A DNA stretch of 64,000 nucleotides, taken from NCBI GenBank assembly GCA_033442325.1, contig JAWQFM010000010.1, positions 879,727 to 943,726 of the forward strand. Direction: 5' to 3'. A model generated the notes under the pieces. The model saw only the letters and a program-made list of their open reading frames with translations. It was not told where the DNA came from and did not search any database. Shown one piece after another: positions 1 to 64,000 of the stretch. Both the position numbers and the translations under genes were made by a program. The DNA is from Salpingoeca rosetta. Taxonomy: Eukaryota; Protista; Choanoflagellata. Within the stretch, counting starts at the first letter, position 1, and every line of letters begins with the position of its first letter.

Positions 1-485
1 CCTTCTGCCCTTGAACACCAGTCGCCAAACACATGCATGCGTTTGAAACGCTGGAAGACGCGCTCGTGTGGTGCGAGGACAGTTTCCTCCACAAGACGGA
101 CGCACGCGCCGCTCCATTTTGCAGCCGTCTCTCCCTTCAAGGTGGGTATTCCATGCACGCCAAGAAATCGCACGTTTGCATGCGCGCATGTGCGACTGTG
201 TCCGCCCACGCACATGCGCCCATGCTTATGTTTGTGCTTGGACAGTGCTGCTAGAGCGCTTTAATGTGAGTGTTGTTGTGCATTGCATCCCTTGACCGTT
301 CCTCTCTCTTCTTCTCTGCGCAGACGTGCTGTTGGGTTTTGCAATGGACCACGATGGCGAGCCATCCAGCAATCTGAGAGGTGAGGACTCTGCGCTCCGT
401 TTCAATCTTCATCGACATCAAGTCAACCGCCTGCTCGCTTTGCCTCGTGTGTGTTTGTGTGTGTGGGGTGTGTGCGTGTGTGTGT

Positions 486-523
<38 letters not shown>

Positions 524-1280
524 GTGTGCGTGTGTGTGCGCGCGCGTGTGTGTGTGTGTTTGACATAACTTCGTTTCTTGACATGGTGATTGTGTGCAAC
601 ACCGATCTTACGGCGACGTTTTGGCGCGTGTGTTTCCTTAGATTGTGTTGAGCGCACATGTCGACTATTCCGCACGCAGTCATTCGAAGCTGGCGATGTA
701 CGTGCGACGGAACTGTGACGAGCCATGTCTGCCTGCCTTGCACCTCTGTGCGTGTGTGATTGTGTGTGTGTGTGATTGTGTGTGTGTGATTGTGTGTGTG
801 TGTGTGATTGTGCTGTTCTCACGCTGAATTCGACCGTCCCCGACATTGACAGGTTATTTTCGCGGAGGGCGAGGACGGAGATGGGATGTACTTCGTGCTG
901 TCCGGTGAAGTCACGCTCTTGAAAGTGCAGGAGGAATTACGGCACCCGCACTCGTTCCAAAATCTTGGCGCTTTGCTCAAGGTAAGGCGATGTTTTGTTT
1001 CACATGGCGTTGTGTTGTGTTGTGTTGTGTTGTGTTGTGTTGTGCTGCTTGTTCATTCGTTAGTGCCAAGCGTCTTGGTTTGCTGTTGTCGTTGTCACCC
1101 TTTCCCATCGCGTTGACTCTCACCGCCCGCGCGCCTGTCGTCCACATCCTCATCACCGCCATCTCTGGCTGTTCCAACTAGCGCATCAAAGCGCGCTCGA
1201 GCCGCGTTGGCATTCGCCGCATCGCTGCCCGCCTCTCCGACGTCTCGCACGGACGCCTTCACAGCCACACGCAACACGAT

Positions 1281-1330
<50 letters not shown>

Positions 1331-2217
1331 CGAACCATCAGCATGGGTGCAGAACATGAGAAGTCGCGGCGGTGGTGTTGGTCCTGGCAATGGGCTGCGC
1401 CGCAAGGAACAACAGGGAGAGGACGAGAGCCAGCCCCTCATCCAAAGCGATGGCAGTGATGTGGAAGCGAGTGGCAGCTCTGTAATTGGACGCCAGCATG
1501 CGCACGACCACCCAGACAGCATCAGTGGCAGTCACATCAGTGATAGCAGCAGCGGCAGCAGTGCCAATACTGAGGATGCGAGTCGCGTTGTGACTCGCCG
1601 CTTCGTCTGTCACCCTGGCAGCTTGTTCGGTGCGTGCAGTTGTTGAACTACACTGTGCAATACGACGCTGGTGCTCTGCGTGGAAAATTGAGGCAGGCTT
1701 TGTGAAATGTGTAGGACCACATCATCCATCCCAAACCCACCCCAAAACTCACACTCACACCATACTCACGCTGACCCACACGCACGCTCGCGCCAACAGG
1801 GGAGGTGTCGTTTGTGCTTCGTCAACCGCGGGATTTTCGTGCCGTCGCGAAGACGCGCTGCAGAGTTTCGTGCCTCAGCAGGTGTGTGCTTGTGCATGGG
1901 TGCGTGCGTGTGCGTGTGTGTGTATGTGAAGCAGAAACTCACACATGCACGTTTGCATGCTTTGCGCCGAGGGCATGTTTTCACGTGCATGCGAGATAAC
2001 ATGTGTGTGTTGCGGTGTTTGTTGCAGTGTATTTCGTGTACCTCACCTGCAAGCCTGCGCATGCGTGTCTCTCATGGTGTGCAACGAACGCAACAGGGCC
2101 GCGTTTGATGCACTGCAGAACAGGAGCGGCGACGATCGATTCCAGCTGCTGTCCGCCATTGTGACGCGCAGCCTCGCCCTCATGCTACAAAACAACGACG
2201 AAACATTCTTCGTTTGA
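1..2217 (+). CDS. 3' part of a multi-exon SulP/SLC26-like (yeast Vsb1-like architecture) protein with a C-terminal cyclic-nucleotide-binding (CNB) domain; 5' end is outside the window
   Basis: The spliced exons give FETLEDALVWCEDSFL (resembles the end of STAS in SulP-CNB proteins), QSFEAGDVIFAEGEDGDGMYFVLSGEVTLL (CNB beta strands) and HPGSLFGEVSFVLRQPRDFRAVA (phosphate-binding cassette). Stop TGA is at 2215-2217. The CNB call is solid; the SulP call rests on one motif. Confidence 0.65.
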
Positions 2218-2226
2218 ACACACTGC

Positions 2227-2319
<93 letters not shown>

Positions 2320-2454
2320 ACGAGCGTATTAATCACAACTTCTCTAGCGGAACCCTGGCAAAAACCAAAACACGCGTGACATAAAAACCGACAATAAACA
2401 CATTCGGAACAAAGATCTGAAAAAAGAAACCCGTAAATACTCCCCTGAAAATTA

Positions 2455-2554
2455 NNNNNNNNNNNNNNNNNNNNNNNNNNNNNNNNNNNNNNNNNNNNNN
2501 NNNNNNNNNNNNNNNNNNNNNNNNNNNNNNNNNNNNNNNNNNNNNNNNNNNNNN
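2455..2554. other. Assembly gap (100 N)
   Basis: Run of N characters, with an A-rich, low-quality-looking flank at ~2317-2454. Confidence 0.99.
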
Positions 2555-2676
2555 CTTGTGATTGTGTCTAACAGGCCCCTTCCATTCGTAAAGTTTGTAC
2601 TGGAGCAGTGTAGCAATCGCCACCTGCATGTGCCATAGAGTATGTAGACAAGACACGCACTGCATCACACCATGTA

Positions 2677-2731
<55 letters not shown>

Positions 2732-2834
2732 CTACATCACAAAGAGGCGAAAAGGGAACAAGGACCCGTAGCATCAACGCAGGGCAGTGCACGCTCATCA
2801 TCAATCGGAGCATGAAGCACAGTTGTTGTTGCGG

Positions 2835-3383
2835 CTATGATCGCTTCGCAGACTTGAACGACCGCAAAGGGTCCTGGGCAGACCGCCTCTTACCGCTCTT
2901 GGCCCCACCACCACCACCACGACCACCACCACGACCACCACCGCGACCAGCACCACGACCAGCACCACGACCACGCCCCCTGCCACGACCTCCACGGCCA
3001 CCACGGCCACCACCACCACCACCACGGCCACCGCCACGACCACCATCACTGTTGCCGCCTTTGCTGTTCTTGTTCTTCTTCTTGGACACACGAAGCCGCT
3101 GTGCATCTGTGGATTTGGGCTTGAGGTAAAATGGTAAATCCTTCAAGTGCGGCTTGATGTCCTTGACGTCATGCAGAACCGTGTCATGTCGCAACACCTG
3201 CAGATCGCGCGGGTTCTCCACAAAGTGTGCCTGCAGGCAAGGAATACACAAAGGGGAAGGGAGGGTTGAGCGATTGGGAGGTGTGAGGAAGAAGCGTGGG
3301 TTGGGTTCAGGATGCGATAGCCAGTACGCCAATACATCCGCAGCAGAGGCAGTTGTGTGTGTATGTGCACATGCGTGTGACTG

Positions 3384-3448
<65 letters not shown>

Positions 3449-6400
3449 GCATACACACAAAAGCGCACGCGCACGCAGACGCCCACCTTGAGTGTTTCTG
3501 AGTTGAGGAGCTGGAGCTCAATGTCGCGGCGGATGGCGAGGTCGATGTCACGCTTCGTCACGTGCGCAATGGCATCGTCGACACGATACTTGAGCGGCTT
3601 CACAACGTCCACCTGGTCATGCAGTGAAGCGACGTGAAGGTGGTGAACAGCAGACAAAATTGTGGTGGTGTTCGGGTGTGAGTACATCACGTATGCAATG
3701 AACGCACGATGAATGCATGACAGCACCACCCGATACGTGCAGCAGGTGTGTCAGCCACAAAGTGATCCTCTAAATCACAGTCACTTGTCGTCAATGGCAC
3801 ACTCCCCCCTCACACACCTTAATCGTGTATGGCTTGATAATTTCCCCATCCTGCGCATCAATCTCAGTCTCTGCCTTGCCACCCTCATCATTGCCATCCA
3901 CATCCTCGTCGTCATCGTCTTGTGCCTTTGCCTGCTCCTGCAGAAACTTCTCCACCCTGTGCAACGCGGACCGCTGTCGCGGATCAACAAATGACAGCGC
4001 AATCCCGCTCTGCCGCCCCCGAGCAGTGCTATACGCGTGTTGGTGTTGAGTGGTTGGTGAGAACGAGGGGAGGTGGTGAGGAGGGGTTGAATAACACGCA
4101 TACAGCCCAAACAGACACGCACATATGCACACGCACGCACACACACGCACACGCACACACACACACACACAAACATGTGGACGGGAAGCTCACCGGCCAA
4201 CGCGGTGGACGTATCGCTCGACGGTGGGCGGGAAATCAAAGTTGACGACATTGGTGACGTCCTTGAAGTCGACGCCACGCACAACACCGTACTCATTGTC
4301 GCTCGCAACAAACCTGGAGCAGGGACGAGGACACGGAAGAGGAGAGGAGGGAGGAGTGATGCTGAGTGCTAGAGTGATGTTGTGGGTCAATTGAAAGCAG
4401 TTGCATTGCACTCAACGGTGTGTGTGTGTGTGTGCTGTGTGTGCTCAGTGTGTGTGTGTGCTGTGTGTGTGTGTGTGTGTGTGTGCGTGTGTGCGGCTGG
4501 GAGGATGCATGGGAGACGCCAAGCATCAATAACATAAGGGATGCTGTCCGTACTTTGCGTTGCGCGGTTTGATCTTCTTGCCCTGATTACCATCTACAGA
4601 TGGCGCATGTGCACATGAACCGTGAATTAGAAAACAACACACGAAGGCAGGCAGGCACACACATACAAACAAACAAACACGCACGCACATACACACGCAC
4701 ACGCACATACACACATACACACACGCATACGCACATACACACATGCACATAGCCAAGCAAGACATTTGGGCGAGGCATGTTGGCTCATCACATCCCAAGA
4801 GCAACGACACCGCACCAGTCTCGTCGGAAGCGATGATAATGTCGTAGATGCCCTTGTTGAACTGCGTGACAATGTGGCGGCGGCTGTTGGCGGGGAGCCG
4901 CGAGTTCAGCGCACACGAGCGGATGGAAAACTTCTCAAGAAACAGCTTCAGCTTGTAGCATTCGTTGACCGTGTTCACAAACACCAGCGTCTTGCCCGAC
5001 AGGAGCTTCAGTGCGAGCAGGGCGTAGAAGTTGAGATATTTGTCTTCGTCATTGCACACGAGCGCGTGCTGTTTCAGCTGCTCGTCATCGGGGAGATCCG
5101 ACTCCTCAAGTTTGATGATGGCCGGCGACCGCAGCACAATGTGGCTCTTCAGCGCCTGGATGTCCTCGCTCATCGTCGCGCTCTGCCGACACGGTGTGGG
5201 GGTGGAGCGTGTGAGTATGAGTATGAGTGGAGGGTGTACGTTTTGTGTTGTGTTGTGTTGTGTTGTGTTGTGTTGTGTTGTGTTGTGTGTGTTTGTGTAC
5301 GTTTTGTGTTGTGTTGTGTTTGTGTGTTTGTGTGTGTGTGTGTGTGTTTGTTTGTTTGTGAGGACTGTGTGGTGTCAGTTGTGCGTTGTGCATTTTTGGT
5401 GGTGTGCGTTCATGGTGATTGAAAGAGGCAAAAGGCAGCGTCAAGAGACACGAGTGACATTGTATCGTACCAGGAGAATGGTCTGCTTGACGGATGGCAG
5501 GACGGTTGAGAGCTGTCGTACGGCATCGTCGTGCCCATATGTGAGGATGAGATCTGCTTCGTCGAGCACTAGCATCTTAAAGTCGTCTGTCACAACCACT
5601 CGCTGTGAGTCAGTCAAACAGAGCAAAGTTGGGATGAATAGGTGAATCGAGGAATGCGTGTGGACAGAAAGCAGCTTGCAACAAGCGGGTACAACGTGAG
5701 TGACTGGGACACACGCACACGTGCAGACAATGGCGTGCATTGTGCACGTGCAGGGCTTACTGCACGCGTCCATTTGGCCATACAAAGCATACACAACAGC
5801 GAGACGCCTCACAAAACCACACAGCATATATCCAAGCACACGCCATCAACAACAGCATGATGGGGGAGAGTCACACCTTCTCCAGGATCTTGGAGAGAAC
5901 AGTGGTTGGCGTGGCAACAACAATATCCGGCAGGTCCGTCAGCAGTGACCTGGCAGAAACAAGGGGATGTATGGTTGATACATGAGCCATACAGATAGTT
6001 AACGTTGGGCCTGGCCCCCTTGCCACAAACGCTCCCCATGACACTCTCAAACAGTCTCCACAATCCCACCACCGTCATGTGAGCTTCGCAGCATCAGGGG
6101 CACTTACGCGTCATCCATCTTCTTGCGAGAGCGGGAGGACGAGGCTGATGCAACGACGGAGACGACACTCACTTGTTGCTCGCAGTGTGCTGCAATTTGC
6201 TGTCAAACGCCATGCAAGCATGGAATTGTGGGGTGGAGAGTGGAGGGAAGATATCGGGGATGAATACGTGCCTGTTGCGCAGCCGCAACACATGATTTCA
6301 AAACACAGGGAGAGGTGCAGCCACAAACACAGACATTGACAAGACAGGCAGACACACACAAACAGTTAGATACACACACACACACACACACGCACACACA

Positions 6401-6889
6401 CTCACGCGCACAGACTCACACGCACACAGACTCACGCACAGACTCACACGCACACAGACTCACGCACAGACTCACACGCACACACAGACTCACGTACACA
6501 CACGCGCACACGCACACACACGCACACACGCACACACATGCACCTACCTTGAGTGTGTCTGCAGTTTGGTCCACCAGCTCCTTGGTGGGAACAAGAACAA
6601 GGGCGAGAATTCCATGATCCTCACCGCCAGAGGCTGTTGTTGCGCGTTCCTCCTTCGCCTTGAGCACTGCGTTGATGAGCGGCAGGGCGTATGCGCCTGT
6701 CTTGCCAGAGCCTGTGCGGGCGCGGGCGAGGATGTCGCGGCCCTCCAGCGCACACGTGATGACGGCACGCTGAATAGCGGTAGGCCTTGACCAGCCCATT
6801 CGCTGCGATGCCTTGGCTGTCCTGGGGTCAAGCCCCAAGGACCCCCACGATGTAGACTTCTTCTTGCTCCCTTTCGCTGCTGCGCTCAT
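2835..6889 (-). CDS. DDX56: DEAD-box RNA helicase DDX56/DBP9 (multi-exon), with an RGG-rich C-terminal tail
   Basis: Q motif GWSRPTAIQ, Walker [23 protein letters not shown], spliced [25 protein letters not shown]9-typical segments [26 protein letters not shown] and C-terminal DPLRSF. ATG at 6889. Confidence 0.93.
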
Positions 6890-7009
6890 GATCGGCTGTG
6901 TGCTGTTTGGGGTGTAGCAGGTGCACGTGTGTTTGGCGGCCTCCGAATGGCTGGGTGCACAGGGAATACATTTTTTGCTGTCGGGTTTCACCCCAACTGC
7001 CTGCCTGCC

Positions 7010-12814
<5,805 letters not shown>

Positions 12815-13243
12815 TACAACACGCAGTCATATGATGACAAGCAGTCGCGTCATGTCATGTCCTTTGTGCTGCTGTTGTCTGTCTGTTTTTGTTTCTTTGT
12901 TCCTTCACGCAACGCGGCGCGTGTGTGTCTTCAACACCCGTCCATGTTTGTGTGCTTCTTTGCATTGTTAATTGGGTTGTCTGCTCCCCAAAGTCCATTG
13001 TTCTCATGCGTGTGCGCGCGTATGTGTGCGTTCACGCGTAAACCGTTACCGTGACTGTGTGACAGCAGCCATCTACTTGATACCGCATGCTACACCACAC
13101 AGAGGAGGAAAGGGGGTTACTATGAACAGTTGCTGTGCATGTGCATGTGCATGCGTGTGCATGTACATGTGTGTGTGTGTTCGTGTGTGTTCGTGTGCAT
13201 ACACAAACACATGCAAGCAAACGGGTGCACATTTGCGGGCGCG

Positions 13244-13482
13244 CTACAGCTCGTCGTGGTGCGAGGGAAGGTTGAGGTGTGCAGTGACCCCGGCAACAAT
13301 GCGAGCAGCAGCACCATCGGGTAAGGCAACCCGTTTTCGCCCAACACCGCGCTCATCCGGCACCAGCGGAGAGAGCGAATACGACAGGTCCTAGTGTGCA
13401 TGATTTCGGAAGGAGGGGATGATTATGGTGATCACGGTGGTGAGAAGACAGGGGTACGTACTGTGTGCAAGTACAGAACAGA

Positions 13483-13521
<39 letters not shown>

Positions 13522-14053
13522 GCCGCTCGCAAAGGACTAATCCTCAATCATACTCTCATGCACATGGCCGCGCACATCTCGAAAAAAAGTGCAGCCCTCG
13601 TCAACACCCCCATGTGCAGGCTCACCAGGGCAAGGGCGAGGTGGCGGTAGTGTTGCGTGTGCGTTGTGTTGAATCCGATTTCAAATAACGCGGCGCCTGA
13701 CGGGCAGAAGATGACGTTTGCCAACGCACCACCGTGCACCCCAACAACAACCTGCCAATGACATGTGTGTGCGTGTGTTGTGTGTGTGTGTGTGTTGTGT
13801 GTTGTGTGTTGTGTCGGTTCGAGAGGTCGAACACAACAATGCATTCAACCTCCTCCCAGAGAATAGCTGTCACATATCGTTGATGTGGTGAAGCAGGAGA
13901 CCTACGTCTGCTTGGCTGAAGAGAGCGATGGTGTTGGCAATGGGCATTTCCTGTCCGCGAAACACAACGACACGCGCGTGGTTGCCAACAGCCGTCTCAA
14001 TGGCGCCAATCAACGCATCCTCCTCGTCCAAGATCCGCATGCGCTCCGTCTAG

Positions 14054-14100
<47 letters not shown>

Positions 14101-14639
14101 GTAGTGGTGGTGGTGGTGGTGGTGGTGGTGAGGCGTGCGTGTGTCATTGTGGACATAATTTGGTTTGCTTCGCCGCTGCTACCCTGCTGTGTTCGGGTAC
14201 TTCCTGTCGGCCTTCTCATGCCACATGTCCGCGTGTTGCGTCATACACACCTTGCGTGATGCAATGATGATGAGTGGGCGGTCTGCGTGTGTGTGTACGG
14301 ACGGCAGCACGGCCTTCACGGCGTCGTTCGCCGTCATTGTGTCACGCACGCGTCGCAGCAGCCAGCGCGGGGCGAGCGCATGTGTCTGTACGTCGCTGCC
14401 GTCGTCGGTTGTCTGCCAGTCAACAATATGAAGCGTCTCAATCTGCAGACACCACGCGCAGCATGTGCAATTGTGAGCGTGAATGTGGGTGAGTGTAATG
14501 TAAGTATGTGTGTGTATGTGTGTGTATGTGTGTTTGTTTGTTTGTTGTTTGTATCATGAGCACGCCTGAATACGCATGTGGAGGCTTGCTGTCACGAGAA
14601 AAAAAAAACACACACACACACACACAATGCCCAGTATAC

Positions 14640-14705
<66 letters not shown>

Positions 14706-15301
14706 GCACACACAACTCACGCGCAGTCGGATGTCGTTGAAACCAGACTTTGTGTCGTACGGGAACACGCGGGCGGCAACGGTGGACGGGAGGAGGTCGA
14801 GGTATTGCGTGATGAACTTGTTTCCCGTGTCGTCTTGCGGCAGCACAAGCGGCGTCGTCTGCAGCATCGGCCGGATCGTGTTACACACAGCAATGTGTGT
14901 GAGTGTGTATTTGTGTGTGCAAATATGTGTGTGTGCATGAGTGCATGTTTGTTCACACAAAGTGGATTGAGCTCAAACACACACACACACACACACGCGC
15001 GCGCACATACACATACACACATTAACACGCACACTCACACACTTGTGCAGGGACCAGCCAAACACGTCCCACCTCTGGTGTGAGGTCGATGAGGACGAGG
15101 AGCCGGCCGAGCGCTTCCGTGAGAAAGTGGAAGTAAGAGCGCACCGCATACGAGACGACAGTCGCCGCACTCGTAAGCAGCGGTACCTGGCACCGGGACG
15201 ATTGGGTTGAGGTGAGGGGAAGTGGGGAGGATGTGGTAGACGGTGAAGGCAAGGAAAGGCAGGTTTGATGGATAATGTCGCTTGGACAGCAGGGGAACTA
15301 G

Positions 15302-15375
<74 letters not shown>

Positions 15376-16708
15376 TAAATATATACGCGCCCACACATCT
15401 TCACACGCGTACACACATCCACATATGTCGCCCCTCCCCCCCCCCCACCATGCACTGTGCTGCACCTGTTGGGGCTGCTGCATGCCGTGATTCGGGAGGC
15501 GACCGCGACTGAAGTCGAAGAACTGCCCGCTGCTGTACTCGTCCCACACCGGCTGCACCTGCACATTCGCCAACACATTCACATACACGCCTGATGCGAC
15601 GAAAGGGGAGGGGGGGGGTGGATCGGGATGACGTCGTGAGATGGGAGTAAGTCGTGTCTGTTGCTTGGCGCTGACTGTACGTAGGGCGTCTTATTCGCTT
15701 GAACGAACGCACACGCACACACACACACATACACACACACGCACACACACACACACGCACGGACACATTGGCTCACCTGCTGATCCAAGCTGGAGCCAGC
15801 AGTCGGTGTTGTGTGTGGGCGATGGCGCAATTAGACCGTCGTTGCCAAACAGCGCCGCATTTGGCAGCGTGATGTGCCAGACGGTACCCTGCTCCATGAG
15901 TTGGTTCGTTGCACGGCAGTCGTGAGTATGTGAGCATGTGCGTGGTTGTACACGAGGGAGACTTGATACTGGCTGCAGCAGTACGCACACACATAACAAA
16001 CACACACACACATAACAAACACACATGAACACACACACCAATGCACACATGAGCACACGAAAACACACACACACACACACATGACCATACACATGAACAC
16101 ATGCACATGGCGTCACTGCAGGCTGCGAGCACCATCCCACAGCTTCACCTGTGTGTATGTCTGTGTTGCAACACCATCGTCCTCGCTTGGTGTTGGCGAC
16201 AGCAGGCGCACACTCCCGCTGAACCTGGCATATGGGGGGGGGGGCAAATGAAGCACAAAGTACGTGTTTGAGCAAGCAAACGCAAACGCAAACGCAAACG
16301 CAAACGTTGGGCAAACAACCAAACAAAGCCAAACGAACTTGTGCTCTGAGTCGAGCCTCTGGACGCGGGTGCCGGGAGGCATGTTCCTACGGCGCCAGCC
16401 CGTGTAGAGGCGGTCTGATTGCGTACAACGCCATCCACGCGCACGTGCGCCCGCAACAAACCCGCGGTGGGCGATATGCGCTGCCTGTGGTTGAGGTTAA
16501 CGGGGAACGGCGTGTTTGGACACAGTGAGCATGCAAGAAAGCCGTTGTAAACGGGCAGTGGGCAGGTAGTGGCGTGGTGCACGTGATGTGACCGACACAG
16601 TATGAACAACACAAACACCAGTGCTCATGTACAATGTACATGTGCACACACACACACACACACGCACGCACACACGCACACACGCACACACGCACACATC
16701 CACGCATG

Positions 16709-16753
<45 letters not shown>

Positions 16754-17234
16754 GCTGCTTCCACCTGCTCGAAATGCTGGTGGGCAGTTGCTTGCAGGGA
16801 CGGGTCTGTCTCGGACTTCATCAGAAGCATGGTTGCAATGCCGCTGTGCGTTTCTGGGGAAGGGATCATGGCCAGCTGCTTCTGCGCCCACTCCAGCGCC
16901 TCCGTGATGTTGCCCTGTGGTGGGGCGGTGGGAGAGGTGCAAACACACACACACACAGAGTGGAAAGCGCGCAGGACAATGAGCGCCAGGACAACCCTCC
17001 GGCATTGCAAGGTGCGTGCTAGCGCACGGACAAAGCCGCATGCACACTGCAGTGCAAGGCATGCGAAAACGTGTGCTGACGATACCTGGCCAGCATTGTA
17101 GGCCTTGTCGCGGTTGACGCTCAGCCGTCCAAACCGACAGTCCTGTGATGTGCGATGCACGAATAAAATGAACCAGAGGCGTGGCAAGTGTATGGCATCA
17201 CGCTGTAGGAGACGGTGTCGTGCGAAAGCCGTGG

Positions 17235-17286
<52 letters not shown>

Positions 17287-18208
17287 ACACACACACCACA
17301 CACAAACACAAACAAACAAGCAAACAAACAAGCAAACAAACAAACAAACAAGCAAACAAGCAAACACGGGACACTGGGATGGGGAAGCAGAAGAGGAAGC
17401 AGCGTGGTGTTCAAACGCCCTTGATGTGCACCAGGACGCAATGTTTGTGTAGGAGACACGCACCCTCATTTTGGCGGCCACCACGGCGTGCATTTGCACG
17501 TCATCAGCAGAGAGTCGCTTCAGCACCTGCTCCCAATACTCGAGGCAGTGATCAAACCTGAACGCACAAGCGTGGATCAGTGTACGGGTCACGGACATTG
17601 AGGAAGCGGGGTTTTAGTAAGTGCGGCAGCAACACAACGCACAGCCTGGGGAAGCGAGCCAATAGTACGACATGAAAGCAGGCAATGCAGCAACGCACCG
17701 CTGCGAGTTGTAAGAGTAGATGGCCATGTTGGCAAAGGCCTGCGGGTCGTGGGGGTCGATGGTGACTGCTCTTTCGAAGGCCTCAAAGGCCAGCTGTGAG
17801 GGATGTGAGCGTGGGTGACTTGTGATGAAGAAGGGTTGCAGAAACCAGGCGTACACAAGACAAGGCTTCGACCAGCACCTTGGTTGGCTTCCATACACCG
17901 CTCGCAGCAATCATACACACTAACTGCACTGACCACACACCTTGCAGACCACACACACTGCACACTAAGCGCACACACACACACTGCACGCACACACACA
18001 CACACACACACTGCACACACACACACTGCACACGTACTGCGTGCTCCCGTTCCGATGCATCGAGCTGGCCTTGGTTGTGGTAGTACGCGGCTTGCTTGGC
18101 GTGCGATATGATGGCATCACACTCTGCATCATACCTTGCACTGCCAATGCACACGGATGTGCAACAACACAAAAGCAAGCACAAGCCAAGCAGCACCGCT
18201 GTCATCAT
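13244..18208 (-). CDS. ER-lumenal TPR-containing GT61 (DUF563/EOGT-family-like) glycosyltransferase with a C-terminal HDEL
   Basis: Signal peptide MMTAVLLGLCLLLCCCTSVCIG. TPR-like AFEAFERAVTIDPHDPQAFANMAIYSY. GT61 motifs SYFHFLTEALGRL and VVVGVHGGALANVIFC...HYRHLALAL. The last exon (13392-13244) reads DLSYSLSPLVPDERG...NLPSHHDEL*. Confidence 0.8.
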
Positions 18209-18814
18209 CGTCCGTTCCACAGAGGTGGTCGCGACAGCACAAAAAGAACTGCCGGGCTTGTGCTTGAATCTGCTTTGAAAATGAGTGACTTGGCTGATTT
18301 GCGGCTGCCCGCTAAATAGCATTTCTTGCGCCGACGCCAACTCACCGCTGCTGCTGTTGGTGTTTGGTGAGCGCAACGCGCGTTGTTTGTTTGTGCTGAG
18401 GTGTGTTTGTTGTTGGGATGTTGGGATGATGCTGAGTGGTGCTGGCGGGCGGTGCTGCTGGTGGAACAGCAAGCACTCTTGTTGAGTGAGTGTGTGTGAG
18501 AGAGGCTGACTTGCCCTGGGGATGGTCACTGCTGGGGATACTGTTGGTGCACCCTTGCTGCTGCACCTCAGGCTGCTGTGTCAGATATGAAGTGTCGAAG
18601 CACACACTCTTTTTGTTGTCATGGCTGTATGGAATATGTATCGTACCTTGTCTTGCTCACATGTTTCACGCCCATGCTTGTACGTTTGTGTTTGCACAGA
18701 CGCTGCCTCAGCGGAGCTTGCGAGCCTATCCAGAGCCCTCCTCCCCCTCCTCCCAGTTTAACACGCCAAGGGATTTGTTTGCTTGCCTCGTCACATCATC
18801 GTCATTTATTCACC

Positions 18815-18941
18815 ATGAACGACGACGCCATTGTGAAGCAGGGGTGGCTGCGCAAGTCACCCCCTGCCGGTGTCATGAAAGCATGGAAGAAGCGCTACTT
18901 CTGCCTCAAACGCAAGGTGTGTGTGTGTGCGTGTGCGCGTG

Positions 18942-18984
<43 letters not shown>

Positions 18985-21660
18985 TGCATGCTAACTTTGC
19001 TGCCACCGGGCGTCAGGCCTAACCCTCCCCCGCCCACGGCTCGTTCCACCACCCTTCTCACCGCTTCCCTTGCCGCTTCCCTCATCCTCCCCACGTCCCC
19101 CGCATCACGTCCGGTAGACGGCCCAAGGCGCTGCTCGGTTGGAATACTATGCTGAGACAAACAAGGCTGCGCGCGGCGTGATTGACCTGCGCACGTGCAT
19201 CTCCATTGAGGAGGCGCACCACGAGCCAGAGAAGAGCCGGTACAACTTTCGCATCGTCACACAGGGTCGCACCTACACACTGCAGGCGCCGTCCTACGAT
19301 GAGATGAAGGAGTGGATGAAGGTGATTTGTGACGAGGTCTTCCCACCAGATGATGGCCGTGCCAAGACAGCAACCCTCCCCAAGCAGCAGCCACCAGCCA
19401 TGGCCGCGCGCGCCCAGCTTGCCGTGCCCACACAGGATGCTCCGCGCCGCACCTCCATCTCCTTCAAGCGCCGCCCCGTCGTCGCGCCCGGCCCCCGCGC
19501 AAAGCCGCATCATCCGCAGCCCTCGCCGTCCTGCCCCTGGCTCTACGGCAAGATTTCCCGCCAACAGACCGAGAGCCTTCTCGCCGACTATGGCCTGCAG
19601 GACGGGCTGTTCCTGGTGCGTGAGAGCTCGCAGCCGGGCGCATTTGCCATCTCGGTCTGCTACAAGGGCAAGGTTGTCCATCACCTCGTTCGCCCTCTCC
19701 CCACAGGCACATTCCAAGTCAACGAGCACGAATGCGGCGAGTGCACGTCACTTGACGAGGTGCGCCGGCGCTGCTGATGCAATTATTTTACCTGAAGCTG
19801 TTGTTGTTGTTGTTGTTGTTGTTGTTATTGTTGTTGTTGCTGTTGTTGCTGTTGTTGCTGTTTGTTGTTGTTGTTGTTGCGGTGGTGGTGGTGACAGAGA
19901 TGTCCACTCCATATCCCCACACGCACTCACTCACTCGCTCACTCGCACGCACAAACGCGTCCCCCTTTTGCTCACTCCCTTCCCTTTCTTTTCTCTGACA
20001 GGTGATTGACTATTTGGAAACGCCGAAAGGCCCGCCACTGAACTGGCGATACGAGCTGAAGGTGTGCCCGAAGACATACGATGAGCAGCAGACTGGTGGT
20101 GCGGACAAACCCCCCGCCGAGATGCCGCCGCTGCCGCCCAGAACGGACGGGGTCCAGAACGCCACCGACCCCGCAGGCAGCGGGCGCTCGTTTCCAGCCA
20201 CACTCCTCAACGTGCGCTCCACAAACCCGCTGTCCGTGGCGCAGGGGGCGCCGTGCATGGTGCGGATAGGTGCGGGCGCCGTGACGCTGGTGGACTCAAC
20301 CACATCTCTCGATGCCTGTACCTGGCCAATCACATCCATCTTCGACTTTGGTGTTGAGCCGGCGCAAGGGTCGTTCTTCCTGCGGTCCAACGACGACCAG
20401 TGTGGCGGCGAGTTCCACTTTCAGAGCCAATCGGCCTTTGACATGCTCGCTCTCCTTCGCCAGCAGCTGCCGCCCATGTCCCGCCAGGCATCCGTCAAGC
20501 CGCCCGTCGCAAAGTCCGTTCCAAATGGCACATGCTTTCCTGCTCGTTTGTTTGGTTGTTTGGTTGTGAGTGTGTTTGTGAGTGTTTGTTTGTTTGTTTG
20601 TTTGTTTACATGTGTGTGTATACGTGCGTTTACATATGTATTCAAACAAACGTGACGTGGCTCTCACGCTCGCGCCGTGCCACTTCCTGTTTGGCGTCTG
20701 GCTTGGTTAGGAAGCCGCCGCCACGCCCTGGCAAGACGGCGACACTTCCCAAGCACGCCGCCATTGGTGCGCTCATTGTTCCAACGTGTGTGTGCAGGGA
20801 CATTTGCTCTGTCTGCACGAGCTGCCTAGCATGTTCTGCCGTAACCATGCTTCCTTACGTACCCTCTAACATACAAGCACACGCATGTGCCCTCTCTTCC
20901 CCCCCCCCCCAAACACACATACACACACACACACACACGCTCTGTCTCTCTCAAACCAACACACAGCTGAGGAGCCTGGCAGCCAGTACGAAAAGCCGAT
21001 TGACGCGGCAGAGATGATGAAGCCGGACACAAGCAAACCCATGCCGCCACCCATTACGGCAGAGAAGCCGAGTGCATCCGCGCTGAAGAACGACTCGCTG
21101 AAGCAGAGCCTCGCTGGCGTTCTCCAGGGCCAGGCCGAGACGCTGCGCTCCGGCGGGCCACGCGCACCGCTCAGGCGCCCAGAGTCATACAGTCAGTTGC
21201 CCTGTGTTTGCTGTGTTTGTATGTATCTGTGTGTGTGTGTGTGTCTTTTTGTAGGTATTGTGGTTCTGTTGCGCATTGTCATATCAGCTCCTCCTTTCAC
21301 CAACTCACCCGCATTCCAATCTTCCTTCCCCCCTGCCCTCCTGCGCCCTTCCTCTTCCCCTTCCCGCTTCGCCAGTTGAGCCGGATGCTGATGCGGCGAC
21401 ACCAACAGCGGCCGCGACATCGTCGTCCTCATCAAAGCGCACGAGCGTTGCCGATATCGGCGTGGCCATCCCCGGTGTTGGCGCATTTGACATTACAAAG
21501 GCCCGCTCCGGCCTCAAGAAGACACAGGCACAGCAGCAACCAGAAGGTGGGGGCTGGCATTATCGCGTCGTGTGTGTGTGTGTGTGTGTGTGTGTTTGTT
21601 TGTTTGTGTGTGTGTGTACTTGTGTGTGTGTGTACTTGTGTGTGTGTGTGTGTGTTTGTT

Positions 21661-21707
<47 letters not shown>

Positions 21708-22227
21708 GTGTCTCCCTGCGTGGTTCATTGTGTGCACCTGCTCCCGCTGCGCACGGTACTCCACAGCTCATCACCGTCCCAACCTTCCATACAACGCAGC
21801 GATTGCGGAGGAGCAAGAAGAGCCTGCAGCGGAAGACCCGTCACAGCAGCAACCGCAGCAACCGCAGGAGGCTGTGCGGCCTGCACTGACCCCGCAGACG
21901 GCGGTGGATGCGGAGGACATGGGCGAGGAGTACCTTGCTGGGTGCGACTTCACCCCGGGCCCAGAAGCCGTCGACAGGCTGGCGTTTGAGGAGGGACAGA
22001 TTATTCTCATCCTGAAGAAGCCCAACGAAAACTGGTGGCTTGGCCGCCTCGGCGACAAGGAGGGGTGGGTGCCGGCGTCGTTTATGGATCCCTTGGACGC
22101 CGACCCGATGCTCGACGCCATGGATGAGGACCCGGCAATAGCGCAGGCGATGGCGGCGGTGCAGAACGCAGACGCCGCGCTGCAGCGACTCGGCAGCCGT
22201 GCACAAGAGCTCTCCCTCAACCAGTAG
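18815..22227 (+). CDS. Multidomain phosphotyrosine adaptor: Gab-like PH, SH2, IRS/DOK-type PTB-like, Pro-rich region, SH3
   Basis: PH: IVKQGWLRKSPP...AWKKRYF...RTYTLQAPSYDEMKEWMKVI. SH2: PWLYGKISRQQTESLL...GLFLVRES. PTB-like: VTLVDSTTSLDACTWPITSIFDFG...GEFHFQS. SH3: CDFTP...LAFEEGQIILILKKPNENWWLGRLGDKEGWVPASFM. All junctions checked are GT-AG and in frame. Confidence 0.85.
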
Positions 22228-22594
22228 CCGCCGTCGTCGTCGTCGTGTTTGCCATGGTTGTGGTGGTCGTGGTCGTGGTGGAACCCTCGGCGTGTGTTGG
22301 TGTGCCATGTCACGTCTCTCTTGGTTGATGCACCTGCAGCCAACGTCCCAGCTCTCTTCACCGAGCACTTTCTTCCTTCCTTCTTCCTGCTTCCGGTCTC
22401 CCCTTCTTCCCTTGCAACACCCCCTTGCACCTTTTCATTCCCCCCGTGTACACTCTTTGTCTCTCTCCTTGCTGGTTTTGCCACATCCTCGCTTGCCTGA
22501 TTGCGGGTGCAAGCTGTTGCTGCTTTTGCCTGCACTCTTGTTGTCTTGTGCGTCGCCGCGTTTGTTCCTTTACATAATAGCCGGTCACCGTACG

Positions 22595-22652
<58 letters not shown>

Positions 22653-22962
22653 GTGTGTGTGTGTGCGTGTGTGTGTGTGTGTGTGCTGTGGCTTTTCCGT
22701 CCTCTGTTATTGAATCAACTGTGAGCGCCAAAGTGTGATGCATAGCGGCATTGACATGGAAAGTGAACAAGACAGGCCATGTCATGGTCATGGTTTATTC
22801 AACGGACTGAGTTGTGGATAACGGCAAAGAGCAAGCAGAAAAGACATGAAAAGAGCAGGGAAAGAGAGAGCGTCACAAGGACTTGCACAAACACACACAT
22901 CACATCACACACACACACACACACACAAACACACATCACATCACACACACACACACATCACA

Positions 22963-24487
<1,525 letters not shown>

Positions 24488-24514
24488 CTGTGCGCGCATG
24501 TGTGTTGTGTTGTG

Positions 24515-24607
<93 letters not shown>

Positions 24608-24682
24608 CTTGCGAACCACAGCAAACCGCATGCTCTCAACAGCGCATAGTCATGCAGCTGTTCATACAAAACACACACACAC

Positions 24683-25388
24683 CTGGTTCTCGATTTTGAG
24701 CTGCTCAAAGTCGATGAGGTGGAGCCCGCCGGACATTTTGTCCTTCTCACGCATTTCGTGCTGGGCCTGTTCCAGCGTGGCCTTGAGGCGATAGTGCTTC
24801 CTGCGGCTTGCCGCAAGCTCCTCCTCCTTCTCCTCGTAGTCCTTGTCCATGGGCGCAAACTCGTTGGCACGCAGGCGGGTGCCGTTGCGAGAGCTGGCGC
24901 AGAGAAATGCAGCGATTGCATTCGATTGCATGAGATGGGATAGCGGGTGAGGACGGACGAGGGATGGTCGATCGAGCCAGCAAGGAAAAAAGCAAGCAAA
25001 GGGTGAGTGAGCATTCAAGAACACAAGCTTTCGTCCAAAACGAACAAGGGGAAAGGGGGGCAAGCAGCGCATACACACCACACACGCAGGCGGGCATGGC
25101 ATGGCATGTTACCTGATGGACTGCAGGGCCACGCGCCGGCGCAACTTGGCGTACGCCTTGACGGATTGGGCAACCTCCTCCGTGCGCACGGCTTGCAGAT
25201 CATGCAGGCGCGCAAGCTGAATGGGGCACCCAGCACACACGCCAGGCAACAAGGTGAGCACCGAGCAACAAGCACACAACACACGCGCAGAAGTATCTCG
25301 GTCACATGCAGCGACAGCGCATCACAACACAACAGACCAAGCGCAAAGTATCCGTTCACACAACAACAACAACAACAACTTAAACAGC

Positions 25389-25470
<82 letters not shown>

Positions 25471-27284
25471 CAAGTCCGTGGCTGCACCTCCTGTGTGTAG
25501 TATGTCTTCGTGTCCTGGTCCTCCGTGGCGAACCGGGCCAGGTCCTTGAGGATGCCCTGGTACCGCAGGCGCGCCTCCCCTTGCTTCATAAGCGGCTTCT
25601 GGTCCTTGAACCGCCGCCGCAGCAGCTCGGCCAGGTTCGCCTGTAGAATGGCGTTCCTGCTGGTGAGGGCGTCGTGGTCGCGCTGCAAGGCCTGCAGCCG
25701 CTGCGTTGCCGCCATGCGCCGTTGCTTCAGCTCGAGTGCAGCCGCGTGCTCCTGCTCGGCGCGCTCGCGGGCCCGTCGCTCCTCTTCCTCGCGTCGCCGC
25801 CTCTCCTGCTCCTTGCGCGCAGCAATCTCCTCCGGGGACGGTCCAAGCGACTCCAGCGCATCCTGAAGTGCCGCCAGCTCCTGTTCTTTGGTGGCGATGG
25901 CCGCATCAAGGTCCTCCGCTTCCTCAACAGAGTTGGCACGCTCGCGCTCCCCATGTAGCTGCGCAAGCTGCTCCTCCACCTTGGCAATGTTGGCGCGCAG
26001 CCTATCCCCGGGACTCATGGCCCGTGCAGCCTCATCCTCGCCGTCGTCACTGCTCTGTGTGGACTCTCCCTCCTGCGGCTGTTCGGTGGCCCCGCCCTCA
26101 CTTCCGCGACCTTCAGCGGGTGACGCTGTGCTGCTGTTGCCCAGACGAAGCTGGCTCGCTTCCGCCTCCAGTTCGTGGATGCGCCGCTCAAGCTCTGCAT
26201 TTGTGTCCAGCACATGGCGGGCCTTGGACGTCTCCTCATCCTCCTCCTCCTCCTGCTTGCCTTGGGCCGATTGCTCCTCCTGTCCTCCCTTCTGCTCCTC
26301 CTCTGCGCTGGTTGGCTGCTCTTGTTGGTGTTGCTGCTGCTCGCCTGAGCTCTCTGCTGCAGGTTGCTGCTGCTCTCCTTCATCCTTCGCTTCACCGGCT
26401 GCCTGATCTCCAGCCTTTCCATCATCTTCCTTCTCCGATGGTTGATCTCCTTGGTCTGTTGACGGCGCTGCCTCGTCTCCCTCATCACCTGCGCCTGCGT
26501 CAGCCTTGCCATCACCCTCGGCTGCCTCTTTCTCGCCGTTCTTCTCGCCTTCAGCTGCAGCCTGTGCGGCTTGATAGTCTTTGCCGGCAGTGTCTGCATT
26601 GGGCGCCGCTTCCTGCTCTTCCTTGGGCGCTTGCTCTTGCTTGGGCTTGTAGTCTGGAAGCCGCTGCAACGCGTCCTCCACTTGTGACCGCAGCGCCTCC
26701 TTCTCCGCCCTGACCTTCTCCAACTCGGCCTCCACGACCTGGAGCCGCTGTGCTACGTCGTCATCAAGAACAACGTTGTCGTCATAGTCCTCAACGCTGA
26801 TGGATGGGCGCCCTGCTTCCGGGGCTGCTGTCGTCTGCTCGCCAGCGCCGCCGTCATCGCTGTTGCTCTGTGCTTGGTCTGGCTGCTGCTCTTGGTTTTG
26901 CTGTTGTTGTTCCTGTTGTTTTAATTGGTGTTCCTGCTGCAACTCTTGTCCCTCCTGGCCCTCTTGTGGCTGCTGGCCCTCTTCGTTCTGGCCTGCGCTT
27001 TGCTCTGGCTGTGGCTCTTCTTGCTGTTCACCTTCGCCTTCTTGCTTGGGCGCTTCGTCGGTCGCTTCCTGCTGCGATGCGTCAGCGGCTTGATCGACAG
27101 GCGCTGCCTCGCTCTGCCCCTGCTGTTCCTGCTGTTGTCCGTCTTGCTGTTGTTCCTGCTGCTGTCCTTCTTGCTGTTCCTGCTGTTGCTGTTCCTGTTG
27201 TTCTCCTTCTTGTTGTTGCTGCGCTTCCTGTTGAGGCGTTGCCTCGCTTCCAGGCGTGGTTGGCTGTGCCTCTTCGTCTGCCAT
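24683..27284 (-). CDS. CCDC96: CCDC96/CFAP184-like ciliary coiled-coil protein, N-terminal part; lacks the usual C-terminal half of DUF4201
   Basis: Long acidic Q/E-rich N-terminus, then a coiled coil, then the signature GLHLIDFEQLKIENQ ending at a phase-0 GT donor (24682). ATG at 27284. Confidence 0.8.
25360..25471. repeat. (CAA)n intronic microsatellite
   Basis: Trinucleotide run following a GT donor of the CCDC96-like gene. Confidence 0.9.
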
Positions 27285-27674
27285 GATGGTTGTTGGTTGT
27301 TGGGTGCTGCTGCTTTTGCTTGTTGTTGGCAAGGGATCGCTGATTTATGAATGATGCCACACAATTATCTACACACAAGGAAGCAAACCAGACAGAGCGC
27401 GAGAGGATTTGAGCACTCAGTGGCTTCATGTCAGCACATGCAAGCACTCAAGCGTCCAGGAGGCCACATCACACAGGCTATGCTGCACACCACACAGCGG
27501 ACACGTATCATCAGCTGGGAAGAACAGAAACAAGGAGAAAAGCAAGAAAGGAGGACAGGCAAACAGAAATGCACAAAAAAGCACTGGATTGATGAGGCAC
27601 AGTCACTACACTACAGCCACTACGTATCCACATGAACGTTGGCGCTTGACACACACTTGCAGTTAGAAAGTTAG

Positions 27675-27885
27675 ACACACACACACACCACACACCACAC
27701 ACCACACACCACACACCACACCACACACCACACACCACACCACACACACCACACGCACCACACAACACACACCACACATAGCACACACACACCACACACA
27801 CCACACACACCACACACCACACACCACACACACACACCACATACAAACGGCACTCACACAATCAAACAACACACCACGCAACACA
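27675..27885. repeat. Intergenic (CACAC)-type low-complexity repeat
   Basis: Degenerate CAC/CACAC run between the receptor stop codon and the CCDC96 start. Confidence 0.8.
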
Positions 27886-27929
27886 CAGGTTACGGTTCAG
27901 TGTGTGCTTCAGCAAGTCAGCGCGCTACG

Positions 27930-30900
27930 TCAGCAAGATGAGCAGATGACGGGGCAGTCGATAAACTTCACGCCTGCGCCAGCACAAACACAGGTAGCGT
28001 TGAAGCCGCGGCAACGCACACTGATAAGGGCCGAGTTGTACTGTGTCAAGTCCACGACCCCGCCAACATGAGCCAGCGAGCCAAAGTCCACCTCAATCAG
28101 CGCCGGGTTCCCCTTCAGTTGCAGACTACCCCCAATGTTCGTAACGCCACCAAGGTCCACCCGCGTCAGCGAAGAGCACTGTTGCAGAACCACATCCCCA
28201 CCAATGTCGCCCAGCAATGCAAAGTCAGCGCGTACGCTGCGAACACTGCCAAAGTCCACGCTGGTGAGGGAGGAGCACTGCGAGATGTCAACATCTCCGC
28301 CAATGCTGTCCACCGACGCAAAGCTAACGTTGCTCAGCATGCCCAGGCTGCTCAGCTGAACGCTCCCGCCTACACCCGTGAGAGCTCCAAAGTCAATCGT
28401 TGTCAGCTCATGTGCTGTCTGGAGGTGCAGGTCGCCCCCAATACGGCCGATGGAGGTGAGGTGGATGGCTGGCAGCGCCAGGGCAACTTGAAGGCTTAAG
28501 CTTCCGCCAATCGCAGCCAGGGAGCCAAACGATATCTGCGTCAGCTGTTGCATCTGCGACAGCAACAGGTCACCACCTATCATCTCCAGTGTGCCCAAGT
28601 CAAGGGTCTTCAACACGCTGTCACTGCTCAGGTCCAGATCGCCACCAATGGCGGTGAGCGTGGCAAATGTGATGCTTTGCACGTCAGGTTCGTGGTTGAG
28701 GTACAGCGTGCCGTTGACGCTGCCCAGAGAAGCATCTTGGAAGGCTGACTTGCCAGCCAGGCTGATACCCAGACTGCTGTTGATGTGCAGCTGGCTGACC
28801 GACTCCAGCACCTGCACGTCGATGTACAGCGTGCTGCCAACCTCCGGCAGGGCGTGAAAGTCAAGGCTTGGCAGCGCATCGTTGTGCGACACGTCCAGGT
28901 CGCCCCCGACATGTGTGACTTGCCCAAAGCTCACGCTCTGAAAGCGGTTGTGGTCCAGACGCAACGCCCCGCCAACGCGTGTCAGCTCCCCAAAGTCAAC
29001 TTGCGTGAGATCGTTAGACTCCAGGCGCAAGTCGCCACCAATGTCCCGCAAGCGGCTGCCCAGATCAAGCATCTGCAGCGCAGTCTTGGTGACGGCCAAG
29101 CTGCCGTTGACTCGCAGCAGGTTGGGAAAGTTCATGGCAGTGAGCGCATTGTAAGTCACGGAGAGATCGCCTCCAATTTCCCGCAGTAGTCCGGTGTCAA
29201 GGCCGTCCAGGCTGTTGGCGTCCAAGAGCACACCGCCACCCACTCGCGTCAGCATACCAAAGTCAACGTCGTTCAGAGCGCCGTTGTTGGTCAGGATAAG
29301 GTCCCCTCCCACTTCAGCAACGTTGCCAGCATCAAAGGCCTGCAGAATGTTGGCTTGAAGGAGCAGGCTGCCGCCAATCTTCGACAAGGGGCCGAAAGTG
29401 ACCAAGGTCAGGCTGTTGGCTTGGAGATCAAGGTCCCCGGCAATGTGGTCAAAGGCCGAGATGAAGATGTAGAGACTGCCCTGATTCTGCTCGATGGCGA
29501 CGCTGCTGTTGAAGTCGAGGTTGCTTGCGGATGACAGCGCCACTTCCGGCAGTCGTACGCTCCCTCGGAAGGGAGGCAGTACCGAAAAGTCAAACGTGCT
29601 CAGAGCCGCGTTCTCGTCCAGGGTTAGCTCCCCAAGCACGTACTGCAGCTTGCCAAACTTGAACATGCTCACACTCGTTGCGCTCAAATCCACGTCATCG
29701 CCCACGAACGCCAGCGAGCCAAAGTCAATGGAGCCGAGTGGGTTGTTTTGGAGCTTGAAAGACCCAGCCACCCGCTCGAGCGAACCCACGGTGAGAAACT
29801 CGAACGAGTTGGACGACAGATCAAACCCGCCACCAACGGCAGTGAGCGTACCAAAGGAGATGCCAGAGAGCTTGTTTTCCCTCAGCGTCAGCGAGCCCCC
29901 GACCTGCGCGAGCTTGGGGAAGGAGATGGTTTCCAGCTCATTGGCCTCCGCCGTAAAGTCGCGGCCAATGAGCGACAGCGGACCAAGGCTGAGGGTGGCA
30001 ATGTCGTTGCCGCTGATGTCCACGCTGCCACCCACCGTCAACACCTCGCCAAAGCTCAGGGTGGCCAGCTTGTTGGAGTTCAGCAGGAGGTCTCCGCCCA
30101 CTTGAGTGACACTGCCAAAGTTGACAGTGCACAGGTCATTGTCGGAAAGGTTGATGTGCTCGCCCACGCTGGTGAGCTGCCCAAAGTCAATAGACGTGAG
30201 CTCGTTGGCGGGGATGTGGATGCTCCCGTCCACGTGTTTGAGATTGCCCAGGCTGAGACGCGTCAGCCGGCTGCCGTCCAGGCGCAGGCTCCCACCCAGG
30301 TCAGTCACGTTGCCAAGACTCATGTTTCTGAGGTTTGGGTTGGAAGAGGCGACAATGTCGCCCCGGACATGCGTCAGGTTCTGCAAGTCAACGCTGCCGA
30401 GGTCGTCGTTGCTCGACAAGATCAGAGAGCCGTTGATGAACGCCAAGGCACCGTCAAACGCAAGGTTGCTGAAGGCGTTCTGGGTGAGATCCAGATCACC
30501 CGCGGTGCGCACCAGGGCATCGCCAAAGTCGATGATCGAAATGCTGTTGCTGCTGGCATCGATGTCACCGCCCGCGTGCTGCAGGGACGCAAAGGACAGC
30601 GACGTGAGCAGGTTGTGCTGCAGATACAAGCCGCCGCCAACGCTGGTGAGCGCAGCAAGGTCGAGGGCCGTCAGGTCGTTGGAGGAGAGGTAAACATCGC
30701 CGCCAACAGCCGCGACCTGGCCAAAGCTGAAGCTTGGGAGATGGTTGCGGTGCGCGGAGAGATGTCTGCCGACGCTGGTCAGCGCCCCAAGCGACACCTG
30801 AGTGATGGCGTTGAATGCAAACGAAACATCGCCGTTAACTCTGCTCAACTGTGGGAAGTCAATGCTCGGCAGGTTGTTGTTGTCCAGCAAGATGCTGCCT

Positions 30901-33900
30901 TGCACGTCCAGAAGCAGGTCACATGTGACACCGGTGAGCTGGTTCGAGTTGAGCCGCACGCTGCCGGACACGCGGGCAAGGCGTGGGATGTCCAGGCTGG
31001 TGAGCGCGTTGAACCGCAGGTCAAGGTCACCGCCGACGCTGTCCAGGTTGGTGAGGGTGATGTTGGCGATGTTGGTGTGGCGAACGAGAAAGGCGGCCCC
31101 CACCGAGCGCAGTAGACCGAGGTCGACCGACACCACCTCGTTCACGCTCAGATCCAGCTCGCCTTCCACCGTCACCAATCCCGTGAGGTCCAAAGCCGCG
31201 AGGCGGTTGAAGCTCAAGTCGAGGTTACCGCGCACCTCGCTGATGGCTGAGAGGCTGGCCCTGGTGAGCGCATTCCGTTGCAGATACACGTGCCGCACTA
31301 TGCTCGAGAGGGCATCCAGCGCCAGACTGGGCAGCTTGGCGTTGTCGTGGATGTGGATGTCCACAAACACGGTCGTCAGGCCATCCATGCGGAGATCAAC
31401 CAGGGCTGCATTGTCGGTGATGTACACGGACGCCTCCACGGTCAACAGGGCAGATGTGTCGATGAGGGTGAGCTGCGGGTTGCGCTGCACGCGCAAGTCT
31501 TCAAACACATCGTGCAGGGCGGGAAAGCTGAGCGTAGAGAGGTAGTCGTTGTCGCTGATGCTCAGTTGTGTCGCATCGTCCAGACTGGTGGCCGTGATAG
31601 CCGTGGCTGCGGTGTGTGCAACTCGCAGGGAGCGAACGCTGGTCACACCGCCCAAGTTGATGTGTGCGATTGGGCTGTGCTCAATGACGAGTTGTTCCAA
31701 GATGCGCAGCATGGAGCCAAAGTTGATGCTGCTGATCTTGTTGGGCGACTCGGGCGTGCCGGACACCAGAAGGGAGCCCTGCATGTACTCGATGTCGCCA
31801 AAGCTGAGGGCCATGAGGGCATGCATGCTGGCTGTGATGGTGACATCACCGGTCAGCACGCCAGAGCGGATGCTGAAGCTGGTCGTGCCCACCCCATAAA
31901 CCTTGCCCCCAACCTCTGACAATCGCCCAACGTGGAAGGACTGCAGCGGCAGGCCGCGCAAGTCGACGTCGCCGCCAACGGCAGTCAGCGTGTCAAGCTG
32001 CACAGATGCGGGACGCGTGCCCACAACGCGCAAGCTGCCATTAACACGCTGCAAGCTGTCGAATAGCAGCTCCGTTGTGTCCGCCCCAACATCCACGTGC
32101 ACGTTGCCTGCCATGTCTTGAAGCTGAGCGCGGGAAAGCGTGAAGAAATCAAGGAAGACGGTGCCGTTGGGGGCAAGCGCCTGGCCGAGCACGAGTTGCG
32201 TCAGGTTGGCGTTGCCGCGCACGTCAATCACGTCAAACGCACCCGTGATGTCAGCCAGATCCAGCACCTCCAGCGCACACGACGAGAGGTTGAGTGCTGT
32301 TGGCGTGCCCTGCGCGTTGTTGAGGGTGAAGGAGGCGCAGCCGAGATCAACGGCCCTGGGCACGTTATCCCCAGCATGGGAGACGCGTAGGTGCTTGATG
32401 GGGTTGCCTGACAGGCGAGCGCCACCAGCAGAGGGTGGAAGCTGACCGACATCGATGGAGGTGAGGGCGTTGTTTTCCAAATCAACGCTGTCGCCCACGA
32501 AGACGAGCTGCCCAAAGCGCACGCGGGTGATGGCGTTGTCGCGAAGGCTGATAAATCCGCCCAACAGGGTGACTTGACCCAAGTCTACCTCTGTCAGCGC
32601 GCCATTGGCAGCTGTGATACCACCACCTATGCTCGTCAGGTGTGGGCCGAGATCAAGCGTTTGTGCGAGAGGCGACACTGAGATGGAGCCAGTGACACTG
32701 CGCAGGCGGTAAAACTCGTCGCAGCAGCACGAGGTGACAGCAGCAACCTCACAGGGCGCGGCTGCTGCAATGGCTTGACGCGATGTTATGCTGCTGCAGT
32801 CGAGCACATCAGTGCTGATGCCAGAGCAGAGCTGTGTCGTTGTTGTCGTTGTGGTTGCGGTAGTTGACAGACCTGACTGTGCCGTGCTGGTGGTAGTCGG
32901 CAATGTGGTGGTGGGCGCGGTGGTGCTGTTTGATTTGGACTTGCTGGTGGCAGCGGGCCCAGTTGAGGTGATGGCAATGGGAACAGCGACGGCAGCAGCC
33001 ACAATTAACGCAACGACGATGCCGACGAGGAGCAGACGCTTGCTCGATCTGCCCTTTGACACGGCCACCTGCTCCGTCGTGGTCTCTGAGCCCAGGGCCG
33101 TGAAGTCCTTGTGCAGGGGCCGCATCATCAGGTGCTGGCCCTCCTTGCCTTGTCTGTGTCCCAGCGCAGAGAGCAGCTGCGCATCGTCCGTCGAGGCTTC
33201 GCCGTACACGGAGAAGTCGCCCAACCCGACCTGGTCGTACGTCTCCTCTTGATGGACTCCTCTACTTACGGGCGTCAAATATGTTCGGCCCGCAGCACCA
33301 GTGGTGGTGTCTGTGGTGGTCGATGGGGTGGCATCAGCTGTGCCATACACTTGAAAGTTTCCCGGGTCAGGCGTATCGTACGCGGGCTTGTCTTCTTTGC
33401 TGCTGGGGTTGGTCGCTGTGGTGGTGGTGGCTGTACCGGGTTTCTGCTGCTGTGTGGACTCTGTGCCGTACACATCAAAGTCGCCCAAGCCCGCGGTTTC
33501 GTAGGTGTTGTCGGCTTCCACGTTGGTGGCCGCAGTCACTTCCAAGTAGTCACCGCTGCTGTTGCCGTTGCTGTCATCGGGGTCGGCCGTGTTGCTGTTG
33601 CTGCTGCTGCTGCTGCTGTGGGCCGCAGTGCCTATGATCGCGCTGGTGTTTGTGTTCGTGTTGGTGGTCGCGCCAGCAGCGGCAGGGTTTGGTCGCACGG
33701 CCTCATACGTGGCGTTGAACAAGTCTCTTTGCTCAAATGTGTCAGCAGGCTCCAAGTATGTGCGCTGCGAGGCAGGTACCTGAACCGTGTGTGTGTGAGT
33801 GTGTGAGTGTGTGAGTGAGTGTGTGAGTGAGTGTGTGAGTGAGTGAGTGAGTGAGTGTGTGAGTGAGTGTTTGTGTGTGTGTGTGAATGAGTGTGAATGA

Positions 33901-34712
33901 GTGCGAGTGAGTGAGTGTGAGTGAGTGTGTGTGTGTGTGAGTGAGTGTGAGTGAGTGAGTGTGTGTGACAGTGTTTGTGACGTGCCTGCAGGCAAGAACC
34001 GAATGACAACAGCAAGTAGACCACTGACCGGCTGCTCCTGCTGTTGTCGTTGCTGCTGCTGCTGCTGTAGCGGTGCCTGCCATCCAAATTGCCGGCTGCT
34101 GTTGGCAGGCACAATCGCCTGGTTGAAGAGACATGAGTTAGAAGTAAGCGTATGTGAGTATGCGAGCCTTGTTTTGTGTGTGTGTGTGTGTGTGTGTGCA
34201 GGAAAGAAATGATCGCCGAACACTGCGTATGTGAGACGAATGCCAATACGCACCATATGTACTTGTTCACACACACATACACACACACACACACACACCT
34301 GCAGCTTTGAGATGATGGCGTCGATGAGCTGCGAGGGAATGGCTGTTGTTGGGCTTGGCAAGGTGTAATGTGCACGCGCGTCTGGGAGGCGCTTGCGCAC
34401 ATCCCGCGAGGCGAACTTGTCACACATCTTGATGAGAAAGAAGGGCTTGTTGTGTTTGAGGATGGAACGCAGCTGGGCAGCGGAGCTGGCCTTGTTTCGC
34501 GACCGCTTGCCGTAGTCCTTCGTGCCCATGATCACTGCCAGCGTGCATGCAAGCACGGCTGCCGTAGCACTGGATTTGCCACCTCTGCCGTCATCGTCTC
34601 CTGGTGAGAACACGCGCACCCCACGCTGCTCCAATGCAGCCCTCAGTGTTCTCGTGACATCCCCATTCTCATGGCAGGAAAGGAACACATCACAACCAGC
34701 AGTGGAGGCCAT
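27930..34712 (-). CDS. Type II single-pass receptor (~2117 aa): N-terminal TIR-like domain, Tyr-motif linker, TM helix, Thr-rich stalk, Cys cap, ~60 LRR/receptor-L-like repeats, Cys cap
   Basis: Exons 34712-34299, 34118-34029 and 33779-27930, all phase 0 GT-AG. TIR-like CDVFLSC...LRAALEQRGVRVF...CTLAVIMGTKDYG...KPFFLIKMCD. TM LLLVGIVVALIVAAAVAVPIAI (33035-32970) preceded by KGRSSKR. ~22-aa repeats LxxVGGxLxLxxNxLxxxxFG. No signal peptide. Confidence 0.85.
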   Translation of the reverse strand: MASTAGCDVFLSCHENGDVTRTLRAALEQRGVRVFSPGDDDGRGGKSSATAAVLACTLAVIMGTKDYGKRSRNKASSAAQLRSILKHNKPFFLIKMCDKFASRDVRKRLPDARAHYTLPSPTTAIPSQLIDAIISKLQVCVCVCVCVCEQVHMVRIGIRLTYAVFGDHFFPAHTHTHTHKTRLAYSHTLTSNSCLFNQAIVPANSSRQFGWQAPLQQQQQQRQQQEQPVSGLLAVVIRFLPAGTSQTLSHTLTHSHSLTHTHTHSHSLTRTHSHSFTHTHKHSLTHSLTHSLTHSLTHSLTHSHTHTHTVQVPASQRTYLEPADTFEQRDLFNATYEAVRPNPAAAGATTNTNTNTSAIIGTAAHSSSSSSNSNTADPDDSNGNSSGDYLEVTAATNVEADNTYETAGLGDFDVYGTESTQQQKPGTATTTTATNPSSKEDKPAYDTPDPGNFQVYGTADATPSTTTDTTTGAAGRTYLTPVSRGVHQEETYDQVGLGDFSVYGEASTDDAQLLSALGHRQGKEGQHLMMRPLHKDFTALGSETTTEQVAVSKGRSSKRLLLVGIVVALIVAAAVAVPIAITSTGPAATSKSKSNSTTAPTTTLPTTTSTAQSGLSTTATTTTTTTQLCSGISTDVLDCSSITSRQAIAAAAPCEVAAVTSCCCDEFYRLRSVTGSISVSPLAQTLDLGPHLTSIGGGITAANGALTEVDLGQVTLLGGFISLRDNAITRVRFGQLVFVGDSVDLENNALTSIDVGQLPPSAGGARLSGNPIKHLRVSHAGDNVPRAVDLGCASFTLNNAQGTPTALNLSSCALEVLDLADITGAFDVIDVRGNANLTQLVLGQALAPNGTVFLDFFTLSRAQLQDMAGNVHVDVGADTTELLFDSLQRVNGSLRVVGTRPASVQLDTLTAVGGDVDLRGLPLQSFHVGRLSEVGGKVYGVGTTSFSIRSGVLTGDVTITASMHALMALSFGDIEYMQGSLLVSGTPESPNKISSINFGSMLRILEQLVIEHSPIAHINLGGVTSVRSLRVAHTAATAITATSLDDATQLSISDNDYLSTLSFPALHDVFEDLRVQRNPQLTLIDTSALLTVEASVYITDNAALVDLRMDGLTTVFVDIHIHDNAKLPSLALDALSSIVRHVYLQRNALTRASLSAISEVRGNLDLSFNRLAALDLTGLVTVEGELDLSVNEVVSVDLGLLRSVGAAFLVRHTNIANITLTNLDSVGGDLDLRFNALTSLDIPRLARVSGSVRLNSNQLTGVTCDLLLDVQGSILLDNNNLPSIDFPQLSRVNGDVSFAFNAITQVSLGALTSVGRHLSAHRNHLPSFSFGQVAAVGGDVYLSSNDLTALDLAALTSVGGGLYLQHNLLTSLSFASLQHAGGDIDASSNSISIIDFGDALVRTAGDLDLTQNAFSNLAFDGALAFINGSLILSSNDDLGSVDLQNLTHVRGDIVASSNPNLRNMSLGNVTDLGGSLRLDGSRLTRLSLGNLKHVDGSIHIPANELTSIDFGQLTSVGEHINLSDNDLCTVNFGSVTQVGGDLLLNSNKLATLSFGEVLTVGGSVDISGNDIATLSLGPLSLIGRDFTAEANELETISFPKLAQVGGSLTLRENKLSGISFGTLTAVGGGFDLSSNSFEFLTVGSLERVAGSFKLQNNPLGSIDFGSLAFVGDDVDLSATSVSMFKFGKLQYVLGELTLDENAALSTFDFSVLPPFRGSVRLPEVALSSASNLDFNSSVAIEQNQGSLYIFISAFDHIAGDLDLQANSLTLVTFGPLSKIGGSLLLQANILQAFDAGNVAEVGGDLILTNNGALNDVDFGMLTRVGGGVLLDANSLDGLDTGLLREIGGDLSVTYNALTAMNFPNLLRVNGSLAVTKTALQMLDLGSRLRDIGGDLRLESNDLTQVDFGELTRVGGALRLDHNRFQSVSFGQVTHVGGDLDVSHNDALPSLDFHALPEVGSTLYIDVQVLESVSQLHINSSLGISLAGKSAFQDASLGSVNGTLYLNHEPDVQSITFATLTAIGGDLDLSSDSVLKTLDLGTLEMIGGDLLLSQMQQLTQISFGSLAAIGGSLSLQVALALPAIHLTSIGRIGGDLHLQTAHELTTIDFGALTGVGGSVQLSSLGMLSNVSFASVDSIGGDVDISQCSSLTSVDFGSVRSVRADFALLGDIGGDVVLQQCSSLTRVDLGGVTNIGGSLQLKGNPALIEVDFGSLAHVGGVVDLTQYNSALISVRCRGFNATCVCAGAGVKFIDCPVICSSC

Positions 34713-35155
34713 GACCTTGTGCTGTGCTGTGCTTTGGTGTGATGTGCTTTGGTGTGTTGGGTGGGGGGCGTTATGGAAATGCAGGAGGAGCACGGTTGGT
34801 GTGTTTGTTTGTTTTGCTGTTTGGCTGGAAAACCAAAGGAAAACATCCACAAAGATTCGCAGCATAGCACAACAGGCAACAACATATGGCGCCATTTGAC
34901 GAACAACAACACAGCAGCACGACGCAAGCACACGCAGCGCTTGGTCCTCCCTCCACACCTTCCATTGCACGGCAGGGCATGAGACTTGCTGCGTCCCTGA
35001 TGGGAAATGCATGAGTTCGTTTATGCTTCGCTTTCAAAAGCACCAAAGAAAAAAAAAAAAGGAAAGGCTCCAGACGGCGACACCTGCGCCAAGCAAAATG
35101 TAGAAAGACAAACGCTGTTGAAGCTGTTGCACAACACCACACGCATGCACAGGTA

Positions 35156-35186
<31 letters not shown>

Positions 35187-35302
35187 GCACACACACACAC
35201 ACAAATGCAGCACACACACACACACACATGCAGCAGCACACACGCGCGCACATGCACGCACGCACACACGCACACACACGCACACACAAAAACGAGCAAC
35301 AA

Positions 35303-38300
35303 TCATCGCCTCCTGGGCGAATCAAAGGAGATGGTGTGAACGGGAAGAGACATGAGCGGCTGTACGCGGGGAACATGCGCACAGGTGGACGCCGCACGAC
35401 GAAGCAAAGGCGACGCAAGCGGGGGCGCCTGTGGTCGCTGCTGCTGCTGCTGCTGATGGTGGTTGCGCGGGGTGTGGCGAGCGTTCTCCTGGTGGTGCTG
35501 ATACGGCAGCGCCATCATGCGCCGTGTCAGCCCACGCGCTGCAGAGACGCCAGTGGCGGGTGCTTCCTTTGCTGCTGGCGTGCTTGTCGTCGTCGTCGTC
35601 GTCGTCATGGAGCGATAGCGGCAAGGAACGGGCGAGCCAACTGCAGGCACATGTTGTTGTTGTTGCTGTCGCTGCTGCTGCTGCTGTTGGTGGTGTTCTT
35701 GTTGTTGGTGTTGGTTGTGGTGGTGTTGGTTGTGGTGGTGGTGCTGTGGCCCGTCTGCGCCTTGTGCGTCCACTGCTGCGTCGTCCACAGGTGTGGAATC
35801 ACACCAACGCGCAGCCTCATTAATGTCATGCTTCGCATACAAACACAGCAGCAAGTGCTTGGTCAGAAACACCAGCCGCGAGCACAGGTGTTTCTCTTCC
35901 TCGGTTGGACTCACAATTGCCATCAGCGGCTCAATCGCCTGCCAGGACGAGCTGGGCAGCGTGAAGCAGTTCCACAGCCCTTGGCCGTGGCTGAACGACA
36001 GCCGGTCAAACACGCGCGCAACCACACGTGCCGCCCGCGGACTAAGGCCCTTTCTGTGTCCACCGCCACCACCGCCACTACCACCACTACCGGCACGGTC
36101 CATGGCTGTCGATGCCGGTGCTGTGGAGGCGAGGAGCGACGCTGCCGTGCTCATGACGCGTTGCCGGCACGACACCAGGATGCGGTGGCGATCTGCAGGC
36201 GACAGCGTGCGCAGCCAGTACTTTGCAATGCGCGCCCGGTGCTGCACAAACGTTTCCTCAATGTCAGTCGCGTGCTCCACCACCTCCTCATCAAACTCGT
36301 CAATGCCAATGGTGGCTGCGCCGTTCAGCAGCAGGTGGTGCAGGAAGAGCACCAGGCCCTGGTCGCGTTTGCGCTGCTCCTCTGCCCGGCCAAGCGATAA
36401 ACCACGCTGCGCGGGCACACGCGGGTGACGACGCAAGGACGCCAGCGACGAAGCCGATCGCGACGTCACAAGGCTGCCGCCATCAGACGCGGTGGTGCCT
36501 GCAGGCAACGTGGGCGCACGTGTGCGTAGCGACCTTGCAGAGGATGAAGCAGACACCATTGCCGCTGATGTTGACGACGCAGAGGCACCAACGCCGGCTG
36601 TGGTGCCCGTGGAGCGCTGTCGTGTGGATAATGACGATGATGATGACGACGATGACGTGGGCAGCTGATGGTTCGATTGGCGCACGCGCGTACCCACGGA
36701 CGTCTGCACCACACCAAGGGCCTTGGACATGAGGGCCTCATACTGCAGCAACAGCCCTTCGTTCTCTGGCGGGAAGATGCGATGGTAGTCACCGCTGTGC
36801 TCGTCCTCGTACGCCATCTGCTTCTGCGCCTCCCGATCCTGCATACTGCCACCATCGCCATCAACGCTTACGCCATCATCATCACAGTTATCATCATTGG
36901 TGTCGTCATCATCCTCCTCATCCTCATCCTCATCATTCTCGTTCTCATTATCATCCTCATCCTCATCGTCGTCGTCGTCATCATCATCATCATCACGATC
37001 ATCTTTGGTTTCGGCGGTGCTATTGTGGTCGTCTCGACCATCACCTACTCGCTGCTTTTCCTCCCCTTTGTGAACATCATCAGTGTCGTCGTTGTCAGCG
37101 TCAGCATCACTGCCACCGCCTCCTCTTCCCCTGCCGGTTGCTGCTGCCGCTGCCGCTGCCGCTGCCGCGGATCCGCGGCATTTCGTTGCGTGCATGCGTG
37201 TGTGCGTGTGCGAGTACCAGTGGTGGCCGCGGCGGCGCGGTAGTGGCTCTGCTTCGCTCACTTCGCCGCTCCCATCGTCACAGTGCAGAAGTCGGTTTGC
37301 CCTCGCAATCGCAGCTGCAGCAACGCCATCACCGTTTGGCGCTGCTTTCGCTTTCGAAGAAGATGCTGTGGCGCGTGCATTTCCAGCACGATTGCCGTTG
37401 CTGATGCTCTTGTTGCTGTTGCTGTTGTTGTTGCTGTTGCTGTTCTTGCTGCCGCTGGTGCCGCTGGTGGTGGTGGACGTGCTTGATGGTGTTTGCTTGT
37501 GCAAGCGCCTGAGTGCCGATGCCTTTGCCTCTGCCTGCCACGCCTTGCGCTCCTGCGGACGAATGTGCATCATGCGCAGCGCGGACTGCAGCACGCCGTG
37601 TTTGATGCGGGCGTCGAGCTGCGAGTCGCACGTGAAGCTTGGCGCGCGGTTGACCTCGATAATGTACGGCTTGAGCTTCGATGTGAGCAGCACGTCAAAC
37701 CCGAGCACCTCGAAGCACATGCTCTGGCGCGGGGGTGCGCGGCCGCCCCTGTTGCGCCCGCGGTGCAGCTGGCACGCCGCATATCCCTGGCGCACAAACG
37801 GCAGCGCCACAATGACCGTCTTGATGATGACGTCTGCGATGCGCTTCTGCAGCCGGTCTGTGTCGACACCGTGCTCATCCGCAAGGTGCTTGAGCAGCCA
37901 CTGGTATGTGCGCTTGCTGCCCGTGTCGTCGTCGTCGGTCTGCTGGAAGTTCTCTGCGCCCTTGTTGAGCGAGTAGTTTGTGAGGTGCATGGTGACGTCG
38001 GCCACGTTCTTCTTCGTGGGCGCCTTGTACGGGGTGGTGGAGAGGCGCACGAGCCCGTCCTTGAAGAGATACACGCGCAGCGGGTCGCACGATGTCAGCA
38101 GCACATACAGGCGCAGGTCAAACTTGTACCCGTCCACCAAGAACGGCTTTGGGAGGTACTCCTGCACGAGCAGGGAGTCCTGCGTGGGGATCTGTGACGG
38201 GTTCTGCGTGACTGCAATGCCAATGCCGCGAGCGCCGTTGATGGGTTTGTAGATGAAGGTGGGCTTCTTCTTTGCCTTTGCCTTCTTACAGTCGTCGACG

Positions 38301-38908
38301 TACTTGCGGAAGTGCTGCAGATCGGCCGGCAGGACCCAGGAGCGCGGGAAGATGTCGAGCACGTTGCCATTGCACACGCGCAGGAGGCGGTTGAGGTTTC
38401 GTGCCAGGTTGTCCTTGCGCGTGATCTGGCCCGTGCCTGGGAAGTGGTTCATGCGCTGATAAGGAAGCAGCTTGGTGAACACCTCGCCCGGTGGACAGCA
38501 GTCAAACCACAGCAGGTTGCAGTCCATCGTGGTCGGGGACGTCTTGATCTTGAAGCCCAGTTCACGGCACACTTGCCGGACCATGTCGTAGTTGGTGTTG
38601 GCAAGGTTGGCTGTCAACTTATTCGCCTTGCCCTTTGCCTTGGCTTTTCCCTTGGCGTTGCTCGTTCGCTTCTTCTTGCCGCCACCTCCTGCTTTGGTTG
38701 TGGTTGTGGTGGCGGTGGTGCTGCTGTTGCCGGTGCTGTTGCCGGTGGTGGTGGTTGTGGCGGCACCTGTGTTGGCACCTGTGTTGGCACCTGTGTTGGC
38801 ACCTGTGTTGGCACCTGTGTTGGCACCTGTGTTGGTGTTGTTGGAGCCATGTTTCTTTGACGATGAGGCTGCTCCACCGCTGGCCGCATCTCCTTCTCCT
38901 CTTGCCAT
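35303..38908 (-). CDS. TTLL7: Tubulin polyglutamylase TTLL7-like (continuous 1201-aa ORF)
   Basis: TTL domain: RMNHFPG..RKDNL, FIYKP..ARGIGI, VQEYL.KPFLVDGYKFDLRLYVL, MHLTNYSLNK, CFEVLGFDVLL, IIEVNRAPSF. C-terminal RVFDRLSFSHGQGLWNCF..SSSW motif recalled from TTLL7. Confidence 0.9.
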   Translation of the reverse strand: MARGEGDAASGGAASSSKKHGSNNTNTGANTGANTGANTGANTGANTGAATTTTTGNSTGNSSTTATTTTTKAGGGGKKKRTSNAKGKAKAKGKANKLTANLANTNYDMVRQVCRELGFKIKTSPTTMDCNLLWFDCCPPGEVFTKLLPYQRMNHFPGTGQITRKDNLARNLNRLLRVCNGNVLDIFPRSWVLPADLQHFRKYVDDCKKAKAKKKPTFIYKPINGARGIGIAVTQNPSQIPTQDSLLVQEYLPKPFLVDGYKFDLRLYVLLTSCDPLRVYLFKDGLVRLSTTPYKAPTKKNVADVTMHLTNYSLNKGAENFQQTDDDDTGSKRTYQWLLKHLADEHGVDTDRLQKRIADVIIKTVIVALPFVRQGYAACQLHRGRNRGGRAPPRQSMCFEVLGFDVLLTSKLKPYIIEVNRAPSFTCDSQLDARIKHGVLQSALRMMHIRPQERKAWQAEAKASALRRLHKQTPSSTSTTTSGTSGSKNSNSNNNSNSNKSISNGNRAGNARATASSSKAKAAPNGDGVAAAAIARANRLLHCDDGSGEVSEAEPLPRRRGHHWYSHTHTRMHATKCRGSAAAAAAAAAATGRGRGGGGSDADADNDDTDDVHKGEEKQRVGDGRDDHNSTAETKDDRDDDDDDDDDDEDEDDNENENDEDEDEEDDDDTNDDNCDDDGVSVDGDGGSMQDREAQKQMAYEDEHSGDYHRIFPPENEGLLLQYEALMSKALGVVQTSVGTRVRQSNHQLPTSSSSSSSSLSTRQRSTGTTAGVGASASSTSAAMVSASSSARSLRTRAPTLPAGTTASDGGSLVTSRSASSLASLRRHPRVPAQRGLSLGRAEEQRKRDQGLVLFLHHLLLNGAATIGIDEFDEEVVEHATDIEETFVQHRARIAKYWLRTLSPADRHRILVSCRQRVMSTAASLLASTAPASTAMDRAGSGGSGGGGGGHRKGLSPRAARVVARVFDRLSFSHGQGLWNCFTLPSSSWQAIEPLMAIVSPTEEEKHLCSRLVFLTKHLLLCLYAKHDINEAARWCDSTPVDDAAVDAQGADGPQHHHHNQHHHNQHQQQEHHQQQQQQRQQQQQHVPAVGSPVPCRYRSMTTTTTTTSTPAAKEAPATGVSAARGLTRRMMALPYQHHQENARHTPRNHHQQQQQQRPQAPPLASPLLRRAASTCAHVPRVQPLMSLPVHTISFDSPRRR
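38762..38834 (-). repeat. 12-bp coding tandem repeat, (GANT)x5-6, in the TTLL7 N-terminus
   Basis: ggcacctgtgtt repeated about six times. Confidence 0.9.
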
Positions 38909-39173
38909 CTCAGATGATGATGATGATGCGTGTGGGCGACATGAAGCTCTCTCTCGAAGAAGAAGAAGAAGAAGAAGCGGCGCAAGAAGAAGGTGGTGTG
39001 GAAGGTGTGAGGGTGGTGGCTGTCTTGCTGTGCTTCCTCTCTTTCGGTGGTTTGTTTACATGGAGTCAAGGGTCGAAAAATGGTAATAACACCAGCATAT
39101 TTTCCGAACTTCGCGCAACCCAACGCAACGTGGGTTCGTCAGCGACAACGCGCGACAGCACAGCACAAGCAGC

Positions 39174-40817
39174 ATGTTGGGTGGTGGTGGTGTTGGGTTG
39201 AGGCGGGCTGTGGTCATGTTGGTGGGAGGTGGCGGAGCAGTGGCCACCGCAAGCCTGGCAGTCAACCCTTCTTTCTCTATTTCTTCCTCTTCTCCTTCTT
39301 CCCCTCCTGCTGCTTCTTCTTCTTCTTCTTCTTCTTCGTCTTCTTCTTCCTCGGTGCTGTCTTCGTGGTGGTCGTCTTTCCCAAACAAAGTCAGCTGCGA
39401 AGAGGCGGTCGCCAGCAACTGCAACACACCAGCGTCACCAGCGCAGGCATCATCGAGCGGGCTCGTGCTGTACCAGTACGCGCCATGCCCGTTTTGCAAC
39501 AAGGTGCGGGTGTTTATGGACTACCATCGCATCCCGTATGCAAAGGTGGAAGTGGAACCGCTGCGAAAGAAGCAGCTCAACTTCACAGACTACAAGAAGG
39601 TCCCCGTGCTGCTTGCTGACGGGACGCAGATCAACGACTCCGCAGTCATCCTGGCTCAGCTGACCGAGCGCGTGAAGGCCAGCGGGAGCCCACACTACCG
39701 TGATACAACTGAGGAGGAGCAGCGCTGGATCAAGTGGGTGGATGACCGGCTCGTCCATCTCCTCCCCTCCAACATTTACCGCACCATGTCGGAGAGCCTG
39801 CAGTCGTTTGACTACCTCCTCAACGCGTCCTTTCAGTTCACGCCAACCGAGCGCACCATGGCCAGGTACTCTGGCGCAGTGATCATGTACCTGCTGTGCA
39901 AGCTCAAGCTCAACAAGAAGTACGGCATCCAGGACCCACGCCAAGAAATCTACCAAGACGTCGACTCCTTCATCAACGCCCTTGGCGGTGAGCCCTCGTG
40001 CTGACCAACACGCTCGACAAGGCGTACTGCTGCTATTGCTGGTGTGGAGAGCTGGTGTAGTCGCGATGTGGGGAAGAAGAAGACCGTGTATGGGTTTGTC
40101 AAAGGCTGGCACATACTCACACACATGTGTGAACTGCTTCCTTGGTTTGCGGTTGTTGCTGGTTTGAGCAGAACGTGAGTTTATGAGTGGAACATACAAA
40201 CCAGGCAGCGCAGACCTCGCCGTGTATGCAGGTGTGCACTTGTCGTGTGTGCGTATGTATGTGTGCGACTGTGTGTGACTGTGTGTGTGTGTGTGTGGCT
40301 GCGTGTGTGGCTGTGTGTGTGGCTGTGTGTGTATGACGTGTGTATGTGTATGAGCGTGTGTGTGTGTTTACATTATTGTGTGTATGGGCATGTGTGTGTG
40401 TGTTTAAATTAATTTGTGTATGTATGAGCGTGTGTGTGTGTTTACATTATTGTGTGTATGTGTGTGTGTGTTTACATTAATGTGTGTATGACTGTGTGCG
40501 TGCGTTGAATGTGTGTGTTTGAATGTGTTTCCTGTCGTGTTACCTTCTGCCTATGCGATGCGCAAGTGTGTGTCGCGGACGGCCCTGTTCCTCTTGCACC
40601 ACTCATGTCATCTTTGGACACCGCCGTCGTCATGGTTTTGCTGTTCGTTGCAGCCATCAACAGTCTGGAGGGCCTGGAGAGCTTTGATGATGTCATGAAG
40701 AACACGCAGGCGGCAACGTGGTACCAGCGAACAAAGGCTGCCGTCGGCCTGTCCACGGGCCATTATGCAACAGATGAAGAGGCAGCAGGGCTCCCACACA
40801 TGCAGCCCACGCCCTGA
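39174..40817 (+). CDS. PTGES2: Prostaglandin E synthase 2-like (glutaredoxin/GST fold), 3 exons
   Basis: LYQYAPCPFCNKVR..LDY-like, YKKVPVL, EEQRWIKWVDDRLVHLL.SNIYRT..ESLQSFDY. Exons 39174-39987, 40172-40231 (EREFMSG..PGSADLAVYA) and 40654-40817 (LEGLESFDDVM..WYQR). Confidence 0.93.
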
Positions 40818-41180
40818 GCCGTGTGTGTGTGTGTGAGTGTGTGAGTGTGTGAGTGTGTGTGCGTGTGTATGCGTGTGTGCGTGCGTGTTTGCATGTGCGT
40901 GAGTGCAAACGTTGTTATTTCAGGTGATAGGTGTTGTGCGGCGTAGTTGTGACAATACAACAGACCAGGCTGCAAACAGACAACAGACAATACATGTTTT
41001 CATCCTATCTTGAACGGTCAGTGTTCACCTCTTACGCCGTGTTGTGTATTCAGCGTCCACCACATGACGATTCCCTAGCGTATGTTTTATTCGAAACTGA
41101 GCACACGCGGTGCCAACAAACCCAAGCCTGAGAAAGCACCAATCATCCCACCTTGACGAAGCACAATGCACATTGCACAC

Positions 41181-49747
<8,567 letters not shown>

Positions 49748-49903
49748 CAATCATGTTATTCCACGTGGGTTTTGTTTGTGTGGGTTGTTTGGTTGTGGCG
49801 CAAGAAACTGCGGATCGCGACACCAAAACCCGCAGCCAACGGCGGCGGACTGCAACGGCTGTGTGTGTGGTGTTGGTGGAAGGACAACAACACGGACGCG
49901 GCC

Positions 49904-58589
<8,686 letters not shown>

Positions 58590-58971
58590 TGGGTTGTTGT
58601 TGTGACATGTCATCATGCCTGCACCCATGTTTCTCCTGTCTGCTTTACATTGTTTGCCAAGGATAGGTTCGGTTAATTCGGATGTACACAACGCCTTTCT
58701 TCATCCTTGTTCTCATGTCCACACTTGTTGTACACACTCGCACGCTTTTCCTTCCTATTGTTGCTGCTCTCCTCTTTTTGACTTGTCTACACACTCCATA
58801 AACGCACAGCGAGCGAGCCAGCACTCGCCTCAACATCGCAGCCAACACAAATAATTGTCACCTCACACGCGTGCACATGGCGGTGTTTGGGTAAAAACAT
58901 CAACGCTCAACATCACCGCATGTATCGCCATCAAGCAGCACAACGTCGACTATCTTTCCACCAACTTCATG

Positions 58972-59936
58972 TCACACACAACAGATGCTGTCGTATATGA
59001 ACTGCGCGACATGTGTTGGGCCAACAAGGTGCGCCGCTGCCCGCTCAACCATGTTCAGCAGCAGCGTGTTGAACATGGCACGGCCACCGTCGCCAACCAG
59101 CTCTTGCACCTGTACGTTTGTGTATCAGTGTGTGTGTGTGTGTGTGTGTGTGTGAGGACGACTGATGACACGTCACTTTGAACAAAGTCAAGCACTGTCA
59201 GCAAGAGTGCACATTGCTCCACTCCTGTTCGCACCTGCTTCAAATCTGCCACCACATTGCGCACTGTCCCTTGAATGTCCTGCAGCACCACGTTGGCGTT
59301 GGCAATGAACGCGTCCACTTCATCGTGTCGGCATGACGGCGGCGGTGTCGTGGTGTTCGTGGCGCTCAAGGACGACCGCGAGCGACACACGCGCGCACAC
59401 AACGCGCGCATGTGCGTCTGTTCGCCACCAGAGGCTGCACCATCACCATTGGCATGAGCTGCTTCGCGCATTCCACCATCGTGATTGGTGGTGCACTGGA
59501 AAGGGACGTCGATGCTGCCGTATCGATCCATCAGCAGTTCATCCAACAGCAGCGTCACCCACTCGTCATCTCTGGACGTGTGAATGTGTCACGGAATGAG
59601 GGGACGCGAGAACAGTGGTTGGCTGCAACCTCAACAGCTCAGCATTTTGCACAGGCACACAACCACGCACAAACACACACACATGCACACACGCACGCAC
59701 GCACGCACACAATCACGTAGCATCGCACGTGATTGCGAGGTCCTGGTAGATGAGCACGAGCATTTCGCGGAGAATGAGGGGCGCAGTGGCGGCGTGGAGC
59801 AGCTCATCGTGGCTGAAGACGCGCTCGAGTTCGCTGCCGGCCTGATCAGACACAAACGTCGCACGCGCCCTGATGGCAAAGAAGAGTACAGAAGAAAGAG
59901 GGTCATGTCGGTGAGTAGGACGTGAATACGACACAC

Positions 59937-59994
<58 letters not shown>

Positions 59995-61595
59995 ACACAC
60001 GCACATTCACACATGCACAGACATGAGCCATCGGGCATGGTGTAAACGCTGCGTTGCCAAATACGTAGCAAGGATGAGCAAAAAGGTGTTGTCGTAGACA
60101 CGACAACACACCCGCTCCACGTGTTGACGGATATGGACGGCGTGTCAGCAATGACCTCATGCAACCACAGCGCCGGGATGGTCAGCACATCGCCAGGCTG
60201 AAGAGTGACACGATAAACCGGAACTGCAGATGCCTCCCCTGTATGACAATGGGCATGCCATGAGTAAGTGAAGCGCAACATAACCTAAATGAACACTCGT
60301 AACAAGTTTCAAGAAGACGAATCATAAATGTTACATGCAAACACACACACACACACGGACGCACACACACACACACACACACGGACGCACACACACACAC
60401 ACATACACACACACGGACGCACACACACATACACACACATACACACGAAACACCGCCAAAGCTCACCAGTGTAAAAGTTCATGTGGATGCGGGAGAGTTG
60501 GCGCTGTGCGGAGCGGTGGGCTGGATGAAGTGCAGATTGCAGCTTCAATTGCTTGTGGGTACTGGGAGGTGCAAGCAGGAACGTCTTGTTTCCGTACACT
60601 TGGAAGTAGACGTTGTTGAACACGTCATAGTGGGTTGGAGTGCGCGCACCACGCTCTGCGATCCACACATACGGGCGAACCTCAAAGTGGTCCTCGTGCT
60701 CCAACCCACAGGGCACTGCTGCGGCAAAGGGAAAGTCGGATGCCAGCTCTCCCAGATCATCCAGTGGTCCGGCAAAATTGAGGCGAACCTCATCACCAGA
60801 TCGACCTGACATGGTTGGCGTTGCTGCCCCAGTCGCTGCTTCATCTGAGCAGCCTCCACTGCACACAGCTGCGTCCTCGTCTGCTGCGCAGGTTTCATTC
60901 AGGCCGTCATCGCAGACGCTGCTGTTGCCGACGCGAAGGAGCTCCGGGTTGGTGTTTTGGACACTCGTGCAAGCGGCCTTGTCGCCTTCCGCGCAGGCCA
61001 TGTGGGCGAAAAAGGCGTCCGTGGTAAGGTTGTGGCGGGAGAAGTGTGGTCGCCACGTGGCGTTGTACACCTCTGGGTATTGCGCCAGCGGTTGGTCACT
61101 GGGGAACATGTATGAGGAGTTGAGCGACGGCAGGGCCTTGACGTCCCGCATGACCTTCGGTGGTGGCCATGAGGTGGCCAGCTGCTCGGGTGTCCAGTGC
61201 AGGCAGGGCCAGTCCAACAATGCGCCAGCGCCTTGCACGTGGATGGGTTCCCTTTGTTGCAACAATGGTTCAAGTGGGCACTCGGATCGTGCCCGCAATG
61301 CATCCAGGAGTTCCGAGAGGAGGGCATCCACTTCTGGTTCATTCGCACCAGCATCTGTGTCATCAGCGGCGCTCGCTTTCTTCTTCCTGGCACCCAGTGT
61401 GCGGACGGCCTGCCACCACTGATCTCCACTTGATCGTGCCGTTGTTGATTCAATCGCACCATCACCTTCACATCCGCTCGCAGCAACACAACCACCGCCA
61501 CCAGCAACCACCACCACCACAGTCACAACCACAACCACAACAGCAGCCAGGGACGCTGGCCACACCACACCCCTCGCTGCTCTCCTCATCATCAT
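58972..61595 (-). CDS. JmjC/Cupin_8 2-oxoglutarate-Fe(II) oxygenase with an N-terminal signal peptide/anchor
   Basis: VWIAERGARTPTHYDVFNNVYFQVYGNKTFLL and LQPGDVLTIPALWLHEV give an intact HxD..K..H set. Hydrophobic N-terminus WPASLAAVVVVVVTVVVVVAG. Last exon VQELVG...SICCV*. Confidence 0.85.
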
Positions 61596-61674
61596 CACCG
61601 TCGTGGTCCTTCTCCTTTCCTTGTCGTTGCAGAGGAATGGGTGTATTTTCTGCGACTTTTCCACAGACAGAAGG

Positions 61675-61878
61675 ATGAGCGATGAGCGGTTGGTGCTGCA
61701 GGTGCGCTTGTGGCAGGGAGCGAGACGCGCATGGGAGGACGCTGAGGCCAGTGCCCTTGGCCATGCGTCATCATACTGTACAGCACTCACCCGCCTCAGG
61801 TGCGCTGCAGTGTCTGTGTGTCTGTGTGTATGTGTGTCTGTGTGTCTGTGTGTCTGTGTGTATGTGTGTGTTGTATGC

Positions 61879-61913
<35 letters not shown>

Positions 61914-62775
61914 GGAGGGAGACAAACACGTGCGCGCACGTGTGTTGGTGTTAACGTGTGTTTGCGTGTGCGAATTGATTCGCAAAGAGCACCAAGCAAC
62001 ACACCCACTCTCACACGCACTCTCTCACACGCTCTCACAAGCTCTCACACGCTGTCGCATTGTCTCTTTCTCTCATGTCTCTGTATGTCAACGTGTGGCT
62101 GTGCAGGACTCAGTGGCAGACTGTACGTTCGCCACAGCAGGAGCAGCATGAACCCACACCCGAGGATGCCGCTTTCATGAAGGCCATGGATGCACGGGAC
62201 TTTCTCTCGGCCCACCTCAAGAAGCTGGTGCGTCGTTGTGCTGTAGTGTGCAGTGTGAGGGTGGGTGGGTGTGAGTGTGGGTGTGTGGGTGGGTGCGTGT
62301 GAGTGTGAGTGTGGGTGTGGGTGCGTGTGAGTGTGGGTGCGTGGGTGCAAACCATTATCCAATGCTTTGCACATTCATTCATTGCTGCTCACGCCCACGT
62401 GGTGGGTGTGGTTCTCTTGAGCAGGAGGGCATTTTGGAGAAGATGCGTGCGATTGCCAGCAACCTGCAGCGGGAGATGGATCGACAGCAGACCACGCCAT
62501 CGTCAACCCCGCTGCGGCGCGCCAACAAGCCATCATCAACATCGAGGCTGCCGCCATGCGACCTGGCGTCGCACATGTCGGCGCTCGTGGCCCTCCACGA
62601 CAAAGAGCTGCAGTTGAAGCACACCTTGCTGGCAGACATGGGCACCGCGCCCGCTCGCACACACCAGCTGGTGTGTCTCTCCGCGTGGCTGGAGCAGCCT
62701 TTCCTCGCCATTGACGGCCAACACCACCTTGAGGCCATCAGCCAGTGGTTCGCTATCGTCTCTGACAGATCCTGA
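61675..62775 (+). CDS. CINP-like protein (3 exons)
   Basis: C-terminal HDKELQLKHTLLADM...LVCLSAWLEQPFL resembles the recalled CINP motif YRKELLLK...YLSMWLHQPY. N-terminal W-x6-WE helix is present. Confidence 0.65.
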
Positions 62776-63095
62776 GCGGCCCGGGCCCTGGTCGCGCACG
62801 TGCACACGCGAGTGCACGCACCCGTCCATTAATTTTTATGTGATGAAAATGATGCGGCTGGTCGCTGATTTGTGGTGGTGGTTGTGGTGGTTGCGGTGGT
62901 GGTGATGACATGGGGCATGGCGAAGGTGAGACATGGTGCTGTGCTGGGTTGGACACCAAGGATGAGGGTGGCTCGTGCAGTGGCGGACGGGTTTTACTGC
63001 GGCGATGCCAACTTGGGCGTGACACGTAACAGACTGCAGCGACAACAGCAAAAACAAGGGGCCGGCGCTGATGGGGCGAAGGAAGGGCTCAGCGA

Positions 63096-64000
63096 TCACT
63101 GCTTCTTCGCCTTTGCTGCCATGCGCGCCAACGCCTGTCACACGTGCAAATGCAGGCATGGACGTGAGACTCCGACCAACAGCAGCAGCTGCTACTGCAG
63201 CTGCAGAATGTACACCACTCGTGCGCAGTGATGTCTTCCACCACAACAGCAACCCACAACAGCAACCACAACAGCAACCACAACAGCAACCCACAACGAT
63301 GCATCACCACCACGACGGTATCACTTGCTGCATCACCCATCACCACGCACCTGCTTGCGGACTTTCTTCATGGTGCTGATGCTCATCTCGCCGGCGAGCG
63401 GCGGGTAGATGGTGGCAGCAAGGCTCTGCAGTTTGTGCGAGAGCGTGCCCGTTGTGCGCGACTCGTACCCGAGACTGCGCAGGCACGCATTGACCGCTGC
63501 TGGCGCCGTGGCAATGAACAGGTTGGCCTTGGCTCGCACCTGTTTGGTGTGTGTGTGTGTGTGTGCGCGTGTGTGCGTGTATGTGTGCGTGCGTGCCAGT
63601 TAGTGTGTTTGATCTGTGAGGTGACTGCCGTGTTGTCGACTGCCGTCAACCACGGCGCACTAAAACTAGGACCCAAGATAAGCCGTGGTGCTATCGGACA
63701 ATAAACAACAGAAACGTCTTGCAATGACTGCTATTGGGGAGAGAAGGGGGTGATAATGGAGGCAAGGACAACGAGTGCACTGTTGCCGCTGCTGCTGCTG
63801 CTGCTCACCATGTTGGTCTGGATGAAGAGCGGTGTGAAGGAGAGGACATCGATCTTGTTCTCCTTCAGCTCAACGCCAATCGTGTGGCTGACCAGGTTGT
63901 TGTACGCCTGCAAAGCAAAGGAAGCAGGGAGCGCGTGAGTGAGTGTGAGTGTGCGCGTGTGAGTGAGTGAGTGTGTGTGTGTGTGCGTGCGTGCGCGCAT
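63096..64000 (-). CDS. 3' end of an SDR of the very-long-chain 3-ketoacyl-CoA reductase/HSD17B12 type; 5' part is outside the window
   Basis: AYNNLVSHTIGVELKENKIDVLSFTPLFIQTNM|VRAKANLFIAT...LRSLGYESRTTGTLSHKLQ...KVRKQ|ALARMAAKAKKQ*, with a di-lysine ER-retrieval-type tail. Confidence 0.75.

What the first reader, a model, noticed from the sequence alone, without database searches (positions are those of the whole stretch)
27930..34712. 'Inverted Toll-like receptor': cytoplasmic N-terminal TIR plus extracellular C-terminal LRR-like solenoid in type II topology
Seen in sequence: no signal peptide; exon 1 encodes a 138-aa TIR-like domain; a single TM helix has basic residues (KGRSSKR) on its N-terminal side; a Thr-rich stalk, a Cys cluster, ~60 22-aa repeats with many N-x-S/T sequons and a C-terminal Cys cap follow. 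Established: animal TLRs are type I (LRR outside at the N-terminus, TIR at the C-terminus), and plant TIR-NLRs are intracellular. Inference: this protein has the same sensor-out/TIR-in logic but the reverse domain order, so it was probably assembled independently. It is a candidate microbial-sensing receptor class in a probable choanoflagellate, a group known to respond to bacterial cues.
Basis: partly seen in the sequence, partly recalled or inferred. Interest (0 to 1): 0.92.

Follow-up and report, generated by a model that had tools for sequence, protein, structure and literature searches.

The report
Reversed-order TIR membrane receptor gene
This Salpingoeca rosetta (choanoflagellate) gene most likely encodes a single-pass membrane protein with a TIR domain inside the cell and a very long leucine-rich-type repeat rod outside, the reverse order of a Toll-like receptor. 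It belongs to a small gene family I found no paper on, and its TIR has lost the residue needed for enzyme activity.

Summary
One open frame on the minus strand (34712..27933) holds a 138-aa N-terminal domain, a 243-aa tyrosine-rich linker, one strong membrane helix, a Thr-rich stalk, a Cys cluster, about 50-70 repeats of 22 aa and a C-terminal Cys cap.

Four tests identify the N-terminal domain as a TIR. Its own Pfam score is below threshold. A profile of 41 relatives hits solved TIRs first. The AlphaFold model (pLDDT 83) matches only TIRs in its top 28 Foldseek hits. Language-model features give TIR_2.

The ectodomain folds confidently (pLDDT 92.6) as a beta-solenoid that resembles LRR proteins. 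In Pfam it matches only the Receptor L domain.

The genome is Salpingoeca rosetta. By my own count it holds at least five genes of this layout, all with the same intron position after the TIR exon; one is annotated (PTSG_02597). The scan has already reported sibling genes on other pieces of this genome.

This copy differs in two ways. It has no SH2 domain, and the family-invariant Glu that aligns with the TIR catalytic Glu is Gln, so the TIR is probably a scaffold, not an enzyme.

The sensing function is untested.

The parts
34299..34712 (-). Exon 1: start codon and a 138-aa TIR domain of a divergent clade expanded in S. rosetta. It has Gln80 where the family has an invariant Glu.
   Evidence: Pfam TIR_2 E 0.008, 17.1 bits, below the 28-bit cut-off. 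phmmer finds 320 relatives. The family profile hits Roq1, RUN1, RPV1 and SARM1 TIRs. The AF2 model has pLDDT 83, and its top 28 Foldseek hits are all TIRs. Codon-usage log-odds is +0.34 in this frame only.
33765..34298 (-). Intron or introns rich in (TG)n/(CA)n, starting with GT at 34298 and ending with AG at 33766-33765. A possible 90-nt Gln-rich mini-exon lies at 34118-34029. The whole stretch has no in-frame stop.
   Evidence: Sequence. Codon usage is non-coding-like, and ambiguous for the mini-exon. All five paralogs have the same intron position, phase 0 after ...KL[QEK].
33036..33764 (-). Cytoplasmic linker of 243 aa, low in complexity, with 10 Tyr in recurring motifs. [TD]YL[ET][PV] occurs three times and Y-x3-4-G-x-G-x-F-x-VYG three times. 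A juxtamembrane stretch (KDFTALGSE...KGRSSKR) follows.
   Evidence: Codon-usage log-odds +0.43/+0.57 in frame. Its first ATG lies only 31 codons before the helix. Motif list. Related motifs and a related juxtamembrane segment occur in PTSG_02597, PTSG_02868 and the C9 and C35 paralogs.
32970..33035 (-). Single transmembrane helix (signal anchor), LLLVGIVVALIVAAAVAVPIAI.
   Evidence: Kyte-Doolittle 19-mer 3.01, the only segment above 1.8 in 2082 aa. More K/R on the N side.
32829..32969 (-). Thr/Ser-rich, mucin-like stalk.
   Evidence: Translation. Paralogs have the same element, up to about 130 consecutive Thr/Ser in the C15 copy.
32661..32828 (-). N-terminal Cys-rich cap of the ectodomain, including CCCDEFY.
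   Evidence: Cys positions. The CCCDE motif (CCCDEFY in most) recurs in the C4, C9, C15 and C35 paralogs.
28044..32660 (-). About 50-70 repeats of 22-23 aa (consensus about LTSIDFGxLTxVGGxLxLxxNx), broken by irregular segments: an LRR-like / Receptor-L-domain-like beta-solenoid.
   Evidence: Autocorrelation peaks at 22, 44 and 66. 48 profile-scored units. Pfam Recep_L_domain 62.4 bits and no LRR model. The AF2 model of the last 300 aa has pLDDT 92.6. Foldseek and VIA matches are LRR proteins.
27930..28043 (-). C-terminal Cys cap (RCRGFNATCVCAGAGVKFIDCPVICSSC) and the stop codon.
   Evidence: The cap pattern xDCxGLGxCVxxDxGxxLxNCPxxC is conserved in 12 S. rosetta paralogs, with three Cys invariant.

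Best explanation
The locus is one intact gene of Salpingoeca rosetta. It encodes a type II (N-in, C-out) single-pass membrane protein of about 2,080-2,110 residues.

Inside the cell:
- An N-terminal TIR domain from a clade that is expanded in this genome (39 matches).
- A 243-residue disordered linker with ten tyrosines in repeated motifs.

Outside the cell:
- A mucin-like stalk.
- A Cys-capped beta-solenoid of about 1,540 residues built from 22-residue leucine-rich-type repeats, probably a rod tens of nanometres long.

Most likely mechanism (inferred, not shown): a multivalent ligand or surface binds the solenoid and clusters the receptors. Clustering brings the cytoplasmic TIR domains and tyrosine motifs together. 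Because this copy has Gln in place of the family-invariant Glu that aligns with the TIR catalytic Glu, and also deviates at other near-invariant positions, its TIR most likely signals as a TIR-TIR assembly scaffold. It may pair with catalytically competent paralogs. Phosphotyrosine motifs read by SH2 proteins would be a second output; sibling genes carry an SH2 domain at the same place. NAD+ cleavage by this copy itself is unlikely.

Shown here: TIR fold, solenoid fold, single helix, one open frame, family membership.
Inferred: splicing, topology, clustering mechanism, ligand.
For: One gene:
- A single open frame of 2,360 codons spans the TIR exon, helix and solenoid.
- The 243-codon linker is strongly coding-like but has no ATG until 31 codons before the helix, so it needs exon 1. 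The upstream 100 codons are non-coding-like.
- Four further loci in the same genome (C4, C9, C30, C35) have the same order of parts. In each, the TIR exon ends in phase 0 at the same residue, followed by GT.
- The C4 copy is the annotated protein PTSG_02597, which joins TIR, SH2, helix and solenoid.

TIR:
- 320 relatives by phmmer.
- The family profile hits Roq1 at 5.7e-6, then RPV1, RUN1 and SARM1.
- The AF2 model has pLDDT 83 and pTM 0.79, and its Foldseek top 28 hits are all TIRs at E down to 6e-6.
- Atlas features match TIR_2 at 0.95.

Glu to Gln:
- The family motif 'EEL' aligns with Roq1 E85-E86-L87.
- All 40 aligned relatives have Glu there; this copy has Gln.

Solenoid.

Topology:
- No N-terminal hydrophobic segment, and a single helix scoring 3.01.
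- A 381-residue N-terminal part that includes a folded TIR precedes the helix.
- Cys caps, 17 sequons and a Thr stalk follow the helix.
- A TIR-less paralog (C15) is one uninterrupted ORF with the same tail-helix-stalk-solenoid order.
Against: - No RNA evidence was obtained for this locus.
- Neither this protein nor any candidate product is in the protein collection, so no independent gene model supports the join.
- The Pfam TIR score of the sequence itself is below threshold.
- The positive-inside difference is small (4 against 2).
- This TIR deviates at several otherwise near-invariant positions (R14H, C37P, E80Q, W119P). That could mean decay rather than a scaffold role.
- No ligand, partner or expression condition is known.
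Confidence: 0.7

Rival explanations
1. It is a surface adhesin or glycocalyx protein, not a sensor. The long rod on a mucin stalk would mainly mediate attachment (prey capture, cell-cell or substrate adhesion). The degenerate TIR and tyrosine motifs would serve anchoring or trafficking rather than signalling about microbes.
For: - The ectodomain is about 1,540 residues of solenoid, far longer than receptor LRR domains.
- It matches straight beta-helix adhesins and tailspikes almost as well as LRRs (Z 15.7-15.8 against 16.6).
- Many paralogs of the ectodomain family exist, and at least one has only a short tail without a TIR.
- This TIR lacks the catalytic-type Glu.
Against: - The TIR exon keeps coding-like codon usage and a confidently predicted fold.
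- Five loci independently keep TIR plus solenoid, some with an SH2 domain, which argues for a signalling output.
- Adhesion and signalling do not exclude each other.
Confidence: 0.15
2. There are two separate genes. The first is a TIR-only gene (34712-34299 plus read-through). The second is a type II solenoid gene whose translation starts at the Met pair at 33128/33125, 31 codons before the helix.
For: - No RNA check was made here.
- An ATG exists shortly before the helix.
- A TIR-less paralog exists.
- Short TIR-only proteins of this clade exist.
Against: - About 210 codons upstream of that ATG are strongly coding-like in the same frame and carry motifs conserved in paralogs, yet they have no ATG of their own.
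- The TIR exon has no stop and ends at the family's conserved splice position.
- The annotated paralog joins the parts.
Confidence: 0.08
3. It is a decaying paralog. The gene would be a recently inactivated or unexpressed copy of the family, with its TIR degenerating.
For: This TIR departs from the family at several near-invariant positions, including the invariant Glu. It ranks only 21st of 39 genomic matches to a profile that contains it.
Against: - There are no stops or frameshifts in 2,082 codons.
- Both Cys caps are intact.
- Codon usage is coding-like in exon 1 and the linker.
- The model is confident.
- A second family member (C30) has also lost the Glu while keeping an intact gene, which suggests a tolerated non-catalytic subtype.
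Confidence: 0.07

Closest known systems
Animal and choanoflagellate Toll-like receptors (signal peptide, LRR, TM, TIR; Richter et al. 2018, PMC6040629)
   Same: A repeat solenoid outside, one membrane helix and a TIR domain inside. The organism group is known to have TLRs and 'Kinase TLRs'.
   Different: - The order and topology are reversed: type II, with the TIR at the N-terminus.
- The ectodomain hits no Pfam LRR model.
- The TIR clade is nearer to plant TNL and SARM1 TIRs than to TLR TIRs.
- The linker carries tyrosine motifs, and siblings carry an SH2 domain.
- The LRR+TIR domain screen of that paper would not have picked it up.
S. rosetta PTSG_02597 (XP_004996095.1, 'hypothetical protein') and the unannotated C9, C30 and C35 loci
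   Same: - The same TIR clade (39% identity).
- The same intron position after the TIR exon.
- A related juxtamembrane segment and helix.
- The CCCDEFY cap, 22-aa repeats and C-terminal Cys cap.
   Different: - This copy has no SH2 domain (C4 and C9 have one).
- Its ectodomain is much longer than that of C4 (1,679 against about 290 residues).
- It has three copies of the paired-Tyr motif.
- It has Gln instead of the catalytic-type Glu (also lost in C30; kept in C4, C9 and C35).
Enzymatic TIR domains of plant TNLs (Roq1, RUN1, RPV1) and SARM1
   Same: They are the best sequence-profile and fold matches. The family shares the 'EEL' motif that aligns with Roq1 E85-E86-L87.
   Different: This copy has Gln at that Glu. 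Those proteins are cytosolic and not membrane-anchored, and there is no NB-ARC, ARM or SAM domain.
Receptor L domain (PF01030; EGFR and insulin-receptor ectodomains) and BspA-type bacterial LRR surface proteins (4fs7, 4h09)
   Same: The only Pfam family hit (62.4 bits). 4fs7 is the best Foldseek hit at E 3.7e-4. All are right-handed solenoids with short beta-strands.
   Different: - There are dozens of uninterrupted turns instead of a compact domain of about 150 residues.
- There are no furin-like Cys-rich domains.
- TM-scores are only 0.3-0.4.
- The Cys caps are specific to this family.
Intracellular TIR-SH2, TIR-Arm and TIR-Ank proteins of choanoflagellates (noted in PMC6040629)
   Same: The same TIR clade is fused to SH2, Arm, Roc-COR, WD40 and Ras domains in relatives. 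This shows that the clade is a modular signalling domain.
   Different: Those were described as lacking a transmembrane domain. Here the TIR is tethered to a membrane helix and a very large ectodomain.

Membership tests
TIR domain (Pfam TIR_2 PF13676 / TIR PF01582) | Sequence match to the family model at the curated threshold | tested here: not met
   TIR_2 scores 17.1 bits, E 0.008, against a cut-off of 28. However, a profile of 41 relatives hits solved TIRs first (Roq1 at 5.7e-6), and the relative PTSG_02597 passes PF01582 (21.5 against 21.3).
TIR domain (Pfam TIR_2 PF13676 / TIR PF01582) | Flavodoxin-like alpha/beta fold superposable on solved TIR domains | tested here: met
   The AF2 model has pLDDT 83 and pTM 0.79 with alternating strands and helices. 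The Foldseek top 28 PDB hits are all TIRs, probability 1.00, TMq 0.54-0.67.
Enzymatic (NAD+-cleaving) TIR subclass | Catalytic Glu at the start of helix alpha-C | tested here: not met
   The family Glu aligns with Roq1 E86 and is present in 40 of 40 relatives. This protein has Gln80.
Toll-like receptor | Signal peptide and LRR ectodomain N-terminal to the helix, with a C-terminal cytoplasmic TIR | tested here: not met
   The TIR is at residues 1-138, the helix follows at spliced residues about 382-403, the solenoid is C-terminal, and there is no N-terminal hydrophobic segment.
Toll-like receptor | Ectodomain recognised by LRR family models | tested here: not met
   No Pfam LRR model hits at E <= 0.1; only Recep_L_domain does. 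At the fold level it is LRR-like (Z about 16).
S. rosetta type II TIR-helix-solenoid family (undescribed; PTSG_02597 is an annotated member) | TIR exon of the same clade ending in phase 0 at ...KL[QEK] followed by GT | tested here: met
   CAG|GTGTGT at 34299/34298. The same position occurs in the C4, C9, C30 and C35 copies, and the TIRs align.
S. rosetta type II TIR-helix-solenoid family (undescribed; PTSG_02597 is an annotated member) | Basic juxtamembrane segment plus single helix, Cys-rich N-cap with CCCDE, 22-aa repeats, and a C-terminal C...C...CPxxC cap at the stop codon | tested here: met
S. rosetta type II TIR-helix-solenoid family (undescribed; PTSG_02597 is an annotated member) | One mRNA joining the TIR exon to the helix-solenoid exon | not testable with these tools
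The only support is indirect.
Receptor L domain (PF01030) | Match above the gathering score | tested here: met
   62.4 bits against 21.8 for the whole ectodomain, and 35.9 and 39.2 bits for two 500-aa pieces. The matches are to short stretches of the model, so they show shared repeat type, not an EGFR-like domain organisation.
Type II (N-in) membrane topology | N-terminus cytosolic and C-terminus extracellular | not testable with these tools
   Inferred from four things: no signal peptide, a long N-terminal part with a folded TIR before the only helix, more K/R on the N side, and Cys caps, sequons and a Thr stalk on the C side.

The most novel reading that the evidence does not exclude
Choanoflagellates independently built a family of reversed-topology TIR surface receptors. 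The family couples an LRR-like rod to two cytoplasmic outputs: TIR assembly or NAD+-derived signalling, and phosphotyrosine/SH2 signalling. Within it, Glu-less copies such as this one would act as non-catalytic co-receptors or decoys that pair with catalytic siblings. Members of the family would be the still unidentified receptors for bacterial cues or prey.
Probability: 0.25. Interest if true: 0.8.

Novelty: new variant of a known kind. Interest (0 to 1): 0.6.

Why it matters
[quoted passage not shown] S. rosetta changes its life history in response to bacterial molecules, but to my knowledge (not checked here) the receptors for those cues have not been identified.

A family of surface proteins with a TIR domain inside and an LRR-like solenoid outside, but in the opposite order to Toll-like receptors, would have two consequences:
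- It would show that the 'solenoid out, TIR in' design arose more than once near the origin of animals.
- It would give concrete, genetically tractable candidates for such receptors.

The family escapes screens based on Pfam LRR plus TIR domain pairs, and I found no paper describing it.

This copy adds a specific point. Some members have lost the catalytic-type Glu, as animal adaptor TIRs are thought to have done, so the family may contain both enzymatic and scaffold TIRs side by side.

Tried and rejected
1. RNA check of the exon joins. The look-up of sequencing runs listed 20 runs. The shares of words (0.50-0.57 in two small 2011 runs) would fit exon-only coverage, but the runs are not on record as RNA, so I do not count them.

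2. Search for an existing gene model. The search for homologous proteins with the long exon and with the N-cap region both came back blank. The candidate lists were saturated and length-limited, so this says nothing. Exact look-ups of five candidate products found none in the collection. phmmer with the TIR exon found no hit above 41% identity.

3. Orthologs of the full layout in other species. The search for homologous proteins with PTSG_02597 returned only 6 hits, none with the full layout outside S. rosetta. The search was limited, so the question stays open. Environmental proteins with TIR then a helix then Kelch repeats (P0081), and truncated TIR-helix proteins, do exist.

4. Upstream in-frame ATG at 35012. 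It would add a hydrophobic stretch before the TIR. I rejected it because codon usage there is non-coding-like in all frames and all paralogs start just before the TIR.

5. phmmer of the single TIR sequence against PDB gave only chance-level hits. The family profile was needed.

6. Literature. There were no hits for the PTSG identifiers, and no paper with this architecture in four further searches. The S. rosetta TIR assayed for cADPR production in bioRxiv 10.64898/2026.04.20.719644 is a different protein (F2UB80), and the family members I checked are not in its tables.

7. I sent no complex-prediction job, because no specific partner is claimed.
Full report
**What is there**

The minus strand of the window carries one uninterrupted open frame from 35012 to 27930. 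Translation from it gives, in order:
- a 138-residue domain ending at a GT (CAG|GTGTGT, 34299/34298);
- 534 bases rich in (TG)n/(CA)n;
- a 243-residue low-complexity stretch with ten tyrosines;
- the helix LLLVGIVVALIVAAAVAVPIAI, preceded by KGRSSKR;
- a Thr/Ser-rich stalk;
- a Cys cluster with CCCDEFY;
- a long array of 22-residue repeats;
- a Cys-rich C-terminus.

Hydrophobic autocorrelation of the ectodomain peaks at 22, 44 and 66 residues. It has 17 N-x-S/T sequons, and its Cys residues sit at the two ends. A repeat profile built from the sequence itself finds 48 scoring units, separated by irregular segments.

**Organism and gene model**

The best relatives of exon 1 include annotated Salpingoeca rosetta proteins. 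One of them, PTSG_02597, matches the window's own genome at 100%. The window is therefore S. rosetta, contig C10.

I could not check the splice junctions with RNA. I kept those places out of all later searches.

The evidence for one gene is indirect but consistent.
1. The TIR exon, helix and solenoid lie in one open frame.
2. Codon-usage log-odds are positive in frame for exon 1 (+0.34) and for the linker (+0.43/+0.57). They are negative for the 100 codons upstream of 34712 and for the intron stretches.
3. The coding-like linker has no ATG until 31 codons before the helix, so it needs an upstream exon to be translated.
4. Four other loci in the genome (C4, C9, C30, C35) show the same order of parts. 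In all five the TIR exon ends in phase 0 at the same residue (...KL[QEK]) followed by GT.
5. The C4 copy is the annotated 728-residue PTSG_02597, which joins TIR, SH2, tyrosine motifs, helix, CCCDEFY cap, repeats and C-cap.

Two splice models keep the frame. One joins 34299 directly to 33764 and gives 2,082 aa. The other includes a 90-nt Gln-rich mini-exon at 34118-34029 and gives 2,112 aa. The mini-exon's coding score is ambiguous.

**The N-terminal domain is a TIR**

Alone it scores below Pfam's threshold (TIR_2, 17.1 bits, E 0.008) and finds nothing in PDB. Four further results settle the question.
- phmmer over 1.84 billion representatives finds 320 relatives, 58 of them at E <= 1e-10.
- A profile of 41 relatives (A1) hits solved TIRs first: Roq1 at 5.7e-6, then RPV1, RUN1, SARM1, and bacterial and other plant TIRs.
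- AlphaFold2 with that alignment gives pLDDT 83 and pTM 0.79. The top 28 Foldseek matches in PDB are all TIR domains.
- The language-model feature search also returns TIR_2 clusters (0.95).

Relatives carry the domain fused to SH2, Arm, Roc-COR, Ras, WD40, PDZ and helicase modules. S. rosetta has 39 genomic matches. No TLR is among the 50 best solved-structure sequence hits, so this clade is not the TLR TIR clade.

**A feature specific to this copy**

In the profile alignment the family motif S-T-x-E-E-L aligns with Roq1 C-L-E85-E86-L87. From established knowledge, that Glu at the start of helix alpha-C is the catalytic residue of NAD+-cleaving TIRs; the RUN1 E100A entry is a mutant of the equivalent residue. 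All 40 other sequences in A1 have Glu there. This protein has Gln80, and it also deviates at R14, C37 and W119, which are near-invariant in the family. Among the five receptor-type copies, C4, C9 and C35 keep the Glu, while this one (Gln) and C30 (Ile) do not. The model places residue 80 in the first turn of helix 77-86.

**The ectodomain**

Pfam recognises only Receptor L domain: 62.4 bits for the whole, and 36-39 bits for two of the four pieces scanned (a third scored below the cut-off and the fourth matched nothing). No LRR model hits.

The last 300 residues, aligned with 11 paralogs (A2), fold with pLDDT 92.6 and pTM 0.91 as an all-beta solenoid with two to three short strands per repeat. 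The best Foldseek match is a BspA-type bacterial LRR protein (4fs7, E 3.7e-4), with low TM-scores. The exhaustive VIA search gives Z of about 16 to many LRR proteins (SDS22, decorin, FSH receptor, SlrP) and 15.7-15.8 to straight beta-helix adhesins and tailspikes. 'LRR-like solenoid' is therefore fair at the fold level, but the domain belongs to no curated LRR family.

The C-terminal cap (xDCxGLGxCVxxDxGxxLxNCPxxC) is conserved across 12 S. rosetta paralogs. In every copy whose full reading frame I read, the protein ends right after it.

**Topology (inferred)**

- There is no N-terminal hydrophobic segment (maximum 0.27), and only one helix-grade segment (3.01; the next is 1.77) in 2,082 residues.
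- A folded TIR plus a 243-residue linker precede that helix.
- Cys caps, sequons and a mucin-like stalk follow it.
- K/R are 4 against 2 in favour of the N side.
- A TIR-less paralog on C15 is one continuous ORF with the same tail-helix-stalk-solenoid order.

Established rules for signal-anchor proteins then give N-in, C-out.

**Cytoplasmic linker**

All ten tyrosines sit in recurring motifs. [TD]YL[ET][PV] occurs three times, and Y-x3-4-G-x-G-x-F-x-V-Y-G three times. A copy of the second motif is in PTSG_02597 (GFGVYGT), and the C35 copy has other Tyr motifs. C4 and C9 carry an SH2 domain between the TIR and the linker; this copy does not. The juxtamembrane segment is shared with PTSG_02868, which has the same TIR and helix but a propeller-like ectodomain. 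The TIR-helix cassette has therefore been combined with different ectodomains.

**How it most likely works**

- Shown: the parts and their order.
- Inferred: ligand or surface binding by the solenoid clusters the receptors, and clustering assembles the TIR domains and exposes or concentrates the tyrosine motifs for kinases and SH2 proteins.
- Because the catalytic-type Glu is missing, this copy probably acts as a scaffold or co-receptor rather than an NADase.
- The rivals are: mainly an adhesin; two separate genes; a decaying copy. They are listed with their tests in the rival explanations.

**Comparison with what is known**

Richter et al. 2018 (PMC6040629) described choanoflagellate TLRs, Kinase TLRs, and intracellular TIR proteins with SH2, Arm or Ank domains. 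Their search used Pfam LRR, Pkinase and TIR pairs, and this ectodomain would not have passed it. I found no paper on this layout or on the PTSG identifiers. The S. rosetta TIR assayed in a 2026 preprint is a different protein.

Earlier notes of this scan describe sibling genes on other pieces of the same genome, and two of them state that siblings are transcribed as one spliced mRNA. I reached the paralogs independently before reading those notes. I treat them as leads, not as evidence for this locus.

**Verdict**

This is a real and intact gene. It is a new member of an undescribed family that is a new variant of TIR-bearing membrane receptors. Its own particular features are the absence of an SH2 domain, a very long ectodomain, and a TIR that has probably lost catalysis. 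Splicing, topology and function remain to be shown.

Noticed in passing
G000:C9:1036500-1046499 (L011), G000:C30:542000-547500 (L012), G000:C35:630000-636200 (L022), G000:C4:548500-554500 (L013): Four sibling loci have the same layout: TIR exon, intron with (TG)n, then helix, CCCDE cap (absent in the C30 copy), 22-aa repeats and a Cys cap. C4 and C9 also have SH2 exons. C30, like this gene, lacks the catalytic-type Glu.
   Followed up: partly
G000:C15:1202368-1206186 (L006), ORF 523-3252: A TIR-less member of the same ectodomain family is encoded by one uninterrupted 909-aa ORF. It has a short Tyr-containing tail, a helix, a run of about 130 Thr/Ser, the CCCDEFY cap, repeats and the C-cap. One search shows more than 20 further loci with this ectodomain, so the ectodomain family is much larger than the TIR-bearing subset.
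   Followed up: partly
P0051 (PTSG_02868), P0159 (PTSG_05359), P0081 (metagenome): The same TIR clade is tethered to membranes in other ways. PTSG_02868 has TIR, a helix and a propeller-like repeat (DUF5074). PTSG_05359 has TIR, SH2 and a four-helix claudin/LHFPL-like domain. An environmental protein, P0081, has TIR, a helix and Kelch repeats.
   Followed up: partly
whole genome G000: There are 39 genomic matches to the TIR-clade profile A1. This is a large expansion, with fusions to Arm, Roc-COR, Ras, WD40, PDZ and helicase domains among the relatives.
   Followed up: partly
window 33036-33764 (-): A linear motif recurs three times: Y-x3-4-G-x-G-x-F-x-V-Y-G (NTYETAGLGDFDVYG, PAYDTPDPGNFQVYG, ETYDQVGLGDFSVYG). 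It also occurs once in PTSG_02597. The two Tyr are about 11 residues apart, roughly the spacing seen in paired-tyrosine signalling motifs. Its meaning is untested.
   Followed up: partly
window 33765-34298 (-): The intron stretch has no in-frame stop, so even an unspliced transcript would encode TIR, helix and solenoid in one protein of 2,260 aa. The stretch is mostly (TG)n/(CA)n-type repeats, which lack stops in this frame, so this may be chance.
   Followed up: no
window 35306-38908 (-): The upstream neighbour on the same strand is a 1,201-aa tubulin-tyrosine-ligase family protein (PF03133, 243 bits) with long low-complexity tails.
   Followed up: partly
window 25383-27332 (-): The downstream neighbour is a 650-aa Glu/Gln-rich open frame with a coiled-coil-looking C-terminal half and no Pfam match. 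A (CA)n/(TG)n tract at about 27511-27884 separates it from this gene.
   Followed up: no
window 35138-35241: This stretch tripped the read tool's filter. The tool states that this can happen by chance. I did not examine it with any search tool afterwards.
   Followed up: no

What the first reader, a model, noticed from the sequence alone, without database searches (positions are those of the whole stretch)
33195..33770. Three copies of a paired-tyrosine motif with ITAM-like spacing in the receptor's cytoplasmic linker
Seen: TYETAGLGDFDVYGT, AYDTPDPGNFQVYGT and TYDQVGLGDFSVYGE (consensus Y[ED]xxxxG[DN]FxVYG, 10 residues between the tyrosines), plus single motifs TYLEP, TYEAV, DYLEV and TYLTP. 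Established: ITAMs have similar Y-to-Y spacing but require YxxL/I, which these lack. Inference: these are kinase substrates and SH2 docking sites (possibly for tandem SH2), so the receptor would combine TIR and phosphotyrosine outputs.
Basis: partly seen in the sequence, partly recalled or inferred. Interest (0 to 1): 0.75.

Follow-up and report, generated by a model that had tools for sequence, protein, structure and literature searches.

The report
Tyrosine docking motifs in TIR receptor
A choanoflagellate membrane receptor with a TIR immune-type domain carries ten tyrosine motifs in its disordered inner linker, three of them copies of a paired motif found nowhere else in the genome; they look like phosphotyrosine docking sites, but nothing here shows that they are phosphorylated.

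Summary
Three copies of Y[ED]xxxxG[DN]FxVYG lie on the minus strand at 33462-33506, 33339-33383 and 33198-33242, with seven further tyrosine motifs in 192 residues. The second half, G[DN]FxVYG, occurs three times in the 55 Mb genome, all in this gene. The copies match as protein, not as DNA.

The gene appears to be from Salpingoeca rosetta. It encodes a reverse-order receptor: a TIR-fold domain, a disordered linker and one membrane helix, then a 1,678-residue repeat ectodomain. The linker is therefore most likely cytoplasmic.

Copy 3 sits at the same juxtamembrane place as YEEI...YACPDAAGFGVYGT in a paralog. Its first tyrosine is kept as Y[DE]x[VIN] in 4 of 6 paralogs. Four paralogs carry an SH2 domain between TIR and linker; this gene does not. 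The V-Y-G tyrosines resemble the Src substrate peptide core IYGEA.

Best reading (0.5): phosphotyrosine docking motifs. The ITAM or tandem-SH2 idea fails on the required Leu/Ile at +3. No phosphorylation data exist, and no relatives outside this genome were found.

The scan had already noted this receptor family on other DNA of this genome, but not this paired motif. I class it as a new variant of a known kind, interest 0.42.

The parts
34299..34712 (-). Exon 1: start codon and a TIR-fold domain (138 codons). A GT donor follows at 34298.
   Evidence: Pfam TIR_2 E 0.008, below the cut-off. It is 34-41% identical to at least 30 paralogous exons. AlphaFold2 with 12 paralogs gave pLDDT 75; the top Foldseek hits are RUN1, RPV1, Roq1, RPS4, SARM1 and AbTir TIR domains at E 2e-6 to 1e-4.
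34119..34298 (-). Putative intron 1: a (CA)n microsatellite of 180 nt with GT..AG ends, stop-free and a multiple of 3.
   Evidence: Read from the sequence. Paralogs have CA-repeat introns at the same place relative to the public models P0001 and P0003.
34029..34118 (-). Putative mini-exon 2 (30 codons, Gln-rich). It takes the place of the two SH2 exons of the paralogs.
   Evidence: Splice signals read. tblastn with the SH2 regions of P0001 and P0003 finds nothing between 33780 and 34298. Splicing has not been verified with RNA data.
33780..34028 (-). Putative intron 2: a CACTCA/CA microsatellite. The acceptor is at 33780 or 33765; both choices keep the frame.
   Evidence: Sequence.
33195..33779 (-). 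Tyrosine-motif linker, the start of exon 3. It holds 10 Tyr, is acidic and has a disorder-type composition.
   Evidence: AlphaFold2 gave mean pLDDT 42 and no secondary structure over the motifs.
33747..33764 (-). RTYLEP, a YxxP-type single motif and copy 1 of RTYLxP.
33696..33710 (-). TYEAV single motif.
33537..33551 (-). DYLEV single motif.
33462..33506 (-). Paired motif copy 1, TYETAGLGDFDVYGT (Y504, Y515).
33339..33383 (-). Paired motif copy 2, AYDTPDPGNFQVYGT (Y545, Y556). Its first tyrosine is also a YDxP site.
   Evidence: This is the best BLASTP match to YACPDAAGFGVYGT of paralog P0003.
33270..33287 (-). RTYLTP, copy 2 of RTYLxP and a YxxP-type motif.
33198..33242 (-). Paired motif copy 3, TYDQVGLGDFSVYGE (Y592, Y603). 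It is positionally homologous to the motif of paralog P0003.
33036..33197 (-). Juxtamembrane segment conserved across the family (..M.P...D.K.F..E....V.VK.G..KR).
   Evidence: Alignment A2 of seven family members.
32967..33035 (-). Single transmembrane helix, LLLVGIVVALIVAAAVAVPIAIT.
   Evidence: Hydrophobicity scan. There are 4 Lys/Arg in the 15 residues on the N-terminal side and 2 on the C-terminal side. The VAVP core is invariant in the family.
27930..32966 (-). Ectodomain: a Thr-rich stalk, a CCCDEFY cysteine knot (32709-32729), about 1,600 residues of receptor-L/LRR-like repeats, a C-terminal Cys cluster and the stop codon.
   Evidence: Pfam Recep_L_domain E 4.8e-15. It has 17 N-x-S/T sequons and 18 Cys, and a large paralog family.

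Best explanation
The stretch is the start of the third exon of a single-pass, reverse-order (type II) receptor. The layout is an N-terminal TIR-fold domain, this linker and one membrane helix, then a 1,678-residue repeat ectodomain.

The linker is an intrinsically disordered, acidic cytoplasmic segment with ten tyrosine-based short linear motifs. The three paired motifs are an expansion inside this gene of an older juxtamembrane element. An SH2-bearing paralog also has that element.

Most likely mechanism (inferred, not shown):
- A Src-type kinase phosphorylates the V-Y-G tyrosines.
- The Y[DE]xx and YxxP tyrosines, once phosphorylated, dock SH2 proteins.
- This member has no SH2 domain of its own, so its partners could include the SH2-bearing TIR receptors of the same family or cytosolic adaptors.
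- That would couple phosphotyrosine signalling to TIR-domain assembly.
For: Shown:
- The motifs are real, non-random and unique in the genome.
- They are conserved as protein but not as DNA.
- The N-terminal exon has a TIR fold.
- There is one transmembrane helix with more positive charge on the linker side, and a Cys- and sequon-rich ectodomain on the other side.
- The linker shows no predicted structure.
- Public models P0001 and P0003 of paralogs start at the TIR domain without a signal peptide. They read TIR, SH2, linker, TM helix, ectodomain.
- The SH2 call in the paralogs has three lines of support:
  - Pfam gives E 0.0016 and 0.015.
  - A profile search of PDB sequences hits the ZAP-70 and SYK SH2 domains at E 0.002.
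  - Ten of ten Atlas structure matches are SH2, at TM 0.68-0.76.
- Four paralogs have these SH2 exons.
- P0003 has YEEI and YACPDAAGFGVYGT about 60 residues before its TM helix. That is the place of copy 3 here.
- The first tyrosine of copy 3 aligns with YEEI, YDNV, YDY and YEHN in four of six paralogs.
- The genome has at least 110 SH2 matches, several of them tandem, and at least 160 tyrosine-kinase matches.

From papers:
- The peptide AEEEIYGEAEAKKKG is phosphorylated by c-Src, by Monosiga MbSrc1 and by Capsaspora CoSrc2 (PMC7298416). Copy 3 reads SVYGEAS.
- Choanoflagellate membrane proteins with cytosolic YxxP arrays, some with SH2 domains, are described. pYDVP peptides bind the Monosiga Crka1 SH2 domain (PMC5043372). 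This linker has YLEP, YDTP and YLTP.
Against: - There are no phosphorylation data for this protein or for any S. rosetta tyrosine site.
- There are no RNA data for this gene, and it has no public protein model. Exon joins and expression rest on analogy with paralogs.
- No relative outside this genome conserves the linker. A HMMER search of 1.84 billion representatives gave 3 hits, all through the ectodomain start.
- The second tyrosine of the pair is kept in only one paralog.
- The +3 residue after V-Y-G is E or A, not the hydrophobic residue of the best Src peptide.
- Thr precedes five of the seven other tyrosines, which is not a typical kinase preference.
- The linker's Ser/Thr-rich spacers resemble the extracellular stalk.
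Confidence: 0.5

Rival explanations
1. ITAM-like module. Each doubly phosphorylated pair binds the two SH2 domains of a Syk/ZAP-70-like or SHP-like tandem-SH2 protein.
For: The spacing of 10 residues between tyrosines lies within the ITAM range of 9-11. This follows from the consensus YxxL/I-x6-8-YxxL/I, which is established knowledge. The genome encodes tandem SH2 pairs, for example C7:1976960-1977505 with two SH2 domains in one open frame, and also C23, C12 and C6.
Against: None of the six tyrosines has Leu/Ile at +3. The first tyrosines have A, P and V; the second have E, A and A. The paralog keeps the pair as YACP...VYGT, which is not ITAM-like either. No kinase match was listed next to the C7 tandem pair, but that list is not exhaustive.
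Confidence: 0.1
2. Non-phosphorylated sorting or peptide-binding motifs. Examples are YxxΦ signals (YEAV, YLEV, YDQV) read by clathrin adaptors, with the G[DN]FxVYG half bound by some other module. On this reading the array controls trafficking of the receptor and not signalling.
For: Three tyrosines fit YxxΦ, and the motifs lie in the cytoplasmic tail of a membrane protein. Conservation alone cannot tell phospho-dependent from phospho-independent use.
Against: YxxΦ does not explain the conserved G[DN]FxVYG half or the YxxP sites. The family context is phosphotyrosine-oriented, with SH2 domains in paralogs.
Confidence: 0.15
3. A structural repeat or a neutral remnant. Each unit forms a small beta-hairpin (Y...G-[DN]...Y), or the copies are leftovers of an internal duplication with no signalling role.
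For: The same pattern occurs in one bacterial protein family, as ...YEDIYDGNFGVYGQ..., which may sit in a strand-turn-strand context (my reading of the sequence, not tested). So the sequence may favour a hairpin. The motif has not been seen outside this genome.
Against: AlphaFold2 gives no structure over the motifs, though this was a single-sequence run and is weak evidence. The spacers have diverged beyond alignment while eight motif positions stay fixed and carry synonymous differences. That argues for selection on the motif. One copy is retained in a paralog whose TIR domain is only 38% identical.
Confidence: 0.17
4. The stretch is not part of a cytoplasmic protein segment. It would be extracellular and mucin-like, or not translated because the TIR exon belongs to another transcript.
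For: The Ser/Thr/Asn-rich spacers contain 3 N-x-S/T sequons and resemble the stalk on the other side of the helix. There is no RNA evidence and no public model for this gene.
Against: One open frame runs from the TIR exon to the stop codon. Paralog models join TIR, SH2, linker, TM helix and ectodomain in one protein. The juxtamembrane segment is homologous. Positive charges lie on the linker side of the helix.
Confidence: 0.05

Closest known systems
ITAM (immunoreceptor tyrosine-based activation motif, YxxL/I-x6-8-YxxL/I)
   Same: Two tyrosines lie a fixed 10 residues apart in the cytoplasmic part of a kinase-less membrane receptor, and the unit is repeated, as in CD3 zeta.
   Different: No Leu/Ile at +3 of either tyrosine. 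The conserved G[DN]F core between the tyrosines has no ITAM counterpart. There is no evidence for a Syk-type partner.
Choanoflagellate transmembrane proteins with cytosolic YxxP arrays, some with SH2 domains (PTSG_05573, 12435, 12436; Monosiga A9VAL3, A9V449; PMC5043372)
   Same: Kinase-less single-pass proteins of the same organism group with several tyrosine motifs in a cytosolic region. This linker has three YxxP sites, including YDTP, which resembles the pYDVP peptides shown to bind Crka1 SH2.
   Different: Those proteins are in the usual orientation with other ectodomains, have no TIR domain and lack the paired G[DN]FxVYG unit.
Reverse-order TIR-SH2 receptor family of S. rosetta
   Same: It shares the TIR-type exon, the juxtamembrane segment, the TM helix with a VAVP core, the CCCDEFY knot and the repeat ectodomain. 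P0003 also shares one copy of the paired motif.
   Different: This member lacks the SH2 exons. It has three copies of the pair plus two RTYLxP sites, and a much longer ectodomain (1,678 residues against about 300-450).
Src-family optimal substrate peptides (AEEEIYGEFEA and AEEEIYGEAEA)
   Same: The second tyrosine of every pair is V-Y-G, and copy 3 reads VYGEA. The YGEA peptide is a substrate of Monosiga MbSrc1 (PMC7298416).
   Different: The acidic run before the tyrosine is missing, and the +3 residue is not hydrophobic.
Nck-type pYDxV sites (nephrin, EPEC Tir), recalled from memory and not tested here
   Same: ETYDQVG in copy 3 fits Y-D-x-V in an acidic context.
   Different: Only one of the ten tyrosines fits. 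I did not check whether S. rosetta has an Nck-type adaptor.
Transmembrane adaptor proteins (LAT, PAG, SCIMP) and tyrosine-phosphorylated Toll-like receptors (PMC9052152)
   Same: In both, disordered cytoplasmic tyrosine arrays link membrane receptors, including TIR receptors, to SH2 proteins.
   Different: In mammals the scaffold and the TIR receptor are separate proteins. Here both would be in one chain, and in the reverse orientation.

Membership tests
ITAM | Two tyrosines with 9-11 residues between them | tested here: met
   All three copies have 10 residues between the tyrosines.
ITAM | Leu or Ile at +3 of both tyrosines | tested here: not met
   The +3 residues are A, P and V for the first tyrosines and E, A and A for the second.
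ITAM | Located in the cytoplasmic part of a membrane receptor subunit | tested here: inconclusive
   Predicted from a single TM helix, the charge bias, a TIR domain on the same side and the paralog models. There is no experimental topology.
ITAM | Phosphorylated by Src-family kinases and bound by a tandem-SH2 kinase | not testable with these tools
   No phosphotyrosine site data for S. rosetta were found.
Choanoflagellate YxxP-array membrane proteins (PMC5043372) | Several YxxP motifs in the cytosolic region of a transmembrane protein | tested here: met
   YLEP, YDTP and YLTP are present. Those proteins carry up to 10 such motifs, so this array is small.
Choanoflagellate YxxP-array membrane proteins (PMC5043372) | Binding of the phosphorylated motifs to a Crk-type SH2 domain | not testable with these tools
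   This needs phosphopeptide binding assays.
Reverse-order TIR-SH2 receptors of S. rosetta | N-terminal TIR-fold domain without a signal peptide | tested here: met
Reverse-order TIR-SH2 receptors of S. rosetta | SH2 domain between the TIR domain and the linker | tested here: not met
   tblastn with the SH2 regions of P0001 and P0003 finds nothing in 33780-34298. Four paralogs have the domain.
Reverse-order TIR-SH2 receptors of S. rosetta | Conserved juxtamembrane segment, single TM helix with a VAVP core, CCCDEFY knot and L-domain/LRR-like repeats towards the C-terminus | tested here: met
Src-family kinase substrate site | Ile/Val/Leu at -1 and Gly/Ala/Glu at +1 of the tyrosine | tested here: met
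   DVYGT, QVYGT and SVYGE. The peptide data are in PMC7298416.
Src-family kinase substrate site | Hydrophobic residue at +3 and an acidic run upstream | tested here: not met
   The +3 residue is E, A or A, and only one acidic residue lies within the four residues upstream.

The most novel reading that the evidence does not exclude
The paired unit is an undescribed two-part phosphotyrosine module: an SH2-docking tyrosine (Y[DE]xx) held a fixed distance from a Src-type priming tyrosine (V-Y-G). Through it, this SH2-less TIR receptor would be captured by the SH2-bearing TIR receptors of the same family. Tyrosine phosphorylation would then drive TIR-domain assembly in a relative of animals that lacks MyD88 and IRAK.
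Probability: 0.12. Interest if true: 0.8.

Novelty: new variant of a known kind. Interest (0 to 1): 0.42.

Why it matters
Choanoflagellates have very large phosphotyrosine toolkits, but almost no kinase substrate or SH2 docking site is known in them. How their many TIR proteins signal without MyD88 or IRAK is also open. Those two proteins were not detected in choanoflagellates (PMC6040629).

This receptor offers a short, sharply defined candidate site set: ten tyrosines and one unique repeated motif. Its sister genes carry the matching reader domain. That makes a link between phosphotyrosine and TIR signalling directly testable with peptides, recombinant SH2 domains and the transfection and genome-editing methods that exist for S. 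rosetta.

If the tyrosines prove unphosphorylated, the finding reduces to a lineage-specific linker repeat of little wider interest.

Tried and rejected
- **Word search for relatives of the linker.** I used the full-length frame with residues 415-660. None of 8,000 scored candidates passed. Low-complexity words probably swamped the candidate list, so this says little.
- **HMMER search of 1.84 billion representatives.** The query was linker, TM helix, stalk and knot. It gave three hits, all through residues 238-359 (the ectodomain start) and none through the linker. Two of the hits (P0001, P0003) match paralog loci of this genome; the third (P0002) was not placed.
- **Word search with the ectodomain start.** It found nothing among proteins of 1,298-4,130 aa. 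The gene therefore appears to have no public model.
- **Metagenome scan with the full paired DNA pattern.** It gave 42 single hits. About 20 come from one bacterial protein family and the rest are chance hits, many with stop codons. None is repeated and none is eukaryote-like.
- **Own-genome search with a 24-residue peptide around copy 1.** It found only itself and copy 3.
- **Looser pattern GxFxVYG.** It gave 18 hits against 9 in the control. Apart from this gene, only C26:962105-962331 has two clustered hits.
- **Profile of 12 TIR exons against PDB sequences.** It gave only weak plant-TIR hits at E 0.06-0.4. The TIR call rests on the fold search.
- **ITIM, ITSM, Grb2 (YxN) and p85 (YxxM) patterns.** I checked these by eye, and none fits.
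- **A short intron at the gtaagt in 33268.** Rejected, because the nearest AG would give only 22 nt.
- **Joining exons.** The exons were searched one by one by reference.
Full report
**What is there**

The window is eukaryotic. It is piece C10:879727-943726 of a 55.4 Mb genome in 68 contigs. The paralog proteins found later and the scan's earlier notes point to the choanoflagellate Salpingoeca rosetta.

One open frame of 2,360 codons runs on the minus strand from 35012 to 27930. Reading the DNA gives this gene structure:
- A start codon at 34712.
- A 138-codon first exon, 34299-34712, followed by a GT donor.
- A 180-nt (CA)n intron.
- A possible 30-codon Gln-rich mini-exon, 34029-34118.
- A CACTCA/CA-repeat intron of 249 or 264 nt.
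- A last exon from 33779 (or 33764) to the stop codon.

Both introns are stop-free and multiples of three, which is why the gene reads as one frame. I did not build or search a joined sequence; each exon was searched by reference.

- The paired motifs lie at 33462-33506 (TYETAGLGDFDVYGT), 33339-33383 (AYDTPDPGNFQVYGT) and 33198-33242 (TYDQVGLGDFSVYGE). Each has 10 residues between its tyrosines.
- The single motifs are RTYLEP (33747-33764), TYEAV (33696-33710), DYLEV (33537-33551) and RTYLTP (33270-33287).
- The linker has 10 Tyr in 192 residues (5.2%), against 0.83% in the ectodomain. It has 14% Asp+Glu, 4% Lys+Arg and 64% Ser/Thr/Asn/Gln/Gly/Pro/Ala.
- No full motif appeared in 200,000 shuffles of the linker.
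- The back-translated G[DN]FxVYG pattern hits the whole genome three times, all here. The reversed control gives one hit.
- At the DNA level the copies are not detectable repeats. Their conserved codons differ at synonymous sites, and the spacers between them do not align. The copies are therefore old and held at the protein level, or arose more than once.

**Which side of the membrane**

- One hydrophobic helix lies at 32967-33035. There are four Lys/Arg in the 15 residues before it and two after it.
- After the helix come a Thr-rich stalk, a CCCDEFY cysteine knot and about 1,600 residues of receptor-L/LRR-like repeats, with 17 N-x-S/T sequons and 18 Cys.
- Before the helix lies the first exon. 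Pfam scores it only weakly as TIR_2 (E 0.008). A profile of 12 paralogous exons gave only weak plant-TIR hits in PDB sequences.
- AlphaFold2 with those 12 sequences gave pLDDT 75. Foldseek placed the model among TIR domains (RUN1, RPV1, Roq1, RPS4, SNC1, SARM1, AbTir) at E 2e-6 to 1e-4 and TM 0.6-0.7.

TIR domains are cytoplasmic, so the linker is most likely cytoplasmic and the protein has its parts in the reverse order of a Toll-like receptor. AlphaFold2 of the linker alone gave pLDDT 42 and no secondary structure over the motifs. That is consistent with disorder, though a single-sequence run is weak evidence.

**Family context**

- The TIR exon has at least 30 paralogs in the genome, and the ectodomain start has many more.
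- Six TIR paralogs show the same order of TIR exon, linker, TM helix and ectodomain.
- The HMMER search of 1.84 billion representatives found only three proteins, all through the ectodomain start. Two of them, P0001 and P0003, are public models of the C8 and C4 paralogs.
- Those models begin at the TIR domain without a signal peptide. Between the TIR domain and the linker they contain an SH2 domain. The support for that call is:
  - Pfam gives E 0.0016 and 0.015.
  - A two-sequence profile hits the ZAP-70 and SYK SH2 domains in PDB at E 0.002.
  - All ten structure matches in the ESM Atlas are SH2 proteins, at TM 0.68-0.76.
- Four paralogs have these SH2 exons. This gene has none.

**Conservation of the tyrosines**

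An alignment of the juxtamembrane parts of seven members shows a shared segment before the helix.
- It places FSVYGEASTD of copy 3 on FGVYGTMSGD of the C4 paralog.
- The first tyrosine of copy 3 (YDQV) aligns with YEEI, YDNV, YDY and YEHN in four of the six paralogs.
- In a pairwise BLASTP, the best match between this linker and P0003 is AYDTPDPGNFQVYGT against VYACPDAAGFGVYGT (E 0.002). The second best runs from copy 3 to the helix (E 0.017).

So the pair predates the split of two genes whose TIR domains are 38% identical, and it was then multiplied here. The second tyrosine is kept in that one paralog only. Outside this genome I found nothing. The protein libraries gave no linker relatives. 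A metagenome scan with the full pattern gave 42 single hits. About half come from one bacterial protein family and the rest are chance.

**Mechanism**

None of this is shown directly. The inference rests on five points.
1. The linker has the make-up of a disordered scaffold with islands of conservation.
2. The genome has at least 110 SH2 matches, several tandem, and at least 160 tyrosine-kinase matches.
3. The second tyrosine of every pair is V-Y-G, and copy 3 reads VYGEA. The peptide AEEEIYGEAEAKKKG is phosphorylated by c-Src, by Monosiga MbSrc1 and by Capsaspora CoSrc2 (PMC7298416).
4. The other tyrosines read Y[DE]xx or YxxP. Choanoflagellate membrane proteins with cytosolic YxxP arrays, some with SH2 domains, are described, and pYDVP peptides bind the Monosiga Crka1 SH2 domain (PMC5043372).
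5. Sister genes place an SH2 domain next to the equivalent linker.

The most economical reading is a phosphotyrosine docking array. Since this member lacks an SH2 domain, it could be a partner for SH2-bearing members or for cytosolic adaptors.

The ITAM comparison fails on a defining feature: there is no Leu/Ile at +3. The remaining rivals are non-phospho sorting signals, a hairpin-type structural repeat and a wrong topology or gene model. All remain open at lower odds.

**Known or new**

- Tyrosine-motif arrays in kinase-less choanoflagellate membrane proteins are known (PMC5043372).
- TIR and SH2 co-occurrence in choanoflagellates was noted in PMC6040629.
- The reverse-order TIR-SH2 receptor family had been noted earlier in this scan on other pieces of this genome.
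- Three things are new here: the paired motif itself, its triplication in an SH2-less member, and its partial conservation at a fixed juxtamembrane place.
- No S. rosetta phosphotyrosine site data turned up in the paper library.

**Limits**

- There are no RNA data and no public model of this gene.
- The motif comparisons with nephrin and Tir sites come from memory.

Noticed in passing
window:19139-22227 (+): Exons encode PH and SH2 domains (19139-19777; SH2 E 2e-14), a weak IRS-type PTB domain (20002-20655) and an SH3 domain (21208-22227). This is a phosphotyrosine adaptor gene 11-14 kb from the receptor. Nothing suggests a functional link beyond proximity.
   Followed up: partly
G000:C26:962105-962124 and 962312-962331 (-), outside the window: Two matches to GGF[DE]VYG lie 207 nt apart on one strand. 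They are the only other clustered look-alikes of the second half of the motif in the genome. No TIR or ectodomain hit was listed nearby.
   Followed up: no
window:33780-34298 (-): Both introns of the receptor gene are CA or CACTCA microsatellites, multiples of three and stop-free. The whole gene therefore reads as one 2,360-codon frame. Paralogs have CA-repeat introns at the same places.
   Followed up: partly
window:27930-34712 (-): This receptor gene has no counterpart in the two large protein libraries, although its paralogs (P0001, P0003) do. It may be unannotated in the public gene set, perhaps because microsatellites broke the older assembly.
   Followed up: partly
L033 (G000:C4:547871-553893), public model P0003: The paralog linker carries a perfect Src-SH2-type YEEI, an acidic VVYDVGRADE motif also present in the C35 paralog (DVYDLGRADE), and one copy of the paired motif. 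The C35 paralog has two LYDNVE (Grb2-type YxN) sites.
   Followed up: partly
L061-L102 (metagenome contigs): About 20 high-GC bacterial contigs share a protein segment ...LELSGGVLYEDIYDGNFGVYGQGLVNL..., which matches the paired pattern by chance. From the sequence alone it may sit in a strand-turn-strand context; I did not test this or identify the family.
   Followed up: no
G000:C35:628645-628902 (+), outside the window: A tyrosine-kinase match lies about 1.2 kb from the end of the C35 reverse-order TIR receptor paralog, whose ectodomain is at 631164-634037 (-).
   Followed up: no
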